Positions 1 through 64,000 of a DNA stretch of 64,000 bases are shown here, piece after piece. A model generated the notes under the pieces. The model was not told where the DNA came from and did not search any database. It saw nothing but the letters and a program-made list of their open reading frames with translations. Positions within the stretch are counted from its first letter, which is position 1, and each line of letters begins with the position of its first letter. The stretch is from Trypanosoma brucei. Its lineage: Eukaryota. The stretch lies in contig CP000066.1 of assembly GCA_000002445.1 (NCBI GenBank), positions 704,001-768,000 of the forward strand, in the 5' to 3' direction. The position numbers were made by a program, and so were the translations under genes.

Positions 1-1919
1 GGCTTTTTCTTTAGAGCTGGTTTACCCTCCTGAAGCAAAAAGCAATTCGAAAGAAAGCTGCGTAGCGGGCCCACATCACTTTGAAGCGTTAATGACCACA
101 AGGTACGCTTCTCCACGTCCTCCACTGCGAGAGAGTATCCCGCAACAGCATCATAGAGAAAATGCATAAGAACAACAAGGTACTTTGCAAACGAGGGACC
201 AAGCTTAGTTCCATAGCGACCCTCTAACCTTAGCACAGCGTCCTTGCGCGCTTTGTCCATTTGTATCAGCGCCTCGGGCCCCTTCAAAGTTTTCTTGACA
301 CCCCACGCAGCGCCCCATGCATCAATAACACCGACGGTTGTATACGGATATAAATAGCAGAGCGTCGCTTGCAGAGCCAGGTTTGGTGCCGAACTGTAGT
401 GATTAAAGTACTTTTTCCTCTCGAACTCAGACGGAGGAGGGAATTTACATTCGGTCGCGTCGCCCTCACCGCTGTGTGCGTTATCCTTGAACCCATCGAC
501 AGTACTTCCACTCTCAGCTGAAGCAGCAGCGGTTGTGTTGCAGTGCTGTGTCCCGTCCTCAGCAACTATCGGCTGAATTAATCCTATTACTCGAGTTAAT
601 GCGCGTATAGCCATGTCCTTCAAGGTAGCGCCCTGGCTCGCCTTAAAGCGAGAAGAATGATCCACAAGCTCACGGAGTACATACGCCAGAACATGGTGCG
701 CATGGGCCACACTCGCCGCTCCAAGAGAAGCTAAAAAACTGTTGGCAAGAACCTCCTCAAACGCACTGCGTTCCGTGCTGTAGAGCCGGACGAGATGCTG
801 CAGTGCTCCCCGAAGGTCGCCTCGCGCAAGGGACGTCGACACGTTGTTGTCGAAGCGAAACAGTCTTGCTTTCTTAGTTTTTTTTTCGTCATCTCCCTTC
901 TCACCCTGATTGGTGTTTGTGACTCCGGAAGCATCGAATAAGGAATGCAACTGAACGGGAACATGCAATAGTGGTTTCACAAAATGCGTAATCTCCTCCT
1001 CCTCCTCGCCCGGAAGTTCTTCTCTCATCGACTCCCCAGTTTCCCTGCTATACAGAAAAAAAAGGGCACGCATATGCACCGACTGGAATTTACCTGCATC
1101 CTTCACACCAGGAAGCGTGACCAAAAGATTGTTTGGCGTTGAAAACCACGCCGCTGCTGAGCCATCACACAAATTGCCCACTATTTCCTGCGTCGTTATT
1201 ACCACTCGCCGCTCGCCTCCAAAGTAGTTGAAAGGGACTACTTCAGGGCTTGATGCCTCAATAGATTTCACGACAAGCTGCATTAAATGACCAAGACCGC
1301 TGCAGCGACAGGCCCAAGCCATGGCGTGCGCTCCAAGCGCATCGGCGGTTATTACCAGCACCTTCAATGGCTCGCTATCGGCCTCATCCCGCAATTGTGG
1401 TTTGTGCAATAACTCAGTCACTATATGACTTGCGGCTGCATGTGCAGCTGACCAAAATGCAACTGATCGCTCACTTGAAGCGCCACCAATGATGGCACGG
1501 GGGACACCAGGTAAAAGTTGCGGTTCCACACGCCCCTCATCATCTCCCCTCGGGAGCGGCGTCCACGGTCCTACGACAGGTCTGGCCGGCAGCTTATCGT
1601 CCTTTTTATTTTCCTCCTGCTCCCTCCCGGGAATTTTTTCTCCTTTCCTCTTCTTTTTACGTAACTGCGTTTCATCGCCGTTTGTCGCAGCAGCGCTGTT
1701 TCCGTTAGCCGTATCCCCCTCATTGCCGGTAGTTGCACCACGTGGTTGTTTGGCCCTTACTACCCCACTCTTATGGAAGGTACGGCGGTGCTGAAGCCAG
1801 TTCTTTGCGAAGCATTCCTGACCACAAAAAAAGCCCCGATCGGTAATAAGTTCCGCCTGACATAACGGGCACTGGAAGGATGACGCAGACTCATTGCAAC
1901 CGTCACACTGACGCTGCAT
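1..1919 (-). CDS. MYND/MetAP1-type (C6H2) zinc-finger protein, conserved hypothetical; 5' complete (ATG at 1919), 3' end runs off the window
   Basis: Hand translation of the minus strand from the ATG at 1919 is open to position 1 (about 640 codons), so the ORF track missed it for lack of a stop in the window. An in-frame TAA lies just upstream at 1944-1946. The N-terminus MQRQCDGCNESASSFQCPLCQAELITDRGFFCGQECFAKNWLQHRRTFHK matches the Cx2C...Cx2C...CxxxC...HxxxH zinc-finger pattern of MetAP1/MYND fingers. The rest is GC-rich, coding-like and of unknown family. Purine-rich plus-strand tracts at 2160-2260 and 2340-2380 give a PPT on the coding strand upstream. Confidence 0.6.
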   Translation of the reverse strand, partial: MQRQCDGCNESASSFQCPLCQAELITDRGFFCGQECFAKNWLQHRRTFHKSGVVRAKQPRGATTGNEGDTANGNSAAATNGDETQLRKKKRKGEKIPGREQEENKKDDKLPARPVVGPWTPLPRGDDEGRVEPQLLPGVPRAIIGGASSERSVAFWSAAHAAASHIVTELLHKPQLRDEADSEPLKVLVITADALGAHAMAWACRCSGLGHLMQLVVKSIEASSPEVVPFNYFGGERRVVITTQEIVGNLCDGSAAAWFSTPNNLLVTLPGVKDAGKFQSVHMRALFFLYSRETGESMREELPGEEEEEITHFVKPLLHVPVQLHSLFDASGVTNTNQGEKGDDEKKTKKARLFRFDNNVSTSLARGDLRGALQHLVRLYSTERSAFEEVLANSFLASLGAASVAHAHHVLAYVLRELVDHSSRFKASQGATLKDMAIRALTRVIGLIQPIVAEDGTQHCNTTAAASAESGSTVDGFKDNAHSGEGDATECKFPPPSEFERKKYFNHYSSAPNLALQATLCYLYPYTTVGVIDAWGAAWGVKKTLKGPEALIQMDKARKDAVLRLEGRYGTKLGPSFAKYLVVLMHFLYDAVAGYSLAVEDVEKRTLWSLTLQSDVGPLRSFLSNCFLLQEGKPALKKK

Positions 1920-2554
1920 CTCAGACGACGCGCGAATTTTTTTTTATAATTGATTAGTAAACAATACCTTCTCCGGACACCCTGCACTCTTCCGCGTGGC
2001 GTGGGATACGCTGGAGGCTGAAACACCACAGAGCCACGTCCTCTTCCGCTCCTTTTCCACGGTCGTGGAAATTTGGTTAATGTTCAAGTTGAAGCTGCGT
2101 ATGTAGGTGCTTCTGCGGCAGCTTAGGGAATCTTACATGCAAAAAGGATCATCGTTATGATAATGATGATGATGATGAAAAAGGGGAGGAGGGGAGTAGT
2201 AGAAAACGGATAGAAAAAAGTGAATGAGCATTCGTACGTGAGTGATTGAAGGCGAGACAAGGAAGAAAGGATAAACGTGAAGATAGCCAAAGGCTTCTTC
2301 ACGGTGCTACCATTCAGATAAATTTCGATACCACTGCCAATAAGTCTTCCAAGGAAAAAAATAAAAAAAGATCTTAATAAAAGGCACGACTCCTAGCGAC
2401 AAATACAAAAGATTCTTAAATCGATGTGCAAACACACACACACATATATACGTATACACGTATAAAAATGCAAGTTGTTACTCTATAAATTTGTCGCTTT
2501 GTGTTTTTTTTATGATTATTCTCTATAGTTGCTGAGTGGTAAAAACCGTACCAC

Positions 2555-5500
2555 TCAGCAGTGATGTTTCGACCTGGGGGAGTACAAAATGTGCGACATG
2601 CTTGTATGTGTCGTAGTGGTCGATAAAAGCCGCTCCTCTGAGTTCGCATCAGGGCTCAACTTCAGCTCACTACTGGAACTTTCGGTTGGTGGTTGGGGAA
2701 GATGCTTACCTTTGGTTATTCTTTTTTTTCCACCTTTCGAAGGCGTCGTGCTCTGGAGCACTGGGCCGCTATGCGACGAAATGAGGAATCCATAACGTTT
2801 TGCCGCTTCGAGGTCTAACTTGTAAAATGCCTCGATATAAGACGGTGTCACGGAACGCGAGCTGTAAAACGAAGATCCACAAGCCTTCTTTGGAGTGCTG
2901 GCCACCGAAGCAACAGTGCGGTGGCTGGTGGTGCTGGCCCTCCTAACTATCCCCTTTAATGCATCCATATCCTCCTCATCAAGGGCGGTACCTTCGTTAG
3001 TCAGTGCGTTACTGCTTTCGTCCCTCGACAGTTTGGCATCCCGTAGACTGGATGTGCTGCGATGACAACAGCTCCCCTCTGCTTTAAAACGCCACACCGC
3101 ATCTCGGCGGCGAACGGGTGAAATAATCGTTGCGGCTCCCGACTGGCCACCTACACACCTCCCTTCAGGTTTTCTCCCGTAGCGCGCGTCGCTCGGTACT
3201 TTGATGGGACCATACGGCTGTCGTGGTTCCTCGTAGTCGCTCCACACACCAGGGCCTTCTTCATATGGAACACGCGCCACCTTGATAGCTTTGCGGTCTG
3301 ATTTGTAATCGCGGGGGCATCGGGGGTTGATCGGGGCAGGTCGTGACGCACTCACACGATGCTTAGCTCTCGCCTCAGAAAATAACTGCTGCCACACCTT
3401 TTCCTCACTCTGGCGCTTCCATCCGGCCGTTGGTCTCAAGTAGCCTGGTGGAACTTTGGGCCTGTTCACAGCTGGCCGACGTGATGAACCGCGACTCGGG
3501 CCCCCCTTACATGACCGTTTCTTGTTTCCCGCTTCATCAGTGTTCAACGCCGTGCTGGCGCTGAGAGTACTCTCGCCAAATCGGGGGGAAGAGGAACACC
3601 CACTACGAAGGGAGGCCCTACCCGCTGCCTCGCCCTTGAACCCGCTTCCTATAGTCTCGTCGTGCATTGTTGATAATGAAACATCAGGTATTGTCAAAGT
3701 TTCTTGACTTTTACTCCTGTGACTCAGCAGTCTTCTGCTTTCCTGTCGTGGCATAGGTGTGGAGGTGGGCGATCGCTCAGCCGATTCAAACGGAGCCTTA
3801 CTTGATCCCATGAGGCTCGGTCCCACATTTTTCCCCGCTGCACTGTCACTGTTACTCCCCTTCCCAACGGTCCTCATCGAAAATGGGTCCACATCATCAT
3901 CCTCGTCGCGAACACTTTCAAAAATAAATTCGGTAGTGATAGATCCCACTTCGACTCGGTCATCACTGACTGCAGCGGCATTGCTGTTTCCTTGGCCTCC
4001 GTGACCACCGTCCTCGGCATCATCACTGTCTAAAGAAATTGTCACCGTCGTAACAGACTGGAGGGGAGTGCCCGACACCCCACAATGTACTTTTGCCGCG
4101 GTGTCCCCACGCACCTTCACCTCCTCCTCCCCCGCCGACGATAACTCGCCGAAATCTATCTCGGAAAATCCTCTTGACGAGTTGCTATAGATGATATCAT
4201 CATTGTAGGGACGTTGCGTCGTCGATCTCAGATCTGGGAAGGGCTCACCAGAGAATTGATTGAAGCAACATGTGGAACCTCCCCTACGCGCCACCGCAGC
4301 CTTCAGGGAGCAGGGGACAATATGTCGGTTCGCTAAAGAAAATGTAGCTTCCGCCTCCTCCACCGGATTTATGGGTCGCTTAAAAATGTCGCGGTTTGTT
4401 TTACCACCATCGGCCCTTGCAGCGTTCGGAACCCTTGACGGCCGTCTGCCAGAACCAGAAAGTGGCGTCTTATCGTTCCTTCTTGCTGTCTTGCAGGACT
4501 TCAAGACTGCAGAAGAACTTCTTCGCCCACTGTGACCTGCTTTCCGAGGTATCTCACTCACTTGATCCCTTGCAGCGGCAGCAGAACCGCGCAGAGGTGC
4601 TGATACGAAAGAGCCACTCTTATCGACGCGGCTAGTGGAACTACCAGCAACGGGAAACTGTGGTGAGGGTGAGCTCACTTTACTCACTGAACCTGTGGCT
4701 TCGGGAAGACTCTTTGATCGGTCACATCTCACAACAGCTACAGTACCCGTCGATGGTGCACGCACGGTCGCTGTGGTGGTGCCAGTGGAAGTGTTGAAGC
4801 TGGTGAAGTTGTTGTTGGAAGTGCGTGTCAAGGTGTTGGATGTGGGGTCCCACTCGAAGAAGACAACCTCATTGGGCGTATCCGAATCCGAAAGAGCTCT
4901 GTTATTACTCGTGTTTCTTGAGCACATCGCTGCGCTCAAAGCGGAAGTGAATGCCGAACCATCCTGTGTCGTGGACGCGTGTGATTCCGGTTCCGTCACG
5001 AGCGACCGGTCGTAACAGCGACTTGGATCCTCCGTCCCGCGAGGGGAAATGTGCGAGTGTTCTCCACAGCTCCCCTTTTGTGCGCCCCTCCTGGGCACTC
5101 CAACTCTTCTGTCAGATCCGCTGGCAACAACACTGGAGGGAATCGCACTGTAGGTGAGATGCAGGGCTGCCCTAGACTGAATTTCCTCTGCTACCAACTT
5201 TTCCCGAGCCAAATTCTCACACAGTGCAATATCCTTCATCTCAAGTCTGCACCTCCTCCTCTTCGCTTCGCACTCCCGGTACTCAGTTAATGACTTTAGC
5301 CCTAAACTGAAAACCCTCTGTATTTCTTCGCGTTCGTGACCTTCTGCCTGATACAGCTCAATCTGCCGTACATACCGTTCACTTTCTATAAGTGTTAGAA
5401 GACGTTGAGCCCACTCCTCCACCCAGTTTAAATGGCCCAATATTCCCATGTTACTCCCTCTATCGCTAATCATGCGCAACTGATTCTTCGCTTCCGATAC

Positions 5501-7231
5501 GATGCTTCTCCTTTGACATGCTTCCTGGAGGTAGATGGGCTCACGTTGAAACGCTGTCAGCTCAATGCGATGGTAATGAACAATAAACTGGAAGGCTGCG
5601 GACTCCGCGCCAATCACAAGTATCCGCTTGCCCAGTTCCTCAGATACAACACTCCGCAACTGTGCTTTAACCTCCCATATCTCGTACGAGCGGTCCATTG
5701 AGGTAGAACACAACCTGTCGGGCGAGGGTCTACTAAAGGATCCTTGTCGGCCGCCTTGAACAGGGCTGTCGAATACCCCCCACGAGCCCGCGGGGGCACC
5801 GCTTACGCTTTGATATGTACCAGCCGATGGACCTTTCTTTTCCTTTTCTTGTGAATGGGAAGAAAAATCATTGCGCGACCTGCCACCTTGGCCCACCACC
5901 GGAACGTCCGTCTCCAACTGAGCACCGCATGACAGCAGTGGAGGTCTGATTTCTTCACGTGGGGTCCTGAGCGGCGACATGCGCTGGATTGGGCAGGTCC
6001 GCACCCTTTCCCCTCTTCGGGAAGAAGAAGTTCTGGTAGGAACTGAGTTTGCTCTCCCGACTGCACCCGCTTGACTGCGAAGCTTACAGGATTGCGCTCC
6101 AGGCCCGCCCCGAGCTAAAACAGTTGCGTGCTTCACGGCACACCAGAGAAGCATTTCACGCAGCAATCGAACATAAGCTTTCGTGATTTTACGACGGTCC
6201 CTTTGCTCCTTTTCCATGATCATTAGCATATCCTTCTCATTCCTAACGGACTGCAGCGCCTCTATCAGTGGTCCTGTTCTGCAACGCTGCCGAGCCAATA
6301 CTGCACCCGAAGCAACCGGGGTAATCGGTGAAGGAGAGTTGCGGTATCGCCCCGCTGCTCTCCTGAGAGCAACACTACCAGCAATATTCCTGCTGGTCTC
6401 TTCCTCGTCATCAGACGAGGCCCACACACCATCAAACTGAACCAATAAGGAGCTGATGTTGTACAACGTTGGGAAACTGCGGCCGCCACACACCCGTCTC
6501 TTCTTTCTATTGTACGTTGGCACAATAACAAGGGAATCCGCAGACGACTCATCTTCAGGCAGTGATGAAGAGGCCACGACGAGTGTTGGTGACATCCTGG
6601 CCTGTGGGTTCAGCCTCCCTCGCCTCTCTCTGAAGTCGGGGGTGTCAACGGGAGAAACTAATCGGCGATCGCAAGGGGTGGACAGGCGGCGAATGGGGGT
6701 GGACGCCCTCCGATTAATCAAAGGCGTATCAATGTGCCGTTGTGGCGAGACGTAGCGCCGAACGACTTGCCGCAGGGGGCTTGGAGATGAAACAAATCGT
6801 GATACGGCATGGGAACTAGATGGCGCACGCTCGGAGCGGCTTGTCCTGATGCTGATATTGGAAGGTGGTGGAGGGAAATGCGACTCGTCAGCAAACAAGC
6901 GTATTTGCTCTTCTGAAATTTCTACTACGCTACGATCCTTCAATGGCGAGGTTGGCAATGGTGACACCAGCCGGTTCACAATGGCACTTCGCGCAACGTC
7001 ACGGCTCCGTTCTGAGCTGGCGGAAATTTCTTCTACTGAATGAAACTCGGAAAGTGGGCCACGGGAAGGCGGGCCGCCGACCGGCACATTCACGAGGACC
7101 GACTGCACGTCCTCCGAGGAGTAAACAGTTGGCTCGCTTCCCACAACTAATGACCTCTCCTCCACCTCTTCAAGCTGCACATCCTGAGGCTCAAACACCT
7201 GTGAGTGTACCTGCCCATCATCACTTTCCAT
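2555..7231 (-). CDS. large hypothetical protein (1558 aa), Ser/Arg/Pro-rich, mostly low-complexity and probably disordered
   Basis: Long ATG-initiated ORF (cat at 7229-7231). A coding-strand PPT lies upstream at about 7331-7410. No recognisable catalytic motifs. There is a short structured-looking segment (RILVIGAESAAFQFIVHYHRIEL...) in the middle. Confidence 0.6.
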   Translation of the reverse strand: MESDDGQVHSQVFEPQDVQLEEVEERSLVVGSEPTVYSSEDVQSVLVNVPVGGPPSRGPLSEFHSVEEISASSERSRDVARSAIVNRLVSPLPTSPLKDRSVVEISEEQIRLFADESHFPPPPSNISIRTSRSERAPSSSHAVSRFVSSPSPLRQVVRRYVSPQRHIDTPLINRRASTPIRRLSTPCDRRLVSPVDTPDFRERRGRLNPQARMSPTLVVASSSLPEDESSADSLVIVPTYNRKKRRVCGGRSFPTLYNISSLLVQFDGVWASSDDEEETSRNIAGSVALRRAAGRYRNSPSPITPVASGAVLARQRCRTGPLIEALQSVRNEKDMLMIMEKEQRDRRKITKAYVRLLREMLLWCAVKHATVLARGGPGAQSCKLRSQAGAVGRANSVPTRTSSSRRGERVRTCPIQRMSPLRTPREEIRPPLLSCGAQLETDVPVVGQGGRSRNDFSSHSQEKEKKGPSAGTYQSVSGAPAGSWGVFDSPVQGGRQGSFSRPSPDRLCSTSMDRSYEIWEVKAQLRSVVSEELGKRILVIGAESAAFQFIVHYHRIELTAFQREPIYLQEACQRRSIVSEAKNQLRMISDRGSNMGILGHLNWVEEWAQRLLTLIESERYVRQIELYQAEGHEREEIQRVFSLGLKSLTEYRECEAKRRRCRLEMKDIALCENLAREKLVAEEIQSRAALHLTYSAIPSSVVASGSDRRVGVPRRGAQKGSCGEHSHISPRGTEDPSRCYDRSLVTEPESHASTTQDGSAFTSALSAAMCSRNTSNNRALSDSDTPNEVVFFEWDPTSNTLTRTSNNNFTSFNTSTGTTTATVRAPSTGTVAVVRCDRSKSLPEATGSVSKVSSPSPQFPVAGSSTSRVDKSGSFVSAPLRGSAAAARDQVSEIPRKAGHSGRRSSSAVLKSCKTARRNDKTPLSGSGRRPSRVPNAARADGGKTNRDIFKRPINPVEEAEATFSLANRHIVPCSLKAAVARRGGSTCCFNQFSGEPFPDLRSTTQRPYNDDIIYSNSSRGFSEIDFGELSSAGEEEVKVRGDTAAKVHCGVSGTPLQSVTTVTISLDSDDAEDGGHGGQGNSNAAAVSDDRVEVGSITTEFIFESVRDEDDDVDPFSMRTVGKGSNSDSAAGKNVGPSLMGSSKAPFESAERSPTSTPMPRQESRRLLSHRSKSQETLTIPDVSLSTMHDETIGSGFKGEAAGRASLRSGCSSSPRFGESTLSASTALNTDEAGNKKRSCKGGPSRGSSRRPAVNRPKVPPGYLRPTAGWKRQSEEKVWQQLFSEARAKHRVSASRPAPINPRCPRDYKSDRKAIKVARVPYEEGPGVWSDYEEPRQPYGPIKVPSDARYGRKPEGRCVGGQSGAATIISPVRRRDAVWRFKAEGSCCHRSTSSLRDAKLSRDESSNALTNEGTALDEEDMDALKGIVRRASTTSHRTVASVASTPKKACGSSFYSSRSVTPSYIEAFYKLDLEAAKRYGFLISSHSGPVLQSTTPSKGGKKRITKGKHLPQPPTESSSSELKLSPDANSEERLLSTTTTHTSMSHILYSPRSKHHC

Positions 7232-7330
7232 TTATATGCCGTCTGCACTTCCCCTCCCCTCCACAAGCACACAAAAGTAGTTGTTCCTCAGGATGATTCA
7301 CCGTCTATCTGGTACTCTACTAATCTATGC

Positions 7331-7410
7331 TAAGGAAAAAAGGTAAATAAATAAGACAACAATTAAAAGAAAAAAGAGATACAGATGCAAGGGAAGAGAA
7401 GAGGAAAACG
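7331..7410 (-). promoter_or_regulatory. polypyrimidine tract for the 2555-7231 gene
   Basis: Purine-rich on the plus strand, 100-180 nt upstream of ATG 7231. Confidence 0.5.
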
Positions 7411-7931
7411 TCAACTACACCTACACGGATGACTGTTAAGTGGTGAGGAATAAGTTCGCGGAGGGCATAACCTACGAGTAGAAAGAGGGTAAAGTAAACG
7501 GCAGCGGCACTAAAGCGCGCGCATCCGCTCTTACCCACGCCCGCGCTTCACTCCGCCCAACAGCACATCGTATTGTCCTCCCATGCCGAACCAAACAATC
7601 CGCTGTCACTTCCGTCCAAATGAAGGTATATCAAAAGGTTATGGAGAAGAAGAGGCGGAAGAAGAATAGAACAGGGAAGGACGATATAAAACAAAAGTAA
7701 ATGCATTTGAAGCAGAAACGAAACAAAAACCACTGAAGGACACGGGGAGGCACAAGCAGATGAAGAAACGCTTGCGTCACTGGAATCCAGTGGAAGTGAT
7801 TAAATATCCTCCCATCGATTCTCTTCCTGCTCAAAGACACCACAACGCACGTGGATACGCGTGCAGGGGCACAAACACACACTTGCGTCTGGTGCACTGT
7901 TGCAACTCTTGCTCCATGCAATTTCCTCCGG

Positions 7932-10900
7932 TTAGCCTTCGCACCAAACTAAGATATCACCTGTACAGTTATCGAGCTCTTGCAGGCAATCATCCATGGA
8001 GTCACTCTCGCAGGCGAGCATAACATTCCACCTAGATCCCCTCTCCAGAGTTGTCAAGCCCTCACGGAATGGCTGGTGTAAATCCAGTTGCTGTGAAATT
8101 AATTCAAAGAGTGAAACAGGCTTGTGAGTAGGCAGAACTCGAGTAATCCCTTCATTTGAAATCCGCAAACCATTTAGCAGAAGCAACATATCCTCCGGGC
8201 TGGTGTACACGGCTGGATTGGGCATCACATGAACATGATGGTGGAGTGGTGATAGCGTAGTTTCCTGCGGCTCCAAGATTATCTTTGGTGAATGCATGGA
8301 TTCGACATAACGCCTTAGGAGACCACAAAGTGAGGTTGCACTAGGTGTGCCACCAGCAGCTTGTGAACCGGCAGGGTGAGCGTCAAATGCACCATGTGAC
8401 CAACCCAATTGCTCATCCAGCTCAGCAATAGTTGTCTGTTTGTGTTGTCGGAGCAATGGGCAGACGTACTCCTCTACAAAGCAAACAACACCTGTAGGAG
8501 GAGTGGAAAATGGGAGTACAACTCGCACATAACGAGTTGTCGTATCCGTATTATCGACGTGCCACTCAAAAAAATGTGGTAAACGATGTACCGCCGTCGT
8601 AGCCAGGCACCTTGCCCCTTCTTCTTTCACTGTAGAGTTCCAGCGCTCACCCTTCACGTCATTAGGTAAATACGCATACAGTTCGGTCTCACTTAGCAAG
8701 ACGTACTGCCCCGTTTCCCCGCTACCACGCTCCAGGTGATGTAAATGAGCCTCCCTTCTAATTTTCGCTAGCAGCTCCCAGAGGCACGCATCATCCTGGT
8801 CGCAGACGGGCCGAACCATCTCCACCTTCGCGAGGAGTTGCCCATTCCGGCACTGACGGCCGACGCGACGCAACAGCGATGGAAGGTCGCCGAACATCGG
8901 GGCGAAACGCGAACTCCAAGAGAGGGCCTCAGCTATCAACCCCAACGGAATATCCACATCAGCGGGAAAAAGACGTACAATGAGGCGAGCATAGAGCAGC
9001 CATGGACTGACCGGCCCTTTGTACGCCGAAACAATAAGGTCCACATCATCCCTTTTCTCCTCCCCGTGTGATGATGCGTTTGACAGCACTTCAAAAAACA
9101 AACCATCAAATGCCTCCACAAAGGAAGTAAGCGAACCGAGAGTCACCACAAAAGAACCCCAACGAATGCGGCGCATTAACCTGCGAACTGGGACGCCCGA
9201 AGGGGCAGAAACATGGGGCAAAATCAGGTCAAACACAGCGTGCAGAATAGTCTGAACAAAATGCAAAAGTCGATCCGGCCTCTGTGTTTTTAGCACTCGG
9301 GAGATCTGAGCCTCAAAAGTTAACCGAGAGGAAACGGCAGGAGGTGGAGGCGGAGGCGGAGTGGCGGGCAAGGAAAACGCAGGAGTCAAAACCTCGCCTT
9401 TCGCTGTGTGATTTGTCAACACAACATTGCACAGCTCCTCGTCAATCCGATAAGGTCCTTCGGCGGAGCGCAAAATGTCCAGGAGCTCTTTGGATTGCAG
9501 CGAAAGCCGTTCCACCTGCAACCAGCGTTCCAGTAGGGTAAGTGGAACCACACAGCTACCGTTCTCACGCATAGCACCCCTGCAACAGGTGAAAAAAGGT
9601 TCAATCGCCTCTGTATAGAGCTGAAAGGCACTTCTTGATGTTGTACGAAAGGCTTCAAATGCTCGTAGAGCCCGATCCTCCCGCACTGACAACCGAACGG
9701 CATCACCATCCCTCAAGCCACATTGAATGTTGATACTAGAATCACCTTTGGCAGTATCTGCAGCGAGGACATCATAACGAAGTAGCACATTTAACAATGT
9801 GTCACTATCGCCGTCGTTTTTGCCATTGTTCTTCGGTAGAAGAGCGCCGCACAACTCTCCATAAGTTACAGGAACGTTACCAAAGTGTCGTTTTCTCAGA
9901 AACGCCACAGCACGCACTACGAGATCCGTCTCGCGATGAAATGTAAGATCTGATGGTGAGGCAGCAACACAGGGCTTTTGCAACCCCTCACTATGTCCCG
10001 CTGCCAACCACTCACTTACCTCTTCGGCGGTAACGTTATCAGACGGTCCGGTGAGGTGCCCGTGCATAACGACCAGTTTCCCTTCCACATTTACCACATT
10101 AAAGTGTGCGGGGAACTGTGTTAAGGCCTCTGTGAGACTTTTCTCACCTATCCAAGCTGAAGCAGCGGGCCAACATACCGTAGCAGATAATTCACTAATC
10201 GGTATACCCGTCGGCTGCTTAACCAATGAAGCCTTGACTGTTTGCATCAACTCCAGCGCCATGGACAACCGCGCTTCTTCCGAAAACTGTAGGCGGCAGG
10301 CCGGTTGAGCTGGCCCAAGACGCTTGTAGTTGCAGTCAAATGCACTCAAGGTCCAGCAGAGCGTCGCATCTGCCGCGAATGCCGCTACATCATCCCTCGT
10401 CATGTTCCGTAGCGGCTGGGGAAGATCATCACCACCCCTCTCCACCAGTTCTTCCACGCGCTTTCGGGCCACCTCAATCCACGCACCGGAGAGTACTTCA
10501 TCAGTCTTAACACTTTGTTCCACACCACGTTGTATGAGCGGTCCAACTTCTTTATTCCACCAGAGTTGCAGCGCAAAGAGGCGGGGAGATCCCAGTTTCA
10601 TAGCGTCCGGATGCAAGGTAAAGCAGCCATCTTGGCGCTGATGTAGTAACGTGTCACTGGTGGCAAGTGACACAGCGCCCCTTACGAGGGTTGCAGCAGT
10701 ACGATACGCCTTATTGTTGCAATTGGAGCTACACAATCCCCTTGGGTGAAGAAGGGCGACACACGAGTCAATATGCAATTCGTTTTGTAACGATAAGTCG
10801 TGCGATGCTCCGCAAATGGCGGGCCCCGGAGCACGAGGAACCAAAGGAGGTGAGACACCAGCCCCATAAACTATTCGAAAGTGTAAGTAAGGAACTACAA

Positions 10901-11342
10901 CACCGTGGAGCAGTGTGAGAAGCGTCTCATCACAATCCTCATGCATGTTCAAATCAAGGTCAGCGCACGAACCCACATTAACACAAACAATGGAAGAACG
11001 ACGGCAAAGTCCTCTTGAAGTTTGTCCACCACCAACACACGGTGGCGCCTTGTCCCCTACTGTTGTACAAACCAGTCCCCGCTGCTGAAGCGCAAGCATA
11101 TTTTCTTCAAAGGAGGCGACTGCCAGACGGTTATCGGTACTTTGGTCCATTATCCCTGCATAATAGGGACGATGGCCATTGCACCGTAGGAACAACCGCT
11201 GCGCATCTTCCCAGCGGCACGCCGCCTCGCAGTTAATCGGCAGTGCGTACAACGCCTCCAATTGTTGTGTGATCAAGGAACGATTTACCCGTGACGACGA
11301 AGGCTGCAAGACACGCTCCAGTTGAGCCCATGCTTTCTTCAT
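7932..11342 (-). CDS. hypothetical protein (about 1136 aa)
   Basis: The ORF track starts at a GTG (11351). The first ATG is at 11342 (MKKAWAQLERV...). A strong coding-strand PPT lies at 11382-11458, with (GGAGA)n on the plus strand. No confident domain assignment. Confidence 0.6.
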   Translation of the reverse strand: MKKAWAQLERVLQPSSSRVNRSLITQQLEALYALPINCEAACRWEDAQRLFLRCNGHRPYYAGIMDQSTDNRLAVASFEENMLALQQRGLVCTTVGDKAPPCVGGGQTSRGLCRRSSIVCVNVGSCADLDLNMHEDCDETLLTLLHGVVVPYLHFRIVYGAGVSPPLVPRAPGPAICGASHDLSLQNELHIDSCVALLHPRGLCSSNCNNKAYRTAATLVRGAVSLATSDTLLHQRQDGCFTLHPDAMKLGSPRLFALQLWWNKEVGPLIQRGVEQSVKTDEVLSGAWIEVARKRVEELVERGGDDLPQPLRNMTRDDVAAFAADATLCWTLSAFDCNYKRLGPAQPACRLQFSEEARLSMALELMQTVKASLVKQPTGIPISELSATVCWPAASAWIGEKSLTEALTQFPAHFNVVNVEGKLVVMHGHLTGPSDNVTAEEVSEWLAAGHSEGLQKPCVAASPSDLTFHRETDLVVRAVAFLRKRHFGNVPVTYGELCGALLPKNNGKNDGDSDTLLNVLLRYDVLAADTAKGDSSINIQCGLRDGDAVRLSVREDRALRAFEAFRTTSRSAFQLYTEAIEPFFTCCRGAMRENGSCVVPLTLLERWLQVERLSLQSKELLDILRSAEGPYRIDEELCNVVLTNHTAKGEVLTPAFSLPATPPPPPPPAVSSRLTFEAQISRVLKTQRPDRLLHFVQTILHAVFDLILPHVSAPSGVPVRRLMRRIRWGSFVVTLGSLTSFVEAFDGLFFEVLSNASSHGEEKRDDVDLIVSAYKGPVSPWLLYARLIVRLFPADVDIPLGLIAEALSWSSRFAPMFGDLPSLLRRVGRQCRNGQLLAKVEMVRPVCDQDDACLWELLAKIRREAHLHHLERGSGETGQYVLLSETELYAYLPNDVKGERWNSTVKEEGARCLATTAVHRLPHFFEWHVDNTDTTTRYVRVVLPFSTPPTGVVCFVEEYVCPLLRQHKQTTIAELDEQLGWSHGAFDAHPAGSQAAGGTPSATSLCGLLRRYVESMHSPKIILEPQETTLSPLHHHVHVMPNPAVYTSPEDMLLLLNGLRISNEGITRVLPTHKPVSLFELISQQLDLHQPFREGLTTLERGSRWNVMLACESDSMDDCLQELDNCTGDILVWCEG

Positions 11343-11381
11343 GGAACACACCGCTAAACACTACTTATAATGGGCGATTTC

Positions 11382-11458
11382 AAAAAAAAAAAGGAAGGAG
11401 GAGGAAAGGAGAGGAGAGGAGAGGAGAGGAGAGAAGGAAAAGAAGGGGGAAAAAAAAG
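11382..11458 (-). promoter_or_regulatory. polypyrimidine tract (coding strand) plus presumed trans-splice acceptor region for the downstream gene (7932-11342)
   Basis: Plus-strand A-run then (GGAGA)n gives about 75 nt of uninterrupted pyrimidines on the minus strand, 40-115 nt upstream of the first ATG. Confidence 0.6.
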
Positions 11459-12117
11459 TACAACCATGTTTCGAAGGCCACAACGCTTCAGTTGTTCTTT
11501 TTTTTTTGCGTATGCGCGCGTACGTGTTGCTTGTACAATCACGGGTGTGGAAATCCCAACCCGCTTAATCACACCTTTCCCCTTTTCTTGCACTCTCAAC
11601 TCCCAACTGCTCTTTCCCCTCAGTCTTTCATTATTCTTCACAGTCAATTTAAGCTTCGTGAAGGTGTATTCGCGCATGCTCTCAGCCTCATCCCTTCTCT
11701 CCGCAAAAGTCCGCACAAATAAATTACAAACAATTTACAGCACACTGTCGCATCCCCCCACACAGTATTAGGAGCAGTAGCTCCTGCATTTATTCGTAAC
11801 CTCCAGCCCACACCACCCAAGAGAGAGAAAAAAAAGATTCGTGCATAGATGAGACAGTAGGAGTTAACAACATCAGAGGCACAAACGTTTATGGCTTTGA
11901 AGCGACGCCATCATATCGGCTCACATGCACACATTCCTGAGCGCACTAGCGCTGCAAAATGGGCCACGGCACCGACGTATATCATTCAACATACCTCTCA
12001 CCTTTAACCGGTGTATGCGCATCGAAGAATAAATCGAAAAACAAAAAAGAAAAGAACAAAAGAACAAAAAAACAAAAAAGAAGAGGATTTAAAAAAAAAA
12101 CTAGACATAAATGTACC

Positions 12118-15100
12118 TCACACCGCCGATGATGCGTAGCCCACCTCAACAGCGTGCCAGAGAGCCTGCAAATGCAACGCCACACCGTCATCGGAAACGC
12201 TCCCAGGCACCACAAAATGGTCCAGTCGTTGGCAGAAAGCAAAAACACCGAGCACGCCAAGGAACGACTTCCCCACCCCTCCGCCAACTTGCCGCGTGGC
12301 TCTCACACCATTTGGTCCTTTATCATTCATGGCTGAAACATTTACACCGAGTGCGAGGCACAACTCTTCCAATACCTGGGCTGGCAACACCCGCTGCAAA
12401 AGGAGGATATCTGCAGACCGGCGAATATTTTGCTTTACCCACATTCGGCTTCCAGGGTGGGACGGGATTGCGGCAGGGCACTGCTTTGCAACCTCGCCAT
12501 CCAACAGAGGCATCAGCACCAGATCTGCAAGTAACTCGCCTAACGCTGCTCGTAATTCCCCCTGGGAAGACTCGTTGGCTGAGCGGCGGAAGTTGGAGCT
12601 TGAGATTGCTCCCGCACTATCATTCAACTTTCGGTCATTATCTTCTTGCTGCTTATGAAGCCGTCGCTCCAGCACGTGTGGTGCAAGTAAAATCAACTCG
12701 TCATCTTCCGTCAACGGCGGAACAATAAAGGCAAACAAGTGCACTAAGAAGGATATCCAAAGCCGCAGTAATCCGAGCGGCTGAACTTGAAAACCAAACA
12801 CCATATGATGGATAACCCTCACAAGGATACGAAAGACAACAATATCTTCCGTTGTGCAAAACGTAGCCTGCCGACCGAGGTAATCGCTCTCACTCTCACT
12901 CAAAAGCTTTATTTGCTGTTCCCACTCCGTGCGGAGCCGCAACAATTCCTGCGACAACGTGCGGAACACAGACATGAGCAGCAGCGTCCCACAAGGTGCG
13001 GGGAACTGTACCGGCACATCGCGGCGTAAAATATCCTCCATCGCGTCAACCACCGTTCCCCCATCGGTATCCTCCCTTTCAGAAACCAACAGAGAGAGAA
13101 AGGGATCACCCGTGCAATCACCGAATATCTCTGATGCTATATCTTCCGGCGTTCGCTGCCCGCTGACAACTTCGGAAAGCAGTTGGTACAATTCGGATGC
13201 TGCCCCCTCAGAGCCAAATGAATCCCGCAACCTTGTGCCTAATATCCCGAACAGAAGGAGCCGTATCCTCAAACCGCGCAAATTCCACGGTATTGACATA
13301 AACCCAGACGTAACAAGCAAAATCATGCACTGTTGCCGCTCCTGCCTGTCAACAAAAAACGCATCTGTTTCATCCGTTGTGGCATTTTCCTCCACAGCCG
13401 TCACGTCTTCCTCATCCTCCTCCCCACCCTCACCCTCACCCTGAGGACTGCAAAGGATTGACAGGATTGGGAGAAGAGTACACTTCAATACCTCATGTCC
13501 CTGTATGTTTGTCCTTCCTGCGCGGCTAAATAGTGCGAAAACACCGTGAAGAAGACACATAACTAAAAAGCTATTTTCCCTAAGCGCATTCACAACTCGT
13601 GTGTGCACGTACTGGGTGTGCCACTGCATCAACTCATCCCGCAACTTAACCTCACTCGCCTTCTCCCCAGGTAAAAGGGATGCAATTGAGCCTTCCAAAG
13701 CATCGTGTCCCTTGTAAAGGATCATATCATGTAGCTGACGAAGAAGCGAGACAAACTCCCCTTGCTTCACAGGCGATAGAATCGAAAAGCAGCTCGGATG
13801 GTAGACACAGAAAAAGAATTCAACCATATACGATAGCCAAGTAGACCCGCCGTCCATAGCGTGTTTGCCTTCATCCTCACGCGGACGCTTGCCGGCAGAG
13901 AAAAAATATTTCTGTGAAGCCGACAAGTGCTCTATGTGCTGCTCCACCAGCTGGCGGTGACACCGCTGAATAGAGGAAATAACGGACTCCGAGACTGCAG
14001 GTACAGCCGTCAGCGGCACATCCTCTACGGCCATTTGCCCATGAACGAAGCACCGCACGACACGCACAGCGTTCCCCCATGCTGTGGCTGCTTCCTTCTT
14101 TACCCACTCCTTAATGACGATGTTGACGGAAAGCGCCGGTGGCAGATGACCAGGGGCTGATTCCGCTTCCAAAGTACACCTCCAGAAGAAGGGTTGATGG
14201 CAGGTCACGGTGTGGACTGATGCAAAGGAGTTACTGGCCGGATCACCACCTGCAAGCAGGCGCATGGAAAGGTAATCCCGCAGATTTGATTGAAGCTTTT
14301 CGAAAAACATGCGGCGCGCGCGCAAATGTATGCGATCGGTAATAGTAGTAGTAGTAGCAGTATCAGTATTAGAAGATGCCGAAGACGAAGATACAGAGGG
14401 AGGTGCGGCAAGTAACGCATGAGCCCCCTTGTAACCTGTGATGAGCAGCATCAAAAAGAGCCACTGTGTTTCGCTCAGCGCCGCCTCCACATCCACCTCA
14501 CACCGCTGAAAAAATGAACCGATTTCTCTCCATACTAGTGCCACCACACTATCGACGACACGGACCACCTCCTCATTCATGCGGACACCACCGGTTGGAA
14601 GGGCCCCGCCCCTCGCTGACATTCCACATACAACGTAATGCACGCCCTCCACCAGACGCTGGATACTATTACGGATAATGCAATCCATCACGATGCATAT
14701 TCCACGAAATGATCCGGCCCCTCGAACCACACCCTCTAGTTCGTTTATCAACACCTCGTACTGTCGAGCCTCCGCCTTGTCGTACTTGGATAGGTCCCAC
14801 AACTCAGGCCCGCCGGAAGCATCTTCGGGGATGGGGTGCCTTTGCTCTAACATATTTAAAGAGCACAACTCCCTTTCTATCGCATTTACGATCGCTTCGA
14901 GCAGGAACGTGCCGCCCAACTCGTCACACCCCTCGCTACACCAGCACCGAAGCAATGGTCCTAGGAGAGTTTGACGCCAGTACGGAATTTCTGCCATCCG
15001 CAAGAATGTCGAGTAGAGCATTCGGCCCTTTTCTCCCTTAGGCACACACAACAGAGAAGTTTCATTTTTTGCAGAAGTTGACGCTCCAGTATCGGACGAA

Positions 15101-15426
15101 CTCGCCTCAGGGGCAAGATATTTGCAGAGCTCTGTGAGGTAGGACTCCTGCACAACGGGATCCGTTGCAGAAGAAGAAATACACTTTTGTTCACTATTAG
15201 CGGTTTTACCAACTTTTGTCTGCCCTGACGCTACGTCAACAATGGTGTTCGATAAGCAGGTCAGTAACCTACACGTCTGTGCAGGGCCGCGGAGGCAGCT
15301 GAGGAAGTTAACCTTCCACTGGGCGTCACTGCACTGCCCTCCATTTCCCGTATCTGAGCTTTTAACTTTTACCTCTACCCCACCGCCGGGATCTTTTTGT
15401 TGCGGCGCTGGCGAGAACACATACAT
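12118..15426 (-). CDS. hypothetical protein (1102 aa), largely alpha-helical-looking
   Basis: ATG-initiated (cat 15424-15426). The coding-strand PPT is about 15510-15600 upstream. Coding-like composition throughout. A (TAG)n run on the plus strand at about 14340-14360 encodes a Thr-rich patch. Confidence 0.6.
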   Translation of the reverse strand: MYVFSPAPQQKDPGGGVEVKVKSSDTGNGGQCSDAQWKVNFLSCLRGPAQTCRLLTCLSNTIVDVASGQTKVGKTANSEQKCISSSATDPVVQESYLTELCKYLAPEASSSDTGASTSAKNETSLLCVPKGEKGRMLYSTFLRMAEIPYWRQTLLGPLLRCWCSEGCDELGGTFLLEAIVNAIERELCSLNMLEQRHPIPEDASGGPELWDLSKYDKAEARQYEVLINELEGVVRGAGSFRGICIVMDCIIRNSIQRLVEGVHYVVCGMSARGGALPTGGVRMNEEVVRVVDSVVALVWREIGSFFQRCEVDVEAALSETQWLFLMLLITGYKGAHALLAAPPSVSSSSASSNTDTATTTTITDRIHLRARRMFFEKLQSNLRDYLSMRLLAGGDPASNSFASVHTVTCHQPFFWRCTLEAESAPGHLPPALSVNIVIKEWVKKEAATAWGNAVRVVRCFVHGQMAVEDVPLTAVPAVSESVISSIQRCHRQLVEQHIEHLSASQKYFFSAGKRPREDEGKHAMDGGSTWLSYMVEFFFCVYHPSCFSILSPVKQGEFVSLLRQLHDMILYKGHDALEGSIASLLPGEKASEVKLRDELMQWHTQYVHTRVVNALRENSFLVMCLLHGVFALFSRAGRTNIQGHEVLKCTLLPILSILCSPQGEGEGGEEDEEDVTAVEENATTDETDAFFVDRQERQQCMILLVTSGFMSIPWNLRGLRIRLLLFGILGTRLRDSFGSEGAASELYQLLSEVVSGQRTPEDIASEIFGDCTGDPFLSLLVSEREDTDGGTVVDAMEDILRRDVPVQFPAPCGTLLLMSVFRTLSQELLRLRTEWEQQIKLLSESESDYLGRQATFCTTEDIVVFRILVRVIHHMVFGFQVQPLGLLRLWISFLVHLFAFIVPPLTEDDELILLAPHVLERRLHKQQEDNDRKLNDSAGAISSSNFRRSANESSQGELRAALGELLADLVLMPLLDGEVAKQCPAAIPSHPGSRMWVKQNIRRSADILLLQRVLPAQVLEELCLALGVNVSAMNDKGPNGVRATRQVGGGVGKSFLGVLGVFAFCQRLDHFVVPGSVSDDGVALHLQALWHAVEVGYASSAV

Positions 15427-15689
15427 CCAACCACCACCCAGGCGGTGTAGATGTAATGTCCCTTCGGATTGCGTCCACCTGCGCTGTAATACACATCAAC
15501 ACGTATACATACACAAAGAGAGCAAAGAAAAATAATAACAAGGACAGAAAAGGAAGGGAAGAAAGATACGAAAGATGAAACTAAGAGGAGGGATGCAGCA
15601 AATAAATGTGCATTTATTTCAAGCAGAAATGCAGCCACTTAGATGCCACAAATTATTGCAGTAAGAAAGAAAGAGCATGTGTGTAATGT

Positions 15690-15760
15690 GTGTGGGTGTG
15701 GGTGTGGGTGTAGGTGTGTGTGCGTGTGCGTGTGTGCGTGCGTGATTGGGTGCATCAGTG
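15690..15760. repeat. GT-rich (GTGTGG)n-like repeat with several GGG runs
   Basis: gtgtgggtgtgggtgtgggtgtaggtgtgtgtgcgtgtgcgtgtgtgcgtgcgtg in the spacer between the 12118-15426 and 16110-19544 genes. Confidence 0.9.
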
Positions 15761-16109
15761 CGAGTATGCGCATGCAGTGCGCACACCCAGTGCATCCCAC
15801 ACCTTCAACAGGCCGGGAGGCAGCACAAAAACAGCAAATAATTAAAACAGTTACGACAACGAGAAAGGGAAAATGGGCGGCTAAGAGCTTGAGTCCTAGC
15901 CACATGCAAAAGTGAACATACACACACACGCACAAACACGTGTCTATACAAGTACGGTTGTATATTTGGGTGTATATAATAATGCTATCTATGGGTCCAA
16001 CAACAGTAACAAGTGAAATACCTCTTTGCTACAAGGTCTTACTACTGTTGGAAAGGTAGTGCCGTCATAAACTACAAGACACTTCTTTATCAAATTACCC
16101 ATGACCTCG

Positions 16110-19100
16110 TCAACGGCGCACACGCCATGCCTCTATATGCTCAAACTTCTCCCACTCACAGGTCATAAACTCAGTAACCTCATCCACGTATCGATATAAG
16201 GATCTCTCCTTCTTCTCTTCTATGAGCAGTACAATGTACCGCAAACATGTTTTTGCATCTCCGATGAGACGAATACAGTTCAGCGTTTCCCTCCTCTTAA
16301 CCTCCACATCGTTATTATGGCCACTGCCTCCCACTTTTCTTCCCCCTGCTGCCTCACAGGCATCCGGCATGTTACTCTCATCCACTCGTGTGCAATTCAA
16401 CTCCTCTGGGGTAAAGGCGTAGTGTTCCACAACCTCTAGTGGCACCTCCGTGTCTAATAGCATACCGCTATTTTTAATTATTCCCGCACATTGCTGTCGT
16501 TCTTGCAAAAACGATTTATGCAACAAATCCTTGTCACAACCTTGAGCCGTAAGAGCCTGTCGCTGTGTTGCAATAAGAACAACAACGGTTTGAAGTGCTT
16601 GTTGGACGGCCTCAGCATCTTCGTGAAGCTGTTCAACCCACTCATCACATGCCTGCTTACACTGCAGAGCAGCAGGATTTGTAGACGGGTAAAATGGCGG
16701 GGGAGAGAGAATCGAATGCGATTGATTTGACCCCCTGCTATGCCTGGTATCCTCCGACTTGGGGGTTGAGGAATCGACAGCTCGACGCTTAGGTGTTGTT
16801 GCACCAACTAATATTGCCTTGGTGGGCGTTCGCTGGGAAGAAGGCGAAAAGACACGGGGGCCTTGCACACTTGCCTTCTGTAAAGAAGGCGCCACCTTTT
16901 GTTGCCGCCCTCCCGCAATGGAGTTACGTTCATCCACCTCTGGTGTCAGTCTGCCCATATCACTCAAGAATCGTTTGGCAATCGTCGAGATGGCTTGTTT
17001 GTCGTTCGCATGGCCACGGATTGGTGAAAGTTTATATGAACCTCCCCCTCGACTCACTCTCCCCCTCTCCGGCGTCCTAGTGCACGCTTCCTGTTTGGAT
17101 CGTGCAATGCTAGTGGGTTCACTTCCACATTTGCGTGTTTCCATTCTCCCACGGAGCTGCACCCATTGCCTGTGATTAAGCGATTCGTCCCGGCGGACTC
17201 CCACATGACGACACTTTTCCTCGTCGCGCTCCTCCAAAGCGCCACGGTGGGAACCCTTGCCTGCAGACTGAGGACCAACAGAAGCTCCCCTTCTTTGTGC
17301 CCAAACTTTGACTGGGGTACGGCACGCGCTGCCATCCGGCTGATCAGCCCGCCGCGGGGTTGTATTCCCCTCCTCCATCACATAAACAGTGACTTCTGCC
17401 TCGTTGTCCTCCAACTCCTCCCCCTTGTCCGGACTGCGCATCGATGGTGAATCCACAGAAACGCTTGTACTCCTCCCTGTGTTTGTGACTGCTCCATCGT
17501 ACGACTGTTGCACACTCGCCAGGCGTTCCGCCAGTACGTCCTCCAAATACTTCTTCGAGTCTATGGCGAGCTTCTTCAGCAACTCATTGTGAAGCGGTAC
17601 CCCTTTCCTGGTAGAGGCACGGCGCTGTCGTTCCTTCGTCTCTTCTTCACTTTTTCGCTGCATTTCCATGGCCCTCGTTGCACGAGACATTTTCAAACTG
17701 TCACTATAACCTGTTTTCCCACCAATCGTCACCCCACGCGTAAGTAAATGCATATAACTTCCACACTGGGAGGAGCGCCCGTCCCCTTTATGAGTAGACG
17801 TAGATGCGCCGCCTCGGCCAGTAGCAGCGCTTACAGGCTCACTACTGTCCCACGTCTTGCTGTTTTCGATTTGCGAACTCCACCCACCCCCTTGCGCGAA
17901 TGTAAGGCGGATTCCGTCAATGAATTGTAGCGAGGGGCAGAGGTTACGGAGCATGGGTCGGAAGCAGTTCTGTATACGTTCCATAACGGGGTTCCCACGC
18001 AACATCAAATGTTGTAGCCCTTTGGTGAGAGACAACGGCCGAATTGATGCCTGTGTCTCAAGTCTGTTGTACGACAAGTCGAGAGTCTCCAGTAAAATAA
18101 GATGTGCGATCCCACCCACGAACTCAATTTCGTTTCCACCCAAGAACAAGTGGGATAAGGAAAGGTTGTTCTCAAGACCCGTCATGGAGCAGATACGGTT
18201 ATGACGAGCGTTGAGAAGGGTGAGCATTCGGCACTTCTCCAAACCGCTAATCTTACGCAGCTCGTTCTCACTCACGTCCAGACGTAGGAGCGAAGGAGGC
18301 AGCGGTTCTAGGGATTTCAAGCCGTTGCGACTGAGGCAAAGGACCGTCACCGACCGAAAAGATGCACCCGCTCGGGGAGCCGTCGCTACGCGCGGGCCTC
18401 TGTCCTCAGGGCTGCTATCGGGTCCCTGAGAGCTCTTAGCCCTCACCACACTCCAAATATCATCTGTGTCGTACAGCGTGCGCAGCTTTCCAGTTGAAAC
18501 AGAATCTGTCAGATCCATGACAGATGTCAGAAGTGGACTAAGATTTTCAGTAAGATCAACACGAAACTCGTCGTCCCTGACAGAGGATGATCTATAGTGT
18601 TGCTTTTCCTTCGGTACGCTCCGGGCTGGAGTGCCTCGCACCTCGCAACTTCCGGCCCTCTTCTCACCATTACCCATACGTACACCAGCAGAGGATTGTC
18701 TCTGCAACTTATTACCACCAGCTTTGCACGTTTCTGGAGGGAGCCGGGGGGGAGTGCAACTGCCTTTCGCCTGATTCTCCCGCCCTTGTTTACTTCCCCC
18801 TCGCTTTCCACCTCGTGATGTCCCCGAGGGTAACCCCGTGGACACACGTTTCATCGGTGAGCCCGACACCAATTCATTGCATGACTCATCGCTCACAACA
18901 CAAGCATCAGTGGAGGCTGCGGGAGTCACACTACCGGAGGCACTGGATGGCCTCTCCGAGCCGAGCAACGCGTGCCGTCGCTTCTCGAGAGCCATCGAGT
19001 CAACACCACGGCATGAAGAAGCGCTCTGCGTTTGGATAGACGAAAGCGAGCAGGCACTCACAGGCTCACTACTTGGGCGGCCTCCACCAGCAGTCGTAAC

Positions 19101-19544
19101 ATCCAACTTCACAACACAGGGAGAGGATGACTGAACACGAACCTCTTCGATACGCTGGGCTGCGGCGGCTGTGATGCTATTCGCCCGAATATCCATGTAT
19201 AACAAAGGCGGAGAACAGCGCGAAACAAGGAGTGACAAGTGGGTAACGCAATTGTCCGTTAGAGAGTTTTGGTTCAGTGTTAGCGCCCAGCGGCTGATAC
19301 CGTGGACGCGAAGCATGGCAGTGGTGCCGAGCTTTATTAGAGCCTCTGCCGCTGCAATAACCTCCCTGTCTCCTAGGCCAAGGCCGTTCAGTGCAAGATG
19401 CGCTCCTGAGCCATCCAAACGTACACACTGGGCACACTTACTGGCAAATGCGGCTGCTTGAGATACACCTTGCCGACACAGTTCAACACGTAGCGAATCC
19501 CTGAAGATGGCCGTGAAGGATGACGGCGTATCGTCGCGAACCAT
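16110..19544 (-). CDS. leucine-rich repeat protein (1144 aa) with an N-terminal ribonuclease-inhibitor (RI)-like LRR block and a central SDS22-like LRR block
   Basis: ATG at 19544. The SDS22-type repeats are LxxLxLsxNxLxxIxgL, for example LCLSRNGLKSLEPLPPSLLRLDVSENELRKISGLEKCRMLTLLNARHNRICSMTGLENNLSLSHLFLGGNEIEFV and LETLDLSYNRL. The N-terminal RI-like repeats include ALTLNQNSLTDNCVTHLSLLV. Confidence 0.7.
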   Translation of the reverse strand: MVRDDTPSSFTAIFRDSLRVELCRQGVSQAAAFASKCAQCVRLDGSGAHLALNGLGLGDREVIAAAEALIKLGTTAMLRVHGISRWALTLNQNSLTDNCVTHLSLLVSRCSPPLLYMDIRANSITAAAAQRIEEVRVQSSSPCVVKLDVTTAGGGRPSSEPVSACSLSSIQTQSASSCRGVDSMALEKRRHALLGSERPSSASGSVTPAASTDACVVSDESCNELVSGSPMKRVSTGLPSGTSRGGKRGGSKQGRENQAKGSCTPPRLPPETCKAGGNKLQRQSSAGVRMGNGEKRAGSCEVRGTPARSVPKEKQHYRSSSVRDDEFRVDLTENLSPLLTSVMDLTDSVSTGKLRTLYDTDDIWSVVRAKSSQGPDSSPEDRGPRVATAPRAGASFRSVTVLCLSRNGLKSLEPLPPSLLRLDVSENELRKISGLEKCRMLTLLNARHNRICSMTGLENNLSLSHLFLGGNEIEFVGGIAHLILLETLDLSYNRLETQASIRPLSLTKGLQHLMLRGNPVMERIQNCFRPMLRNLCPSLQFIDGIRLTFAQGGGWSSQIENSKTWDSSEPVSAATGRGGASTSTHKGDGRSSQCGSYMHLLTRGVTIGGKTGYSDSLKMSRATRAMEMQRKSEEETKERQRRASTRKGVPLHNELLKKLAIDSKKYLEDVLAERLASVQQSYDGAVTNTGRSTSVSVDSPSMRSPDKGEELEDNEAEVTVYVMEEGNTTPRRADQPDGSACRTPVKVWAQRRGASVGPQSAGKGSHRGALEERDEEKCRHVGVRRDESLNHRQWVQLRGRMETRKCGSEPTSIARSKQEACTRTPERGRVSRGGGSYKLSPIRGHANDKQAISTIAKRFLSDMGRLTPEVDERNSIAGGRQQKVAPSLQKASVQGPRVFSPSSQRTPTKAILVGATTPKRRAVDSSTPKSEDTRHSRGSNQSHSILSPPPFYPSTNPAALQCKQACDEWVEQLHEDAEAVQQALQTVVVLIATQRQALTAQGCDKDLLHKSFLQERQQCAGIIKNSGMLLDTEVPLEVVEHYAFTPEELNCTRVDESNMPDACEAAGGRKVGGSGHNNDVEVKRRETLNCIRLIGDAKTCLRYIVLLIEEKKERSLYRYVDEVTEFMTCEWEKFEHIEAWRVRR

Positions 19545-20156
19545 TTTTATAAAAACTACCGAAGCTGAGCACCTTATACAAAATAATAATATATATCTCT
19601 ATACTTAGCTTATATATAAATATATATGTGTCCTGGTGCCTTGCCACTGCGCCACAGAAATGAGAAGAAGATGGTCCAGCGAGTTTGTGTCACCACACAA
19701 CAGCAATGAATATGGCAAAAACGGGACTGCAAGAGTCGGAAAGCAAGTGATTAAGAGGATGCTAAAGTGGAAAAATGGTGCCATCAAATATGATGGCGAG
19801 GAAAAGTACGTGACCAAGCATCCCTCACACGAGCTAGATACAAATACACAAATAGAGAGAGAACATTCGCACAGCAGCGAAAAAATGATGACGGCACGAG
19901 ATTTTCGTTTTTGTGTACAAGCTTCTGCTCCCATTTTCCACCCATGGTGATTGTGAGAAACGATGGAAAAATTACAGAATGCAAAAGCGTCCCCAGCTAT
20001 GACTCAACATTCGAAAGAAAAAATATCGCTTCATGGCAAATAGGGGAAAAAGCGAATGATCCAACGAAATCTCAAAGATAAAAACCATTTACAGCGAGCA
20101 AAAAAAGTACGTGCACCACAACGGTAACTAAGCTGTGCCAGCTCGTGACTCACAAC

Positions 20157-22166
20157 CTATGAAAAGCAAACGACGTTCAGCAGGATGACAAAAAGCATGT
20201 AAGAAACACCACCACTGTCCTCCTGTACTTGCCTACGTGGCTCCGGCGAGGATAATGGCTCGTATGCGGACAGAGCCATGTAGCGCAGGCCATCCCACGA
20301 ACCCTCCTGCCTTGAGTGAGTAGGCGTCATTGCATCCAGACGAGTAAACCCAATCTTCTTTAACACCTTGTAGGCCATTCGATCCCAATCCATGGACCGA
20401 TTCTGTGTCGCTCCCGTTACCGTGTAGTGTACAGTCGGTGGAGACAACCATATGGCCCACTCTACACACGGGAAGGCACATTTCGTTGAGCGGGAATCCT
20501 CCATCGCCTTGCTTCGGTAATTCTGATCCCACATATATTGTTGCCAATCGGTTTCTCCGGGGGCCGCAACTGTCGGCTCCGCGCCGAACGGGGGCCACCT
20601 CGTGTAGGGGCCGCGCAACAGTGTTACCTTCTGCTGCCTCCATTCCTCAGCGAATGCTCGCATCACCTCCACCCAATCTTTCGTCTCCCAAGCCTCGAGC
20701 AGATCCTCCATGCCCAGGTTCGTGACAAACACATTCACCGGTTCCTGAATGTTGTCAAGGAGTTCGACTAGCGCCTTCCTAGGCGAACTCGCACGACGCT
20801 CAGTAAGGTTATAGTTTATTTTTCTATATAAACAATGTATGACAGAATTGCCCACTTTTTTCTCCAGTGACTGGCAGTTTTTGTAATATTCGTTCACAAT
20901 GGCACCGCCCGCAAACAACACTACGGTCGGTTTCCCGCTAAACATCGACATCCGCCTGCAAATCATAGGGAAAGGATCCCTCCCCTCACCCGAAACAATG
21001 CGCAACCGGCAGGTAGTTGGAACCCAAACAAGATGACTGTTTAATCCCCTAGGGTCCGTAAGCATGCTAGGATCACCATAGCAATAGCGATCACCCTTCG
21101 TGCACTGAGCTGCAAGCGGGTGCGGGGACCCCAGTGGTGTACTGGAATCCGCCCCATCAAGGAAACGCACCCACTGACCACCTTCAGAGGTGTTGTAATT
21201 CGTAGATGCATTGCAGAGAGGCGGAAGAGCAGCCGTTGCCGGTCGGGGCGCAGGCACTACCCGAATGCGTAATGGACTTCCGTATACATGCCGCTGCACG
21301 TCACAGATGCTATTATACGTAAACACACTACGGGTTGTGTCATTTCCCCACCCGCTAACGACACCAAGTGTACGAGACCCCCAAGGCACACCTGTGTTAC
21401 TGTTGAGGTGTACCATCTTCACCTCCAAAGTATAATTGCCCGGGTCGGGGACTCGGAAACGGACAATCCGCGATACAAAGCTACCCGCCTTGCTCGCGTC
21501 CAATCGGGGAGTGGGCCGTATTACCTGGGCAGCAAGCACGCGGTTCTCGTTAAAAAGACGTGCAATGAATTCAACGTCATCAATGCAGGCTTTATTTTCT
21601 TTCGACTCCAGACATGTACCACATTGTTCCACTTCAACACTTTGACTCCATCCGCCTGCAGTTACCTCCAGTATGTCACTTGCTAATGGTAGCGAGGCAC
21701 GCAACACGAAGAGATATTTGTGTTCCTCGTTGAACCAATGGGAAAGCATATAACGCCCACATGCCGGATGAGGGTCCCGAAACATTTCATGGTACGTGAT
21801 CTGAGTGTGGAAAAAGTGATGAGGGCTCTGGCTATTCACTTCGTCGTATTCAAAAACGTGCCGGTTGTACAGCTGAGAGCATGTCATTTGCCGATAATCA
21901 TCGGGTGGCTTAACCATCCAGAAGCTTGCAGGAACCTTCGTTACGTTGTACGAGAACGGCCTAATAGACAAGGTTGGCGGAAGATGAGTTGTATATTCCA
22001 AACCCTTGTCCCTTCTCCTACTCACAGAAGGTTGCGGTTCTCCTTCAAGTGGATCTGGAGGAAGACTACGGTACGTTACCAACGTGATGAAGAAGGTTGA
22101 TAGTAACAAAACCACCAACAGTGCTGTGGCATTTATCCTAAACCCCAATAACCTGCCAATCATCAC
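20157..22166 (-). CDS. type II membrane / secretory-pathway glycoprotein (669 aa), Cys-rich lumenal domain; possible PC-esterase/SGNH-like fold with a degenerate GDS motif
   Basis: ATG ATG at 22161-22166. The N-terminal signal anchor is MMIGRLLGFRINATALLVVLLLSTFFITLV. There are many N-x-S/T sites and about 20 Cys. The segment HLVWVPTTCRLR...FSGKPTVVLFAGGAIVNEYYKNC resembles the GxWVxD...LRGKxxxFVGDSLxRNQ core of PC-esterase/TBL domains, but GGA replaces the catalytic GDS. Confidence 0.55.
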   Translation of the reverse strand: MMIGRLLGFRINATALLVVLLLSTFFITLVTYRSLPPDPLEGEPQPSVSRRRDKGLEYTTHLPPTLSIRPFSYNVTKVPASFWMVKPPDDYRQMTCSQLYNRHVFEYDEVNSQSPHHFFHTQITYHEMFRDPHPACGRYMLSHWFNEEHKYLFVLRASLPLASDILEVTAGGWSQSVEVEQCGTCLESKENKACIDDVEFIARLFNENRVLAAQVIRPTPRLDASKAGSFVSRIVRFRVPDPGNYTLEVKMVHLNSNTGVPWGSRTLGVVSGWGNDTTRSVFTYNSICDVQRHVYGSPLRIRVVPAPRPATAALPPLCNASTNYNTSEGGQWVRFLDGADSSTPLGSPHPLAAQCTKGDRYCYGDPSMLTDPRGLNSHLVWVPTTCRLRIVSGEGRDPFPMICRRMSMFSGKPTVVLFAGGAIVNEYYKNCQSLEKKVGNSVIHCLYRKINYNLTERRASSPRKALVELLDNIQEPVNVFVTNLGMEDLLEAWETKDWVEVMRAFAEEWRQQKVTLLRGPYTRWPPFGAEPTVAAPGETDWQQYMWDQNYRSKAMEDSRSTKCAFPCVEWAIWLSPPTVHYTVTGATQNRSMDWDRMAYKVLKKIGFTRLDAMTPTHSRQEGSWDGLRYMALSAYEPLSSPEPRRQVQEDSGGVSYMLFVILLNVVCFS

Positions 22167-22538
22167 CTCTTTGGTACCAAAATCAACCTTCCTCCACTAG
22201 AGGGAGGCTTCAACGAAGTATTCAAGGAGTCGACGCCAAAAAAAAAAAAAAAAGAAGAGGAAAACAGAGGAAAGGGGGGTTGAAAGTTACCCTTGAAGGT
22301 GGACGCACAACACAAATACACATACAGCAAAGCAGTGGCAAAAACAATAATAAAGTACAATGGTGGTGCATCGCACGACCTTAATGTTTCGAGGGGGGAC
22401 AAGGTTGGTACAACAGGACCCACTCAGATGTACAAATACCTGCTGCGTCGATTAAACGGTTACGAATACAAGGAAAAAAAATACAAGAAAATGACTGAAC
22501 CTAAAAATCCCCCCCTTCCGTTCTGTGAAGAATCGATC

Positions 22539-25500
22539 CTACGCAGCCAATTTGCCCTCGACGAGAAGGGCGTAGAGTTGCTGGTGTGCCTGCGCACCTG
22601 CAGCTTGAACAACGTCAGTGGCGGTTTGAAGCAGTAGACGGCGTCGCATAAGTGCACTTCGCCTCTCGTACAGGAGTTCTAAAAGCACCGGAACGACTGG
22701 ATGTGTTGGAAGGCCCAACTTCACAAGATGGCTGGCAAGCTCAACAATGAGAAGCAGATCCGCTTTCCAACTGCTAGTGGCCGTTTTCTCGGCACCCTCC
22801 CCCGCACTTTCGGATGTGATAACAGCGTATAAGATGTCAGCGCACTTCTCTACAAGCGTGACGTCATGCGATGGGTGGGTTCGAATACTGGATGAAAGGA
22901 AAACGTGGATATCCACGGGCGTGAGTGTTGACACGTCACTAGAGATTCCACCCAGTTCCCTCAGGGCAGATGCGGCGCTGGTTAATAGCAACGTCGTCGC
23001 TTTCGTGGCTGGCTCCGTATGCACTAAGGAAAAGAACTTCAGCAGCGATATGTACTGCAGCAGCTTGAAGAACACACCCGGTTGCTTCGCTAGCTCCACA
23101 GTACGCGAAGTCATCATAGAGATGACCCCATCTTCCAAGTCAACGTGGGCTACAGTAAAAGCCTCAGCTAGGGTTACGAGATCACTGATGCTGCAGTCGT
23201 CCACAATTTCCTTGAACCGCTTCCCCACCGCATCAAACAATGTCTTGGAGCGCACGCCGCACTGAACGAAGAGTCGTGTCAGCTCAGCAAATGCCTGGGG
23301 AGGGGCTTGGGGAAACAAAACCGAAGCGGCATGATCCGTCATGCAACGAAGAATATTATACTCGGTCGAGTTTTTCCTTGCGATGAGCTGCAGAACGGCC
23401 ATCATGGTTGACATGGAAAGCGCCGTGTGATGCTCGGCCATGTTCTGCAGAACCAAATGACACGTCGGGTCATTTGGAAATGCCTCTGTGAGACACTGCA
23501 AAACAAGCACGGCGTTGCCTGCCACGAGTGAAAGTGAAGCAGGGTCGCTCTGAAGAAGGTGACGGACCAATCCTAAAAACACCGGTTGAGCAGCCGTAAG
23601 GCACGCAGTTTGAACGCTCTTGTCCCATGCAGCGTTCACGCCACACATCACCAAACGGACGGCGAGCGGCAGGGAAAACTTCAGTTTCACATCAGCCACT
23701 CGGGCGAGTAGCACGCCAAAAAGATACTGATGAGTTATTTGCGCAGTTGCATAGCTCTCAATACAATCCACCACCTCCTCTGCGCTAAACAACTGCCGTG
23801 TTTGGATGGTGCGAAGGATATACGCCTTCATTACGCGATCACGTAACTCCCCGTAGACATCCTTATCCAACTGCGAAAAGCCCTTTAAGACAAGCGGTAC
23901 ATCCGACGATGGGCACTGCTGACGCGCCCGCAGAACCGAACCTGCCAAAGAGGAAGGAAGGTCAACCAAAAAGGCAAGATCCTCCGCTGGGAGGGAACCC
24001 CCAAGTCGCTGCAGCTTCGTTGCGATGCGAACCACAATCCCAGCTTCACCAGGCGTCAGTATGTGACCAGAGTTAGTAACACGCCGTAATATCGCTGCGT
24101 AGGAGAACTGACCACCGTCGTCAAGTTCACACAAAGTCTGCAGCGCTGACGTGGTCTCCTGAAGGGAAAAAGAAGAACTTAATGAAGCCGCTTCCTCCGC
24201 GAGAAGGTTACGCAGCGACCGTACAGTTTCGGTGTCGGTGGGTACATGATAGTTCACAAAACTTCTCAACACTGCCGACACATCACCGGCAAGCAGCAGA
24301 GGACTAACAGCCATCACCATCTCGAGATACAATCCCGTGAGGTTCTCCTTCCGTAGCTGGCATACAGCCGCAGCGGAGGTGAGTAATCGGGCCGCTATCT
24401 TGCTAAGGTGGCGACGCCTCGCCCCATCCTCTGTCTCTGTTGCACATCGCTCCTCCATTACTGCCACTCTCACTGCCGTGGCCAACTGCGACAGCAGCTG
24501 GGGCGAAAGATGGTGAATTGTGTGGGGTGTGCACATAACCACCGTCATCTCGCTAAGCGCCTGAAGCCTAAGCGCATCTTTGGAACGTTCTTCTTCACTA
24601 TTCTGCTGCTGCAGGAACCGCGTGAGCGCAGGGTCCAAAACATCGGTACGAAAGGCCTGAAGCTCTGCTGGCTCCGACTCGATCGTGAACTCGGAGACAA
24701 GGCGGAACAGAAGGTTTACGAGGGAAAGCACGTGAGAAGGGTTTTGTGTCATGACAGCATTGCTACCCCCTCGTCGGATGGCTGCCGCGACCGGCTTCAA
24801 GTGAGCTGCGACAACATCATTAACAACAATACTGCAGTACCGCTGCCATGAGGATCCTGGTAAACGTACTCGGGCGAGGTCACGCTGCTTGGCGCCTACG
24901 TGTGTAACGAGTTCATCCATCCTATTCACCGTCTCGAATAGCGAGGGGCCGTCACCTTCAGCGCCACCGCTACAAAGCAACGATTTAACAACAGTAGAAT
25001 GGAGGCCAACAAGCTGCTTGGCCACAGTTGCATCCATCCCACAGGACGCCGCGTACACAGTAAAGTTATGAACGCCCTGAAGGAGCTTCTTAGCTGCCTC
25101 ACACTCCGCAGTACCCATTGCACTAGACCTTTTAGCCCAGCTTAGCTGCCGGAGCGCACATTCCACAACACGCGGAACAAATAATGCCGTAACCTCCGAA
25201 AGTGAGCTTTCGACATCCGGTAAGGTGGCATTCGATGACTCCCGCTGTGTGAGAGGTTGGTAGCAACCAGCAAGCTGATACCGTTCTACGAACATGTCAA
25301 TCAGTACCGTTAAACCGTCCGAGAGGTAGTAATAAGAGCCTTCCCGCTCCAATAGTGCCAGCATTGATACAAGGTGGGCACTCAGCTTCTTTTCCTCTCC
25401 TCGCACAAGCAGTTCCACAGAAGTAGAGAAAGCCAAGTGCAGAACTGTTTCTAGCGGAACAGAGTTAGCCTTTGTAACATTCGCAGCAGCACCGCCGCGC

Positions 25501-27566
25501 TGTCTTTGCCGCTTGGAAGTGTTCGGTGCCTCGCCGTCACCATTTCGCCCCCGCTCAAGAAGATCTCGAATGGCCTTTGGCTCCTCAAGGGTTTCCAGCG
25601 GTGTCATCCCCGCCCTTGTGTCAGCCCGAATGCGAGCCTCGATTAATGAAGCACACTCAGATGTTAACATGGTAGATATCCTCGCGGGCAGTGGATCAAG
25701 AGCAAACGAACGCGAAAATAAGGAGGCAGCGTAAAGTACTTCAAGCACCTCCACGGCGCTGTGCCCCACGCATAAGCCGCTACTCAAGACGGCCTCGGGA
25801 CAATATCCAGCGGCAAAGAGCCCAAAGGCCACCTTCGCCCGCCGGGACCGTGGCTCTGCGTGATGTATAAGGGCGGGCCCCGAGGGATTGTCTCCAGAAA
25901 AAACTCCCGATGAATCACATGCGCCATTTCTAGTAAATTCCCTCCTCTCCTTAGTTAGTTTACACGAAAGCTTCTTCACCGCGGATTCGTCTGCTCGTTC
26001 GCAAAAGAGTGCGGCAGCTGTAACGACGGCCGCCCGAGTGGAATCGCAGAGGTCCTGCGATGGCAATGATTGAACCACACGGGCAACATCGCTCTTGCAG
26101 AGAACATCAATGAACATCAGGGGTCGTGTACCCACACCTAAACAGAGGTGCTGAAAGCTGTCTGTCATATCATGTTTCAGTCGATCACGCACAGGTGGCG
26201 GCAACGCTGCACTTGCCCCATTCAAGACAAATAAACCATTCAATAGATCGAAAGCGAGCATGTGTATGTCTCCAACGCTTATGCGTTGTAACTTTTCTGT
26301 CACGGCACTGTTAACACGTTTGATCGCAGCAGACTGTATTTGAGACGTGCAATCCTCCCACGATTTTTTCGTACGCGCCGAAATATGGTCATGATCATTT
26401 GCAATAGAGATGGCAAGAAAAAGAACCGCCAAGTCCACCACAACATCGCTAAGGGAATGTGGTTCATCGATACGGTTGGCCTCCACCACACCACTGGCAG
26501 CAGGAACAACGAGCTCATCAACCAGGCGCAGTGTAACGTCCCCAATCCATTTGCTATTCTCACCATCAGCATTTTTTTTCGCGGCAACTTTCCTCTTCTT
26601 TTCGACCCCACCAGTGGGAGGAGCCTTGGTGGACGGTTTGGCCTCCAGCTGATTTTGCCGCAACTCCAAGGACACCCAAAGTACCGCCTTCTTAATTGCA
26701 GCTGCAGCATCACGCTGTTGCTCTCTCGCTCTCGCCCCCGTAACCTCACCCTGCCACGTAATTACACAGTCAAGCAATTTCTCCATAATTTCCTGGTACA
26801 CGACAGTATTACAAAATGTACTCGTCCTATATACGCGCAAAAAGGCCATAAGTGCTTGTAACTGCTCCACGTTCCTTGCAGTTTCGGCAGCACCGTGAAC
26901 AATGACTCCCTCACGGGTGAGACATTTCTCTTCACATGCCCTCAATATGAGGTGAAGGGACGGGTACCTCTCCCGATATTTCACCGCACGGGCAATGCAA
27001 GCTCCGATTGTGGCTATTTTAATTGTACCTGGACCTTTAACACCTGTAGAGCCACGTGCGGGAGGGGTCACCACTTTACTCTCCACCTGCTGAGCCTCGC
27101 ACCCCTTCTCCGAATCCTCGAGTGAAGCATCAGCGCAGACCGCATTCCATTCCTCCACCACGAGGCGTGTGTCAATCTTCACCTTTTGTATTCGCACTTC
27201 ACTCGATGCGTCAGAACTACCAGCAGCCCCAACTTGTGACTCTTCCTTCGCCTTCCCACCCGATGAATTCCTCGGGCGACGTGATGAGACCCGCTTGTTA
27301 ACTGCAGGCACCGCCGTCGCAACCCCACTGGAAAGCTCCCCCGCCCTGTCAGCGAGCTCATCAACTATGGAAATGGTTTTCTCCTTTATCCCTTCTTCCA
27401 CCACCACTGGTTCATCTGATGGAGGCTGGCCAGTAGATTTGGGCTTGCGTCTTGGAGCGAATAGACGTACGGAGGTGCTAAAGAATCTGGCATTACTGTA
27501 AGGAAAACTTAGCCCACTTGTAAACTTGAAAAACACACGCGAACGACTACAAACACGCAATAGCAT
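22539..27566 (-). CDS. very large hypothetical protein (about 1675 aa), helical-repeat-like, with a mitochondrial-presequence-like N-terminus
   Basis: The ORF track starts at a TTG (27767) and reads through the PPT and a CA-repeat. The first ATG is at 27566 (cat 27564-27566): MLLRVCSRSRVFFKFTSGLSFPYSNARFFSTSVRLFAPRRKP, which is basic and hydroxylated with no acidic residues. The coding-strand PPT is at 27696-27812. Confidence 0.6.
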   Translation of the reverse strand: MLLRVCSRSRVFFKFTSGLSFPYSNARFFSTSVRLFAPRRKPKSTGQPPSDEPVVVEEGIKEKTISIVDELADRAGELSSGVATAVPAVNKRVSSRRPRNSSGGKAKEESQVGAAGSSDASSEVRIQKVKIDTRLVVEEWNAVCADASLEDSEKGCEAQQVESKVVTPPARGSTGVKGPGTIKIATIGACIARAVKYRERYPSLHLILRACEEKCLTREGVIVHGAAETARNVEQLQALMAFLRVYRTSTFCNTVVYQEIMEKLLDCVITWQGEVTGARAREQQRDAAAAIKKAVLWVSLELRQNQLEAKPSTKAPPTGGVEKKRKVAAKKNADGENSKWIGDVTLRLVDELVVPAASGVVEANRIDEPHSLSDVVVDLAVLFLAISIANDHDHISARTKKSWEDCTSQIQSAAIKRVNSAVTEKLQRISVGDIHMLAFDLLNGLFVLNGASAALPPPVRDRLKHDMTDSFQHLCLGVGTRPLMFIDVLCKSDVARVVQSLPSQDLCDSTRAAVVTAAALFCERADESAVKKLSCKLTKERREFTRNGACDSSGVFSGDNPSGPALIHHAEPRSRRAKVAFGLFAAGYCPEAVLSSGLCVGHSAVEVLEVLYAASLFSRSFALDPLPARISTMLTSECASLIEARIRADTRAGMTPLETLEEPKAIRDLLERGRNGDGEAPNTSKRQRQRGGAAANVTKANSVPLETVLHLAFSTSVELLVRGEEKKLSAHLVSMLALLEREGSYYYLSDGLTVLIDMFVERYQLAGCYQPLTQRESSNATLPDVESSLSEVTALFVPRVVECALRQLSWAKRSSAMGTAECEAAKKLLQGVHNFTVYAASCGMDATVAKQLVGLHSTVVKSLLCSGGAEGDGPSLFETVNRMDELVTHVGAKQRDLARVRLPGSSWQRYCSIVVNDVVAAHLKPVAAAIRRGGSNAVMTQNPSHVLSLVNLLFRLVSEFTIESEPAELQAFRTDVLDPALTRFLQQQNSEEERSKDALRLQALSEMTVVMCTPHTIHHLSPQLLSQLATAVRVAVMEERCATETEDGARRRHLSKIAARLLTSAAAVCQLRKENLTGLYLEMVMAVSPLLLAGDVSAVLRSFVNYHVPTDTETVRSLRNLLAEEAASLSSSFSLQETTSALQTLCELDDGGQFSYAAILRRVTNSGHILTPGEAGIVVRIATKLQRLGGSLPAEDLAFLVDLPSSLAGSVLRARQQCPSSDVPLVLKGFSQLDKDVYGELRDRVMKAYILRTIQTRQLFSAEEVVDCIESYATAQITHQYLFGVLLARVADVKLKFSLPLAVRLVMCGVNAAWDKSVQTACLTAAQPVFLGLVRHLLQSDPASLSLVAGNAVLVLQCLTEAFPNDPTCHLVLQNMAEHHTALSMSTMMAVLQLIARKNSTEYNILRCMTDHAASVLFPQAPPQAFAELTRLFVQCGVRSKTLFDAVGKRFKEIVDDCSISDLVTLAEAFTVAHVDLEDGVISMMTSRTVELAKQPGVFFKLLQYISLLKFFSLVHTEPATKATTLLLTSAASALRELGGISSDVSTLTPVDIHVFLSSSIRTHPSHDVTLVEKCADILYAVITSESAGEGAEKTATSSWKADLLLIVELASHLVKLGLPTHPVVPVLLELLYERRSALMRRRLLLQTATDVVQAAGAQAHQQLYALLVEGKLAA

Positions 27567-27695
27567 GACTTCCACAAGTGTGCCGCGTGTCTGTGAGGGT
27601 GATTCCCCTTTTCCTTTTGTTTCAGTTCTTACACACACACACACACCGCCCCTCTTCTCCTGTTTCGGTACTGGTAATAAATTTATGTGCACACG

Positions 27696-27812
27696 CAGGA
27701 GGAAAAGGAGGAACAAATGCAAGCAAAAAGAAAGAGAAACAAGAAAGTAGGAGAAAAAACTGAACAATCACCACCTAAATGGTGCCCCTGCCAAAAAAAA
27801 AAAAAAAGAAAC
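27696..27812 (-). promoter_or_regulatory. polypyrimidine tract for the 22539-27566 gene
   Basis: Plus-strand purine-rich block including A15. It lies within the spurious TTG-initiated N-terminal extension of the ORF-track ORF. Confidence 0.55.
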
Positions 27813-28031
27813 ACTCGCTGAACGAATCATGAGTGAATTCATTTAACAAAAATCGACGCATTGCCGTACAGCACATTGAGCATTGCGGCGAACGGCATCA
27901 CCGGGCCTCCAACACTCAAAAAGGAAGGAAAATAAAAAGAGGAATGAAAGAAAACACCAACAAGGAGGCCAACAACAAAAACAACAAACTTCAACTTAGA
28001 GGACAACCATTCACAGTGCTGTGGATACTCG

Positions 28032-29735
28032 TTAGCTCCCCAGCCGACCATGCCGCAACACCGACCTTACATCCGGAACGACCAACAGGGCCTCGAGCAA
28101 TGGCATCAGGGCAAGCAATACACCATCTCGCGTATCACCATTAGCGGCATCAGGCGAAGTAGGCGGTGCAAAGGGTGGAATAAGCAGTGCATTGTCACGG
28201 TTTGCCGAGACGCACTCCTCCGAGTTATCAATCATTATCATTAGCTCAGGAGGCACCTTAAGAATACGAATATCCTTAACAAGTATCATATCTCCTAGGC
28301 AACACGGTTTGCCGCTGGAAGCACCAACTGCCTGCCCGCCTCTTTCGGGTGTACTGGCATAAAACGAAGATCTCAGAGGAGCTGCAGGGCGAGCATCCGT
28401 AATCGTTGCGGAGCTGGACGAGGGAGTGCGGCAGTCTGAGCTGTTTCCAGGATTAGATTCCCTTGGAGTGAATATTTCAGACGCATCAGTTTGAGTTACC
28501 AACTGGTTTACAGCAAAGCGCCTCACCTGCCGACAGTGCTGTCGGTAATAACGACGCCCAATGCGGTGATCTGGGTCCAGACGGCGCAAGATTGAGTCCG
28601 CGTAGGGTTTTGTAGAGGACGTGAAGAGAACGAGGTTGAACAGCTTCGCTACCGTCTGAATAAATAAACGGACGTACGGTCTCTCCCATACGTGAAAGAG
28701 CTCGGCTCCAGAGGCCGTTGGAATCACCTCGGAAAAAGATGGTGGTTGACAGGAGGCGTTTACATTCGTTGACACGAAACACAGCGTCTCGTCCAGGTCA
28801 ACAATAAGAACCTTCTGCCGCGTTGCTTGATAGGACAACACGTGATGCGCGGTGATTGAGGCGATAGGTTGGGGTTGTGTCCTTGGCTCAACCTTGCGGT
28901 TAAAGTCCACCCGCTTGCTGCTCTCACGCCTGTAAACAACCGATGTCACACCGGGAATAATTCTACTAGAAACAGTAATGCCAGTGGGAGCTACACCACC
29001 AGAAAGCACGCGAATGTTCCTAGCCCTGGCTCCCAGTGTACCCTGCTGAGGGCTTGCAGAACTGCTGTACTCATCAGTGGTTAAGGTAATATCATCATCC
29101 CTCAGACCATGCCGAAAAGCTGAGCGGCTGCTGGCGTGCGGTGGCCACTGCGGTGCCGTGTGCCTCCCCGGAAGTCCCGATATGGTCGGCGGCTGGATGG
29201 GTCCCACGACGTTGCATACCAGATGGTACAAACTCTCAGAGTAGCAAAGGTGATAACACGGTGATACAAGTTTTCTGGTACGTGGATTTTGCAAAAGTAA
29301 TGTTACATCGCCCCTAAAGTGCCCCCGTACGAGGCGTGGTACCCAGCAGTCAGAGCCTATGTTGCTTTCACTGCAGTTTTCGCTGACTGACCCATCTGAC
29401 CGCTTCTCCCCATCATCTCTTCCACTAGCCGCCTCTGACTCATCGGTAACATCAAATGATATGTTGTATGCCTCTGAAGCCGAAAGTCCACTGGATGATG
29501 CACGCATTCCTTCACTGTTTCCGCTACGGCGATGGCGCACAAACATTGCCTTCCTCCTCCTGAGGGCCGTTAGACCTGGGGGATAACTTAAATGGCTTCT
29601 TCCAGTGAAGAAGCAAAACACAACATAAAGTGACTTGCCAATGTGCCGCCACGACTCCACACCATCCACTATGATCTGAATGAAAAAAATTATAAGCGGA
29701 GTAATGATGCTTAACAAACCCCGAACATTTAACAT
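28032..29735 (-). CDS. NIF/FCP1-homology HAD-family protein phosphatase (CTD small phosphatase / Dullard-like) with an N-terminal hydrophobic segment
   Basis: The catalytic DxDxT motif is in KVLIVDLDETLCF, followed by the FCP1-homology region (YVRLFIQTVAKLFNLVLFTSSTKPYADSILRRLDP...RDNALLIPPF). The N-terminal LLSIITPLIIFFIQIIV looks like a transmembrane helix. ATG at 29735; the exact start is uncertain. Confidence 0.75.
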   Translation of the reverse strand: MLNVRGLLSIITPLIIFFIQIIVDGVESWRHIGKSLYVVFCFFTGRSHLSYPPGLTALRRRKAMFVRHRRSGNSEGMRASSSGLSASEAYNISFDVTDESEAASGRDDGEKRSDGSVSENCSESNIGSDCWVPRLVRGHFRGDVTLLLQNPRTRKLVSPCYHLCYSESLYHLVCNVVGPIQPPTISGLPGRHTAPQWPPHASSRSAFRHGLRDDDITLTTDEYSSSASPQQGTLGARARNIRVLSGGVAPTGITVSSRIIPGVTSVVYRRESSKRVDFNRKVEPRTQPQPIASITAHHVLSYQATRQKVLIVDLDETLCFVSTNVNASCQPPSFSEVIPTASGAELFHVWERPYVRLFIQTVAKLFNLVLFTSSTKPYADSILRRLDPDHRIGRRYYRQHCRQVRRFAVNQLVTQTDASEIFTPRESNPGNSSDCRTPSSSSATITDARPAAPLRSSFYASTPERGGQAVGASSGKPCCLGDMILVKDIRILKVPPELMIMIDNSEECVSANRDNALLIPPFAPPTSPDAANGDTRDGVLLALMPLLEALLVVPDVRSVLRHGRLGS

Positions 29736-30432
29736 CAGCCGCGCGGGTGCAGACTAGGTGTAACCGGAGGCGAACCTATACGCTTTTGTCCCTAATATTT
29801 CCGTTTTTTTTCTTTTTGTTCCTGCTGTGCACTCGTTCGTGCCTGTAAGGTAGCACCAATTTGTCCGAGCGGGCTTATGAAAAAATAACAATAATAATAA
29901 TAATGCAAATTGCGCACGAAACACAAACGTACAATAGTTTTTTAAAAAAAAAAAAGAAAAAGTATTCAGTATTCAAACATGGCCGGGAGAGTACAGTAAA
30001 GACGTTAGTGTGCGTATATCTTTTGTGACGGCAGCACTCATGGGGGACATGGCGGCCCACAAGGTGATGAGCGCAAACGCAGGCAGCAAGAGGGGAACAG
30101 TAAAGAAGTGGAAGCAAATACACTGTTACTCGATTGTTAATACAAGTCTTTATACGTGAAACACCATTTATTATTTTTTTAAACTCATCTTCTCTCCACT
30201 TTTTTTTTTACGGCAACACCCGCCACCGCAGCGGGTCCGTCCCACTTCCCTTTAGCATACGAAAGAAGTGTGAAGAGGAGCGAAGTGGTACATTTTACGC
30301 AAAAAAAAAAAAACACCTTTACTTCCGTCGTGTGAATCCTTCATTCTCCTCCAAAAACTGAGTAGCCTACGCTTTGCTTTGCTTTGCTGAAGGTGTACAG
30401 GCCAACCGTTTATATCACTACTGACCTGCTTA

Positions 30433-31527
30433 TTAGTCCATATCAGCTCCGTAGCCGCCGTCTGCAACCTCCAGTGGATTTTCCACCTGCTGCCTCATTG
30501 CCTCTTCTCGCCGCTGTCGTTTTGCCTGAAGTCGTTCCTCTCGCTTGCTTTTCTTCCGTGCAACGTTTTCATCCTGCTCTGCCTTCCGCTTCGCTCGCTC
30601 GTTGCGCTTGGCGCGAACCCTTGCCTCATCCCGTGCGACCAATTCCGCAGACTTTCTCAAAAACCTGTGAAACAAAACCTCGCCCGTCGCGAATCCATTT
30701 GTCACCTTCACCAGCTGTAACGTGAGGCGAGGCCCAATTTCCTGAAGCTTAATGCGACATTGTTCACGATGCTTTCGAAATGGCACTGCCAGCGGAACTT
30801 CCTCGCCCTCACCATCAGTGTCAGACCAAACATCCTCGCGCTCTAGAACTTCGTCTATGGACTCTAACTGCCCAAGCTTCGTCGGGCACCGGCGCTCAAG
30901 AAGCTTCTTCACCGTTTTACTTACACCAACAGCCTTAGCATTGATATAATAGTGGCGGACTTCCACAACGTGCTCCACATGATCGTAGTGAAATAGGCAA
31001 ACACGTTGAATATCCGTGTTCTTCACGAGTTGAATATTAACCGTTGGGAACATCCCCTTAAATGTTGTCTCAAGCAGTGGTACCTCAGGCCGGAGCCGCG
31101 CATCGGGGTGAGTGAAGTTGTTCAACACAACAATTGGGGCTACATTCCACACCGCATTGCCGAGGTTTGCGGGTCGTCGCTGTTTTGCCACAATCTCATC
31201 TCTGAGAGTAAAGGAAAGCACGCGAAACGTTAACGTCGGACCATTTGAGAAGCGCATGATACGAAGGGATGTGCCATACGATGGAGCGGTGAATAACTGC
31301 AAGTGCGAGACGCTAAGTGATGAGGCAATAACAAGAAAATCCTTGAGAGAACGGTTCTCCCCGCGGAGCTTTTTACTACTCCATGGGAGGAATACGGCTC
31401 GCCAATCATGCATGAGCGAACGAACGCTTCCTCCTACCTCACCTCTGTAGATAATAATAGACTTTGGTGTTGCCTTGTCTGCCTCAGTGGTGTCCACTGT
31501 CCCCGGCATCTTTTTAGATTTCCCCAT
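30433..31527 (-). CDS. Brix-domain ribosome-biogenesis protein, Peter Pan (PPAN)/SSF1 homolog
   Basis: MGKSKK... start. GPTLTFRV and EIGPRLTLQLVKV closely match conserved PPAN/Ssf1 Brix-domain blocks (GPTLTFQV, EIGPRMTLQLIKV). The C-terminus is a Lys/Arg/Glu-rich tail. Confidence 0.85.
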   Translation of the reverse strand: MGKSKKMPGTVDTTEADKATPKSIIIYRGEVGGSVRSLMHDWRAVFLPWSSKKLRGENRSLKDFLVIASSLSVSHLQLFTAPSYGTSLRIMRFSNGPTLTFRVLSFTLRDEIVAKQRRPANLGNAVWNVAPIVVLNNFTHPDARLRPEVPLLETTFKGMFPTVNIQLVKNTDIQRVCLFHYDHVEHVVEVRHYYINAKAVGVSKTVKKLLERRCPTKLGQLESIDEVLEREDVWSDTDGEGEEVPLAVPFRKHREQCRIKLQEIGPRLTLQLVKVTNGFATGEVLFHRFLRKSAELVARDEARVRAKRNERAKRKAEQDENVARKKSKREERLQAKRQRREEAMRQQVENPLEVADGGYGADMD

Positions 31528-31987
31528 CTTTGCCCTACTTCTCCTTTCTTCTCTTTTCTTTCTTTTTTTCAGGGAAGGACTAACAACAGAGGGACGAAAT
31601 CTCCAATAAAAACAAACCTTCCTTCCTCTGTTATCTTAGCCGTCGTAAAACAACGTTCATTACATTGTTAATTCAATTTGTTATAGACGAAGGCGGGAAA
31701 AATAAAAAGAAGAAAGGGACAATGAGGAAGGATTGAAAGTAGGTTGGACAAAAGAAAAACAAATGGAGTTAATTCAATTGGAAGGCATGAGCATCAAAAA
31801 TGGAATCCAAAGTAGACCAATGTGACAGTGTCAGTGCGCTGCAAGTCCACATATGATACCGTATTATTATTCGTTTTTTTTTGTCGCTTCGTACCTTCAA
31901 ACGATTAGGGAACATCAAATGCAATACAACCTAAAGACGACAAATAATAACACAACACATTACGAGTACACGCAATCGGTCACACCT

Positions 31988-32773
31988 TCAGTGAAGCCAG
32001 TAACCGGGATTACGAACCGTGCCTGCAATAAGTCCGGTGTACTGGCGGGAACCTCCTTCAATCACACGAAGTGCGTCGTCTGCATTACGCAACTCCCCTC
32101 CAAAAACAAATTCATTTGGCTTCTTCCCATCAGCAGTTTTGTACTCGCGGAACCATTTAACAATGGTAGCCTTCAGCTCTTGTGGCACATTATTTAAAGA
32201 CCCGTACGTACCGGTCGCATCGGGTCCAATGGCCTCCGTAATGACTTTCCAGTCGGTTTCCCCCTCGTCAATAAGTCCCAACAACCCGAGGACTCGAACT
32301 GCCCTTACGGAACCAACTGCAAAGGGATTTGACGATAATTCAACGATATCAATGGGATCACCATCACCCCCACACGTCGTCAGTTGGTCCATTACTGAAG
32401 GATCCTCCCATGTTTGTGGCGCAAAACCATAGTTGAAGGGGACATCACCATACTTGAAGAACCGCAAAGCATTGCCCTCTTTCTTTAATGTGTCTTGAGC
32501 TATCGGGTTGTGCGGTTCTTCCTTCACGAGTTCCAATTTGGCACGCGTCCTTCTGGGAATCTCACATACAAATGTAATGACAGATGCATCAGGTGATGGA
32601 TGTAGCGGAAGATCATGCCATGCCGAGCGCCTCGCAACGGATCCGGCCTCGCTGCTTGTGAAGTACATGCGCCACGCCCGCGTTCCCGCTGCTCCCACTT
32701 CCTGCAATGCCCATGCGGGGAGCATAATGCCTGCTCCGGTCATCCCTTTAAACATAATTGATGTTGGGCGCAT
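31988..32773 (-). CDS. soluble inorganic pyrophosphatase (family I)
   Basis: Colinear with yeast IPP1, including the active-site blocks VCEIPRRTRAKLE, YGFAPQTWEDP, GDGDPIDIVE and LIDEGETDWKVI. The ORF track starts at a GTG (32800). The first in-frame ATG is at 32773 (MRPTSIMF...), giving 261 aa. The coding-strand PPT is about 32870-32925. Confidence 0.85.
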   Translation of the reverse strand: MRPTSIMFKGMTGAGIMLPAWALQEVGAAGTRAWRMYFTSSEAGSVARRSAWHDLPLHPSPDASVITFVCEIPRRTRAKLELVKEEPHNPIAQDTLKKEGNALRFFKYGDVPFNYGFAPQTWEDPSVMDQLTTCGGDGDPIDIVELSSNPFAVGSVRAVRVLGLLGLIDEGETDWKVITEAIGPDATGTYGSLNNVPQELKATIVKWFREYKTADGKKPNEFVFGGELRNADDALRVIEGGSRQYTGLIAGTVRNPGYWLH

Positions 32774-33198
32774 ATTATAACCTGTATTGACAATACACAC
32801 GTTTTCACCCCGACACTTTCCATAACCTGCTGCAGCGCGCAGCTTTGGAGATTCCCCTGTTCTTTCCGATGGGAATGAAAGAAGAAAAGCGGCAAAGGGA
32901 GCAAAGAAGAAGAACTGGCACCAAGAGCTATGGTGAGAGCCATCAATATATTATTTTTTTTCCGATTTTCATGCTGGGTAACCCCAAAAACATCTGTTCT
33001 GTTTTTCCCTCATCCTCCTCCCTTTTGTTTCACACCATCCCATCATCACACACATTCTGAAACTATACAACACGGGACTATTGGTGACAGTACTTCAAAC
33101 GTCCACGAAACGCGTGGCGCTGCAACAAAACACAAATACGTGTTACTCCTTCTCCCTCTCTCTCTCTTACACACGCAGTCATGACTCCCAAAGCACCA

Positions 33199-33813
33199 TC
33201 ACCCCCTAAAGAACCCAATGATGCTTCCAGTGGCACGGCACATGTAAGAGCTCACCGTAGCAACTGCTGTTCGTAAGAAAGGCACAAAACTGAGCGCGTA
33301 CCACATCATGGATAGCACCTGAACAACCGCGAAGAATACAGCCAAAAAGCTCGACTTCCAATACAGAGTAAAAAAAAGTGTGAGCAGGAGAGATACGATA
33401 AATGCAATTCCAGCCTCCAACCGCTTTGCGCTAAAGAGAGAGTGTAGTTGTTGCTTGATACCCACAAGAAACATTGTGGAACCGAAGCAGAACATATTCC
33501 CGACGGTAAGGAAAAACGCAAATTTCTTAGGGAAGAGGGCAACCGTCGGAGCGAATAGTGCAGCAATGACTATAAAAACAATTCCCATCCCGAGTACCAT
33601 AAAAAAAGCCCAAAGTCGTTGAGAGTAGGAGAGATCCATCATCTCCCGCACATCTCCTATAAGTCCGGTATCCTCCGGTATATCCAAAACCTCAACCTCC
33701 GCTGGGGGCTCATCGGAAAACATCCCAAACGCCTGACGCTTCACACCGCCAAAAAAATTTCCCGCCGAGCTGAAGGCGGATCCAAAACTCTCCTGCGCAT
33801 TGCTCAGCATCAT
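33199..33813 (-). CDS. SFT2-like (Got1/Sft2 family) vesicle-transport membrane protein, about 204 aa
   Basis: Four predicted TM helices. The layout is an acidic/Ser-rich N-terminus followed by the hydrophobic core LWAFFMVLGMGIVFIVIAALFAP...FFLTVGNMFCFGSTMFLVG...AGIAFIVSLLLTLFFTLYW...VVQVLSMMWYALSFVPF. The ORF track starts at ATG 34035, but a coding-strand PPT (33830-33900) sits inside that extension, so the start is more likely ATG 33813 or 33810. Confidence 0.6.
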   Translation of the reverse strand: MMLSNAQESFGSAFSSAGNFFGGVKRQAFGMFSDEPPAEVEVLDIPEDTGLIGDVREMMDLSYSQRLWAFFMVLGMGIVFIVIAALFAPTVALFPKKFAFFLTVGNMFCFGSTMFLVGIKQQLHSLFSAKRLEAGIAFIVSLLLTLFFTLYWKSSFLAVFFAVVQVLSMMWYALSFVPFLRTAVATVSSYMCRATGSIIGFFRG

Positions 33814-34245
33814 GGCTGCTAAACCAACAAGAGAAACCATCATAACAATAACGATAAAAAAGAAAGATAAGAATAAAAAAAATAATAATAACGAGAATAG
33901 TAAAACAACAACAAATGAAAGATTATATGTAAACAAACCATCGGAAAATGGATAAGTACAACAACAATAACAATAAGAATACAGCGGGAACAAATGGAGA
34001 AAGAGGCACACCATGGTGCTCAATGCAAATTCCATTCAAAACACTCAATAATACAATAACAAAACAGACCACGCTGAAAGTATGTGGGTGAGCACACTAC
34101 AACAGTAGAGGTTGGTTCAGAAAAAAACTGTTGGAGGAAATCAAACACATCCCCACATAATGCAAAAACAACAATAATAATGATGTTGATGATAACAAAA
34201 CAAAGGGGAGGTTTCTCCTACTTTTTAAAATAATAGTTGATAGCC

Positions 34246-34264
34246 CACACACACACACACACAC
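34246..34264. repeat. (CA)9 microsatellite
   Basis: cacacacacacacacacac. Similar CA runs occur at 27633-27650 and 56438-56457. Confidence 0.9.
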
Positions 34265-34679
34265 GCACCTGAGACTGAAGACTCATCCTTGGAAAAAAAA
34301 AACGATATGACACATCAAAGACAACAAACCGCCTTCGGAAATTCGTCAAACATCACCGCAATGTTTCCGAACATTTCAACCACAAATTGCCACAGCGATC
34401 AAAAATATGGCGGCCGTCCATTCCGAACACAACCGTTAATTTATTGCATCTGCAAACGGCTTCCAACACACGGATACCGTCACTCCCTCCCTCCCTCTCT
34501 CTCTCGATATTTAACCACCATCACATCGCAACACGGCCTTAGTTCTGACAGCATTCCCCTGCAGAATGGAAAACAGCAGAAACAGATATAAAAGAACACG
34601 TAAGTTAATCCCTCTTTTCTCTTGATTTAAAATAAAGGAAAAAAATGCGCGTCACCCACACCGCTATACTCATCTCTAG

Positions 34680-35582
34680 TTACACCATTTTGTAACTATA
34701 TAACCACGGCTGTGGCCCCTGCCGAACTCCATCAAATGACGGTGCCTCACGCATTTTATATCTTGATAACACTACGATAACTTCAGCGGGTTCATCAGAG
34801 CCCTCCGTATTAACATCCCCTCGAGTGTTTTGGGATAATTTCACTCGACGAAGGCACCGCATGAAATGCACTCGCCCACCCCTAACATTAAAATATGAGC
34901 AGTTCTTAATTAGAAGGGAGAAAGGAACCCCGTCAGCATGCGTATGAACACTGAAAGATGAATCAAGTTTACGTATCATTTGGAAGAGCTCCTGCGGTCG
35001 CACCTGAACCTCATCGTAGAAATGATTTGCATCGCGCTCGGAGTCTCTCAACGAGGAGGAATCGCCGACACCACTCCTCGACACGGTGTTTTGAATGGTG
35101 ATGACATCATTTTCCGCTACAAATTCTACCGGAAGCGGAGGTCCATATTTTAAAACGGCATCTCGTGCAAGAGAATCAAACCGTTGCTGAGCAATACTTT
35201 GTCCACTATGAGCATCCACGGTATCGTAACCGCAATGTTGCGCACGGGACAAATGCGAGCGTTCATTCCATTCGTTTGAAGTCGATGGTACCGTACGGCC
35301 GTAAGCGGTTTCATTTGCAAGCGCTTCACTCTGCTGCTGATGAAGCGCCTTAACATCTGCTGCGGTAAGTGGGCTTTGAATACCCAAAGCAGAGGAACCG
35401 TGTCGCCGCTTCCATTTTTCTTCTCTTCTCGTCGTTGCCGCCTGTTGTTTTAAAAATTCGTTCATGCAAACCCGGTGCGTCCATTGTTTTGTAGCTCTTC
35501 TGCCTGTGGAATTGACGACGGTGGCTAAACGGCGCTCGACACGTCGCTGCCGCCCGGTTGTAGCCAAAACTCCGCGAAACAT
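34680..35582 (-). CDS. hypothetical protein (300 aa) with a mitochondrial-presequence-like N-terminus
   Basis: ATG at 35582. The N-terminus MFRGVLATTGRQRRVERRLATVV is Arg-rich and amphipathic-looking. Coding-like composition; no recognisable domain. Confidence 0.5.
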   Translation of the reverse strand: MFRGVLATTGRQRRVERRLATVVNSTGRRATKQWTHRVCMNEFLKQQAATTRREEKWKRRHGSSALGIQSPLTAADVKALHQQQSEALANETAYGRTVPSTSNEWNERSHLSRAQHCGYDTVDAHSGQSIAQQRFDSLARDAVLKYGPPLPVEFVAENDVITIQNTVSRSGVGDSSSLRDSERDANHFYDEVQVRPQELFQMIRKLDSSFSVHTHADGVPFSLLIKNCSYFNVRGGRVHFMRCLRRVKLSQNTRGDVNTEGSDEPAEVIVVLSRYKMREAPSFDGVRQGPQPWLYSYKMV

Positions 35583-36400
35583 ACCTCAGAACTGAAGAGT
35601 TGTATCGTGAAGAAACACACCATGAAAAGGATTTTTGTTGTTGTTGTTGTTATTTTTTTTTTCAAAAAGGAAAAAAAAGGAAAGGGAGAAGGAGAAGGAG
35701 GGGAAAGGAGGATCATAACAATGGACAAAAGGACCCACAGGTAAAGTTAAAACATATTAGCCTTAACGGAGCATAAAAGAGAATGGGAGAAAGGAAAAGA
35801 GTAAATTACAATGGAGTGCACAAAAGGCATTATCGTATCACTGATGTGCGGAGAGAGGTCCCGCCATGCCCTCCAGTCTATAATGTGCGCGGTCAGCATA
35901 AAAACACAACATATCACGCTCCAAAATAAAGATAGCAGTCGCGAACAAATAAATAGAATTAGGATTCTCGAGATTAGGCGAAACGCGTCAATATACTCAA
36001 CTCAGAGAAAATAAAGCCCCATCCTCCCTCCCCCTCCCTCTCTTCCCTTGCTAACGCGCAGCCAAGTCCAAATAATCACGTACGTATATCATGACGCGGT
36101 GGTAAAGATGAAGACCAGGCTTTTTTTTCGACGCAGCATGCAAAAGGGAAGAAAAAAAAAAAAAGAAACATCGCTCCTTCGGCACAACAACCAAATACAA
36201 AAAAGACAAGCGTGCCTCCGGGTGCGGTGTTCCAACTTCCTCCTTACACACTGCAAGCTGCGCGCACATGCAAGGGCGAGAAATACCGATATACATAAAT
36301 ATGAAAATGGAGCGAACCTACGATGAGAAGCGTAATGATGATGAATATCTCCTTTCTTGTAAAGTACAGGTAGCAGTGGTGTGATCCTCCCTAACATGCA

Positions 36401-38365
36401 CTAAGGAATCTGCGTCTCAGCTTTTTTTTTTACAAGTGGTATGTGTTCTGACTGCGACAATGCGTTTCGGGTTGAGACTTTAGTGATGCGGAGGGCCTCC
36501 CGCTCACGGGCGGACTGCACGAACCCAGTTGGATCCACCCGTAAGTGGGCAATCACCATCGAAATGATGAAAGCAATAAAAAAGAGAATTGCCAACAGCA
36601 ATAAAGTGCCTCGATTCATTCCTACGCCCAATTCATAGTCCTCGCCAGGTGATAACATCGCCGGGTCGGAGGAATTTGAAGATTGCTGCTGGTAGACAAG
36701 GTAAGAACTCATCATTCCTCGATCCTCATGATCAAGAGAATGGCAATGGTACACCACCTCACCGGGATAACTGGCGGCCCTCCAGCGCAGTACCGTCACA
36801 CCATCAAATATGGGAATTGTGTCACGAATGTCACCGGGAAAAATACCATAGTCTGACATGGACACATTTTGATGCATTCCTCCTTCTCGAGGTACAAAAC
36901 TAACGAACTTAAAGTGATTGACATGTGCGTGAAATGGATGAGGCATGGGATCGTTGGGGTCCCCGAAGATGTGGGCCTCCACGACCGCATTGAGAGGCAC
37001 CACAAAGCCGTGATATTTGTCGTAGTCGTGACCCTTTTGTCCCATAAAATGCTCATAATAACATGTGGTAGAATTCACGAGGGAAGAACAATCAGTACCC
37101 TGCCCTATAATATAGTACGATCCCTTACCTCGAAGGGTTAACTGCGAAAAGGAAATGGACCTCTTCACAGCAGCTCCCTTCGTGTTTAGGTAACGGACAC
37201 CGGTAAGGTTTGAGCGCACGGGAAACTCCACGAGCATCGGGTGCCTACTCACTGATGCAGCAACAGCAATGTAAAAAACTGTATCACCTGTTTCCACCAA
37301 GGAAACGGGAAATGTAGTCTTTTCCGTATAATTTCCATCACATTGAACCACCACATCGTAACGAGTGGCAGTGGTAAAGTACAACCAATGGGCAATAACC
37401 TCGCGTGACTTTGCAAGTGGTACGCCATCCGCAGCAACAATGTGGAACCGACACGCCTTCGGAAGACTGATGTTGAGGTGGCAGGAGCCGGCTGCGAATG
37501 CCATGCGAAAAAGTTTAGCCTCTCCGCTGTGGACTGTCACGGTGGGCTTATGTTGTCCATTGACGAAAAAGAGGTCTGAAGTTAACTCCAATTCTTTCCC
37601 CTTCCTGTTCATTATGCGAGGTCGTGAAGACATGTTGTTTCGTATGGCCTTGTCCACAAAATCCATAGTGCGACCGTCACATAACTTGGAGGCACGTAAG
37701 CGATAGAGGTGAATAAACAATGTAACTTGAGGCATGCTGAGCAGTGTGTCATCTCCCTTTACGTCATCCACAACTAAAGCACCGAACAAACCACCCATTA
37801 ACAAGAGGTGTGTGGAGCCATGAGCATGAGTGTGATACCAGTTTAGTCCGGGAAGGTGATCATCCGGAATAGGCAATCTATACCTAATGGACTTTTTGGG
37901 TTTCACTTCCTTGAAAACATCGTCGATATTTGGATCACCATGCACACCGTGGAAGTGAATGTTCGTTGAATTTACTCCATGGTAAGTGTACATGTTTTCT
38001 TCCCCATCTCCATAATCTTCGCTACCCAAGTCGTTAAACAGATTGAGAACGAGTTTCCCTCCAGGTTTGACATGTATAGTCGGCCCTGGAAGTTGTGGAA
38101 CACCATTGTAGACGTAAAGCCGTGTCTTATATGTAAACACGGCGCCTTTTCCAAACCCCTTCAATGGAATGGTCACCTCCACGGGACGGACGTTGAGGTT
38201 CAGCAGCGTGTCTCCTCCTGATGGAAAAATATCCGTTAATGGAACCAACTCTTCACATGCACGAGATATAACCACTAAGGGAAGGAGCAAATGCAAATGC
38301 AAATGCTGGAAGAAGCGGTTCAGAACCGCAGGCGCGGAGTGTTGGCCGGTGATTCGTCCATTCAT
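36401..38365 (-). CDS. multicopper oxidase (Fet3/laccase-like), signal peptide plus C-terminal TM anchor, about 654 aa
   Basis: All four canonical copper-ligand motifs are present: HFHGVHG, WYHTHAHG, HPFHAHVNHF and HCHSLDHEDRGMM. The ORF track start (38638) is a TTG and reads through a (TA)n repeat and the PPT. ATG 38365 gives MNGRITGQHSAPAVLNRFFQHLHLHLLLPLVVISRA, which looks like a signal peptide. A C-terminal TM segment is LLLLAILFFIAFIISMVIAHL. An alternative in-frame ATG lies at 38557. Confidence 0.8.
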   Translation of the reverse strand: MNGRITGQHSAPAVLNRFFQHLHLHLLLPLVVISRACEELVPLTDIFPSGGDTLLNLNVRPVEVTIPLKGFGKGAVFTYKTRLYVYNGVPQLPGPTIHVKPGGKLVLNLFNDLGSEDYGDGEENMYTYHGVNSTNIHFHGVHGDPNIDDVFKEVKPKKSIRYRLPIPDDHLPGLNWYHTHAHGSTHLLLMGGLFGALVVDDVKGDDTLLSMPQVTLFIHLYRLRASKLCDGRTMDFVDKAIRNNMSSRPRIMNRKGKELELTSDLFFVNGQHKPTVTVHSGEAKLFRMAFAAGSCHLNISLPKACRFHIVAADGVPLAKSREVIAHWLYFTTATRYDVVVQCDGNYTEKTTFPVSLVETGDTVFYIAVAASVSRHPMLVEFPVRSNLTGVRYLNTKGAAVKRSISFSQLTLRGKGSYYIIGQGTDCSSLVNSTTCYYEHFMGQKGHDYDKYHGFVVPLNAVVEAHIFGDPNDPMPHPFHAHVNHFKFVSFVPREGGMHQNVSMSDYGIFPGDIRDTIPIFDGVTVLRWRAASYPGEVVYHCHSLDHEDRGMMSSYLVYQQQSSNSSDPAMLSPGEDYELGVGMNRGTLLLLAILFFIAFIISMVIAHLRVDPTGFVQSAREREALRITKVSTRNALSQSEHIPLVKKKAETQIP

Positions 38366-39210
38366 TCCTTCAGGTTTATTTAATTTTCGGTCACAGCCAC
38401 ACACACAAAAGAAAACACAGGCACGTGTGTACGCTGCGGTGCCGTCCCTGGGGCTGTAAATCTTTTCTTCAAACCCCCCACTTTTATACGATGAGCTAGT
38501 CGGTGTACAAATATATATATATATATATAAGAATGCCCCACTAACAGAGCTGTGCATATGAGCAAAAAAGAAAAAACAAACAAACAAATGAATGAATAAA
38601 CCAAAGTGGAAGATGAAAACATATGAGAAGAGAAGCAAGGAAACAAATATTCACAACCAAACAGAAAGCGAAACAACATATAAAATAGACAAAACCCGTA
38701 TGTGTGTTTCTTTATTCCCCCCTTTTTCCCCCCTCCCCCTCCCTCCAATGAAAAAAAAAAACACCTCCACACATATCCTCCTTTTCAATGCACATGCAAA
38801 AAGACAGAGAGAGAGAGAGGGAAAAAAAAAGAGAGAAAAAGAAATAATGAATTTATACTCACTCATACGCCCACGCCAGCGCAATGGAAGTGCCCAACTG
38901 AATCCAGTCAACAACTAAATACAGAGGGAAAAAGAAGAAATGGGGGAACTGGCGGGGAGGGAGAAGGGGGGGGAAAAAAAAAGAATGCATCTCAGACAAA
39001 TCGAAAGAATTGAAATGCACCATACGCTACACAGCATACCGTCACGCTACAACAACAAAAAAAAAAAAGAAAAATCCTACCTATCATGCTTCCTCCCAAC
39101 CAAAAAACCAAAACATCAACAACGCAACGAAATGCAATAAAAGCGAATAACAGTAATGATAACTCCTTCGCTCTACTGCATGCAAAGAAGAACAAAACAA
39201 CAACATACAA

Positions 39211-39243
39211 CATCATTATCATCATCATCATCATCATCATCAT
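39211..39243. repeat. (ATC)11 trinucleotide microsatellite (intergenic)
   Basis: catcattatcatcatcatcatcatcatcatcat. Confidence 0.9.
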
Positions 39244-39317
39244 ATAACTCCCTAAAACCGTACGCAACTGCACATTAACATGAACACCAACAGAAATGAC
39301 CCGATAATTCCACTACA

Positions 39318-39632
39318 CTACACGACTCGACTTAACTCCTCCAATTGCTCTACGGAACATCCCGTCCATTTGGGATGTGTAATGTCAACATCATTATTAA
39401 TAATCATTTGCTTATATTTAGTTTCATTCCTGCGGGCAATGGGATCACGCCAGTAGGGATATCCCGCCCACCAGCCATATTTGCGTTCCGTTTCCTCTGA
39501 GCAATGGCTCATGTGCTTCCATAAAAATATAATAGTGAAAATCCCAACCGCGGCATGCATCGGATATTCCTGAGTGAATAATTTCAGTTGGAAAACCGGT
39601 AGCCGGTCACACTTCCAACGAGTGTAAACCAT
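39318..39632 (-). CDS. small hypothetical protein (104 aa) with one hydrophobic segment; probable genuine small gene
   Basis: ATG at 39632, with a coding-strand PPT 85-130 nt upstream (39716-39763). GC-balanced coding-like composition inside an AT-rich spacer. The sequence is MVYTRWKCDRLPVFQLKLFTQEYPMHAAVGIFTIIFLWKHMSHCSEETERKYGWWAGYPYWRDP.... The classic trypanosome PPT-AG-ATG layout supports it. Confidence 0.45.
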   Translation of the reverse strand: MVYTRWKCDRLPVFQLKLFTQEYPMHAAVGIFTIIFLWKHMSHCSEETERKYGWWAGYPYWRDPIARRNETKYKQMIINNDVDITHPKWTGCSVEQLEELSRVV

Positions 39633-39715
39633 TTTTCTGCGCTTGTATGCGTAGGCGCGCTTTTACTCTCTCTCTTTTTTTTTTATTCTTCTTCTTTTGT
39701 TTTTGTTGTTGTTTT

Positions 39716-39763
39716 TCAATACAAGAAACAAAAGGGCAACAACAACAAAAAAAAAAAGATGGG
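39716..39763 (-). promoter_or_regulatory. polypyrimidine tract upstream of the small ORF 39318-39632
   Basis: Plus strand is caatacaagaaacaaaagggcaacaacaacaaaaaaaaaaagatgggg, giving a pyrimidine run on the minus strand. It supports the small ORF as a processed gene. Confidence 0.45.
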
Positions 39764-40286
39764 GTCTCCTCACAAGCGGGGGTCTCTCTGAGAAACTTAT
39801 CCTCTTTTAAAGAAAAAAAAAAAAGAAACAATTAGCAAGTAGTGTTATGGAAACAGCAAAAAAAAAAGTGGGGGAGAGATGGTGAAGACAATGGTACAAG
39901 TACAGAAATACACCCGTACACGTTATACACTCATATATTTTTATTCACTTATTTATTTACATTTGACAATGCGGAATCGCTGCAGAGAACGTGTAAGAAG
40001 GCATGTGATGGAACCCCCATCCATATCATCACTGTTATTTCTTCTGATACAAAAGAAAAAAAAAAGAAAAAAGAAAAGAAGGAAGAAAAGAGAATTTCAG
40101 CCTCCATTCCAATCCCAGAGAAATACAGTGGAGAGGTTAAATAGTAGAAGAGAAGTAATAACAAGCAATGCGAATGGGGAAGTCTCGCAGAGAGCGCGAG
40201 TGAAAGGTTCTAACATGACAAAAGAAGAAAAAAAGAAAGAAAAGAAAAAAGTAGTACATCCACAATTACATCGGAGTTCATCCATT

Positions 40287-41255
40287 CTAATCGGTCCACG
40301 TCATGCCGTCGACCGGAGTTTCTTCACACACTTCAAGTGCGCTGGTGGGAGCCCACGTGCCTCGTTTAAATGTACCCGTTTGAGCCATTTTCAGCGCTGG
40401 GTAATGCATAGATGCCGCTTCATCACAAGGCCTGTTCTTTTTGTTGAAGTGTCCCTCATAATAAACCCCATCAGGGAATATCCACTGGCCGTGTGTAAAG
40501 ACGCCATCATTCCACATGCCGCGATATTCGTTTCCGCCTACAAAGTGATATGTCCCATAACCATGCTTGCGTCCATTCTTCCAGTTGCCCGAGTAAATGT
40601 CACCATTGAGGTAAAAAAACATCCCGCGACCCTCACGCTTGTTCTCGAGGAATTCTCCCTTATACACCGTACCGTCTTTGTTCTTCATTAGTCCTCGCCC
40701 AACACGCTTACCGCGCACGTAGTCTCCATGATAGCATGGATGAAACCCGTATTCAATAATATATGAAATGATGTGACAGCCTATCTTATATCTGTCCGCT
40801 ACAGCCTTCACAAAGTTCTCACCAGCCACCACATCACCGAGCTTCTGCAGCTCCTTCTCCACAATTCTATCGCACTCACTTTTCCCCAAACTCACAAAAA
40901 TGTACCGCCCCCTTCCATGTTTCTTCCCTTCAAAAAACTCCCCATCATAGCGGTCACCATTAGCATAAATTGCCTTTCCACTTCCCGTGCGCTGTTGGAA
41001 CTCATCACGAAGCCCGGCATATATTCCCAGCGTGCATACGGAACGGACAAAGTTGCGGTCATAATTCATACCTTCCCCTTCCATTTCTTCACAAAAGGTA
41101 TCAGCCCATGCATCCACATCCGCCTCACGCTCATCCTCAGGCTTTTGCAGGTATGATTCCTCAAATTTCAACCATACAAACATCTCTGCAGCTTTAAACC
41201 CCGTCGTCTCATCAACCTCATCGTAGTTTATCTCCACATTCTTTTGCTTCGACAT
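40287..41255 (-). CDS. MORN-repeat protein (322 aa)
   Basis: At least six consecutive MORN units (YxGxFxxGkkHGxGxxxF), for example YDGEFFEGKKHGRGRYIF, YKGEFLENKREGRGMFFY, YSGNWKNGRKHGYGTYHF and YRGMWNDGVFTHGQWIF. ATG at 41255. Confidence 0.85.
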   Translation of the reverse strand: MSKQKNVEINYDEVDETTGFKAAEMFVWLKFEESYLQKPEDEREADVDAWADTFCEEMEGEGMNYDRNFVRSVCTLGIYAGLRDEFQQRTGSGKAIYANGDRYDGEFFEGKKHGRGRYIFVSLGKSECDRIVEKELQKLGDVVAGENFVKAVADRYKIGCHIISYIIEYGFHPCYHGDYVRGKRVGRGLMKNKDGTVYKGEFLENKREGRGMFFYLNGDIYSGNWKNGRKHGYGTYHFVGGNEYRGMWNDGVFTHGQWIFPDGVYYEGHFNKKNRPCDEAASMHYPALKMAQTGTFKRGTWAPTSALEVCEETPVDGMTWTD

Positions 41256-41285
41256 ATCTACCTGTTCAGTTTATATACTGGAATT

Positions 41286-41288
<3 letters not shown>

Positions 41289-41320
<32 letters not shown>
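41289..41320. repeat. (TA)16 microsatellite, with a second (TA)9 at 41350-41367
   Basis: Direct reading of the sequence. Intergenic, between the MORN gene and eIF2-alpha. Confidence 0.95.
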
Positions 41321-41324
<4 letters not shown>

Positions 41325-42905
41325 AACTCCGTGTTGGAGGGATGAAACGTATATATATATATATATAATGTATTGTTGTTGTTGTTGTTGCTGTTGTTAT
41401 TTCTTCTCTTTATTTTATTTCTTCTGGTGTTTCTCCTCTCCTCTTTGGTTCTATTTGGTTTAATTCCCTCACCTCCCTTTTCTTGCAAATGACATAATGG
41501 CGGTAAAGAAAGTTTAAAAGATTTGGTGGGGAGGAGGGGTTTTTTTAAAAAAAACAAAAAAGAGAGACAGAGAGAGACATAAAATCGGTTAAGTCTTTCC
41601 TCAGAGCGGAGTACCAAACACATTATTAAACAACTGACAAGAGGAATAATTCAACAAAACCAAAGAAAAAACAATAGTTCGATGCTAAATAACAACTTAA
41701 ATAAAGCAACAATTAATAAAAATTGTTGTTAGTATTATCACTACCGCGAGTGATTTATACACACAAATAAATAAATATCGCCGTACAGATGTCTGCAGCA
41801 GTAAACATTTGCCTTCACAGTGGCGTCGCTCAATATTTCAGTTTGTATGTAAATGCTATGAAAACTATGGCTTCAACTGCGGGTGTACTCTCTAAAAATT
41901 ATAAAACATGAGGCGCCATCATACACACACGCACACGCTCACACAAAAAGAAAAAAGAAAAAAGACGAGCATCCATTTCCTTTTTGCCTTTTACCAATCG
42001 TTAGAATTATGCCGCTATTTTCCTCTACAAACTAATGCAATCTGCTGCCAATGATAAGATATAAATATTAATATAAATGTATTTCTGATTTAGCTTTTAT
42101 CCTTCCTTCAAACTTGTGTGGCTCCAATACGCAGGTACGCATGGAATCTCATTGCAACGCTAACTTAAAGCAAAACCTAAAAAAATAAAAATAACAATAA
42201 TAATAATAATAATAACGGAAAGTAAATAGAGAAAATAATGAATAGATAATAGAAAAATGGAAGCAAGAAAAGGAATCAAACAAATAAGTACACTGCAATA
42301 TGTGATAACACGCATGTAAGCAAATACATTAATTAATATATGAACACGTGCTATTAAGCCAGAGTGAAGGATAATGTAGCAGCGGTTATGGTAGCGCATG
42401 AAAGTATTCGATTTCCCACCGCTTAGTGGAAGGAAAATTGGTCACAACATCCATTACTTTCACTTCCCCTACACTTCCCTTCTCACTCAAGCCTCCATCC
42501 ATTCTCTCTTTTCTTTTCTATTTTGTTTTTTTTTTTAAAAAAGAAAAAAAATATTATTTTGCTTTTTTGATTTAATATATTCTTTAACTCAGAAGTTATT
42601 TAAGTAACTCAAATAGTCCCTAGTTCATATCTCACTCCCCTGCGTTGGCGTCGGTGTTGTCTCGTTGCGTTTGTTAGTATGGCATTAACAAAGAAAAAAA
42701 AAAGAGGAGAAAAGAGTCAAAAGTGAGAAAAGGTGCTAAAAAAACAAAAAAAGAAAAGTGTTCCATACATTCGCGTTGCGATGTATGTTGTCTTTCCTCC
42801 TCTTCTCCTATCCCACACGAACACAAATATATAAACACAAAAGCACTTCTTTCACTCTCTCTTTCTCTCTTTCTCTCTTTCTTTTTCTCCTCACGCCGCT
42901 CCTCT

Positions 42906-44162
42906 TCAGTCCGTGTCTTCGCCTTCATCGTCTTCGGCATCTTCATTTCTTTCCTCTTTTGTATGTTCCTCTTCACCAAGTACGAAAGGACCAGCGACTA
43001 CCTTAAGAATACCTCCACGCTTCGCCATCTCAATTTTCATCATCTCAATCGCCTCCTTCATGCGAACAATTCCCTCCTCTTTCAGCTCCGTCTTTGCGCG
43101 TAACCGATATTTGGGTGGTCCAACAATTGTTACGGAAATGGGAATGAGTGGATCCTTTCCAGCCTTAAAGTCGCGGCCAACCAGTAAAACTTCCCGTAGC
43201 GCATTCACACCATCGCATTGAAAACATGTCATTTCAATATCAGCATGAATGGTTGCAATTTCTGTTCGCATGGTGTGCTCCAGCGTTGTCATGAGCACCT
43301 TTATTTCAGCTTCAGATATTTCCAGATCCCCGAGAATACCCTTCACATCTTTGGTTTGGTTCAGTTCATAGAGCCATTCCCATGCGTGTTTACCGGGTTG
43401 GCGACGGTACAAGGGGTAAGCAATTCTTTTCATAGCTTCCGCTGGGGGAACACCGCATTCATCCGCCACATGACACACAACAGACCGAACCTCATTTCCC
43501 TTGAAGAAACGGGCCTCACAGTCTTTCGCCTCCTTTAGCGTAACCTGTTTCTTGGAGAGATCAATGTAACCCTTGTCCTTATCGATACGAATAACCTGCG
43601 CTGCTTCGTTTTTACCTACTTTGATGACCTTACCGATGGCACGAATGCGAATCCTCGTGATTTCCGTGTATGGAATGATGCCTTCATGGTTGCCATACTC
43701 CAGTAGCTGCACCACAGCGGAAGTATCATTCACCTGAATAACCTTCACCCAAACAACATCACTCTCCTTTGGTAACTTTTCCTCATAAAAGTAAACATCA
43801 GCTCCATCCCATGTGGTTACGCCTAAGCAGGCACCTACGAACTTCTGCTGGCGCTTATTGAGGTCCTTAATCCATTGTTGCTTTGCTCCATCACCTTTAC
43901 TGACTACTTCTGTTCCGGCAGTGGCAGCTGCAGGCGACACAATTGCGGCTTTTTCCAACAATACCACCAAACTTTCAAATGCAGAAGAGTCCAGAGGTAC
44001 GCCGAAGGGTTCTGCGATGAGTAACTTCCTTCGGGATAAGTTGGCATGAAGGCGGAAATACTCCTTTGGAACTTGGAAGTACACGCCATCTGTTGTTTGG
44101 CAGCAGCACTTCGTTTTGTAGTCTACATTATCCGGACTCTCCACTATACCGTAAGCTGCCAT
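42906..44162 (-). CDS. eukaryotic translation initiation factor 2 alpha subunit (kinetoplastid type with an N-terminal extension of about 100 aa)
   Basis: The S1 domain and eIF2-alpha core align with human eIF2S1 ([31 protein letters not shown] versus [25 protein letters not shown]). The regulatory Ser51 position is occupied by Thr at residue 169 ([11 protein letters not shown]), as described for trypanosomatid eIF2-alpha. The C-terminus is acidic. From memory this is Tb927.3.2900 (unverified). Confidence 0.9.
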   Translation of the reverse strand: [418 protein letters not shown]

Positions 44163-45132
44163 CTCTTCTTGGAATGATCAACCCTATTGCGCTGCGTGGC
44201 AGGAGATTTAAAAAAAGAAAAGGAAGGGATCTCGAATATATAAATATGCATAGATACATACACATACAGGTGCGTGTATTTATGCGTATGTTTGTATTTG
44301 CTTTGCGTATGTTTATACTCGTAAATACAAGAAGGTGAAATAATAGACAAGCATCCAAGCAGAAAAATATCTGCAAAACAGAAACGTGAAATGGATGAAT
44401 CCGTAGCTGCTTTTTAAGATCCCGCGCACCTCATAATCAGAATACGCCCAGTTGTTAGTCAAAATATGATCATATGTAAACAAATATATCATATCAACTC
44501 ATGTGAATTCCTTGTATTTTCCTCTTCCTCTTTTTGGCCTTTGCGCCACGTACCTGCAGGTGATATTAACTTAATTTGCAGTTCTGCATATTTGAAGAAA
44601 CAAAAAACTTTTATGTCCTTCTAAAGCAAACAAATAGAAAGGAAAAGAAAGAGTTGACAGCAAATGGTAAAAAAAAAAAAAGAAAAAAAGAGCAGCAGCA
44701 GCAGATGAGCGACGATCACAGTAGAAATTTTATTTTTTTTTTTGAAAAAAAGAAAAGAGAAAAGATGTTTAAATACGAGTGAGAGCAACAGTTTCTCAAA
44801 CCATATAAGAAGAACTGCTCCATCTCCATCTCCATCTACACCTCCCGTACACCAGATGAGTATGTGTTAAAGTACGGGAAATGGAAAGGAAAGAAAAAAA
44901 AAAGAAAGAAAAAAAAATACATAAAGCGTTGTGAAAAAAAAAAAATCGTTCTGGGGACTACATGACTGAATCGACATTGAAAACAGAACAAAAGAAAAAG
45001 GGAGAGAATGAGAGGAGAATTGAAAGAAAAAAAACAGAAACTTTCAATAAAGAAAATGCGAGCACCCACACGACTAAAAAAGAACGTCAACACGCAACCG
45101 CCTTTTCATCACCACCCTCCCCGAGGAGTCAG

Positions 45133-45172
45133 ATATATATATATATATATATGCACACACACACACACACAG
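45133..45172. repeat. compound (TA)10(CA)9 microsatellite
   Basis: atatatatatatatatatatgcacacacacacacacacagacacacac. Confidence 0.9.
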
Positions 45173-45535
45173 ACACACACCTCTCCAAACTTACACCACA
45201 CGGCCAACAAATAAATTTTAAAAAAGAGGGGGGGAAAAAAAAACACAACTCAAATATTTTGGCTACTGTGGTGAAGAGCCGGAAACACTTCAGGTGAATG
45301 AAAGGAATTCAGAACAAAGAAACAAAAAAGGAGGGGAGCGGGATTGCGCTCAGCTGGAAGAGTTTAAGACGCAACTGTACAGAAAGAGGAAGCTAGCAAA
45401 AGTAAAAAAAAAACAAAAAACAAAAAAAACCTCAGCAATGCGTCAAAAAGATAAAAAGAAAACTTTTTAAAAAGTGCCCACACAGGCAAACCGTAGCAGT
45501 AACCAGCAAGCCACTAAATGCGACGGTACTGAACA

Positions 45536-45946
45536 TTATCTGACGGAGGACATCATTTTCTCCGGTATTCCGTCACGTTCAACAGAACCGCTGCCTTCAT
45601 TAAATTCCCGAGTAAAGCTGTCATTGGATTCATTGAAAAGCGCCTCGATGGCATCGCGATCATCCTGCCCGAGAAACGCCCCTCGCGCCGCTCCATCAGC
45701 TCTCCAATCGCTACCGGCACCTGCGGGACTTCCACCGATCCAATTGCCAAAAGAACCGCCCAAATCCTCTTCAGGTTCCTGCAATTTAATGCTGAGTTTG
45801 TCATGTTTCTCACGTAATGTTGACAATTCTGCCAACAAACGCGCCCGCACTAATTCCTCCCGAGCCGCATCAGCAGCCGCGTCGCCGCGGTCACCCTCTG
45901 ATCTCCTCTTCTGAAGGTTCCTTTCCTTCTGGGACTGCCTTCCCAT
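45536..45946 (-). CDS. small hypothetical protein (136 aa), basic N-terminus, predicted coiled segment
   Basis: ATG at 45946. GC-rich coding-like island within a very AT-rich spacer. The coding-strand PPT is 45975-46060. No similarity recognised. Confidence 0.4.
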   Translation of the reverse strand: MGRQSQKERNLQKRRSEGDRGDAAADAAREELVRARLLAELSTLREKHDKLSIKLQEPEEDLGGSFGNWIGGSPAGAGSDWRADGAARGAFLGQDDRDAIEALFNESNDSFTREFNEGSGSVERDGIPEKMMSSVR

Positions 45947-46431
45947 CTTGAGTTAATGGCTTTTTTTTTTTTTTTATTTAAAAAAAAAAAAGAAGAAAAA
46001 AAGACAAAAACAAGACAAAAACAAATACAAGCAGAAAGAAGGAAGGAAGGAAAATAAATAGTGACAAAAAACAGCTCGCAAAAAAAGTGGATATTTAAAA
46101 ATAATAAGCTATTGAACAGGTATGAAACGCGAATAAGAATAAATGATAAGATAGAAGGCAGTTGCAAAGACACTACATGGACACTGGGAAGGCATCCGCT
46201 ATAACAGAACATCAGGGCATAGAGAAGGGAATAAAACCAACAGATAAAAATAAGCAAGTGAGTTAAATTCAAGGAAAATAAAAATAAAAAGAAACCCAAA
46301 ATATAAAGTGTATTTAAAAAAAAGAAAAGAAAAGAAAGAAAAAAAACAGGCAACGATAGCGCGGTATGGTAAAAGAAGAAATTTTTAAAAAAACTAAATG
46401 ACGAACAATAACAAACAATAATGAATGGAAA

Positions 46432-46457
46432 TGGTAATGGTAATGGTAATGGTAATA
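46432..46457. repeat. (GGTAAT)4-5 hexanucleotide repeat
   Basis: atggtaatggtaatggtaatggtaatag. Confidence 0.9.
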
Positions 46458-46803
46458 GTGTAAACAAGGACTAGAACCCATACTCCACCAAACCCCTCAG
46501 TAAAAGAAACAACTTTTACCGCACTCTTTCATAATTTGCACGCTCACATCCGCACTTTACTGCACAAGTGCAGCTAGTTAAGGTACACAATGTAAAATAC
46601 AATAAAAATGGCAAACGGGAAAGTTAACATAACCTCCTGCAGAACACAAATACAAGTAACTGGAGCAAAAACTTTGGGGCTAATGGTGACGTCAATAATA
46701 ATGACGATAATAGTAACGATACTAACAATAACATGTTTGGCGCCACTGGTGCTACTGTTAGCATCAAAGAGACGCATGAGTAGTGACATGCAACAAACTG
46801 TTA

Positions 46804-47811
46804 TTAGTTAACAACCCTAATAATGTCATTGGGATAAACATATGAAAAAGCAGCCGCCACATCCAGGCATGACAGCGCATTTACGAGAAATAGTGGCAGC
46901 CCTAATTCATCAAATACCCACAAACCTAACGAGCCCTCATGCACATCATGTCCCGCCTCTCTGAACTCTTCAGGTGTTCCCCATATCGTACACCAACAAC
47001 CAGACAAGATGCAGTAACGCCGAATGCAGTCCTCAATATCCTTTGGAAAAGTGGCACTTCGTGTGAGGACACTGACGGGGGTAAATTCCCGAAAGAATAT
47101 GAAAGCAGAGAAGTGGTTGATGTCATTAGTGCTTGTAATTCCGTTTCGTTTAACTTTGGGTTTGTACTTGGCAGACGTTGTGACGAATTCAGACAAGTTC
47201 ATGACACGACATCGCTCACCTCGATCATTATGAACCAGCACCGACGGTATGGCGCCCCCAGAACCAGCACCAGCAGAAAAGGCAGCAGAGAAGTCGCAAT
47301 GAAGATAAAGAGAAAGTGTGTTCATTCCCTTCATAAAATACCGCAACTCACCCGTGCTGAGCCAAAATGGAGATGTGTAATGACGTTCTTCCGCCAGTCC
47401 GACTGCCTCTTTCATTACCGTCACATCATCCGTTAAAGCCACGCCACGCATTGAGAGGGCGGAAGCAGTGAAGTCCACAGTTACAAGCGAGTCACCGCTG
47501 CTCATCCGCACCTTCCGCTCAAAAGGTCCATGAATTAATGCGGCTCGTGCGTAATCAACATTCAGAAATCCAGTCAGTAATTCTTCCGGAACCATTAAAG
47601 TCGGAAGAGACTTTGAGCACACGTTGAGGCGTAGTTGTTGCACTTGTGGCCAACTGAGTACATATTCCACATGCTTTTCTTGATGTTGTTGATGTTGTCT
47701 GAACGGCTCATCATGTGATGAAACATATGAATCCATTGATGCCTGTAATAAATCATGGGCCCAATTCGCCAGAGGCTTACAAAAAATGGTGCAACGACGC
47801 TTTTGATTCAT
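46804..47811 (-). CDS. hypothetical protein (about 335 aa)
   Basis: The ORF track starts at a TTG (47865) inside the PPT. The first ATG is at 47811 (MNQKRRCTIFCKPLANWAHDLL...). Coding-like composition; no family recognised. Confidence 0.55.
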   Translation of the reverse strand: MNQKRRCTIFCKPLANWAHDLLQASMDSYVSSHDEPFRQHQQHQEKHVEYVLSWPQVQQLRLNVCSKSLPTLMVPEELLTGFLNVDYARAALIHGPFERKVRMSSGDSLVTVDFTASALSMRGVALTDDVTVMKEAVGLAEERHYTSPFWLSTGELRYFMKGMNTLSLYLHCDFSAAFSAGAGSGGAIPSVLVHNDRGERCRVMNLSEFVTTSAKYKPKVKRNGITSTNDINHFSAFIFFREFTPVSVLTRSATFPKDIEDCIRRYCILSGCWCTIWGTPEEFREAGHDVHEGSLGLWVFDELGLPLFLVNALSCLDVAAAFSYVYPNDIIRVVN

Positions 47812-48280
47812 TTTATGTTGGTTATCTGCCGCACTCTTTTTTTTTTCAAAAAAAAAAAGTAACAACTATAATATTAAGGAGTATTATTAATATTACTACT
47901 ACTGTGAAATATTTAATGTATTCTGGTAAAACGTCGTCACTCACTTCATGAAAAGAACAAAACAAAAAAAACGGAAAAGGAACAAAATGTGAGCAAATGA
48001 ACGAATGAATGAGACAAGCGTAAAATAAACACGTTGCACAAACAGAGAGAACATGGAATCCAAAAATGTTTTTTTTCTGCTTTTATTTTTCTCTCTCTTT
48101 GCCGCGGAACCAATTTAAAAAAAAAAGTAGAATAGAAAAAACAGGAAAAGAACACGGAAAGAAAAAAAAAGACACAAACCTGAGAAAAAAAAAAAGAAAA
48201 AAAGAGAAAAGAGAAAGGGAAAAATAAATATATAAAAATCACAATGAAGTGGCGCCTGAATAACAACTGATAGCAATCCT

Positions 48281-48309
48281 TAATAATAATAATAATAATA
48301 ATAATAATT
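48281..48309. repeat. (TAA)9 microsatellite
   Basis: taataataataataataataataat. Confidence 0.9.
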
Positions 48310-48517
48310 AATATCATCACTATCATAAGAGTAATAAGAAAGGATGCTGTGAGGACACGTTTTGTACAAGAAGGGAGAAACATAAACATAAACACGTGAA
48401 GGAAAATAATAACAACAATGAAGGAGTACCAACGTCAAAACATGGAGGCAACACACAATTCGTTTCAGATGCTTGCCGTGAAGATAAACAATTTTTTTTT
48501 AAATGGGTATATATTTG

Positions 48518-48548
<31 letters not shown>

Positions 48549-48958
48549 TTCGTACGCACAAATTGTGTTTCAATACGGATAATAAGAAAGAAAAAAATGA
48601 AGGAAAAAACCAATGACACTAATGTTATTTATATAAAGTACTTTCTCATATAATTTTTTATTTATAAATAATGGGGTATAAATATATAAATATATAAATA
48701 TGAGTATGAAAAGGGAGAAAAAAAAAAGAGGAGATGGATATGGATATGGAAGTGAGTGGAACTGTGAAAAGGTGGATGAAGTTGTTATGTTACGGGGCTT
48801 TTGCTTTTTCTCTATTTTTTTTTTTCGTTTTTGGTTTTGCTTTTGCTTTTTGTAGAAATTTGGTTCGAGTTTCTTTTCCTTTGCTTTTTTTTCTCGATGC
48901 TTTCTTTTTTCTTTCTTTTCTTTCTATTCCCTATTCCTTATATACTCTCCTCTCTTTC

Positions 48959-48989
<31 letters not shown>

Positions 48990-50954
48990 AATATATTTTT
49001 TTTTAAAGCACAAACTTCTAATGTCAAGCATACCGCCTTAAACAATCAATAGAAATAAATAAATAATAACGCCACATAATTTAAAAGAAAAAAAAATCAA
49101 AACTGCTCGTCATGGGGATCTCACGCCGGAATCCAAAACAAAACAAAACAAAAATTGGAAAAATAACGAGAAGTAAAAGACATGCGGCATTTATTTCCAC
49201 TTGGAAGCCGGGACTTTTCTTTTCCTTTCTTTACTTCCTTTGGGCCTCTGTTTTGTAATATATATTTATATATTTGTTTATTTATTTATTTATTTATTCC
49301 TCACAGTTCAAAATAATTTTTAAAAAATATTGGGACAAATAGGAAAAGATGATGAACATGAAGATGAAAAACGACGAAGGGGAAAGGAACGCAAAAAAAA
49401 AAAGGGAAAAAGGGAAAAAGAAACAAGGGATCAAGAAAAATTACACAGAACTCAAAAAATTAAAAAACAAAACATCAAATAAAAAGATACCGCCAAACAA
49501 ACAACCGAATGAATAAACAAACAAACAAACGCGCACAACACACACAAAAAAAAATTTTAATTCCCACTCACAACGAAATAAAGGCAACAACACACCTCAA
49601 CATCCAAGTTATTGTCACCACACACATAATTACACACGCACGCATATGCGTGCAAGCATCAAACAAAAAAAAGAACAAAACAGAGCGATTACGCTAGTTA
49701 TGCGACGGAATAACAGAATAAATACAGATATAAACATATAAATATAGAAATATAATAAATACAAAAATGTATAGAAATACGTATATGTGTTACTACCGTC
49801 ATCACATCATCATCATCATTATCATCATCATTTTATTATTGTTACATTTACAATATTTATTACATTGTTATTTTGTTGTTATTTTGTTGCGGTCCGCTTC
49901 GTCCAATCCCGTTTTCATCTTCATTTTCCTCCCTTTTTGCGTTGCAAATCAAATCCAACAGACCACTAATCACTCCATTCCATTCCATTCCACTTCTCTC
50001 ATTTCTATTTTTTAAAAAAAATAAAAATAAAAATAAAAAATAATATTTGCTCCTTATCTTTCAATCCCTCTTTTCATTCATATTTCTTTTTTCTCTTCTT
50101 TTCTTTTCTCTTCTCTTCTCTTCGTTTGTTTGTTTACCTTTTGTTTTTTGTTCTTTTTTTTTCCTTCTTTTGTTTTACAAATAATGAGCAAAACACAAAC
50201 ACAAGAAGAAAGTACATAATTCCTCTTTCTTTCCCCTTATGCACATGAGTGTCTCACATATATATATATATATATACACCACGTGAGTGTTTATAATAGA
50301 CGTAACGAATAGGGCAGAAAATAAAAATAAAAAAAAAAACAACAACGCAATAATAAAGTAATAAAGTAATATAATAATAGAAAAGAAAAAAAGTAGGAAA
50401 AGGAACGAAGGAAAGAAGGAAGGAAAAGGAACGAAGGATAGAAGGAAGGAACTATATAAACAAACATTTAAGTAGAATAAAAATAAACATAAACAATGAC
50501 ATAATGAGCAAAACTAAACTAAAACAAAGCCAAAAACAAAAAAAAGACACCAATTATAATAACATAATTAAAAAAATATATGAAAAAGAAAAAAAGGTAA
50601 AAGAGATAAATTGAGAACACATCAAACTTATTTCCTCCTCCCCCCACCTTTTTTTTTAATTCATTTTTTTTCTTTCTTTAATTTTTTTTTCACTTCAGTT
50701 TATTTTATTTTTGTATTACTGTTATTTCTTTTTTTTTCCTTCTTCTTCTAATTTGTCATATTGTTGTCATTGTTTCTTTTTGTTTTTCTTTTTCTTTTTC
50801 TTTTTTTTTGTTTTGACTTCACTCCATTCATAAGTTTGTTACGGGGAGGAAATGACATGGACAATAAAAATGGAAGAGAAAATGCAAACACTTGTACACG
50901 GTAGACTCAAAAACAAATCCCCGCGCCTCTTCTTTTTTTTTTCATTTGACACCT

Positions 50955-51010
50955 TCATTTCAATTTCAATTTCAATTTTAATTTCAATTTTAATTTTAAT
51001 TTTAATTTTT
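50955..51010. repeat. (TTTCAA/TTTTAA)n hexamer microsatellite; left arm of an inverted pair
   Basis: catttcaatttcaatttcaattttaatttcaattttaattttaattttaatttt. Confidence 0.9.
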
Positions 51011-51289
51011 TTGTGAGTGTTTTGTGTGTGATTTTTTCGATTTCATTTAATTTTTTGTTTGTTTGTTTGATTGTTTATTTTAATCATTTATACAAATATG
51101 TTTTACTCAAATATTTTCCGTAGGAGTTTTTTTGCTATCCTCAATTTGTGTGTGTGTGTGTTTTTTTCTTTTCTTTTTTCTTTTCTTTTTAGGTGTTGTC
51201 CTCTCCTTTTGGTTTCTTTTCGTTGAATGATGTTTAGTTTCGCCACTTTCACACCTGTGATGACTGAAAGAAATAATTAATGTCACAAC

Positions 51290-51378
51290 AATTGAATGAA
51301 ATCAAAAAATTAAAAAAATTGAAATTGAAATGAAATTGAAATGAAATGAAGGAAATTGAAAAATCAAATGAAATGAAA
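51290..51378. repeat. (TTGAAA/TGAAAT)n hexamer microsatellite; right arm, the reverse complement of the 50955-51010 repeat
   Basis: aaaaaattaaaaaaattgaaattgaaatgaaattgaaatgaaatgaaggaaattgaaaaatcaaatgaaatgaaag. The reverse complement of the left arm is aaaattaaaattaaaattgaaattaaaattgaaattgaaattgaaa. Confidence 0.85.
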
Positions 51379-52577
51379 GAACGACAGAGATGTGAAGAGA
51401 CAAATAAAAATTTTTTTTTGAAAAAAAAAGGTGGAAAATAAAAATAAAAAGTAACGACCGCAACTCTTTTCCTTTTCTTTTCATATACACCTTCAACTTT
51501 TGTTTTCTTATATAAAAAAGAAAAGAAAAGAAAATCTTGATTTTGTTTTTGACTTTTTTTTTTTGGTTCTTTTCAACCCTCTAATCTCTTTTTTTTTATT
51601 TTTTTGCTTCACATATATAAATAAATATATATAAATAAATATATATATACGTATAAATATCTTTCTTTATGCTGAGGTGTATATGCGCAAGAGTAAATAA
51701 AATTTTAAAACACGTGTAACTGCACAGTGAAGGGGGGAGGAGAAAAAAAAAATGCAAGTGAGAAATAAATCTCCTTTCGTTAAGAATTTTAAAAAAAAAA
51801 AAAAGTAAACAAGGAAAAATTATGGGCCAGCTGTGGCGCAATCTCTAGAATAAACAAAAAAAAACAAAAAAACAAAAAAAAAGAAACGAAACGAAAAATT
51901 ATTTCACCTTTCATTTATTTTCTGTTTGGTTGATTGGTTTCCTCTTTTAAGTTCCGCGTTCGTGACACTTCTTCTCTTTTCTTTTCCTCTTCCCTGCCCT
52001 CTTATTTTCTTTTTCTTCTTTTTTTTTTCGAATTTTATTGTTAATATCTTTCTTTCATTCGTTCGCTTTCTTATAATTTATTTGATCCATTCACCTCCCC
52101 ATCACTTGTAGTCATTAGTCCCTTTTATGTTTTTTTTTCATTTATTTAGTTATTTATTTACTTATTTATTTCCTCTTCTCCTAATTTTATTTTAGTCATC
52201 ACAAAACGTCATTTTATTTTTTTTTCCTTTCTTTCTTAATTTCTCCTCCCCTCTCCCTCTCCCTCTCCCCCTCCTCTCCACCGAAACCCCCAACCCGTTC
52301 CTTCGTTATTCGTTTCTTTTCTTCCTTTTTTTTTTTTTGCTTTTCCTCGTGTGCATCTCTCCCATCAATTTTTGTTACGTTTTGCTTTTTGCTTTTTGCT
52401 TTTTTTTTTTAAAGAAAAAGAAAACGTCGGGCCAAACACAAACACGCACACAAATGTATAGACTTATTGATTTATATTTATATATATATATATATACAAA
52501 AATAATAAAACAAACAAATATATAAAGCAAGCAAATAAAATAAAACAAAAAAATAATAATAATAATAATGTGACACT

Positions 52578-53297
52578 TCAACCAGCGGCACCGCGGGAAC
52601 CCGCATGAACGTATGGGGAACTGTTACTGGGCACAATATTTAATGGATTTGTGGAGTAACCAACTTTAAGCCATTTGCCATGGAATTCGTAACCACTCAT
52701 TCGCTCCACAGCTTCCTTCGCATCTTCCGCATGGCAAAAATATACAAAACCATAACCCTTCGACATATTGGTTTGCTTGTCGTAAATAATTCGCGCCCCA
52801 TCAAGTTCTCCAAAGCGGGAGAAAAGTTCATGAAGGTCCGTACTTGTCACATCAGGGGCGAGATAATTTACAATTAATTGCTTGCGATAACGATCATCTT
52901 GCAGAGGCACACTTCCAACGGGCATGGCATGATGTCTCAACTGCTGCTGCTGCTGTTGTTGTTGTTGTTGTTGCGGATGAATATTATAATTGAAGGAAGA
53001 AGAGGAGGAACCATTTGCCGTTTGATTGGGGTAGCCGCTCATAATACTTTGATCCACAGGTGTTACACGCATTTGAACATATTGCGGACTGGCAGCTGTG
53101 GATTGTTGAGTGATGAAACCGCCCTGTTCCTGTTGAATGGGGCCCTGGTAATGATACGGATATAATCGAGCTTGAGGCTCCGTAGTAGCAAAGGGATGAT
53201 ACGGCTGTTGAATCTGCCGTTGCATCATGGCATATTGCTGCCCGTATGGAATTTGCGTCAGCTGTGGCGAGGTCTGCGGGCTGTTGGGGTAGAACAT
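52578..53297 (-). CDS. RBP6: single-RRM RNA-binding protein with a Gln/Pro/Tyr-rich N-terminal low-complexity region and poly-Q tract; probable RBP6 ortholog
   Basis: ATG at 53297. RNP2 is LIVNYL and RNP1 is KGYGFVYF in the C-terminal RRM. The N-terminal 130 aa are Q/P/Y-rich with a run of 12 Q. Its size (239 aa) and its position between eIF2-alpha and IAG-NH fit my recollection of T. brucei RBP6 (Tb927.3.2930); this is unverified. Confidence 0.75.
   Translation of the reverse strand: MFYPNSPQTSPQLTQIPYGQQYAMMQRQIQQPYHPFATTEPQARLYPYHYQGPIQQEQGGFITQQSTAASPQYVQMRVTPVDQSIMSGYPNQTANGSSSSSFNYNIHPQQQQQQQQQQQLRHHAMPVGSVPLQDDRYRKQLIVNYLAPDVTSTDLHELFSRFGELDGARIIYDKQTNMSKGYGFVYFCHAEDAKEAVERMSGYEFHGKWLKVGYSTNPLNIVPSNSSPYVHAGSRGAAG
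52941..52973 (-). repeat. (CAG)n(CAA)n coding repeat giving a Q12 tract in the RBP6-like protein
   Basis: Plus strand ctgctgctgctgctgttgttgttgttgttgttg within the CDS. Confidence 0.95.
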
Positions 53298-54483
53298 ACA
53301 GCAGAGGGAATCAAATGGAAAATGATAACAATAGTATTAATAATAATAAACAGTAACTAATAATGTTAATAATAGTGGCAATCGTAGAAGCGATAGGTAG
53401 CGGAGGTACCCACAGTAATGGCAGTAATAATAATAACAATATATATAAAAATATAATATGTATATTTGTATTACCCTACTGCTCTTGGTCTTTTCTTCTT
53501 CTTCTTCTTCCGTTCTCTTAATATTTCAAAAGGTGTGTAATAGGAGTATAGGCGTGTTATTAACTGTATTGTTTTTTATTGTCTTTCCTGTTGTTCCTTC
53601 CGTGACTGGAGCTGCATATCAATACCGACAAAAAAAAAAGGAAAAGAAGGAAAAGAAGGAAAGAAGGAAAAAAGGAATGGCATAACGGAAAAGACTGGTG
53701 AATGAAGTTGAGTTTCCGCATATAAGTGAGACAGTTGGCTCCTACACATTTGTGATTATGTAAATTCATTTATTTTAGCTTTAAATTGTGTATATATTCT
53801 GAAGAATATAAAAATAAACAAATGAAATTAAATACGTAAATAAAAATACACTCGCACGAAACATGCCGAAACTATGAAAGCTCTCAATCGCGGCGCGGAA
53901 GTTGAAGGAAGAACTGACACAACTTCGCCTCCCCACCCCCCCCCCACACCCCATATTATTATTATTATTATTATTTAAAAAATATAAACAAAAGAGGGGG
54001 GTTTTCGCTGAGGGGTTGCACTGTCAGGTTTATGTGATGATTTAAAAGGAAAGCGAAAGCGAAAGCGAAAAAAAAAAAGAAAATGCGCGAAGCAGGAGGG
54101 AAATAACGTACAAATGAACAATTTATCGGCCACGATGGAACTAAACGGAAATTTTTTAAAGAGTAGCCATCATGTTAATGCCAAAGATAAACAAAACATT
54201 TTGCAACATAATAAAACGTCAAAACGGCAGAACACATATCCAACATGGCATTTGTGAAAATACAGAACGTAGTAGTAAAATACATGCACATAATTACGCG
54301 GGTCGTGGAAGGTGACAATGAAAAAAGAAAAAACAATAATCTGTCACATGAAGCTACTATGGATAGGGTAAGTGAAATTATAATCGTACAGAACGAGCGG
54401 AGGCAACAAAAAAAAAATAATCAAAATTCAGAGCTCCATGAAGGGGAAAAAATTTTTCAAAAAAAATAATAATAATATAAACC

Positions 54484-55392
54484 TCATTTTTCAATGGCTG
54501 CGGAGAGGCACATGCGCTCCACAGATGTGAGAAAAACGTCCAACAGTTCCCTCACGTTACGGAGCTCCACAGCGACATTAAAATCCAGTGCCCGAAGCAT
54601 TTCCCGCTCAACACGCGCGGTCGTTTTGCAAAGATACCGTTGCATCTGCGTTGAAGCATAAGGAAGAAGGGTTACCAAATACTCAAATGTTACTGCGGCA
54701 TCGGCGTGCCACTTTAGCGCAAGACCATATGCCACAAAAAGATTCCTCCAAGTGTTACCAAGAAAAAAGCGAAAGGACGGGTAATTTGATATTACATTAT
54801 CATTACTATTACTATTGTTAGCAATAGCAGTAGCAGCAGAAGCCACGTCACCGGAGTGGTAAGCGGCCACAGAGTCTGAAATTCGTTCCCGTCCCCGATG
54901 TGTGTGAAGTGCGTACTGAAGATGAAGTTTATCAATAATACCAAAAGCAATCAACCACGCCGCACTGTCCAAGTTCTCAACAGCGTCATATAAATAAGTG
55001 AACATAACCTCTAGTGAAGCCCCTTTACCAAATGTACTCTGCCAAATCCCATCATCCGGTATTTGTGTTGAGGTTAATTTACGCTTCGCCACGCGACCAT
55101 CATTCGTATCCACGACGAATGGCAATGTGCCATCAGGAGCAGCTGCCGTTGAAGTTCCCTCAGATCCCAAAGGCCGCCGATAACTGTCAAGAAGTCTTCC
55201 CCAAAGTGTAAAGAGAGTTTTACCAATGAGAGCAATGTTACCACTCCAGCGGATAATGTTGGGGGACTTTATGGTAAAATCAGCTGCTGATTCTTCAAAT
55301 CCAGACGATCCCCGCCGCCGTCGCCGGACTGGACGGCAGTCCACTTGAGCTTCATAATCATCGTTGGAAAGTTTAAAAAGTGTACGAGGCAT
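54484..55392 (-). CDS. cyclin-domain protein (PHO80-like cyclin)
   Basis: The C-terminal half carries a cyclin-box-like fold with the characteristic ...EREMLRALDFNVAV... motif. ATG at 55392. The N-terminal 120 aa are low-complexity and basic. Confidence 0.65.
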   Translation of the reverse strand: MPRTLFKLSNDDYEAQVDCRPVRRRRRGSSGFEESAADFTIKSPNIIRWSGNIALIGKTLFTLWGRLLDSYRRPLGSEGTSTAAAPDGTLPFVVDTNDGRVAKRKLTSTQIPDDGIWQSTFGKGASLEVMFTYLYDAVENLDSAAWLIAFGIIDKLHLQYALHTHRGRERISDSVAAYHSGDVASAATAIANNSNSNDNVISNYPSFRFFLGNTWRNLFVAYGLALKWHADAAVTFEYLVTLLPYASTQMQRYLCKTTARVEREMLRALDFNVAVELRNVRELLDVFLTSVERMCLSAAIEK

Positions 55393-55675
55393 AGATGTAA
55401 TTTTCCTCTTCCTTCTTTCCCCTTTTTTTCTTTTTTGCTTCCCTCACGCACTTTTTCTTCCTTTCTTCTTTCGCCTTTATTATTGCCCCCTCCCCTGTAC
55501 TTTTCAAAATAGATCTCAGAAGATTACTCCAGAGTTCGAGCGGCTTTGTTTTTTTTTTAATTATTATTATTATTATTATCTGTTGTCCTGTCTGTTTCTT
55601 TTTTCTCTTTTCTATTTTCCTTTTAAGTTTGTGTGTGCGTCTGTCTGCCTGTCTAATATATTGTACTGCACGCAA

Positions 55676-55702
55676 GAGGAGGAGGAGGAGGAGGAGGAGG
55701 AG
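55676..55702. repeat. (GAG)9 trinucleotide repeat, which is (CTC)9 on the coding strand, upstream of the cyclin gene
   Basis: Direct reading. It probably forms part of the PPT for the cyclin gene, implying a 5'UTR of about 280 nt or more. Confidence 0.9.
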
Positions 55703-56472
55703 AAAAACATAAATGAGCATAGGAAAAAAGATATGTGGATTTTATCGACTTAATACCAATACGCGGAAAGGAATGCGCGCGGCAAAGCGTCAACGAAGCA
55801 ACATTAGCGGCAGTAAATTTTTTGTGAAGTGCATCAGGGGAAAAAGAGAAGGGAGAGGGAAATATGAAGTGGCGTAACGGCAATAAAACAGCCCTCAACT
55901 AAATCACAAGTAAATAAAAACGTATATATATATATATATATAGATATTGGGGGGGAGCAACGAAACAATATAAGAAAAAAGATGAAAAAAAAAAACACCG
56001 CCTGCTGCCACCATTCCCCCTCCCTCCTCCCGTCCACCTCTCTACATCGCGTTACTTCTACAGTTTTTTTTTTCCTCCAAACATCTTCGCCCTCCATCTG
56101 CCAAAGCGTCAAATTCTGTGGGGCCACCGCAACGCTGAAACGCGCCTTAACCCCACACGACAAGTACACATAAACACAGGCGGCAAAGTTGAAGGAAGGA
56201 AGAAAAAAAAGAAAGAGAGAGAAAGGGAAAGGTGGAAAGAAATAGGAAGAAAAAGCTAGAAATACATACACGCACATACGCGTACGAAAATGGTGGTACA
56301 AATGGCGGGCCACTAGTTATTGCTAACTAAATGTATATATATCATTTTTTTTTTTTTTTGGACTGCTCCCACGTAGACGTGTTTCTGCATTTTGTACATA
56401 TTTGGTGAAATATAGGGAAAGAGGTGAGAGTGCCGCCACACACACACACACACACACCACCTCCGAAACGTC

Positions 56473-58752
56473 TTATCGTCTTGAAGATCTCTGAGGAGAT
56501 CCCAGTGGAGATCTTGAGGGGGATTTCCCTGACGACCGCGACGTCGGGGTCCGCAAGACGGCATTCCTGGCAGAGATTCCCAATTTAACCTCCAACTCCT
56601 TTCGGGCCAGTTCCAGCGTGGCGAGTTTATCACCCTCATACTGGCAGGCTTTCATTTCCCGATTACGATCTTCTTCTGCAATGCTGAGTTCTGTCAAGAG
56701 TGGCCGCAGTCGTGCCGCCTCCGCCTCTTCCAGTTGCTTTAGTTGCCGCCGCACACGATCCATTTCACGGTTAGCTCGCTCCACACGATCCCTCTCCTGC
56801 TGCAATCGTGCCTCCATGTTGGACATGCGAGCGTTGATGGTTGCCATCCCATTCGATACACGTTCTTCTGTGCGATGCAAAACCTCCTCTGCAGCATACA
56901 TACGCCCCTGCACTGTGGCGAGTGTCTTCTCAATATCCACAATGTCACGGCGAGCCTTTTCAACCGTAACGCGGGCCTCTTCTTTGCGCCGCAGTAACTG
57001 TTCACTGCGGTCCTTGATGATGCGACGCTCCATTTCAATTTCATCTTCAGCCTGAGCCAGCTCTTTCTCCTTGAAGGAAAGACCCTCCACCTCCGCCTTC
57101 AGTTTCGGTACAACAAGACCTTTGTTTGTCTCTGCGTTCCGTGCAAGCGTTGCACGGATACCAAGAAGGCACTTGTATCGGAAATCGTTATATGTAATAT
57201 CCATATTCTCCAGCGAAGTGTTGCTCCGCAGTTGTTCATCTAATAAATCTCCCGTTACATTTGACATGCAGTTGCGTCGGAGCCTGAGCTCACGGAGCGT
57301 ACTGTTGCTTTTAAGAAACATAGCAATTGCTGATCCGCCCTCATCCATAATGTTATTGCATGACAGGTCCAGGCTAACTAGTCCCTTATTGGTTTTCAAA
57401 GCCTCTGCTATGCATATTGTCGCCGCATCTCTGAGTTTATTTCTCGACAGGTCAAGGTGCTGCAGTGTGGCATTCGTTGAGAGCCCTGTGACAAAGGGCT
57501 GGCCATCTGTTTCCCTAATTTCACACGACGCCATGTGCAGTGACTTCAGTCCCTTGTTCTCCGCGAGACCCTCCAAAATAAACTTTGAAGCAGAACCGAA
57601 GCAATTCAAAGAAATTCGAAGCTGCTTCAGAGCTGATGATACCGTCAATACCTTCTGTATGGCTTTGGCGGAATTTGTGCTCAAGTCGTTGCTCTCGATG
57701 TTGAGAAACTCGATTCGGTCCTCACCATTTTCAACAGCGGCGGCAATGGCGCGGAATATTACCATACCACCACTATCCGTCAGATTGTTCCTTTGAAGGG
57801 ATAAGTGGGTGATGCAGGAACTCTCTAATACATCAGCAATTATCTTCGCACCCTCATAGCCCAAGTTATTGACGGAAATATCCAAATGCGTTAGGCTCTC
57901 ATTCCCATCAAGACCAGAAGCAATATGGGAAATACCGGCATGGCCTAAACCGTTGCAACCGAGGTTGAGTTTCGCTAGTACCTTATTGGATTTAAGAACG
58001 TTACCTATTGCCTTCGCACCCTCGGTGGCGATGTGGTTTCCGTTAATACCTGAGTGTGCTCCCACGTCAAGTGAAATAATCGTGTTATTCTCAAGTAATG
58101 CATCGGCAAGCGCCTCACCGCCAATGTGACCAATATCATTTGAACGAAGTCCGACATGTACGAGAGTCCTATTGACGCTAATGAGCTTGGCAATAAAACA
58201 AGCACCCTCATCCAGCAGACGGTTCCCGCTTAGGTCAAGAATTGTATATTTGTTATTTGATGACAAAATGTGGGCAATGGCCTCCGCGCTCATTGGCCCG
58301 AGTCCACTCTCCCTCAGGCAAAAGAACTTTCCTTTGCAATTTGCACTAATAAGTTCCATAAACCGCATCTTGCGCTCCCACGACGGCGGCAAGGCCTGGT
58401 CCAAACACTTCGCCTGATAGAGGAGCTGAAGATCCTCGACGGAAAAGTCGACTTCGTCTTGACTACATGTCTGAAGGGTACCGCATCCGAGTAGCTCCTC
58501 AAAAGAAATGAAGTTGGCAGCGTACGGAAGCCCCTTGGGCAAAATTCGCGGAAGGCGGGTAGACGATGTGGTTTGATCCTGCAGAAACGTTCGGCGCCCT
58601 TTTGTTTTGTGGTTGTACAAATATGTCTGGGGTGGCGCAGCAAATACTACGGGCTCCGTTTCGGTCTCGCTCCTTAAAAGCCTGGAGTTTCTTCCGAAAT
58701 CAAATGTCTCCGTGAGGCTCTGCGAGCTCTCTTTCACAGCACCTACAACCAT
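56473..58752 (-). CDS. ribonuclease-inhibitor-type leucine-rich repeat protein with a C-terminal coiled coil (about 759 aa)
   Basis: At least twelve 28-29 aa RI-like LRRs (LxxLxLxxNxIgxxGaxxlaxaLxxNxx). The last 200 aa are strongly heptad / charged (EEARVTVEKARRDIVDIEKTLATVQGRM...RQLKQLEEAEAARL). The ORF track start 58857 is a GTG and the extension translates a (TA)13 repeat (IYIYIYIYI). The first ATG is 58752 (MVVGAVKESSQSL). Confidence 0.75.
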   Translation of the reverse strand: MVVGAVKESSQSLTETFDFGRNSRLLRSETETEPVVFAAPPQTYLYNHKTKGRRTFLQDQTTSSTRLPRILPKGLPYAANFISFEELLGCGTLQTCSQDEVDFSVEDLQLLYQAKCLDQALPPSWERKMRFMELISANCKGKFFCLRESGLGPMSAEAIAHILSSNNKYTILDLSGNRLLDEGACFIAKLISVNRTLVHVGLRSNDIGHIGGEALADALLENNTIISLDVGAHSGINGNHIATEGAKAIGNVLKSNKVLAKLNLGCNGLGHAGISHIASGLDGNESLTHLDISVNNLGYEGAKIIADVLESSCITHLSLQRNNLTDSGGMVIFRAIAAAVENGEDRIEFLNIESNDLSTNSAKAIQKVLTVSSALKQLRISLNCFGSASKFILEGLAENKGLKSLHMASCEIRETDGQPFVTGLSTNATLQHLDLSRNKLRDAATICIAEALKTNKGLVSLDLSCNNIMDEGGSAIAMFLKSNSTLRELRLRRNCMSNVTGDLLDEQLRSNTSLENMDITYNDFRYKCLLGIRATLARNAETNKGLVVPKLKAEVEGLSFKEKELAQAEDEIEMERRIIKDRSEQLLRRKEEARVTVEKARRDIVDIEKTLATVQGRMYAAEEVLHRTEERVSNGMATINARMSNMEARLQQERDRVERANREMDRVRRQLKQLEEAEAARLRPLLTELSIAEEDRNREMKACQYEGDKLATLELARKELEVKLGISARNAVLRTPTSRSSGKSPSRSPLGSPQRSSRR

Positions 58753-58785
58753 AGCTGCAGTAACCAATTTCAATGCTTCTACAAA

Positions 58786-58789
<4 letters not shown>

Positions 58790-58816
<27 letters not shown>
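58790..58816. repeat. (TA)13 microsatellite in the 5' flank of the LRR gene
   Basis: Direct reading. It is translated as IYIYIY in the GTG-extended ORF-track ORF. Confidence 0.95.
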
Positions 58817-59596
58817 CGTTTACGTGCCTGCGTATGCTTGCGACCACACGCACACACTCAATCACTAAACTCACCTGCGCCGCCTAACAATTCCTTGCAT
58901 AATAAATGAGTGATTTGAATCAGAAGCATTACAGCGAAGAAAAAAAAGAAAAAAACAATCAAAAATCAGCATTAATACTAAGAAAGGTCCTTCACAACTC
59001 ACGAATGGCCACACCAACAGAGGTGAAATAATAAAAGTGGAAAGGAAAAATAAAGAAAAAAAATGTCACAGCAGTAAGGGAAAAAAATGTTTTAACCTCA
59101 GCCACCTTACGGTAATCTGCTCAATACCATCAAAAGATAAGTATTTAAAATATAAAAAAAATGAGTGTATATATTAAAGAGAAGAATAAGAATACAGATC
59201 TGCACACAGTACCCTCTTCCTCTCACCCACCATAACCCTTCTCCCTATAACATTCTCTGTCGTTGTTGTTGTTGTTTTGTTTGTTTTTTTAATAATATCC
59301 ATATTCGTCTCTCTCCATACTTTTTTTTTTAAACGGAGGCCAGGAGTACCCAGCCCACCCATACACAACGCTTCGCTGGGCCATCATTAACATCAGATGC
59401 GCCAACTGCACTACTTCTCCCTACAGACTTCTCCTAACCTCTGCATTCTCATCGTTAATTTCTTTTAATTCGTCTTTCTTGTTTGTTGCGGGCTTTTCTT
59501 TTTTTTTTTAATGATTGCTCTGATGTTTGTTTGTTTACTTGTTTTTTTTCCCCTCTCTCTCCTTTTAACTTTCGAATTTGCGCATTGCGCGGGGTC

Positions 59597-60580
59597 TCAG
59601 CAAACGCGTGTGGAAGCGAACACTAAGTCGTGGAACATCTGCTTCGAGGGATTTCTGGCGACGTGGACGCACGGCTTGCCCTCACCGCTGGCACGTGGAG
59701 TTCGGCCTTCGCTCTTCCCTTTACTGACGTCCACATCCAAAGCAACCGGTTCGAGTGTGGCAATAGTGGGCTCCAAAATATACGCCGCTGTCAGCGCATC
59801 CCAGGCGTAATAGGCGTCACCATCACGCAATATTTCCTCATGAGTAGACATGGCCCACATGGTACCAACCATCTGCGAAAGGAGGTATTGATTTTGCGCA
59901 CCAAAACCCTTTACGTCGACGGAGCGGACGGGAACGGTGTTGGTGGCGTCAAGCGAGAAGAGAACACAGCGGATGTTGGGGCAGCACAATACCTTTTTGG
60001 CTGCCGGTGGGTCCCAGTAGATGTTCCACTCGGCACTGCCATCAGTGGTGGGGAGGAAAACATTCCCACCCACATCAACTGCACCACCCATGATGACGCA
60101 TTCCTCCACCTTCGATGTGAATGCCTCACCGTATTTCTCAATGCACCAAGCCATGTTGGAAAGTGGTCCCGTAACGCAGACGGTTACCTTCTCCTTTGAC
60201 TTCATCACGAGATCGGCGAGCAGCTGCTGGCCATTGTGCGCCTCATTCTCAGGCTTCAGCTTCTCCCACAGCGCAACGTCCTCGACAATATTGAGGAATG
60301 GCATATCATCCAAGTTTTTCGCGCTGAAGCGCCACTCGGTTGGGAACGCATTCACCGCAGTGGCGGTTGACTTTCCAATAGGAAAGAGGGGCGTTTTGAT
60401 GAGCCTGTGCATGGCACACATGATCTTTCCCGTCACATCAAATCCGTTTTCAACGAAGCAATCAGCATCAGTGCAGATACAACCAATTAGGTTCACCTTC
60501 TTAGGGTTGGAAAGCAACAGAATCATGGCCACGAAGTCATCCTTGTTACCATCATGGTCGAGGATCACTGTTTTCGCCAT
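59597..60580 (-). CDS. IAGNH: inosine-adenosine-guanosine-preferring nucleoside hydrolase (IAG-NH), 327 aa
   Basis: The N-terminal Ca-binding aspartate cluster is DHDGNKDDFVAM. The whole length matches my memory of the T. brucei IAG-NH sequence. The nucleoside-hydrolase fold motifs (VCVTGPLSN, MGGAVDVGGN, WDPPAA) are present. ATG at 60580. Confidence 0.92.
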   Translation of the reverse strand: MAKTVILDHDGNKDDFVAMILLLSNPKKVNLIGCICTDADCFVENGFDVTGKIMCAMHRLIKTPLFPIGKSTATAVNAFPTEWRFSAKNLDDMPFLNIVEDVALWEKLKPENEAHNGQQLLADLVMKSKEKVTVCVTGPLSNMAWCIEKYGEAFTSKVEECVIMGGAVDVGGNVFLPTTDGSAEWNIYWDPPAAKKVLCCPNIRCVLFSLDATNTVPVRSVDVKGFGAQNQYLLSQMVGTMWAMSTHEEILRDGDAYYAWDALTAAYILEPTIATLEPVALDVDVSKGKSEGRTPRASGEGKPCVHVARNPSKQMFHDLVFASTRVC

Positions 60581-60993
60581 TTTTGTTTTGTTTTGTTTTG
60601 TTGTTTTTGCTTTGTCAACTGGCTATGTGAACCTGATCGGTCTTTGCTAGAGACTACTTAGCGTGTCTCTCTCCCTTTCCCGTGTTTTGACTTGGAAAAC
60701 TGTTAGTAAATGGCTCTTTTCGCTTTATCTGTGGTGTGTGCAAAACTACCGAGCGTTCATGAGAACAATTATAAAAAGCAAGAGAAAAAGAAAACAAAAT
60801 AAAACATGTAACATGACATACAGGAAGTAGGAAAATAACGATAATGGTCTTGTTTATGAGAACAAGTAAGCCATAGAGAGAATGGAGTGGCGCGCAAAAG
60901 TAAAGACTGGATCGTTCAAAAGAATGACGCAACGGGAAATTATACACTAATGATGACGATCCGCTAGTGACAATACGCGTGAAAGTTAGGAAG

Positions 60994-61584
60994 TCAGTCT
61001 CGGCGCCTAGAAACAGATCGATAAGGAAGTAAATCTGTGTCGATATGGGGTGGCACGTACTCTGTCAACAAGCCATATGCGTGCTCCGGAGTAACCTCCT
61101 TCCGAAACTCTGTTGCGTGCTCCGACCACAAATGATAGCGGCCGACTTCATACCACATCAACGCAGCAAACATACACAACAGCCGCCTATTTGCCTTTGG
61201 GTTCCCCACTCGCACAAGCAATCGACCAACGCATCCTATTGCACCCAACCCAGCTGCGAAAAACCCGCTTTGATGACCCACCAATCCATTACCCACCTTA
61301 TGCGCTTTCACAGCATTGTAGTACAACCCACCCATGAAAAAAAGCCCCAGCCACCAGCGCTCCCGGTTTGCCGCCCGCATCGTCGCGCAACCGAGAAAAC
61401 AGCCGGCAAGGCAGGCACTGGAGAGTCGGAGTCCGCTGCGGGGCTGCACAGCGGCCGGTTGCTCCACAGCTACGGAAGAAATAAGTGTGCCATATGACCC
61501 GCCATGATGGTGGCCACGGGGAGCGACAGATCCCTCCTCAGCACCGGCATATAACAACCGGCGGAGGGCGTGCGAGTCGCTCAT
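60994..61584 (-). CDS. small hypothetical membrane protein (about 196 aa) with glycine-zipper helices; possibly Tim17/Tim22/OEP16-family-like
   Basis: The ORF track starts at a TTG (61632). The first ATG is 61584 (MSDSHALRRLLYAG...). The hydrophobic segments are rich in GxxxG / AxxxG (GCFLGCATM, GLFFMGGLYYNAV, GFFAAGLGAIGCVG). The family assignment is weak. Confidence 0.45.
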   Translation of the reverse strand: MSDSHALRRLLYAGAEEGSVAPRGHHHGGSYGTLISSVAVEQPAAVQPRSGLRLSSACLAGCFLGCATMRAANRERWWLGLFFMGGLYYNAVKAHKVGNGLVGHQSGFFAAGLGAIGCVGRLLVRVGNPKANRRLLCMFAALMWYEVGRYHLWSEHATEFRKEVTPEHAYGLLTEYVPPHIDTDLLPYRSVSRRRD

Positions 61585-62456
61585 GAAACTTGTAGGGGCA
61601 GCGAAAGAGTTTAAAGTGCCGCACAAGTTCAATTAAGTATATGAATATATATATATATATATATATATACTTCTATGTGCCTGGGTGTCTGTGTGAATTC
61701 ACCAAATACTCAATGAGACGCCTCACGTCAGCACTACAAAGGGATAGAGAGGAAAAAAAAACAAAAAAAAGGAGTGGGAACAGGGGCAAATCCACAACAG
61801 TTAAGTCAAACACATTACTGGAGCGGGAAGGGAAGCGGCTACTGACAAGAATGAGACATAAGAGGTCTACGGGGGAAAAAAAAAATACAGATAAGTTTAC
61901 AATGTAAGGCCCCTAACACCCTTGTCAGCCACTGTCTGGCTCTTACCCGTTTATGAATCCTGTGTTTAAAAAAGGAAAAAAGTATATTCGCAGACTACCA
62001 AAGACGATACCGATGGTTATACCTGTGTGTTCTGCGCTAACCGTACAAAAATAAAACCTCTTTTTTTTTTGTAATAAAGGGAAGTGTATCAGCTGGTTTC
62101 ATCATCACTTCCGACACCGTCCATATGGTGAATTGTAAACCCCTTCCTCAACAAAATGAAAAGTGAAATCGACAGCGGTTATTACTGGAAATAGTGAAAA
62201 GCTTTCCACCCACTGCATCACATGCACCCTTCTCATATTGATAACCCCGGGGTTCACACCTGAAACAAGAACACGGGGACCGTAAATACGAACCCAAAAT
62301 AAACCAACAAACACACTGCTCAACTTAATGCTTCTCACCTCGCTCCCTGGTTTCTTTCCCCGCGCACTCCTAGACTCCTAGACTCCTCACCCTCCCACTT
62401 CCCCTTCCCTCCTCCTGTCCTCCTCCTGTCCCCCCGCTTCCCGCTTTACAATCCTT

Positions 62457-63326
62457 TTACCGTTCCTCCATGAACTTCTTGGCCGTTTCATATGTGATCA
62501 TTGACAGGGCACCAGCAGGAGCGGTACACATAACTCTCGCCGTAACCCCGGCAAAGAAACCTTTGGTGCCACGATTGACTAAGACATAGCGCACCGCATC
62601 GGGGATATTCTTTCTAAGACCGAGTTGCAGCTGAGTCTTTACAACGTCTAACGGTGACGAGACAATAGAAGCCACAGTGCCTGCCAGGAGGCCCCCGGTT
62701 ATGTAATCTCCCGCAACTTCCGTTTCCCTATTGCGCCGCTCACCACCCAAGTATGCAAGAAACCCCTCATAAACTAACCAGTAGGCTGAGAAATGTGGAA
62801 TGTTCATTAAAATAGTGGTGGGCAAAGAGAGGAGAAGGCACCGCACGCCCCCTTCCGCAACTGCACATTGACCACACTGAAGCGATGAAGCAAACTTCCG
62901 GCTCCCGTCCATCTGCATCCGCTGCTTGATAACATCAAATGGGGTGGAAATGGTGTCATGAGCAGCGACCGCACAACTGGCAGAGACCGTTATAGACACT
63001 GTGGAATCCTCACCAAAGACACGCTTCGCAGCCTCATATGTGCTGTAATATGCACCATGCGCTGGAACGGCAGAAACGATGATGGGCGCGAATCCGCGGT
63101 AAAGATGTGCAAGTCGCTCATTCCGCGAAATACGCTTTGCCGCTAATATGACATTCGTCGAGTCCCCACTCTGAACCCGTGTCTTCAAAGTGTCAAACGG
63201 GAACATAAAGAAATGTTCCACAAAACCGGCGAGGCATCCCGCGACAATTTCGCCAGTATCGACGCGCAGCGCAAGCGGCGACTCGCCCTCCAGGCGACCT
63301 GCAGCGGAAGTGCCCTCGGAAACCAT
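62457..63326 (-). CDS. mitochondrial carrier family protein, mitoferrin-like (about 289 aa)
   Basis: Three carrier repeats, each with a Px[DE]xx[KR] signature (FPFDTLKTRVQ, TPFDVIKQRMQ, SPLDVVKTQLQ). The first signature (MFPFDTLKTRVQ) resembles the mitoferrin MxPxDTxKTRMQ motif. The ORF track start 63389 is a TTG. The first ATG is 63326 (MVSEGTSAAG...). From memory the neighbouring T. brucei gene is annotated MCP17 (unverified). Confidence 0.8.
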   Translation of the reverse strand: MVSEGTSAAGRLEGESPLALRVDTGEIVAGCLAGFVEHFFMFPFDTLKTRVQSGDSTNVILAAKRISRNERLAHLYRGFAPIIVSAVPAHGAYYSTYEAAKRVFGEDSTVSITVSASCAVAAHDTISTPFDVIKQRMQMDGSRKFASSLQCGQCAVAEGGVRCLLLSLPTTILMNIPHFSAYWLVYEGFLAYLGGERRNRETEVAGDYITGGLLAGTVASIVSSPLDVVKTQLQLGLRKNIPDAVRYVLVNRGTKGFFAGVTARVMCTAPAGALSMITYETAKKFMEER

Positions 63327-64000
63327 GACACTATTCTTATACGCACCCAATACGGCGCGGCCCTGGTTGCTACAATAAAACAGAAGCAAACATCAGCAGA
63401 TAATACACACATCACCGCAGCCAAGCAAAACAACGGCAACACGGGGAACGAGCGAGAGAAAAGAAAAAAAAGAAAAGATGAACAGAGGCAAGAAATGAAC
63501 GTGGAGTGGTGCATGGAAGACAAAAATATGCAAACGTCTGCGACGACGCTTTCGTGAAGACGCATATGGAAACAAAATAGAGGGGTAATGACGCATCAGC
63601 GACAGTACCACGACAAGAAAAGGAAGGGGGTAACTGCACCAACAATAATAAAACAAAAAAACAGATATACACAGAAAGAGAGGGGTTGCTAGCAGACAAG
63701 TGACTGCCTTAAATCAAAAGAATATAAAAGAGGGGGAGTACTGTACCACAAGTACCCTCAAACTCCTCCCTGCTTATCTCACCGTCCAAAAGTGGTGCAC
63801 CTCACATACTCCCTTCCGCAACTCTTATTATTTTCCATCACCTCTCCACCTCACGACACGGAACACCCATTGCGACAAGAGCCGATACGATCATCCGCGA
63901 CGAAATAAAACCCGACACCCTCGATCCATCACGAGTGTTTGATATGAGATGCATCCCAACGATATGATCCCCAAACTGATCCACAACCGGCGATCCGCTG

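What the first reader, a model, noticed from the sequence alone, without database searches (positions are those of the whole stretch)
20157..22166. Cys-rich type II membrane glycoprotein with a PC-esterase/SGNH-like core in which the catalytic GDS is replaced by GGA
The protein has an N-terminal signal anchor, many N-glycosylation sequons and about 20 cysteines. That fits a Golgi/ER-lumenal or surface protein. The block ...HLVWVPTTCRLR...FSGKPTVVLFAGGAIVNEYYKNC... has the spacing and hydrophobic pattern of the GxWVxD...LRGKxxxFVGDSLxRNQ core of PC-esterase/TBL/Cas1-type O-acyl-esterases, but the nucleophile Ser is absent. That would make it a pseudo-esterase or carbohydrate-binding relative. 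No such family is widely described in trypanosomes as far as I recall.
Basis: inference. Interest (0 to 1): 0.5.

Follow-up and report, generated by a model that had tools for sequence, protein, structure and literature searches.

The report
Dead glycan acetyl-transferase relative in T. brucei
This Trypanosoma brucei gene (Tb927.3.2800, so far 'hypothetical') encodes a membrane-anchored glycoprotein with the fold of the sugar-acetylating PC-esterase enzymes (plant XOAT1, human NXPE1/CASD1), but uniquely among 38 aligned relatives it has lost all the key catalytic residues while keeping the rest of the protein intact, so it is most likely a retained 'pseudo-enzyme'.

Summary
The ORF is real: window 20157-22163 (-), 668 aa, identical to T. 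brucei TREU927 Tb927.3.2800. It has an N-terminal signal anchor, 8 sequons and 16 Cys (not ~20). No curated Pfam or PDB sequence match exists for it.

All 37 relatives keep GDS and DGxH. Only T. brucei has GGA, N424 and DGLR. It deviates at 4 of 28 near-invariant columns, all catalytic. The gene is the syntenic orthologue of intact genes in T. vivax and T. melophagium. It shows no overall rate acceleration, and the ORF is intact in seven T. brucei-group sequences.

This is a lineage-specific pseudo-O-acyltransferase of a previously uncurated PC-esterase branch. Its present function is unknown.

The parts
20157..22163 (-). Complete CDS of Tb927.3.2800 (668 codons plus TAG stop at 20157-20159). 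The true start is the ATG at 22163, one codon inside the GTG listed by the ORF finder.
   Evidence: exact match to XP_843873.1; seven T. brucei-group variants are all 668 aa
22071..22130 (-). N-terminal signal anchor (aa 12-31, ATALLVVLLLSTFFITLVTY), preceded by the basic residues R4 and R9. Predicted type II orientation with the bulk of the protein lumenal or extracellular.
   Evidence: hydropathy 2.39; single helix 2-32 in the model; similar N-terminal hydrophobic segments in most full-length relatives. Orientation is inferred.
21729..21995 (-). Membrane-proximal helical region (aa 57-145) with family-conserved Cys/Pro motifs (C95, P131-x-P133-x-C135-G-R-Y).
   Evidence: no fold assignment obtained
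21255..21716 (-). Beta-sandwich domain of filamin/Ig type (aa 150-303), including the conserved DPGxYxLEVKxVH motif.
20928..21254 (-). Cys-rich lobe preceding the catalytic core (aa 304-412). Contains C317, GGQWVR 328-333, C354, C361, LTD 368-370, N375, HLVWVPTTC 377-385 and C402. Its last part aligns with the XOAT1 W184..C191 segment.
   Evidence: Equivalence to the plant PMR5N lobe is a resemblance and was not tested.
20274..20927 (-). SGNH/PC-esterase alpha/beta/alpha core (aa 413-630): strands 413-419, 442-448, 476-481, 514-518, 566-573 and 607-609, alternating with helices.
20901..20909 (-). Degenerate block I: G419-G420-A421 (GGC GGT GCC), where 37/37 relatives have G-D-S. A421 occupies the nucleophile position (XOAT1 Ser216).
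20892..20894 (-). N424 (AAC) at Ser+3, the position of the conserved Arg of GDSxxR (XOAT1 Arg219, the oxyanion-hole residue needed for transfer). T. vivax has Ala here.
20283..20294 (-). Degenerate block V: D624-G-L-R627 (GAT GGC CTG CGC), where 37/37 relatives have D-G-x-H. The triad Asp is kept and the general-base His is lost.
   Evidence: Lipase_GDSL profile end (positions 142-202 of 208) matches this region in relatives and in a consensus sequence
20160..20213 (-). C-terminal hydrophobic helix (aa 651-668, GGVSYMLFVILLNVVCFS) carrying the family-wide motif GGVSxM..x..LN..C. Most likely the last helix of the domain, not a generic GPI signal.
   Evidence: G651 invariant; G652, V653, N663 and C666 >=90% conserved across 38 sequences. 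Only moderately hydrophobic and followed by polar extensions in distant members. pLDDT about 90. C402 and C666 are lost together in P0057.
22238..22279 (-). Polypyrimidine tract upstream of the ATG; presumptive trans-splicing signal for this gene within a unidirectional gene cluster.
   Evidence: read directly from the sequence. All ORFs >=250 aa that do not overlap another are on the minus strand. Function is inferred from general trypanosome biology.

Best explanation
Tb927.3.2800 encodes a type II membrane glycoprotein of the secretory pathway or cell surface. Its lumenal part is built like a glycan O-acyltransferase of the PC-esterase branch of the SGNH superfamily: stem, filamin-type Ig domain, Cys-rich lobe, SGNH alpha/beta/alpha core and terminal helix.

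In its relatives the core carries the complete machinery known from XOAT1, CASD1 and NXPE1. A Ser in GDS is acylated, a His in DxxH (oriented by the Asp) acts as general base, and an Arg three residues after the Ser stabilises the oxyanion. The acyl group is then passed to a sugar hydroxyl.

In the T. brucei lineage four of these residues were replaced (D420G, S421A, R424N, H627R) by at least six nucleotide changes. The protein therefore cannot form the acyl-enzyme intermediate and is catalytically dead. The rest of the protein has stayed under constraint: all other near-invariant residues, 14 cysteines invariant among trypanosome orthologues, the full-length ORF and a normal substitution rate.

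It is therefore most likely a retained pseudo-enzyme that uses the preserved fold and cleft for a non-catalytic role, such as binding a glycan or a partner protein.

Shown: the fold, the family, the residue losses, their lineage specificity, synteny and retained constraint. Inferred: membrane topology, loss of activity (by analogy with mutants of relatives) and any binding role.
For: Identity: exact match to Tb927.3.2800.

Family: 57 representatives at E<1e-3, from kinetoplastids, diplonemids, an amoebozoan and marine samples.

Sequence register: the family GDSxxR aligns with XOAT1 G214-D215-S216..R219. NXPE4_C, PC-Esterase and Lipase_GDSL give sub-threshold hits in the correct register.

Residue loss: 37/37 relatives have GDS and DGxH. 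T. brucei deviates at 4 of 28 columns that are >=90% conserved, all four in the catalytic motifs, and no other member changes D420, S421 or H627.

Codons: >=6 nucleotide changes in the four codons.

Mutational precedent: XOAT1 S216A, H465A and D462A abolish transferase and esterase activity, and R219A abolishes transfer (10.1101/2020.01.16.909127). NXPE1 S355A abolishes activity (PMC12216134).

Orthology: conserved Brix - NIF - ~1700-aa gene - [this gene] - LRR order in T. brucei, T. vivax and T. melophagium.

Constraint: seven T. brucei-group variants are all 668 aa with identical GGA and R627. The Tajima relative-rate test against T. vivax is not significant over the whole protein. dN to T. 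melophagium is 0.497 for T. brucei and 0.493 for T. vivax, within the range of the neighbouring genes, 0.10-0.64.
Against: - No experimental data on expression, localisation or activity were found.
- Within the T. brucei group the only DNA comparison shows 8 non-synonymous and 5 synonymous differences (roughly pN/pS 0.5, my estimate). This is weak constraint measured with low power.
- The esterase domain shows a mild excess of T. brucei-specific changes (38 v 18 with one outgroup, p 0.008; not significant with others).
- No orthologue was retrieved from T. congolense, T. cruzi or Leishmania, so the gene seems dispensable in several lineages.
- No Pfam model reaches its curated threshold on the window protein or on any relative's esterase domain.
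- Model coordinates could not be inspected, so the spatial positions of A421 and R627 rest on sequence alignment and secondary-structure order, not on a superposition.
Confidence: 0.74

Rival explanations
1. The gene is a non-functional relic. After loss of catalysis it is drifting towards pseudogenisation in T. brucei and has simply not yet acquired a stop codon.
For: - Four catalytic residues are lost.
- The intraspecific comparison gives 8 non-synonymous and 5 synonymous differences.
- The esterase domain shows a mild excess of T. brucei-specific substitutions.
- The gene is apparently absent from T. congolense, T. cruzi and Leishmania in a 5.8-billion-protein search, which suggests dispensability.
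Against: - The 668-codon ORF is intact in all seven T. brucei-group sequences.
- 24 of 24 non-catalytic near-invariant residues are retained. All four deviations fall among the roughly nine motif columns, which has a chance of about 0.006 if hits were random (my calculation).
- The four catalytic codons carry >=6 nucleotide changes, so inactivation is not recent. Yet overall dN equals that of the catalytically intact T. vivax orthologue, and the whole-protein relative-rate test is not significant.
Confidence: 0.17
2. The protein is still an active acyl-esterase or acyl-transferase that uses non-canonical residues in place of the Ser/His/Arg.
For: D624, G419, E425 and the overall cleft-forming scaffold are conserved. 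Ser-His dyads and variant oxyanion holes occur in the SGNH superfamily (stated in the NXPE1 preprint).
Against: There is no Ser, Cys or Thr in GGAIVNE to replace the nucleophile. Single substitutions of the Ser or the His abolish activity in XOAT1, and the Ser-to-Ala substitution abolishes it in NXPE1. Here Ser, His and the oxyanion Arg are all missing together, uniquely among 38 sequences.
Confidence: 0.03
3. It is chiefly a GPI-anchored surface coat protein, as the T. theileri orthologues are annotated. The N-terminal segment would be a cleaved signal peptide and the C-terminal hydrophobic stretch a GPI-addition signal. The esterase-like fold would then be incidental.
For: Source annotation 'putative GPI-anchored surface protein' for P0003 and P0006. 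In Trypanosoma the last 15 residues are strongly hydrophobic (KD 2.2-2.7) and end the protein. Small residues (S650, G651, G652) precede them.
Against: The 'signal' has a sequence motif (GGVSxM...LN..C) conserved from trypanosomes to an amoebozoan. In distant members it is only moderately hydrophobic (KD 0.7-1.5) and is followed by up to 14 polar residues. There is no hydrophilic spacer between the candidate omega site and the hydrophobic stretch. C666 is >=90% conserved and is lost together with C402 in P0057, which suggests a disulfide. The N-terminal hydrophobic core is about 19 residues long, typical of a signal anchor. This reading also does not conflict with the fold assignment.
Confidence: 0.06

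Closest known systems
Plant TBL/DUF231 xylan O-acetyltransferase XOAT1 (ESKIMO1/TBL29; PDB 6CCI), PC-esterase family PF13839
   Different: No Pfam PC-Esterase or PMR5N hit reaches threshold. The trypanosome family has an extra filamin-type Ig domain and an N-terminal helical region. Block V reads WDGxH rather than DCxHWC. The T. brucei protein lacks the Ser, Arg and His that are essential in XOAT1.
Animal NXPE proteins (NXPE1-4; 'neurexophilin and PC-esterase domain'; Pfam NXPE4_C PF24536). NXPE1 is a sialic acid O-acetyltransferase.
   Different: All hits are below the curated cut-off (20 v 27 bits) and cover only the first ~50-75 profile positions. The N-terminal beta domain is filamin-like here, not neurexophilin-like. 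Distribution is protist, not animal. The T. brucei protein lacks the residue equivalent to S355, whose Ala mutant is inactive.
CASD1 / fungal Cas1p N-terminal SGNH domain (sialate or capsule O-acetyltransferase)
   Same: Lumenal SGNH-like domain with a GDS Ser and a DxxH Asp/His triad, working through a covalent acetyl-enzyme (PMC4510713, listed; residues as quoted).
   Different: CASD1 has a C-terminal multipass acyl-transferase-3 membrane domain, which is absent here.
Generic bacterial and eukaryotic SGNH/GDSL hydrolases and peptidoglycan O-acetyltransferases (PatB, OatA C-terminal domain, Ape1)
   Different: The window protein lacks the block I Ser and the block V His. It is much larger, multi-domain, disulfide-rich and membrane-anchored.
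OSK domain of Drosophila Oskar (PDB 5A4A), an SGNH-fold protein without a catalytic triad
   Different: It is cytoplasmic, binds RNA and has an unrelated context. No specific relationship is implied.

Membership tests
PC-esterase family (Pfam PF13839; TBL/PMR5, Cas1p/CASD1, NXPE/FAM55, PCED1) | Scores above the curated Pfam gathering threshold | tested here: not met
   Window protein: no Pfam hit even at E<=10. Relatives: PC-Esterase 13-14 bits against a cut-off of 27.
PC-esterase family (Pfam PF13839; TBL/PMR5, Cas1p/CASD1, NXPE/FAM55, PCED1) | SGNH-like alpha/beta/alpha fold most similar to a solved PC-esterase | tested here: met
PC-esterase family (Pfam PF13839; TBL/PMR5, Cas1p/CASD1, NXPE/FAM55, PCED1) | GDS motif with the nucleophilic Ser after the first core strand | tested here: not met
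   The window has G419-G420-A421. 37/37 relatives have GDS, aligned to XOAT1 G214-D215-S216.
PC-esterase family (Pfam PF13839; TBL/PMR5, Cas1p/CASD1, NXPE/FAM55, PCED1) | Arg three residues after the Ser (GDSxxR; XOAT1 Arg219, oxyanion hole and transfer) | tested here: not met
   The window has N424. Arg is >=90% conserved in the family, with Ala in T. vivax.
PC-esterase family (Pfam PF13839; TBL/PMR5, Cas1p/CASD1, NXPE/FAM55, PCED1) | DxxH motif near the C-terminus (triad Asp and His) | tested here: not met
   The window has D624-G-L-R627. 37/37 relatives have D-G-x-H. The register is supported by Lipase_GDSL profile-end matches in relatives.
PC-esterase family (Pfam PF13839; TBL/PMR5, Cas1p/CASD1, NXPE/FAM55, PCED1) | Secretory-pathway membrane protein with a lumenal, disulfide-rich catalytic domain | tested here: inconclusive
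   An N-terminal hydrophobic anchor, 7 lumenal sequons and 16 Cys (14 invariant among trypanosome orthologues) are consistent. Localisation is not testable here.
PC-esterase family (Pfam PF13839; TBL/PMR5, Cas1p/CASD1, NXPE/FAM55, PCED1) | O-acyl transferase or esterase activity on a glycan | not testable with these tools
   Needs biochemistry. Predicted absent in T. brucei and present in its orthologues.
NXPE family (Pfam NXPE4_C PF24536 plus Neurexophilin PF06312) | NXPE4_C domain above the curated threshold | tested here: not met
   Best 20.3 bits (E 4.5e-4) in relative P0056 and 20.1 bits for the family consensus, against a cut-off of 27. No hit for the window protein.
NXPE family (Pfam NXPE4_C PF24536 plus Neurexophilin PF06312) | Neurexophilin-type N-terminal domain | tested here: not met
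   No Neurexophilin hit in any of 38 members. The beta-sandwich matches filamin repeats instead.
NXPE family (Pfam NXPE4_C PF24536 plus Neurexophilin PF06312) | Architecture: transmembrane helix, beta-sandwich domain, C-terminal esterase domain | tested here: met
   Order of elements in the model compared with the NXPE1 description.
Canonical SGNH/GDSL hydrolases (PF00657, PF13472) | Blocks I (GDS), III (GxN) and V (DxxH) with catalytic Ser and His | tested here: not met
   Block I Ser and block V His are replaced. N482 in TNLG may be a block III Asn, but its alignment is unreliable in distant members. Only sub-threshold Lipase_GDSL hits occur, and only in relatives.
Filamin/ABP280 repeat (PF00630), for aa 150-303 only | Ig-like beta-sandwich matching the filamin repeat profile or structure | tested here: met
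GPI-anchored surface proteins (annotation of the T. theileri orthologues) | C-terminal GPI-addition signal: omega site, hydrophilic spacer, non-conserved hydrophobic tail that ends the protein | tested here: inconclusive
   A hydrophobic C-terminus is present in Trypanosoma. However, it lacks a spacer, carries a motif conserved across phyla, and is internal and less hydrophobic in distant members. No dedicated GPI predictor was available.

The most novel reading that the evidence does not exclude
African trypanosomes dismantled a glycan O-acetyltransferase in steps. The ancestral enzyme (GDSxxR plus DxxH, as in T. theileri, T. melophagium and T. grayi) first lost the transfer-specific oxyanion Arg; T. 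vivax has R424A, and the equivalent XOAT1 R219A mutant is esterase-only. It then lost Asp, Ser and His in the T. brucei lineage. The full scaffold was kept as a lectin-like receptor or regulatory subunit that recognises (O-acetylated) glycans in the secretory pathway or on the parasite surface. This would be the first PC-esterase-fold pseudo-enzyme with a biological role, and a pointer to an undescribed glycan O-acylation system in kinetoplastids and diplonemids.
Probability: 0.25. Interest if true: 0.65.

Novelty: new variant of a known kind. Interest (0 to 1): 0.45.

Why it matters
Tb927.3.2800 is a 'hypothetical protein, conserved' with no Pfam domain, and no paper in the searchable library mentions it.

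Assigning it to the PC-esterase/SGNH superfamily has two consequences. First, it defines a previously uncurated protist branch (filamin-Ig plus PC-esterase) found in kinetoplastids, diplonemids, an amoebozoan and marine metagenome sequences of unidentified origin. Second, it predicts that trypanosomes such as T. vivax, T. theileri and T. grayi carry out an undescribed O-acylation or de-acylation of a glycan in the secretory pathway. The animal and plant relatives (NXPE1, CASD1, XOAT1) acetylate sialic acids and cell-wall polysaccharides and influence host-microbe interactions.

The T. brucei protein is a clean natural experiment. Every catalytic residue is removed and everything else is kept, in a syntenic orthologue. 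That makes it a tractable model for how enzymes of this fold are repurposed. It also cautions against transferring an enzymatic annotation by fold alone.

Practically, the work also suggests that the 'GPI-anchored surface protein' annotation of the T. theileri orthologues is doubtful.

Tried and rejected
1. Direct Pfam and PDB sequence searches with the window protein, and with the six-sequence trypanosome alignment, found nothing useful.

2. The first AlphaFold run, on the six-sequence alignment, gave pLDDT 48.7 and was not used for fold search.

3. A second homologous-protein run with the 38-sequence alignment returned only the same six proteins. The word index did not reach the distant members.

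4. The third homologous-protein run, seeded with a 57-aa XOAT1 fragment to collect full-length TBL proteins for a whole-domain profile-profile test, returned only 45-100-aa exon fragments. hhalign could therefore test only the GDS block (P 3e-4, probability 40%). Block V and the C-terminal helix were not tested that way.

6. dN/dS between species could not be computed because dS is saturated. Only dN and relative-rate tests were usable.

7. Model coordinates are not exposed, so active-site geometry and the packing of the C-terminal helix could not be measured.

9. Rfam and tandem-repeat scans of the window found nothing bearing on this gene.
Full report
**What is there.** The finding's coordinates hold an uninterrupted minus-strand ORF, 20157..22166. 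The ORF finder's GTG is followed immediately by an ATG at 22163. The 668-aa product from that ATG is an exact match to XP_843873.1, 'hypothetical protein Tb927.3.2800' of Trypanosoma brucei brucei TREU927. It is identical in T. equiperdum and differs at five residues in T. b. gambiense. The window is therefore T. brucei chromosome 3.

The protein has the following features:
- An N-terminal hydrophobic segment at residues 12-30 (Kyte-Doolittle 2.39), preceded by two arginines.
- Eight N-x-S/T sequons, seven of them after the anchor.

The quoted block is present, with GGA at residues 419-421 (window 20901-20909). A polypyrimidine tract lies upstream (22238-22279). All non-overlapping ORFs of at least 250 aa in the window are on the same strand, as expected for a trypanosome polycistronic unit.

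**Curated libraries.** The protein has no Pfam match even at E<=10 and no sequence match in the PDB. No paper in the searchable library mentions the gene ID. No relevant paper combines PC-esterase with Trypanosoma, and none combines SGNH, T. brucei and Golgi.

**The family.** The word-indexed search found only trypanosome orthologues: T. vivax, T. melophagium, T. theileri (two) and T. grayi, at 43-49% identity. No hit came from T. congolense, T. cruzi or Leishmania.

An exhaustive HMM search with the trypanosome alignment found 57 cluster representatives at E<1e-3, 22 of them at E<1e-30. The named ones come from:
- the kinetoplastid Papus ankaliazontas;
- the diplonemids Namystynia karyoxenos and Artemidia motanka;
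- the amoebozoan Luapelamoeba hula;
- TARA and other metagenomes.

I aligned 38 of them (alignment A2).

**Fold.** With only six sequences AlphaFold2 gave pLDDT 48.7. With A2 it gave pLDDT 80.6 and pTM 0.83. The model shows, in order:
- a long N-terminal helix (2-32) and a disordered stem;
- a helical region (57-145);
- a beta-sandwich (150-303);
- a Cys-rich, mostly irregular lobe (304-412);
- a regular alternating beta/alpha domain (strands 413-419, 442-448, 476-481, 514-518, 566-573, 607-609);
- a confident terminal helix (652-667).

**Sequence-level corroboration.**
- The A2 profile hits XOAT1 in the PDB at E 0.0023. It aligns the family consensus 'yvWvPytCryrlf...ClrrknigslllvGDSvvREy' with XOAT1 182-238, 'WRWQPRDCSLPKF...LRNKR-MMFVGDSLNRNQW'. 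The family G-D-S therefore falls on G214-D215-S216, and the Arg at Ser+3 falls on Arg219.
- A local hhalign against TBL exon fragments reproduces this register (P 3e-4).
- Scanning all 38 members against Pfam gives NXPE4_C in nine (best E 4.5e-4), Filamin in seven (best 5.8e-7; P0050 at 30.7 bits exceeds the curated 26.9), Lipase_GDSL in two and PC-Esterase in two.
- A plurality consensus of the family hits NXPE4_C at 5.2e-4 over the start of that profile. A consensus of the distant members hits the last 60 positions of Lipase_GDSL over the region that ends in WDGLH.

Apart from the single Filamin hit in P0050, none of these reaches a curated threshold. The family is therefore a divergent, uncurated branch of the superfamily, not a formal Pfam member.

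**The catalytic residues.** In A2, G419, E425, D624 and G625 are invariant, and D420, S421 and H627 are at least 90% conserved. The motif table shows that all 37 other sequences have G-D-S and D-G-x-H. Only the T. brucei protein reads G-G-A and D-G-L-R.

A leave-one-out count found 28 columns in which at least 90% of the other sequences agree. T. brucei deviates at exactly four of them: D420G, S421A, R424N and H627R. It keeps the other 24. No other member changes D420, S421 or H627. If four deviations fell at random among the 28 columns, the chance that all lie in the roughly nine columns of the two motifs is about 0.006 (my calculation).

At the DNA level:

| Species | GDS codons | Ser+3 codon | DxxH His codon |
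|---|---|---|---|
| T. brucei | GGC GGT GCC | AAC | CGC |
| T. vivax | GGT GAC AGC | GCG | CAC |
| T. melophagium | GGG GAT AGT | AGG | CAT |

That is at least six nucleotide changes in four codons. All seven T. brucei-group protein variants in the database carry GGA and R627, so this is not a sequencing error.

**Why these residues matter.**
- In XOAT1, S216A, H465A and D462A each abolish both transferase and esterase activity. Arg219 forms the oxyanion hole, and R219A abolishes transfer while leaving esterase activity (10.1101/2020.01.16.909127).
- In human NXPE1 the GDS serine mutant S355A is inactive (PMC12216134). Ser355 and His529 superimpose on Ser94 and His273 of CASD1 (10.64898/2026.05.20.726592).

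By analogy, a protein lacking the Ser, the His and the Arg cannot form the acyl-enzyme intermediate. This step is inference, not measurement.

**Orthology and timing.** The gene order Brix (364 aa) - NIF phosphatase - ~1700-aa protein - [this gene] - LRR protein - ~1100-aa protein is the same in the window, in T. vivax and in T. melophagium. The flanking proteins are 54% and 45% identical between T. brucei and T. vivax, against 44-47% for this gene. Tb927.3.2800 is thus the positional orthologue of genes with an intact triad. The loss occurred on the T. brucei lineage after its split from T. vivax.

T. vivax itself has Ala at the Arg position. That hints at a stepwise loss, but this is speculative.

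**Pseudo-enzyme or decaying relic?** Evidence for retention:
- The ORF is full-length in seven variants.
- 24 of 24 non-catalytic near-invariant residues, and 14 cysteines invariant among trypanosome orthologues, are kept.
- Tajima relative-rate tests against T. vivax are not significant over the whole protein (for example 73 v 90 and 76 v 85 lineage-specific changes).
- dN to T. melophagium is 0.497 for T. brucei and 0.493 for T. vivax, inside the 0.10-0.64 range of the four neighbouring genes.
- The catalytic codons have accumulated several changes each, so inactivation is not recent. A neutrally drifting 2-kb ORF would be expected to have acquired stop codons over that time (my argument, not a computed test).

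Evidence for relaxation:
- The esterase domain shows a mild excess of T. brucei-specific changes (43 v 35, 40 v 24, 38 v 18, 29 v 15, depending on outgroup; p 0.008-0.37).
- One intraspecific comparison has 8 non-synonymous and 5 synonymous differences.
- Several trypanosomatid lineages seem to lack the gene.

I put about three-quarters of the probability on a retained pseudo-enzyme and about one-sixth on a relic.

**The C-terminal helix.** The T. theileri orthologues are annotated 'putative GPI-anchored surface protein'. This presumably reflects an N-terminal hydrophobic segment plus a hydrophobic C-terminus. Several observations argue against a generic GPI signal:
- The C-terminal element carries a motif (GGVSxM...LN..C) conserved from trypanosomes to an amoebozoan. 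G651 is invariant, and G652, V653, N663 and C666 are at least 90% conserved.
- In distant members it is only moderately hydrophobic (KD 0.7-1.5) and is followed by up to 14 polar residues.
- No hydrophilic spacer separates it from the candidate omega site.
- The one sequence that lacks C666 also lacks C402, which suggests a disulfide.
- AlphaFold models it confidently, at pLDDT about 90.

I read it as the terminal helix of the PC-esterase domain. From memory, TBL proteins end with a comparable '...WN..L...L' helix after DxxH; I did not test that. In Trypanosoma the helix is more hydrophobic (KD 2.2-2.7), so a membrane-associated role there cannot be excluded.

**Comparison with known families.** It works like (or, for T. 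brucei, no longer works like) the PC-esterase O-acyltransferases.
- Structurally it is closest to XOAT1.
- In architecture it is closest to animal NXPE proteins: a transmembrane helix, a beta-sandwich domain and a PC-esterase domain. The sandwich here is filamin-type, not neurexophilin-type.
- The paper that defined the PC-esterase family already noted fusions to filamin-like Ig domains in some subfamilies. It does not mention kinetoplastids (PMC2824669).

Formal membership fails on curated thresholds. For the T. brucei protein it also fails on three sequence hallmarks: the GDS Ser, the Ser+3 Arg and the DxxH His. The fold criterion is met. I therefore call it a new variant of a known kind: a catalytically dead member of a divergent protist branch of the PC-esterase/SGNH superfamily.

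**Limits.**
- Model coordinates could not be inspected, so active-site geometry rests on alignment.
- AFDB libraries were unavailable.
- No full-length TBL or NXPE sequences could be retrieved for a whole-domain profile-profile test.
- dS is saturated between species.
- No T. congolense-group sequence was available to date the substitutions.
- There are no expression, localisation or activity data.

Noticed in passing
L004:10001-16627 (T. melophagium JAJSEB010000018.1): At the syntenic position T. melophagium carries three near-identical tandem copies of the gene. Copies 1 and 3 have intact GDS and DGLH. Copy 2, as assembled, loses the reading frame after about residue 540 (stops appear in frame 1), although it was called as a 654-aa product.
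   Followed up: partly
L002:10001-12004 (T. vivax orthologue P0014), residue aligned to window aa 424: T. vivax keeps GDS and DGLH but has Ala in place of the conserved Arg at Ser+3. The equivalent XOAT1 R219A mutant loses transferase activity but keeps esterase activity. The T. vivax protein may therefore already be functionally altered, which suggests stepwise degeneration in salivarian trypanosomes.
   Followed up: partly
window 47866-54483: A gap of about 6.6 kb without any ORF >=250 aa lies inside a same-strand gene cluster. GC falls to 26-29% at 48-52 kb, and the region is filled with short AT-rich and polypyrimidine/polypurine simple repeats. No Rfam family matches and no long-period tandem array is present.
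   Followed up: partly
window 1-64000: Base composition changes along the window: about 50-54% GC up to about 30 kb, about 40% at 38-48 kb, then the AT-rich trough, then 45-49%. All non-overlapping ORFs >=250 aa are on the minus strand. The only plus-strand one (39879-40691) overlaps a minus-strand ORF.
   Followed up: no
P0003, P0006 (T. theileri) annotations; window 20160-20213: The public annotation 'putative GPI-anchored surface protein' for the T. theileri orthologues probably derives from the hydrophobic C-terminal helix. That helix is a family-wide conserved element and is unlikely to be a cleaved GPI signal.
   Followed up: partly
one search hit list (whole-database search): No orthologue was retrieved from T. 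congolense, T. cruzi, T. rangeli or Leishmania, although more distant kinetoplastids and diplonemids have the family. T. theileri has two divergent paralogues; P0003 groups with T. melophagium and P0006 with T. grayi. This suggests an old duplication and patchy loss.
   Followed up: no
alignment A2, sequence P0057 (columns of window aa 402 and 666): C402 and C666, each >=90% conserved, are both replaced in the same single sequence (to K and L). This is a hint that they form a disulfide tying the terminal helix to the Cys-rich lobe.
   Followed up: no
window 16110-19544 (-) and 22539-27767 (-): The flanking genes are a 1144-aa leucine-rich-repeat protein (LRR_4/LRR_8 near threshold) and a protein of about 1600-1700 aa with no Pfam domain. 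Both are conserved and syntenic in T. vivax (45% and 54% identity). The ORF finder's TTG start for the latter lies well upstream of the region that aligns with the T. vivax orthologue.
   Followed up: partly

What the first reader, a model, noticed from the sequence alone, without database searches (positions are those of the whole stretch)
36401..38365. Fet3-like multicopper oxidase with a complete copper site set plus signal peptide and C-terminal TM anchor
All four His-rich copper motifs are intact (HxHG, HxH, HxxHxH, HCHxxxHxxxxM), so the enzyme is probably active. The topology, a signal peptide with a single C-terminal TM, is that of fungal Fet3 ferroxidases that partner an Ftr1 permease. 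Trypanosomatids are not known to use a Fet3/Ftr1 system (Leishmania uses LFR1/LIT1). The partner and substrate (Fe2+, Cu+, phenolics) of this orphan oxidase are therefore open questions.
Basis: partly seen in the sequence, partly recalled or inferred. Interest (0 to 1): 0.5.

Follow-up and report, generated by a model that had tools for sequence, protein, structure and literature searches.

The report
Trypanosome membrane-anchored multicopper oxidase gene
This is the known Trypanosoma brucei gene Tb927.3.2870, an apparently intact copper-dependent oxidase anchored in a membrane; it is of the bacterial CotA/CueO type rather than the yeast Fet3 type, and what it oxidises has not been tested.

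Summary
Window 36401..38365 (minus strand) is one 654-aa ORF, T. brucei Tb927.3.2870. It has three cupredoxin domains, all four copper motifs, an N-terminal signal-like segment and one C-terminal membrane helix. All of these are conserved in 15 kinetoplastid orthologues.

The protein is not a trypanosomatid oddity. Close relatives occur in choanoflagellates, a chytrid, a hemichordate, an amoebozoan, a green alga and a dinoflagellate.

A 2024 preprint already named the T. cruzi orthologue TcFet3, noted the intact copper ligands and reported no Ftr1.

My best guess is an active lumenal or surface metal oxidase, Fe2+ more likely than Cu+, working without Ftr1. A conserved E-x-x-P-L tail motif may direct sorting. 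The substrate remains open. The gene is already known and of modest interest.

The parts
36401..38365 (-). Complete CDS of Tb927.3.2870, 654 aa plus TAG stop
38258..38365 (-). N-terminal signal-like segment (aa 1-36). It has a long n-region and a hydrophobic core LLLPLVVIS at aa 26-34.
   Evidence: Hydropathy and orthologue conservation; AF2 helix at aa 13-33. No dedicated predictor was run.
37763..38125 (-). Cupredoxin domain 1 (Pfam Cu-oxidase_3, aa 81-201)
   Evidence: coordinates checked
37946..37957 (-). Copper motif 1, HFHG (H137, H139)
37922..37924 (-). D148, an invariant Asp at the CueO D112 / Fet3 D94 position (second sphere of the trinuclear site)
   Evidence: The role of this position is from own knowledge.
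37826..37840 (-). Copper motif 2, WYHTH (H178, H180), followed by the invariant H182
37328..37597 (-). Cupredoxin domain 2 (weak Pfam Cu-oxidase match, aa 257-346). It contains conserved Cys 295, 305 and 342.
36686..37048 (-). Cupredoxin domain 3 (Pfam Cu-oxidase_2, aa 440-560)
36950..36952 (-). D472, four residues before the T1 ligand H476. This is the same position as Fet3 D409 and CueO D439. It is Asp in 19 of 21 kinetoplastid-type sequences.
36923..36940 (-). Copper motif 3, HPFHAH (H476, H479, H481), followed by the family signature VNHF
36713..36748 (-). Copper motif 4, HCHSLDHEDRGM (H540, C541, H542, H546, axial M551). It includes E547 at the CueO E506 position.
36539..36610 (-). Single C-terminal transmembrane segment (aa 586-609)
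   Evidence: Kyte-Doolittle score 3.19, conserved in all orthologues; AF2 helix at aa 585-610
36431..36448 (-). Cytoplasmic tail motif EHIPLV (aa 640-645). The pattern E-x-x-P-L-x is present in all 14 trypanosomatid orthologues and fits an acidic-dileucine-type sorting signal.
   Evidence: The sorting function is inferred, not shown.

Best explanation
Tb927.3.2870 encodes a catalytically competent three-domain multicopper oxidase built as a type I membrane glycoprotein.

Proposed topology and mechanism. A signal peptide sends the catalytic domains into the lumen of the secretory/endocytic system or onto the cell surface, a single helix anchors them, and a short tail faces the cytosol. This topology is inferred. 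Substrate electrons enter at a four-coordinate (His2-Cys-Met) T1 copper. They pass through the HCH motif to the T2/T3 cluster, where O2 is reduced to water with the help of D148 and E547. The residues are shown to be present; the mechanism is taken from the superfamily.

Lineage. The protein belongs to the CotA/CueO/Tth-MCO ('bacterial-type') branch, within a broad and uncharacterised eukaryotic subfamily. It does not belong to the Fet3/laccase branch. This is shown.

Substrate. The most likely substrate is a low-valent metal ion, Fe2+ more probably than Cu+, bound near T1 with the help of the clade-specific carboxylate D472. The enzyme would then work without an Ftr1 permease, for example in iron or copper detoxification, storage or export in an endomembrane compartment. 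The conserved E-x-x-P-L tail motif may direct it there, and a Cu P-type ATPase would supply its copper. All of this paragraph is inferred and untested.
For: Identity and intactness. All Cu ligands, D148 and E547 are invariant from T. brucei to Bodo saltans.

Eukaryote-wide subfamily.

Secretory topology: signal-like N-terminus, membrane helix, six conserved Cys and eight N-x-S/T sequons.

Metal substrate: several of the nearest solved relatives are described as metallo-oxidases (Tth-MCO, McoC, McoA, McoP, CueO; their activities are from own knowledge apart from the McoC entry title). D472 occupies the position of Fet3 D409 and CueO D439, next to the T1 His, in 19 of 21 kinetoplastid-type sequences but not in the sister eukaryotic clades. 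The eukaryotic membrane-anchored oxidases of known function that I recall are mostly ferroxidases (own knowledge).

Expression: the protein was detected in both life stages, log2(procyclic/bloodstream) = -1.17 from one peptide, with matching mRNA data. The T. cruzi orthologue's mRNA rises in infective stages and about 2-fold with added Cu in amastigotes.
Against: No enzyme assay exists for any member of this eukaryotic subfamily.

The Fet3 E185 column is not conserved, and D283 and Y354 have no alignable equivalent.

The protein has no Met-rich lid such as Cu(I) oxidases of the CueO type carry. Met content is 2-4%, and a Cys-bridged conserved segment occupies that place.

D472 is not conserved in the wider eukaryotic family.

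The structure model is of moderate confidence (pLDDT 71) and its coordinates could not be inspected.

TrypTag localisation quoted for 'TbFet3' is only 'weak or reticular cytoplasmic'.

The gene ID did not appear in the held supplements of a surface proteome or an acidocalcisome proteome. These negatives are weak because the files may be cut or use other identifiers.
Confidence: 0.45

Rival explanations
1. Fet3-type ferroxidase of a reductive high-affinity iron-uptake system. It would sit at the plasma membrane or flagellar pocket and hand Fe3+ to a permease. This is the reading of the first reader and of the T. cruzi preprint.
For: Same overall topology and a complete Cu site set. A D409-equivalent Asp is present. 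Trypanosomatids have ferric reductases, and the preprint names the orthologue TcFet3.
Against: The protein is not in the Fet3 clade by sequence, fold or tree. The axial residue is Met, not Leu. E185 is not conserved and D283 and Y354 are not alignable. No Ftr1 was reported in T. cruzi, and no FTR1 domain was found in the 20 large ORFs scanned in this window. Leishmania iron uptake is explained by a ZIP transporter.
Confidence: 0.07
2. CueO-like cuprous oxidase. It would convert toxic Cu+ to Cu2+ in the lumen or at the surface, as a copper-defence enzyme working with the Cu P-type ATPase.
For: Nearest solved relatives (Tth-MCO, McoC, McoA, McoP, CueO) oxidise Cu+ (activities from own knowledge). 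The HEDxGMM motif, axial Met and CueO as best NCBIfam model agree. D472 equals CueO D439, a ligand of the substrate copper site (for the position; its role is from own knowledge). TcFet3 mRNA rises about 2-fold with added Cu in amastigotes and 3-4-fold with neocuproine.
Against: There is no Met-rich segment. The CueO M441 position is Met in only 5 of the 21 kinetoplastid-type sequences, and the M355 and D360 equivalents are absent. TcFet3 did not respond to Cu or BCS in epimastigotes.
Confidence: 0.2
3. Oxidase of an organic substrate, of the laccase, ascorbate, bilirubin or aminophenol-oxidase type, acting on host or environmental small molecules or in surface or matrix chemistry.
For: The same structural neighbourhood contains CotA, bilirubin oxidases and phenoxazinone synthase. 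No metal-specific lid or complete carboxylate triad could be demonstrated. Relatives in free-living protists and a hemichordate are GPI- or TM-anchored surface proteins, one annotated 'laccase-like'.
Against: No identifiable phenol-binding residues. The clade-specific Asp sits beside the T1 His. No known phenolic or bilirubin metabolism in trypanosomes calls for such an enzyme (own knowledge).
Confidence: 0.25
4. Catalytically dead scaffold, like E. coli SufI/FtsP, which keeps the fold but not the chemistry.
Against: Every copper ligand, D148 and E547 are invariant across kinetoplastids and conserved in the wider family. SufI has lost its copper ligands (own knowledge).
Confidence: 0.03

Closest known systems
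Thermus thermophilus Tth-MCO (PDB 2xu9/6wcn) and Campylobacter jejuni McoC (3zx1)
   Different: Both are soluble periplasmic bacterial enzymes with Met-rich elements over T1 (own knowledge). The trypanosome protein has a eukaryotic signal peptide, conserved Cys pairs, a Cys-bridged conserved segment in place of the lid, a membrane anchor and a cytosolic tail. Identity is only about 20-26%.
E. coli CueO (PDB 1kv7)
   Same: Same clade and the best NCBIfam model. It shares HCHxxEHEDxGMM, D112/D148, E506/E547, and an Asp four residues before the first T1 His (D439/D472).
   Different: CueO carries a 45-residue Met-rich helix and a labile Cu site with M355, D360 and M441, none of which is conserved here. 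CueO is exported by a Tat signal and has no anchor.
Saccharomyces cerevisiae Fet3p (PDB 1zpu)
   Same: Type I topology with a signal peptide and a C-terminal membrane helix. All T1/T2/T3 ligands align, as do D94/D148 and D409/D472.
TcFet3 of Trypanosoma cruzi (bioRxiv 10.1101/2024.04.12.589278)
   Same: If, as seems likely, TcFet3 is the T. cruzi multicopper oxidase recovered here as the orthologue (56% identity, P0006); the preprint's gene table is an image, so the gene ID could not be checked. The preprint records intact copper ligands, no Ftr1 and possible non-ferroxidase roles, and it mentions TbFet3.
   Different: The preprint treats it as a Fet3 homologue and reports two of three ferroxidase residues. 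My alignments reproduce only the D409 position, and they place the family outside the Fet3 clade.
Uncharacterised eukaryotic 'HVNHFQ' multicopper oxidases (Diaphanoeca grandis, Neobodo designis, Cymbomonas, Saccoglossus 'laccase-like', Balamuthia, Chytriomyces, Biecheleria)
   Same: These are the closest non-trypanosomatid relatives (290-440 bits with the kinetoplastid profile). They share family-specific motifs, signal peptides, conserved Cys and C-terminal hydrophobic anchors.
   Different: Most have Ser/Thr/Pro-rich stalks and GPI-like ends rather than a helix plus an E-x-x-P-L tail, and they lack the D472 carboxylate. None has a known function.

Membership tests
Three-domain multicopper (blue copper) oxidase superfamily | Three cupredoxin domains | tested here: met
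Three-domain multicopper (blue copper) oxidase superfamily | Four copper motifs supplying 10 His and 1 Cys for T1, T2 and T3 | tested here: met
   H137, H139, H178, H180, H476, H479, H481, H540, C541, H542 and H546 are invariant in 15 orthologues and align with the Fet3 and CueO ligands.
Three-domain multicopper (blue copper) oxidase superfamily | Copper content and oxidase activity with O2 as acceptor | not testable with these tools
   Needs purified protein. Only the sequence prerequisites (ligands, D148, E547) were checked.
CotA/CueO/Tth-MCO branch (COG2132 'FtsP/CotA-like') | Closest sequence and fold relatives lie in this branch | tested here: met
CotA/CueO/Tth-MCO branch (COG2132 'FtsP/CotA-like') | HCHxxxHE[D]xGMM T1 motif with axial Met and a proton-relay Glu | tested here: met
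   HCHSLDHEDRGMM; E547 and M551 are invariant. The same motif is seen in Tth-MCO and CueO.
CueO-type cuprous oxidases | Met-rich lid and labile Cu site (CueO M355, D360, D439, M441) | tested here: not met
   Only the D439 position is conserved (D472). Met content is 2-4% and there is no Met-rich stretch.
Fungal Fet3/Fet5 ferroxidases | Membership of the Fet3/laccase/ascorbate-oxidase branch by sequence and structure | tested here: not met
Fungal Fet3/Fet5 ferroxidases | Three-coordinate T1 copper with a non-ligating Leu at the axial position | tested here: not met
   M551 aligns with the Fet3 Leu (L494 in precursor numbering); the Fet3 sequence was verified against 1zpu.
Fungal Fet3/Fet5 ferroxidases | Fe(II)-binding carboxylates E185, D283 and D409 (plus Y354) | tested here: inconclusive
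   D409 has the equivalent D472, Asp in 19 of 21 sequences. For E185, hhalign pairs it with E258, a column that is Glu in only 8 of 15 orthologues, while MAFFT pairs it with N253. D283 and Y354 fall in gaps. A structural superposition was not possible because model coordinates are not returned.
Fungal Fet3/Fet5 ferroxidases | Type I topology: signal peptide, lumenal or external catalytic domains, one C-terminal membrane helix | tested here: met
   Hydropathy and conservation. This feature is not specific to the family.
Fungal Fet3/Fet5 ferroxidases | Obligate Ftr1/Fth1 permease partner | not testable with these tools
   No FTR1 Pfam hit in the 20 large window ORFs scanned. The preprint reports none in T. 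cruzi. The whole T. brucei proteome could not be searched here.
Ceruloplasmin/hephaestin ferroxidases | Six cupredoxin domains with several T1 sites | tested here: not met

The most novel reading that the evidence does not exclude
The gene is the trypanosomatid representative of an ancient, so far unrecognised, eukaryote-wide family of anchored CotA/CueO-type multicopper oxidases. In kinetoplastids this family gained a membrane helix, an adaptor-binding E-x-x-P-L tail and a carboxylate beside T1. It would work as an Ftr1-independent ferroxidase (or cuprous oxidase) inside an endolysosomal or acidocalcisome-type compartment, for instance trapping iron as Fe3+ for storage in organisms that lack ferritin. 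In bloodstream T. brucei, which lack cytochrome oxidase, it would be one of the few copper enzymes and a reason for the secretory Cu-ATPase.
Probability: 0.15. Interest if true: 0.55.

Novelty: already known. Interest (0 to 1): 0.27.

Why it matters
Trypanosomatids have very few predicted copper enzymes, and their iron handling lacks both ferritin and a Fet3/Ftr1 system. The activity of this conserved oxidase would show what copper is for outside the mitochondrion. One SILAC peptide suggests the protein is about 2.3-fold more abundant in bloodstream T. brucei, and its T. cruzi orthologue is induced in infective stages. Knowing its activity would also show whether these parasites oxidise iron or copper as part of uptake, storage or defence. 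The practical result here is a correction. The name 'Fet3' implies a lineage and a partner that the evidence does not support, so experiments should test Fe2+, Cu+ and organic substrates side by side. The family's presence in many other eukaryotes means that any function found would apply beyond parasites.

Tried and rejected

2. A kinetoplastid-specific horizontal transfer from bacteria looked plausible after the first word-indexed search, where bacterial hits came next at 24-27% identity. The exhaustive HMMER search then revealed many closer eukaryotic relatives, so I dropped this idea.

3. A CueO-style Met-rich lid was looked for and is absent.

4. I could not reproduce the preprint's claim that D283 (its D278) and Y354 equivalents are present.

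5. A neighbouring partner gene was looked for and none found. Nearby genes are an inorganic pyrophosphatase, Got1, an ATP-synthase-associated protein, a MORN protein, eIF2-alpha and others. Trypanosome polycistrons are not functional operons in any case.

6. Supplement searches for Tb927.3.2870 found nothing in TrypTag, a bloodstream surface proteome or an acidocalcisome proteome. These are inconclusive because the held files may be truncated.

7. The RIT-seq paper is not held.

8. Searches for Leishmania gene IDs and for literature on a Leishmania multicopper oxidase gave nothing relevant.

9. The afdb50 fold library was unavailable.

10. A database search with yeast Ftr1 was not run. The word-index pre-filter would be saturated by fungal homologues, so a negative result would mean nothing.
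Full report
**What is at the coordinates.**
Window 36401..38365 holds one minus-strand ORF of 654 codons ending in TAG. It is identical to T. brucei brucei TREU927 XP_843880.1 / UniProt Q57ZM5. NCBI calls it 'hypothetical protein, conserved' and UniRef calls it 'Multicopper oxidase'. A SILAC supplement lists it as Tb927.3.2870, Tb927_03_v4:740585-742549(-), 654 aa. This matches the ORF length exactly and places window position 1 at chromosome 3 position 704,185. Neighbouring genes agree with that numbering: pyrophosphatase Tb927.3.2840, a 12.6-kDa ATP-synthase-associated protein Tb927.3.2880 and eIF2-alpha Tb927.3.2900.

**Checking the observation.**
Pfam finds Cu-oxidase_3 (aa 81-201, E 5.9e-11) and Cu-oxidase_2 (aa 440-560, E 1.8e-18). 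A sub-threshold Cu-oxidase match lies between them.

In an alignment of 15 orthologues, from Trypanosoma, Leishmania and relatives to free-living Bodo saltans, all ten His, the Cys and the axial Met are invariant. Two further residues are invariant as well. D148 sits at the position of CueO D112 and Fet3 D94. E547 sits at the position of CueO E506. From my own knowledge of the superfamily, these positions assist O2 reduction at the trinuclear cluster.

One strong hydrophobic segment (aa 588-606) is followed by a 48-residue tail. An N-terminal hydrophobic core (aa 26-34) is present in every full-length orthologue. Six conserved Cys and eight N-x-S/T sequons fit a lumenal or extracellular catalytic domain. 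The word 'signal peptide' rests on hydropathy and conservation, not on a dedicated predictor.

**Is it Fet3-like?**
I recovered the Fet3p and CueO sequences from memory and verified them residue for residue against PDB 1zpu and 1kv7. Literature numbering for both refers to the precursor (mature +21 and +28).

- Pairwise, the trypanosome protein matches Fet3 weakly: 37 bits, 25% identity over 267 aa.
- Searching PDB sequences with the single protein gives bacterial enzymes first: Thermus Tth-MCO, Campylobacter McoC, CotA and CueO. Fet3 is not among the 60 best.
- With the kinetoplastid profile, Tth-MCO scores 111.6 bits, McoC 94, a Bacillus oxidase 72 and CotA 65. Fet3 scores 40 bits, rank 28.
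- An AlphaFold model built on the 15-sequence alignment has pLDDT 71 and pTM 0.73. Foldseek returned only CotA, Tth-MCO, McoC, CueO, bilirubin oxidases and phenoxazinone synthase in its top 50.
- The T1 motif HCHxxxHEDRGMM is that of Tth-MCO and CueO. Fet3 has HCHIEWHLLQGL, with Leu at the axial position.

For the Fet3 iron-site residues, the results are as follows.

- D409 has a positional equivalent, D472, four residues before the first T1 His. CueO D439 occupies the same position. D472 is Asp in 19 of 21 kinetoplastid-type sequences.
- hhalign pairs E185 with E258, but that column is Glu in only 8 of 15 orthologues (Val in T. cruzi). MAFFT pairs E185 with a different residue.
- D283 and Y354 fall in gaps.

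So the resemblance to Fet3 is one of topology and general chemistry, not of family. The topology is also shared by other anchored oxidases such as hephaestin (own knowledge).

**What the family really is.**
The first, word-indexed homology search suggested a kinetoplastid family whose next relatives are bacterial. An exhaustive HMMER search of 1.84 billion representatives changed that picture. Directly after the kinetoplastids come many full-length relatives at 290-440 bits. They have eukaryote-style signal peptides, Ser/Thr/Pro-rich stalks and C-terminal hydrophobic ends. They also share distinctive motifs: NTTN-HxHG-LH-DP, IP..H.PG.HWYH.H.HG, HP.H.HVNHFQ, GDWRDT.P and HCH.L.HED.G.M.

Named members come from these organisms:

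- a choanoflagellate (Diaphanoeca grandis, with a membrane helix and a DDDILPLILL tail)
- the free-living kinetoplastid Neobodo designis
- the green alga Cymbomonas
- the hemichordate Saccoglossus ('laccase-like')
- Balamuthia
- an EukProt entry labelled Nk52, which I take from memory to be an ichthyosporean
- a chytrid (Chytriomyces hyalinus)
- a dinoflagellate (Biecheleria cincta)

In a simple neighbour-joining tree without bootstrap, all these eukaryotic sequences form one group. The anchored kinetoplastid clade sits inside it. Acidobacterial and other bacterial oxidases come next, then CueO, with Fet3 used as the outgroup. The protein is therefore one branch of a broad, uncharacterised eukaryotic family of CotA/CueO-type oxidases.

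**Clues to function.**
The nearest solved relatives include several enzymes described as metallo-oxidases (Tth-MCO, McoC, McoA, McoP, CueO; activities mostly from own knowledge). Those enzymes carry Met-rich elements over T1. The trypanosome protein has 2-4% Met and no Met-rich stretch. In place of the CueO Met-rich insert it has a conserved Cys-bridged segment...GxGxxC(8)CxxExFxG....

The anchored kinetoplastid clade specifically conserves carboxylates around the T1 His: D469, D472 and, in most trypanosomatids, E438. The sister eukaryotic clades do not. This hints at a cationic substrate but does not prove one.

The cytosolic tail is poorly conserved except for E-x-x-P-L-[VILM...], present in all 14 trypanosomatid orthologues a few residues from the C-terminus. 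It fits the acidic-dileucine [DE]xxxL[LI] pattern used for adaptor-dependent sorting to lysosome-related organelles (own knowledge). Its function here is inferred.

Published data are thin.

- A SILAC study found one peptide, log2(procyclic/bloodstream) -1.17, with a matching transcript ratio.
- The T. cruzi preprint reports higher TcFet3 mRNA in infective stages (13-fold in metacyclics). It also reports about a 2-fold rise with Cu in amastigotes, 3-4-fold with neocuproine, and no response to Cu or BCS in epimastigotes. It found no Ftr1 homologue, and quotes a 'weak or reticular cytoplasmic' TrypTag signal for TbFet3.
- The gene ID was not found in the held supplements of TrypTag, a surface proteome or an acidocalcisome proteome. 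These are weak negatives.
- No FTR1 domain was found in the 20 large window ORFs scanned.

**Most likely mechanism.**
Shown: an intact three-domain multicopper oxidase of the bacterial-type branch, conserved throughout kinetoplastids, expressed as protein, with the sequence features of a type I membrane glycoprotein.

Inferred: copper is loaded in the secretory pathway by the Cu P-type ATPase. The catalytic domains face the lumen or the outside. Electrons from the substrate enter at the His2-Cys-Met T1 site and reduce O2 to water at the trinuclear cluster.

My committed guess (0.45) is that the substrate is a metal ion, Fe2+ more likely than Cu+, and that the enzyme acts without an Ftr1-type permease in metal detoxification, storage or export. 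The rivals are a CueO-like cuprous oxidase (0.2), an organic-substrate oxidase (0.25), a true Fet3/Ftr1-type uptake ferroxidase (0.07) and an inactive scaffold (0.03).

**Novelty and verdict.**
The gene is annotated as a multicopper oxidase in UniProt. The finding is therefore real but already known.

This analysis adds four things: the reassignment from the Fet3 clade to the CotA/CueO-type clade, the existence of a wide eukaryotic sister family, the conserved tail motif, and the clade-specific Asp next to T1. Interest is modest (0.27). No specialist would be very surprised, and the open question of substrate and partner needs bench work rather than more sequence analysis.

Noticed in passing
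window 47900-52550: A gap of about 4.7 kb that is AT-rich (24-33% GC) and low in complexity, between a Tc-38/p38-domain gene and an RRM gene. It contains only (TA)n, poly-A/poly-T and short degenerate repeats. There is no long ORF, no tRNA and no Rfam match. It is unusually long and AT-rich for an intergenic stretch inside a polycistron.
   Followed up: partly
window 36422-36431 (minus strand): An A10 homopolymer lies directly after the conserved E-x-x-P-L-V codons. The T. b. gambiense model (648 aa, ending ...PLVKKS) and the T. equiperdum model (750 aa, fused to the next small ORF at 36089..36397) diverge from TREU927 exactly here. Run-length differences or annotation artefacts therefore change only the last few residues.
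   Followed up: partly
window 1-64000: All of the long ORFs that match a protein family or a known gene lie on the minus strand (the only plus-strand ORFs of 180 aa or more overlap them), consistent with a single polycistronic unit of T. brucei chromosome 3, about 704,185-768,184. They include NIF phosphatase, Brix, inorganic pyrophosphatase, Got1, a MORN protein, eIF2-alpha, a Tc-38-domain protein, an RRM protein, LRR proteins, a nucleoside hydrolase and a mitochondrial carrier. Five proteins of 669-1742 aa have no Pfam match.
   Followed up: partly
P0205 (Neobodo designis), compared with the window protein: Kinetoplastids carry two paralogous forms of this oxidase family. One is the helix-anchored form with an axial Met (Bodo, trypanosomatids). 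The other has a Ser/Thr/Ala-rich stalk, a GPI-like end and an axial Leu in Neobodo, and groups with environmental protist sequences. No second paralogue turned up among trypanosomatid sequences in these searches.
   Followed up: partly
P0025, P0028, P0030, P0031 (about 960-1116 aa, unnamed Logan/EukProt sequences): These are kinetoplastid-type homologues with large low-complexity insertions between the copper motifs, roughly 1.5 times the normal length. They keep all the motifs, a C-terminal helix and D at the position four residues before the T1 His. Their source organisms were not identified.
   Followed up: no

What the first reader, a model, noticed from the sequence alone, without database searches (positions are those of the whole stretch)
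44200..53300. About 9 kb AT-rich, gene-poor stretch flanking the RBP6-like gene, implying multi-kb UTRs
This interval holds only about 2.1 kb of coding sequence. The RBP6-like CDS is followed on the transcribed strand by about 4.7 kb (47866-52577) with no supportable ORF. That stretch is packed with homopolymer runs, (TA)n, (TTTA)n, (CAAA)n, (GGTAAT)n and hexamer repeats, with alternating blocks of strand purine/pyrimidine skew (for example the plus strand is A-rich at 47900-49700 and T-rich at 49800-50250, 50640-51260 and 51900-52400). RBP6 is a master regulator of procyclic-to-metacyclic development, and trypanosome developmental regulators typically carry long regulatory 3'UTRs. This region is the prime candidate for such control elements.
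Basis: partly seen in the sequence, partly recalled or inferred. Interest (0 to 1): 0.55.

Follow-up and report, generated by a model that had tools for sequence, protein, structure and literature searches.

The report
Long non-coding spacer after RBP6
The trypanosome developmental regulator gene RBP6 is followed by a 4.8-kb AT-rich, gene-free stretch that is unusually long in every related parasite examined, so it probably controls RBP6, but the public annotation assigns only its first 592 bases to the RBP6 messenger RNA.

Summary
The window matches Trypanosoma brucei TREU927 chromosome 3. All 22 genes lie on the minus strand. Between the RBP6 stop (52578) and the next gene's ATG (47811) lie 4766 nt with no gene. 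GC is 27.7%, against 39% in other spacers and 51% in coding sequence. About 20% is microsatellite or homopolymer. A third sits in strong alternating purine and pyrimidine tracts, where a Markov model expects under 1 nt.

The TriTrypDB annotation, as reproduced in a published supplement, gives RBP6 a 592-nt 3'UTR ("automatic, not checked"). It ends at about 51986, roughly 90 nt before a polypyrimidine tract plus AG. The remaining 4.2 kb is not part of that annotated UTR; I could not check whether other transcripts are annotated there. It carries at least five more splice-signal-like tracts, two stronger than almost any real gene-proximal tract in the window.

Three results suggest function. The RBP6-to-Tc-38 spacer is the longest nearby intergenic region in seven other trypanosomatid loci (3.8-11.6 times the median), with no sequence similarity between distant lineages. 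It diverges about half as fast as neighbouring spacers. No hidden ORF or known RNA family was found.

Most likely it is an alternative-polyadenylation region, like RBP10's DRBD18-controlled 3'UTR. This is inferred, not shown. It is a new member of a known kind, of moderate interest.

The parts
52578..53297 (-). RBP6 coding sequence (239 aa, one RRM, poly-Q run)
   Evidence: Pfam RRM_1 E=1.5e-18. 99% identical to 'RNA-binding protein RBP6 [T. brucei equiperdum]', 84% to T. congolense, 51% to T. vivax.
47812..52577 (-). Whole gene-free spacer between the RBP6 stop and the ATG of the Tc-38-domain gene (4766 nt, GC 27.7%)
   Evidence: No Pfam hit for any internal ORF. No conserved ORF by tblastx against five other species. 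No Rfam family at gathering score. Only sub-threshold chance hits at E<=1.
51986..52577 (-). Proximal 592 nt: the 3'UTR annotated for Tb927.3.2930 in TriTrypDB TREU927 v5.1. The annotated poly(A) site at about 51986 is followed by genomic AAAAGAAAAGAG.
   Evidence: Supplement of PMC5568443: 'geneCodeEnd+0 to geneEnd+0, length=593', and '3_UTR length 592, automatic 3'-UTR, not checked'. The first 359 nt (the part of the 593-nt entry shown in the retrieved passage) are identical to the window.
52248..52271 (-). G-quadruplex-type motif GGGGGAGAGGGAGAGGGAGAGGGG inside a 440-nt purine-rich block (52410-51968)
   Evidence: A similar A-run plus G-rich purine block lies soon after the RBP6 stop in T. 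theileri, T. melophagium and T. cruzi.
51845..51898 (-). First internal polypyrimidine tract (52 nt, score 34), immediately followed by AG at 51846-51845. It is the likely signal that sets the proximal poly(A) site about 90 nt upstream. Two more tracts follow at 51819-51729.
   Evidence: The rule that poly(A) sites are set by the downstream splice signal is from PMC9380746.
51294..51451 (-). Second polypyrimidine cluster (scores 23 and 39)
50627..50829 (-). Largest polypurine block on the transcript strand (203 nt, score 107, A-rich, with AAGAA-type repeats)
   Evidence: AAGAW occurs 48 times on the sense strand and 30 on the antisense, against a Markov expectation of 31 +/- 5.7.
50307..50451 (-). 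Strongest internal polypyrimidine tract (145 nt, score 82), with the first AG 53 nt downstream
   Evidence: It exceeds every gene-proximal tract in the window (median 43, maximum 77).
50046..50176 (-). Polypurine block (131 nt, score 89)
49322..49440 (-). Second strongest internal polypyrimidine tract (119 nt, score 68), with the first AG 21 nt downstream
48798..48958 (-). Polypurine blocks (scores 62 and 33), followed by a polypyrimidine tract at 48781-48708 (score 38)
47944..48238 (-). Terminal polypyrimidine cluster (scores 45, 41, 35) and AG at 47945-47944. This is the predicted trans-splice acceptor region of the Tc-38-domain gene (5'UTR of about 132 nt or less). It would set the most distal possible RBP6 poly(A) site, about 4.1-4.3 kb after the stop.
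51617..51659 (-). Cluster of UAUUUAU (AU-rich-element-like) motifs inside a (TATTTA/TA)n microsatellite. Similar clusters lie at 49761-49718, 49065-48963 and 48700-48664.
   Evidence: 17 sense copies against 1.7 expected from dinucleotide shuffles, but 11 copies on the antisense strand. The excess is driven by repeats, not by strand.
46804..47811 (-). Downstream gene: Tc-38 (p38) domain protein, 335 aa from the ATG
   Evidence: Pfam PF20054 E=6e-25. Syntenic partner of RBP6 in all seven other species loci examined.
45536..45946 (-). Conserved 136-aa hypothetical gene, flanked by ordinary intergenic regions of 857 and 1373 nt
   Evidence: Called at the same position in T. b. equiperdum (136 aa) and T. 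vivax (129 aa). No Pfam hit.

Best explanation
The 4.77-kb stretch is a non-coding part of a minus-strand polycistronic unit. It serves as an extended, alternatively processed 3' region of the RBP6 mRNA.

It is built from about five consecutive modules. On the transcript strand each module has an A/G-rich block followed by a polypyrimidine tract and an AG. That is the same layout as an ordinary trypanosome intergenic processing signal, where the poly(A) site lies about 100 nt upstream of a splice-acceptor tract.

Use of the first module gives the annotated short mRNA with a 592-nt UTR. If the internal tracts are masked, processing moves to later modules. This yields UTRs of roughly 2, 3 or about 4.2 kb. 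The masking would work as DRBD18 does for RBP10 and more than 1500 other mRNAs.

The longer UTRs would add AU-rich and AAGAW-type destabilising or repressive sequence and binding sites for repressors such as DRBD13 and RBP10. This would keep RBP6 low in procyclic and bloodstream forms. A shift to proximal sites would raise RBP6 in fly stages.

Shown here:
- no gene or known RNA family in the spacer;
- the modular purine/pyrimidine architecture;
- the annotated proximal site and its position relative to the first tract;
- conservation of spacer length across trypanosomatids;
- reduced divergence.

Inferred: that long isoforms exist, and that site choice regulates RBP6.
For: - All 22 genes lie on one strand, so the spacer is transcribed with RBP6.
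- No ORF is supported and no Rfam family matches.
- The spacer holds eight polypyrimidine tracts with score >=30. The tracts at 50451-50307 (score 82) and 49440-49322 (score 68) are stronger than nearly all genuine gene-proximal tracts in the window (median 43). Each internal tract is preceded by a purine block.
- Purine and pyrimidine tracts cover 34% of the spacer, where a Markov model gives under 1 nt.
- The annotated poly(A) site (592 nt) lies about 90 nt upstream of the first tract plus AG, as the processing rule predicts (rule in PMC9380746).
- The RBP6-to-Tc-38 spacer is the longest intergenic region in each of seven other trypanosomatid loci: T. b. equiperdum 4708 nt, T. vivax 4618, L. 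braziliensis 4692, Novymonas 6912, T. melophagium 1838, T. theileri 2125, T. cruzi 1855. These are 3.8-11.6 times the local median. Sequence similarity between distant lineages is lost.
- Substitution divergence against T. b. equiperdum is 0.86% in the distal spacer and 1.59% in the other intergenic regions (Fisher p=0.0011).
- Literature: the longest trypanosome 3'UTRs belong to RNA-binding-protein and kinase mRNAs, and automatic lengths are under-estimates (PMC8982893).
- DRBD18 masks internal tracts in long 3'UTRs and promotes distal sites. AU-rich and AAGAW elements lie between the proximal and distal sites (PMC9380746, PMC11260167).
- RBP6 is a marker of the cell cluster that arises on DRBD18 depletion and rises after DRBD18 loss.
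- RBP6 mRNA is among the transcripts most enriched with the repressor DRBD13. It is enriched 4.5-5-fold with RBP10. Its polysome loading changes with heat shock.
Against: - The only documented 3' end is the short one (592 nt). I could obtain no transcript evidence for long isoforms.
- Strong internal tracts plus AG argue just as well for cutting the region into separate RNAs.
- No motif is enriched in a strand-specific way beyond what the microsatellites produce. UA(U)6 occurs 5 times against 3.4 expected, and UAUUUAU is high on both strands.
- No primary-sequence block is conserved with T. vivax, T. theileri, T. melophagium, L. braziliensis or Novymonas. The T. cruzi spacer was compared by blastn only and is 60% N.
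- The lower substitution rate could reflect AT-rich mutation bias, or alignment gaps absorbing differences in low-complexity DNA.
- The T. cruzi and T. theileri spacer lengths include assembly gaps of 1112 and 250 N.
Confidence: 0.5

Rival explanations
1. RBP6 has only the short (about 0.6 kb) 3'UTR. The remaining 4.2 kb or so is cut at its internal splice and poly(A) signals into one or more separate spliced-leader-capped, polyadenylated non-coding RNAs. These may be functional lncRNAs or unstable processing by-products.
For: - The annotated 592-nt UTR ends about 90 nt before a tract plus AG at 51898-51845.
- At least five further splice-competent tracts follow, two of them exceptionally strong.
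- T. brucei has 1428 reported lncRNAs. They are mostly intergenic, less GC-rich than mRNAs and carry ordinary trans-splicing and poly(A) motifs (PMC9200285).
- Trans-spliced polyadenylated RNAs made only of 3'UTR sequence are documented (PMC9380746).
- Length conservation and reduced divergence fit a functional ncRNA locus as well as a long UTR.
Against: - The annotation is flagged as unchecked, and automatic lengths are often under-estimates.
- The poly(A) site sits next to genomic AAAAGAAAAG, so some contribution from internal priming cannot be excluded.
- No structured or conserved RNA element was detected.
- I could not check whether any lncRNA is annotated here, because the supplements were not held.
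Confidence: 0.3
2. The spacer is largely neutral DNA: an intergenic region inflated by microsatellite slippage and homopolymer expansion. Only ordinary short UTR signals at its two ends are functional.
For: - About 20% is simple repeat, and 130 TRF rows cover the interval.
- Against T. b. equiperdum the distal part has 32 indel events.
- Nothing aligns with distant species.
- Folding z-scores are the same on both strands.
Against: - The same intergenic region is the longest in the locus in all seven other trypanosomatid loci, including GC-rich genomes where it is not AT-rich (T. vivax 45% GC, L. braziliensis 47% GC).
- Its substitution rate is about half that of neighbouring spacers.
Confidence: 0.15
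3. The spacer hides an unannotated gene (a small protein, snoRNA cluster or retroelement remnant), or it marks a chromosomal feature such as a transcription boundary, centromeric repeat or replication origin.
For: It is unusually long and AT-rich. Trypanosome snoRNAs are poorly represented in Rfam, so a negative scan is weak evidence.
Against: - There is no Pfam hit, and the internal ORFs translate to low-complexity sequence.
- tblastx finds no conserved ORF.
- No Rfam or other repeat family was found, and no tandem array has a period above 40 nt.
- No 300-nt window in 47800-52599 exceeds 36% GC, and most lie between 21% and 33%. I infer that this is unlike ingi/RIME elements.
- All flanking genes are on the same strand, so there is no strand-switch region.
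Confidence: 0.04

Closest known systems
RBP10 (Tb927.8.2780) mRNA with its 7.3-8.5 kb 3'UTR and DRBD18-controlled internal processing sites
   Same: - The gene encodes a single-RRM developmental master regulator.
- It is followed by a multi-kb, gene-free, low-complexity region with many internal polypyrimidine tracts.
- mRNA abundance rises on DRBD18 depletion.
- The automatic annotation places a poly(A) site in an A-rich tract.
   Different: For RBP10 the long mRNA was shown by Northern blot, RNA-seq and single-molecule FISH, and regulatory fragments were mapped by reporter assays. For RBP6 only a 592-nt annotated UTR is documented, and nothing in the distal 4.2 kb has been tested. A full-text search for 'RBP6 3' found no trypanosome paper.
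DRBD18-dependent alternative polyadenylation class ('Pattern D/E' transcripts, PMC11260167)
   Same: - Several candidate poly(A)/splice modules lie in one intergenic region.
- AU-rich and AAGAW-type sequence lies between the proximal and distal sites.
- The transcript belongs to the stumpy/metacyclic-type set that is derepressed when DRBD18 is depleted.
   Different: Whether RBP6 is in the Pattern D/E lists could not be checked, because the datasets are not held.
Intergenic lncRNA loci of T. brucei, for example grumpy upstream of the RBP7 genes (PMC9200285)
   Same: The region is non-coding and low in GC, carries normal trans-splicing and poly(A) signals, and lies next to a differentiation-regulating RNA-binding-protein gene.
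   Different: grumpy lies upstream of its RBP genes and contains a snoRNA. No snoRNA or other structured RNA was detected here, and no transcript has been assigned.

Membership tests
Long regulatory 3'UTR of a trypanosome RNA-binding-protein mRNA (RBP10 type) | Gene-free region directly downstream of the CDS on the transcribed strand, within one polycistronic unit | tested here: met
   All 22 genes are on the minus strand. The 4766 nt hold no supportable ORF or RNA family.
Long regulatory 3'UTR of a trypanosome RNA-binding-protein mRNA (RBP10 type) | A continuous mature mRNA running from the CDS to a distal poly(A) site several kb downstream | not testable with these tools
   No transcript data are available. 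The only documented end is at 592 nt, from an automatic, unchecked annotation.
Long regulatory 3'UTR of a trypanosome RNA-binding-protein mRNA (RBP10 type) | Internal polypyrimidine tracts that must be masked for the long form to be made | tested here: met
   There are eight tracts with score >=30. Two (82 and 68) are above nearly all genuine acceptor tracts in the window.
Long regulatory 3'UTR of a trypanosome RNA-binding-protein mRNA (RBP10 type) | UTR fragments confer stage-specific expression on a reporter | not testable with these tools
   This needs an experiment. Motif counts give no strand-specific enrichment beyond the microsatellites.
DRBD18-regulated alternative polyadenylation targets | mRNA abundance increases when DRBD18 is depleted | tested here: met
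   Literature only. RBP6 is a marker of DRBD18-knockdown cluster 0 (PMC11260167), and RBP6 mRNA rises after DRBD18 depletion (PMC5568443 citing earlier work).
DRBD18-regulated alternative polyadenylation targets | Shift from distal to proximal poly(A) site on DRBD18 depletion | not tested
   The datasets of PMC11260167 and PMC9380746 are not held as text.
T. brucei intergenic lncRNA (Guegan et al. type) | Longer than 200 nt, low coding potential, lower GC than mRNAs, flanked by ordinary splice and poly(A) motifs | tested here: met
   GC is 27.7%, no ORF is supported, and tract plus AG modules lie every 0.5-1.2 kb.
T. brucei intergenic lncRNA (Guegan et al. type) | A detected transcript carrying both a spliced leader and a poly(A) tail | not testable with these tools
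   The supplementary tables of PMC9200285 are not held.
Strand-switch region, or transcription start or termination region | The coding strand changes across the region | tested here: not met
   Genes on both sides, and throughout the window, are on the minus strand.
Centromeric or satellite AT-rich repeat array | Long tandem arrays of a unit of about 30-150 bp | tested here: not met
   The largest TRF period is 40 nt at 2 copies. All repeat families found are low-complexity look-alikes.

The most novel reading that the evidence does not exclude
The spacer may be more than a passive UTR. It could be a chain of processing modules whose number and total length are selected across Trypanosomatidae. 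Module choice would set RBP6 dosage and so time the procyclic-to-epimastigote-to-metacyclic programme. The excised distal pieces could be spliced-leader-capped lncRNAs acting in cis or trans on RBP6, by analogy with grumpy at RBP7. The A-run plus G-rich (G-quadruplex-type) purine element that recurs just after the stop codon in four Trypanosoma lineages would be the conserved switch element.
Probability: 0.15. Interest if true: 0.65.

Novelty: new member of a known kind. Interest (0 to 1): 0.35.

Why it matters
RBP6 is the one protein whose induced expression drives cultured procyclic T. brucei through epimastigotes to infective metacyclics. What switches RBP6 on in the tsetse fly is not known. 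RBP6 mRNA is known to be controlled after transcription:
- it is bound by the repressors DRBD13 and RBP10;
- it is raised by DRBD18 loss, heat shock and glucose withdrawal.

No cis-element has been mapped, and the annotation covers only 592 nt. The 4.2 kb beyond it is conserved in length across trypanosomatids, diverges slowly and is packed with alternative processing signals. Together these results define a concrete region to test by 3'-end mapping, deletion and reporter assays. The concept itself (long, alternatively polyadenylated 3'UTRs on regulator mRNAs) is already established for RBP10 and many other genes.

Tried and rejected
- **Rfam.** At gathering thresholds over the whole window there was nothing. 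At E<=1 over 44000-54600 there were only far-sub-threshold miRNA and snoRNA look-alikes in TA and A/T runs. Rejected as chance.
- **Repeat search in the spacer.** It found only low-complexity polypyrimidine, polypurine and TA families, with no true dispersed or inverted element.
- **Hidden-gene hypothesis.** Pfam on six internal ORFs gave no hits. tblastx among the spacers of six species gave no conserved ORF.
- **Conserved blocks.** blastn with word sizes 7 and 9 against the T. vivax, T. theileri, T. melophagium, L. braziliensis and Novymonas spacers, and with word size 7 only against the 60%-N T. cruzi spacer, gave only low-complexity matches. T. congolense would be the informative distance, but its locus could not be fetched because its RBP6 protein is not in the contig index.
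- **Sliding-window RNA folding.** The first run, with dinucleotide shuffles, timed out. The rerun used mononucleotide shuffles and gave similar numbers of low-z windows on the sense (17) and antisense (15) strands. It is uninformative.
- **Motif enrichment.** The UAUUUAU excess is caused by microsatellites and occurs on both strands. UA(U)6, PUF and CSD1 motifs are not enriched.
- **Literature on the RBP6 UTR.** A full-text search for 'RBP6 3' found no trypanosome paper. The Kolev 2012 paper is not held. The supplements of the DRBD18 and lncRNA papers are not held. The cap on the number of papers was reached.
- **G-quadruplex motif as an oddity.** There are six such motifs on the minus strand of the window, so it is not rare in itself.

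Full report
**What is there**

The window is a single minus-strand gene array. ORF listing and Pfam give 22 minus-strand genes. Around the finding they are:
- eIF2-alpha, 42906-44162;
- a 136-aa conserved hypothetical, 45536-45946;
- a Tc-38/p38-domain protein, 46804-47811;
- RBP6, 52578-53297;
- a 302-aa hypothetical, 54484-55392;
- an LRR protein, 56473-58752.

The 239-aa protein has one RRM (E=1.5e-18). It is 99% identical to the protein named RBP6 in T. brucei equiperdum, 84% to T. congolense and 51% to T. vivax. The first 359 nt after its stop codon are identical to the start of the 3'UTR of Tb927.3.2930 (T. brucei TREU927, Tb927_03_v5.1), as printed in a published supplement; 359 nt is the part of that 593-nt entry shown in the retrieved passage. 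The window is therefore TREU927 chromosome 3, or something indistinguishable from it.

**Checking the observation**

The interval 44200-53300 holds 2139 nt of coding sequence (23.5%), against 64.7% for the gene array as a whole. The gene-free stretch between RBP6 and the next ATG is 47812-52577, 4766 nt.

The other 20 intergenic regions in the window range from 375 to 1729 nt, with a median near 700-775 nt. GC is 0.277 in the spacer, 0.392 in the other spacers and 0.512 in CDS.

Polypurine tracts cover 906 nt of the transcript strand and polypyrimidine tracts 700 nt (score >=30). A first-order Markov model of the same sequence gives under 1 nt (maximum 58 in 300 simulations). The alternating blocks are therefore real.

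Three corrections apply:
- The plus strand is T-rich, not A-rich, over 48700-49150.
- The Tc-38 gene most likely starts at the ATG at 47811, not the TTG at 47865.
- The two other intergenic regions in the interval (1373 and 857 nt) are unremarkable. The anomaly is one spacer, not 9 kb.

**What it is not**

- No Rfam family reaches threshold anywhere in the window. A permissive scan gives only chance hits in simple repeats.
- Six internal ORFs have no Pfam match and translate to low-complexity sequence.
- tblastx between the spacers of six trypanosomatids finds no conserved reading frame.
- Repeat searches find only low-complexity families and no long-period arrays.
- There is no strand switch.
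- Sliding-window folding gives equally many low-z windows on both strands, so there is no sign of a specific structured RNA.

**Anatomy on the transcript strand**

Distances below are measured from the stop codon. The region runs as follows:
- a U-rich and TA-rich start, 1-160;
- a 440-nt purine block at 168-610, which contains GGGGGAGAGGGAGAGGGAGAGGGG;
- polypyrimidine tracts at 680-850, the first followed directly by AG (window 51846-51845);
- a purine block at 968-1114;
- pyrimidine tracts at 1127-1284;
- purine blocks at 1388-1951;
- a 145-nt pyrimidine tract at 2127-2271 (score 82);
- purine blocks at 2340-2707;
- a 119-nt pyrimidine tract at 3138-3256 (score 68);
- purine blocks at 3620-3780;
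- pyrimidine tracts at 3797-4001;
- a terminal tract cluster at 4340-4628, with an AG at window 47945-47944, 132 nt before the Tc-38 ATG.

For the other genes in the window, the best tract within 400 nt of the ATG has a median score of 43 and a maximum of 77. At least two internal tracts are therefore as strong as or stronger than bona fide acceptor signals. In effect the spacer is about five ordinary intergenic processing signals in series, with no genes between them.

**The key outside fact**

Supplementary files of Mugo & Clayton 2017 (PMC5568443) reproduce the TriTrypDB 3'UTR for Tb927.3.2930: 593 nt including the last base of the stop codon. [quoted passage not shown]

This places the annotated poly(A) site at about window 51986. 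It lies in the sequence ...GGGAAGAGG|AAAAGAAAAGAG, about 90 nt upstream of the first polypyrimidine tract plus AG. That is where the trypanosome coupling rule predicts a site, since poly(A) sites are set by the downstream splice signal (PMC9380746).

However, the same laboratory states that automatic UTR lengths are under-estimates, that some UTRs exceed 5 kb, and that the longest belong to RNA-binding-protein and kinase mRNAs (PMC8982893). The same supplementary table also notes that an automatically annotated poly(A) site can fall in a genomic A tract.

**Evidence that the rest matters**

I fetched the syntenic locus from seven other assemblies. RBP6 is followed by the Tc-38 gene in all of them. 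That spacer is always the longest intergenic region within +/-10 kb:

| Species | Spacer length (nt) | Ratio to local median |
|---|---|---|
| T. b. equiperdum | 4708 | 5.3 |
| T. vivax (no gaps) | 4618 | 4.9 |
| T. theileri (250 N) | 2125 | 4.5 |
| T. melophagium | 1838 | 4.7 |
| T. cruzi (1112 N, unreliable) | 1855 | 3.8 |
| L. braziliensis | 4692 | 7.2 |
| Novymonas | 6912 | 11.6 |

Nothing aligns between distant lineages. In T. vivax and Leishmania the spacer is not AT-rich (45-47% GC). Relative length is therefore retained while sequence and composition turn over.

Within the T. brucei group, substitution divergence against T. b. equiperdum is as follows:
- CDS: 0.51%;
- other intergenic regions: 1.59% (104/6547);
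- distal spacer: 0.86% (35/4089; Fisher p=0.0011 against the other intergenic regions).

The distal spacer also has 32 microsatellite-type indels. This is suggestive only. AT-rich mutation bias and alignment of simple repeats could both lower the apparent rate.

**Mechanism**

The published model that fits best is DRBD18-controlled poly(A) site choice:
- DRBD18 binds polypyrimidine tracts inside long 3'UTRs.
- This blocks their use as splice and poly(A) signals and promotes distal sites.
- On its depletion, shorter and often more abundant mRNAs appear, together with trans-spliced RNAs made only of distal UTR sequence (PMC9380746).
- More than 1500 transcripts are affected, and AU-rich and AAGAW elements lie between the proximal and distal sites (PMC11260167).

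RBP6 is a marker of the cell cluster that arises on DRBD18 depletion, and its mRNA rises when DRBD18 is lost. The spacer has 48 AAGAW copies on the sense strand against 30 on the antisense, with a Markov expectation of 31 +/- 5.7. It also has clusters of UAUUUAU inside TA-rich microsatellites.

RBP6 mRNA is also among the transcripts most enriched with the repressor DRBD13. It is 4.5-5-fold enriched with RBP10, and its polysome loading is regulated.

I therefore rank the explanations as follows:
- An alternative-polyadenylation region for RBP6, with the annotated 592-nt form as the proximal isoform: confidence 0.5.
- The short UTR is the only one, and the rest is cut into separate non-coding RNAs or by-products: 0.3.
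- Neutral repeat expansion: 0.15.
- A hidden gene or chromosomal feature: 0.04.

Sequence alone cannot separate the first two.

**Comparison with what is known, and novelty**

The closest known case is RBP10 with its 7.3-8.5 kb 3'UTR. The features shared are the class of gene, the gene-free multi-kb region, the internal tracts and the response to DRBD18. What is missing is any demonstration of the long transcript or of regulatory fragments.

In the held literature, no trypanosome paper contains the phrase 'RBP6 3', and the UTR is used only at its automatic length. I rate this a new member of a known kind. The region is annotated genome sequence and the principle is established. New here are the conservation of length across trypanosomatids, the modular processing architecture and the reduced divergence. 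Interest is moderate (0.35). It gives a defined target for the open question of how RBP6 is switched on in the fly, but nothing here would surprise a specialist.

Noticed in passing
window 52248-52410 (minus strand); L004 10750-10860; L008 10770-10850; L005 10470-10540: An A-run followed by a G-rich purine block lies within about 50-350 nt of the RBP6 stop codon in T. brucei, T. theileri, T. melophagium and T. cruzi. It is a G-quadruplex-type motif in T. brucei, and appears to be one in T. cruzi by eye. It is absent in T. vivax, L. braziliensis and Novymonas, where the region is pyrimidine-rich. It may be a recurrent proximal 3'UTR element.
   Followed up: partly
window 52941-52973 (RBP6 CDS): The poly-glutamine run of RBP6 varies in length. 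The protein is 239 aa here and in T. equiperdum OVI, but 237 aa in the T. b. equiperdum chromosome assembly. This is one in-frame 6-nt indel, at a (CTG)/(TGT) repeat.
   Followed up: partly
window 1-33000 versus 38000-62000: The window changes character. The left half has GC of about 0.50-0.55 and short spacers (375-818 nt). From about 38 kb the spacers are 0.8-1.7 kb and GC falls to 0.33-0.41. The RBP6 spacer lies in an already gene-sparser neighbourhood.
   Followed up: no
window 38558-40286 and 41256-42905: Two further long spacers (1729 and 1650 nt, GC 0.38 and 0.33) flank the MORN-repeat gene (40287-41255, minus strand), each with several polypyrimidine tracts. A 270-aa plus-strand ORF (39879-40691) overlaps the MORN gene but has no Pfam hit, so it is probably spurious.
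   Followed up: partly
window 53931-53952 (minus strand), upstream of RBP6: A second G-quadruplex-type motif (plus strand CCCCACACCCC x2) lies in the 1186-nt region upstream of RBP6. It is one of six minus-strand motifs of this kind in the window.
   Followed up: no
L005 (T. cruzi) 10001-10435 and 9684-9998; L006 versus L007 (L. braziliensis): There are annotation inconsistencies in the related loci. T. cruzi RBP6 is called as a 144-aa truncated product with a 104-aa opposite-strand ORF abutting it, and its downstream spacer is 60% N. The Tc-38 gene is called in one L. braziliensis assembly but not in the other.
   Followed up: no
L004 and L008 (T. theileri and T. melophagium) between Tc-38 and eIF2-alpha: Gene content between Tc-38 and eIF2-alpha differs between lineages. 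T. theileri and T. melophagium have an extra gene of about 340 aa and a ribosomal S19e gene there. T. cruzi also has a gene of about 340 aa there (a weak PH-domain hit) but no S19e. L. braziliensis and Novymonas have an S19e gene downstream of Tc-38. The T. brucei group and T. vivax have only the gene of about 130 aa.
   Followed up: no

What the first reader, a model, noticed from the sequence alone, without database searches (positions are those of the whole stretch)
50955..51378. Inverted pair of hexamer microsatellites about 280 nt apart; potential 50-60 nt RNA hairpin or DNA cruciform
(TTTCAA/TTTTAA)n at 50955-51010 is the reverse complement of (TTGAAA/TGAAAT)n at 51290-51378. In a transcript of either strand these arms could pair into a long imperfect AU-rich stem enclosing a loop of about 280 nt. 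This is the kind of structure that binds dsRNA-binding proteins or blocks exonucleases. Two microsatellites sitting in inverted orientation is unlikely to arise by independent slippage.
Basis: seen in the sequence. Interest (0 to 1): 0.5.

Follow-up and report, generated by a model that had tools for sequence, protein, structure and literature searches.

The report
Imperfect inverted repeat downstream of RBP6
Two AT-rich simple repeats downstream of the Trypanosoma brucei RBP6 gene form a real, roughly 100-nt imperfect inverted repeat that could fold into a weak RNA hairpin, but it looks like an ordinary, fast-changing by-product of low-complexity DNA, not a proven regulatory element.

Summary
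The window is the Trypanosoma brucei-group RBP6 locus, with all genes on the - strand. The finding lies 1.2-1.6 kb downstream of the RBP6 stop codon, in a 4.7-kb gap of 27.7% GC.

- **Repeat:** the two microsatellites belong to a co-linear imperfect inverted repeat, 50938-51062 versus 51282-51378. It has 85/91 identical aligned columns, 40 gap columns and three shared non-repeat anchors.
- **Rank by similarity:** it is the best local inverted repeat in the window's non-coding DNA (score 75; background 18.5 +/- 7).
- **Origin:** this points to a local inverted duplication, not two independent microsatellite births.
- **Folding:** the arms pair in silico (61 long-range bp, mostly A-U; z about -3.2 to -3.6; pairing probability about 0.68 in contexts up to 2.7 kb).
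- **Not unusual in energy:** about 10% of unselected non-coding windows fold as far below their shuffles. The gap holds 144 inverted pairs and alternating A-rich and T-rich blocks.
- **Variation:** each arm changes copy number independently among three T. brucei-group genomes.
- **No sign of function:** there is no excess conservation, no Rfam match, no known motif in the arms, no counterpart in T. vivax, and no reported chromosome-3 siRNA locus. A 220-280-nt spacer makes a cruciform implausible.

Ordinary; low interest.

The parts
50938..51062 (.). Left arm of the imperfect inverted repeat. It is T-rich on the + strand and forms the 3' arm, A-rich, on the transcribed - strand. It contains the hexamer array and a roughly 18-nt GT-rich insertion (about 51016-51035) that the other arm lacks.
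   Evidence: Co-linear inverted alignment with 51282-51378: 85/91 identical aligned columns, score 101.5 versus 51.9 +/- 6.5 for shuffles and a maximum of 69 for other segments of the gap. Local score 75, the top of the window scan.
50957..51009 (.). Hexamer microsatellite (ATTTCA/ATTTTA), 8.8 copies. Copy number is polymorphic: 18 nt shorter in T. equiperdum OVI and 13 nt shorter in T. b. equiperdum IVM-t1.
   Evidence: TRF; alignments.
51063..51281 (.). Spacer, or loop, of about 220 nt. It holds (TG)7.5 at 51147-51161, a T/C-rich run at 51162-51190, and a higher-complexity stretch at 51200-51285.
   Evidence: Sequence; TRF. Nearly identical in three T. brucei-group genomes apart from small indels.
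51282..51378 (.). Right arm of the inverted repeat. It is A-rich on the + strand and forms the 5' arm, U/C-rich (UUUCA/UUUCAA)n, on the transcribed - strand. The degenerate 5/6-nt array proper is 51316-51378. IVM-t1 has a 12-nt (two-unit) insertion.
   Evidence: TRF; alignments.
52578..53297 (-). RBP6 coding sequence (single RRM, 239 aa). The finding lies 1.2-1.6 kb downstream of its stop codon on the same strand.
   Evidence: 99% identity to T. brucei equiperdum RBP6; Pfam RRM_1, E 1.5e-18.
47866..52577 (-). The 4.7-kb AT-rich (27.7% GC) gap between RBP6 and the next gene. It is presumed to be the RBP6 3' UTR or intergenic RNA. A-rich and T-rich blocks of 150-500 nt alternate along it, and the sense strand carries six pyrimidine tracts of at least 18 nt.
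   Evidence: GC per gap; AT-skew profile; pyrimidine tracts; 144 inverted pairs.
46804..47811 (-). Downstream Tc-38-like gene (335 aa from the ATG), which closes the gap.
   Evidence: Pfam Tc-38, E 6e-25; called as a 335-aa gene in T. equiperdum OVI.

Best explanation
The feature is an imperfect inverted repeat of about 100-125 nt with a spacer of about 220 nt. It sits in the long AT-rich region downstream of the T. brucei RBP6 gene.

The most likely origin is a single local inverted duplication, such as a template switch during replication, of a short segment that already carried a (TTTCAA)-type microsatellite. Since then each arm has evolved on its own by replication slippage.

Because the whole polycistron is read from the - strand, both arms are made as RNA, at least in the precursor. 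By thermodynamic prediction they can pair into a roughly 60-bp stem that is mostly A-U and interrupted every 11-13 bp. My best estimate is that this pairing is a passive consequence of the repeat's origin and has no dedicated function.

Shown here: the repeat, its co-linear anchors, its rank in the window, its polymorphism and the predicted pairing. Inferred: the duplication mechanism, the presence of both arms on one mature mRNA, and the neutrality.
For: **Identity of the locus**
- RBP6 at 99% identity to T. b. equiperdum.
- All large ORFs are on the - strand.

**Shared origin of the arms**
- The motif is found only in the two arms, on opposite strands, across 64 kb of non-coding DNA.
- The inverted alignment is co-linear, with non-repeat anchors TTTCATTTGA, CCTTCATTTCA and GATTTCATTYAATT. 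It has 85/91 identical columns and scores 101.5 versus 51.9 +/- 6.5 for shuffles.
- It is the top-ranked inverted similarity of 18,348 neighbouring segment pairs.

**Independent slippage**
- IVM-t1 has +12 nt in one arm. The other arm is 18 nt shorter in OVI and 13 nt shorter in IVM-t1.

**Ordinary context**
- A-rich and T-rich blocks alternate along the gap.
- The gap has 144 inverted pairs of at least 22 nt.
- Five inverted microsatellite pairs share at least 80% of their 6-mers.
- Mean fold z of 105 unselected non-coding windows is -0.94, and about 10% reach -3.2 or lower.
- The arm duplex, at -34 kcal/mol, sits between the 1% (-38.7) and 5% (-31.4) quantiles of native window pairs.

**No sign of constraint or known function**
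- The repeat region carries as many substitutions as neighbouring bins, or more, and its arms are indel hot spots.
- No Rfam hit.
- No UA(U)6, AUUUAUU or AUUUA motif in the arms.
- Only the coding sequences align with T. vivax, and its gap has no such array.
- A published survey of AGO1-bound small RNAs lists no inverted-repeat or miscellaneous siRNA locus on chromosome 3, and found no tandem repeat other than CIR147 that yields siRNAs (PMC3447711).
Against: - The predicted stem is robust. Pairing probability is about 0.68 and does not change with up to 2.7 kb of context.
- It has the most long-range base pairs (61) of the 25 best-folding windows that one search listed.
- It is retained in all three T. 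brucei-group genomes despite the indels (61, 61 and 68 bp).
- It lies beside a master developmental regulator whose control through its 3' UTR has not been mapped.
- The three genomes differ by only about 1%, so neither conservation nor covariation could really be tested.
- T. congolense, the informative outgroup, could not be retrieved.
- The siRNA survey used procyclic cells, where RBP6 mRNA is low (PMC5568443).
Confidence: 0.7

Rival explanations
1. The repeat is a functional long-range RNA helix in the RBP6 3' UTR. The roughly 60-bp AU-rich stem would regulate RBP6 mRNA processing, stability or translation. It might do so by hiding U-rich elements, by bringing distant UTR segments together, or by serving as a substrate for a dsRNA-binding protein or a Dicer (DCL1/DCL2).
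For: - The arms pair in the MFE and in the ensemble (P about 0.68), whatever the context.
- The fold beats dinucleotide shuffles (z -3.2 to -3.6).
- The stem persists in three genomes.
- It is the strongest inverted repeat in the window.
- RBP6 is tightly stage-regulated (PMC5568443).
Against: - The fold z-score is matched by about 10% of unselected non-coding windows.
- The longest uninterrupted helix on the sense strand is only 11-13 bp, and 48 of the 61 pairs are A-U.
- The arms vary independently in length and show no excess conservation.
- Persistence of pairing is automatic for repetitive arms, which can pair in any register.
- No chromosome-3 siRNA locus has been reported.
- The T. brucei 3' UTR stem-loops listed in the one paper consulted are short local hairpins of 26-35 nt (bioRxiv 10.1101/327346).
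- It is not known whether both arms lie on the mature mRNA. Pyrimidine tracts at 51514-51534 and 51729-51752 lie between the stop codon and the repeat and could direct earlier processing.
Confidence: 0.12
2. The two microsatellites arose independently and are complementary by chance. This AT-rich sequence alternates A-rich and T-rich blocks, so neighbouring arrays often look inverted.
For: - 15 of 124 neighbouring array pairs share at least 30% of 6-mers in inverted orientation, and 14 do so in direct orientation.
- AT skew alternates along the gap.
- Many other inverted low-complexity pairs exist.
Against: - The three-letter motif occurs nowhere else in the window's non-coding DNA.
- The similarity is co-linear across three non-repeat anchors outside the arrays.
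- The pair scores far above every other pair in the window (75 versus a runner-up of 61, which is a (TA)n pair).
Confidence: 0.12
3. The repeat acts at the DNA level. It would extrude as a cruciform or form a hairpin on the lagging strand, affecting replication, transcription or recombination.
For: AT-rich arms melt easily, and the arms are indel hot spots.
Against: - The spacer is about 220-280 nt and the arms are imperfect with indels. Established knowledge is that cruciform extrusion needs near-perfect arms and very short spacers.
- The indels are whole repeat units, as slippage produces.
- The spacer is not inverted in any of the three genomes.
Confidence: 0.03
4. The repeat is a remnant of a small mobile element with terminal inverted repeats (MITE-like), about 440 nt long.
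For: The architecture fits: arms of about 100 nt flanking about 220 nt.
Against: - There is no target-site duplication at the boundaries (the left flank is a T-run, the right flank is TGAAAGAACG).
- There is no second copy in the 64-kb window.
- From my own knowledge, only retroelements are described in T. brucei genomes. A genome-wide copy count could not be run.
Confidence: 0.03

Closest known systems
Polymorphic microsatellites in trypanosomatid intergenic and UTR sequence
   Same: Tandem 5-6-nt AT-rich units, with copy-number differences among closely related isolates. They are embedded in low-complexity sequence with dozens of other arrays.
   Different: Here two arrays of the same motif are arranged as an inverted repeat with shared non-repeat anchors, which implies a duplication event and not only slippage.
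siRNA-producing long inverted repeats of T. brucei (IR1-IR7; Tschudi et al. 2012, PMC3447711)
   Same: Both are inverted repeats inside RNA polymerase II transcription units that could fold back into dsRNA.
   Different: - Those have arms of 422-10,011 bp at 99% identity or more, with documented AGO1-bound siRNAs, and none is on chromosome 3.
- This one has arms of about 100 nt with many indels.
- Its perfect helices are at most 13 bp on the sense strand in the window and at most 21 bp in IVM-t1.
- No small-RNA evidence exists for it.
Short regulatory stem-loops in T. brucei 3' UTRs (EP1 26-mer, NT8 35-nt stem-loop, COXVI SLII)
   Same: They are structured elements in the 3' UTRs of developmentally regulated genes (bioRxiv 10.1101/327346).
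   Different: Those are local hairpins of 26-35 nt with experimentally shown function. This is a long-range pairing across about 220-280 nt with no functional data.
Cruciform-forming palindromes
   Same: AT-rich inverted symmetry.
   Different: The spacer of hundreds of nucleotides and the gapped, imperfect arms are outside the range in which extrusion is expected (established knowledge).

Membership tests
Microsatellite / simple sequence repeat | Head-to-tail copies of a 1-6-nt unit | tested here: met
   50957-51009: period 6, 8.8 copies, 93% matches. 51316-51347: period 6, 5.7 copies, 85% matches. The second array is degenerate, with mixed 5/6-nt units.
Microsatellite / simple sequence repeat | Copy-number polymorphism among close relatives | tested here: met
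   One arm has +12 nt in IVM-t1. The other is 18 nt shorter in OVI and 13 nt shorter in IVM-t1.
Imperfect inverted repeat (fold-back sequence) | Arms reverse-complementary beyond what composition and local repeat content give | tested here: met
   Score 101.5 versus 51.9 +/- 6.5 for shuffles and a maximum of 69 for other segments of the gap. Top of 18,348 neighbouring pairs.
Imperfect inverted repeat (fold-back sequence) | Predicted intramolecular pairing of the arms | tested here: met
   61 long-range bp in the MFE. Pairing probability about 0.68.
T. brucei siRNA-producing long inverted repeats (PMC3447711) | Arms of several hundred bp or more at about 99% identity | tested here: not met
   Arms are about 97-125 nt, with 40 gap columns in the alignment. 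The published set spans 422-10,011 bp.
T. brucei siRNA-producing long inverted repeats (PMC3447711) | AGO1-bound 22-25-nt small RNAs mapping to the arms | not testable with these tools
   No read data are available here. The published tables list no chromosome-3 locus, but the cells were procyclic.
Functional structured RNA element | Conservation with compensatory changes across species | tested here: inconclusive
   Only genomes about 1% diverged were available. The T. vivax UTR does not align. T. congolense could not be retrieved.
Functional structured RNA element | Folding stability exceptional relative to native neighbouring sequence | tested here: not met
   z of -3.2 to -3.6 is matched or beaten by about 10% of unselected non-coding windows. 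The duplex energy lies within the top 1-5% of native window pairs, not beyond it.
Rfam RNA families | Match to a curated covariance model | tested here: not met
   No hit at gathering score in the window. Only sub-threshold noise appears in 47800-52700, none of it on the repeat.
Cruciform-forming palindrome | Near-perfect arms with a very short spacer | tested here: not met
   The spacer is about 220-305 nt and the arms are gapped.
MITE-like element with terminal inverted repeats | Target-site duplication and multiple genomic copies | tested here: not met
   No duplication flanks the arms and there is no second copy in 64 kb. The genome-wide copy number was not testable.

The most novel reading that the evidence does not exclude
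The inverted repeat would fold in the RBP6 transcript into a roughly 60-bp AU-rich helix that acts as a cis-regulatory switch for this master regulator of metacyclogenesis. For example, it could be a nuclear Dicer (DCL2) or dsRNA-binding-protein substrate. Arm-derived small RNAs could then target other RBP6 transcripts and keep RBP6 low outside the fly stages.
Probability: 0.06. Interest if true: 0.6.

Novelty: new member of a known kind. Interest (0 to 1): 0.18.

Why it matters
How RBP6 itself is switched on is still unknown, although overexpressing it drives procyclic trypanosomes to infective metacyclic forms. Any structured element in its long 3' region is therefore a cheap candidate for reporter tests. 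As it stands, though, the feature mainly shows that low-complexity trypanosome intergenic sequence is full of self-complementary repeats. Folding z-scores against shuffled controls overstate how unusual such repeats are. Native neighbouring sequence is the right control.

Tried and rejected
- **T. congolense RBP6 locus.** The exact protein is not on record, so the most informative outgroup test failed.
- **More isolates through neighbouring genes.** The look-up of the upstream 302-aa neighbour found nothing. The Tc-38-like gene returned only the same T. equiperdum OVI contig.
- **T. vivax orthologous gap.** Only the coding sequences align; all UTR matches are low-complexity. No (TTTCAA)n array and no comparable inverted repeat sits at the matching position.
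- **Rfam and tRNA scans.** Rfam gave nothing relevant at E-value or gathering thresholds. The tRNA scan found none.
- **Known trypanosome 3' UTR motifs.** The RBP10 motif UA(U)6, the ARE AUUUAUU that RBP6 binds in vitro (PMC3794602) and AUUUA are all absent from both arms. In the gap, AUUUAUU is as frequent on the antisense strand (11) as on the sense strand (8), so its abundance reflects composition.
- **RNA-thermometer idea (27 C fly versus 37 C mammal).** Predicted arm pairing barely changes (0.70 to 0.68), so I rejected it.
- **Literature on RBP6 3' UTR ends or elements.** Nothing was found in the held library.
- **Cruciform and MITE readings.** Rejected on spacer length, arm imperfection, and the lack of a target-site duplication or second copy.

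Full report
**Where this is**

All ORFs of 200 aa or more that have homology support lie on the - strand. The ORF at 52578-53297 (-) is a single-RRM protein, 99% identical to RBP6 of Trypanosoma brucei equiperdum, 84% to the T. congolense protein and 51% to the T. vivax protein. Its neighbours are a Tc-38-like gene (46804-47811, -) and eIF2-alpha (42906-44162, -). The window is therefore a T. brucei-group polycistron read from the - strand, at the RBP6 (Tb927.3.2930) locus.

The finding (50955-51378) lies 1.2-1.6 kb downstream of the RBP6 stop codon. It sits in a 4,712-nt gap (47866-52577) that is the longest and most AT-rich non-coding stretch of the window, at 27.7% GC versus 33-49% for the other gaps. 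Whether the mature RBP6 3' UTR covers the finding is an inference. The sense strand has six pyrimidine tracts of at least 18 nt in this gap, two of them between the stop codon and the finding. I found no paper that maps the UTR.

**Checking the observation**

Arm 1 is a clean hexamer array (50957-51009, 8.8 copies, 93% matches). Arm 2 is more degenerate than described. The array proper is 51316-51378 with mixed 5- and 6-nt units, and 51290-51315 is not a microsatellite.

The arms are reverse complements: 19 nt perfect, 26 nt at 88% and 35 nt at 74%. The motif is specific. An 18-mer with up to 3 mismatches has 10 matches versus 0.30 expected. Nine of these are in the two arms, on opposite strands, and the tenth is inside a coding region.

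**The repeat is larger than reported**

Aligning 50938-51062 with the reverse complement of 51282-51378 gives a co-linear match with 85 identical of 91 aligned columns and 40 gap columns. Three anchors are not part of the arrays: TTTCATTTGA, CCTTCATTTCA and GATTTCATTYAATT. The score is 101.5, versus 51.9 +/- 6.5 for shuffles and at most 69 for any other segment of the gap.

I also scanned every non-coding 120-nt segment against the reverse complement of its neighbours 40-620 nt away (18,348 pairs). This pair is first, at 75. The mean is 18.5, the sd 7.0 and the 99.9th percentile 61. The runner-up is a (TA)n pair.

So the two arrays share an origin. A local inverted duplication of a segment that carried the microsatellite is the simplest account.

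**Folding**

On the transcribed (-) strand the 451-nt region folds with the arms paired: MFE -76.9 kcal/mol, z -3.2, and 0 of 100 shuffles as good. The + strand gives z -2.9.

The long-range stem has 61 bp (48 A-U, 11 G-C, 2 G-U) in helical runs of 11, 11, 11, 3, 12 and 13 bp. The mean probability that an arm-1 base pairs with the arm-2 region is 0.68. It does not change when 1-2.7 kb of flanking transcript is included. It hardly changes between 27 and 37 C (0.70 versus 0.68).

**The proper control**

Shuffling destroys the block structure of this sequence, so I compared the region with native neighbours.

- Of 105 unselected 451-nt non-coding windows on the sense strand, the mean z is -0.94 (sd 1.7). 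About 10% reach -3.2 or lower. Eight beat the finding, although the finding's own window was centred on the feature and theirs were not. Among the 25 best-folding windows that one search printed, the finding has the most long-range pairs.
- The arm duplex energy (-34.0 kcal/mol) lies between the 1% (-38.7) and 5% (-31.4) quantiles of 70,859 native 60-nt window pairs.
- AT skew alternates in blocks of 150-500 nt all along the gap. The gap contains 144 inverted pairs of at least 22 nt within 700 nt, several of them longer than the best gapless arm pairs.
- Among 124 neighbouring pairs of microsatellite arrays, 15 share at least 30% of their 6-mers in inverted orientation. Five share at least 80%, the finding included.

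By sequence similarity the repeat is the best in the window. By thermodynamics it is in the upper tail but not exceptional.

**Related genomes**

Two T. brucei-group assemblies carry the locus: T. equiperdum OVI (L001/L004) and T. b. equiperdum IVM-t1 (L002). Both arms are present in both.

- One arm has a 12-nt insertion in IVM-t1.
- The other arm is 18 nt shorter in OVI and 13 nt shorter in IVM-t1.
- The predicted stem persists (61 and 68 long-range bp). Repetitive arms can pair in any register, so this is not evidence of selection.
- Across the whole gap the window differs from IVM-t1 by 52 substitutions. The bins that hold the repeat have as many as their neighbours, or more, and the arms are indel hot spots.

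In T. vivax (L003) the RBP6 to Tc-38 gap is similar in length (4.6 kb), but only the coding sequences align. There is no (TTTCAA)n array and no comparable inverted repeat at the matching position. T. congolense could not be retrieved.

**Known functions looked for**

- No Rfam family matches.
- None of the motifs UA(U)6 (RBP10), AUUUAUU (the ARE that recombinant RBP6 binds; PMC3794602) or AUUUA lies in the arms.
- The published survey of AGO1-bound small RNAs in T. brucei found seven long inverted repeats (422-10,011 bp, 99% identity or more). None of those, and none of the miscellaneous siRNA loci, is on chromosome 3. No tandem repeat other than CIR147 gave siRNAs (PMC3447711). Those libraries were from procyclic cells, where RBP6 mRNA is low (PMC5568443), so this is only weak negative evidence.
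- The T. brucei 3' UTR elements listed in the one paper consulted are local hairpins of 26-35 nt (bioRxiv 10.1101/327346).

**Conclusion**

The feature is a real imperfect inverted repeat. It most probably arose as a local inverted duplication of a microsatellite-bearing segment, and each arm now drifts independently by slippage. It can form a weak AU-rich long-range helix in the primary transcript.

Nothing indicates that this helix is selected or used. Similar predicted self-complementarity is routine in this kind of sequence. A DNA cruciform is implausible given the spacer of about 220-305 nt and the gapped arms. A regulatory role in RBP6 expression is not excluded, but it rests only on location and predicted pairing.

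Noticed in passing
window 47866-52577; L003 8661-13278: The gap downstream of RBP6 is unusually long (4.7 kb) and AT-rich (27.7% GC). The orthologous gap in T. vivax is almost the same length (4.6 kb), although its sequence does not align. Length, but not sequence, appears to be kept.
   Followed up: partly
window 47800-52700: AT skew alternates between strongly A-rich and strongly T-rich blocks of 150-500 nt along the whole gap. This produces many inverted low-complexity pairs (144 of at least 22 nt). I did not establish the cause of the alternation.
   Followed up: partly
window 1-64000: GC content steps down along the window. It is about 51% over 1-30 kb and about 40% over 38-48 kb. It falls to 26-29% over 48-52 kb and rises again to 45-49% after 56 kb.
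   Followed up: no
window 52578-53297 (-): RBP6 contains a glutamine run whose length differs between genomes. The protein is 239 aa here and in T. equiperdum OVI, but 237 aa in T. b. equiperdum IVM-t1.
   Followed up: no
window 48498-48548 and 48959-49007: Two (TA)n arrays about 410 nt apart form the second-best inverted pair in the window (49 nt at 84%; 32 nt at 94%). This is trivially self-complementary dinucleotide sequence.
   Followed up: partly
window 47866-52577, sense (-) strand: The gap holds eight copies of AUUUAUU, the ARE bound by recombinant RBP6 in vitro, and five copies of UA(U)6, the RBP10 motif. AUUUAUU is equally frequent on the antisense strand (11), so its count probably reflects composition and not autoregulation.
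   Followed up: partly
window 51514-51534, 51729-51752, 50407-50431, 49393-49423, 48708-48734, 48182-48224 (sense strand): Six pyrimidine tracts of at least 18 nt lie inside the gap. They could direct alternative trans-splicing or polyadenylation, giving shorter RBP6 3' UTR isoforms or non-coding transcripts. No expression data were available to test this.
   Followed up: no
window 45536-45946 (-): A 136-aa ORF on the transcribed strand, between eIF2-alpha and the Tc-38-like gene, has no Pfam match. I did not examine whether it is a real gene.
   Followed up: no
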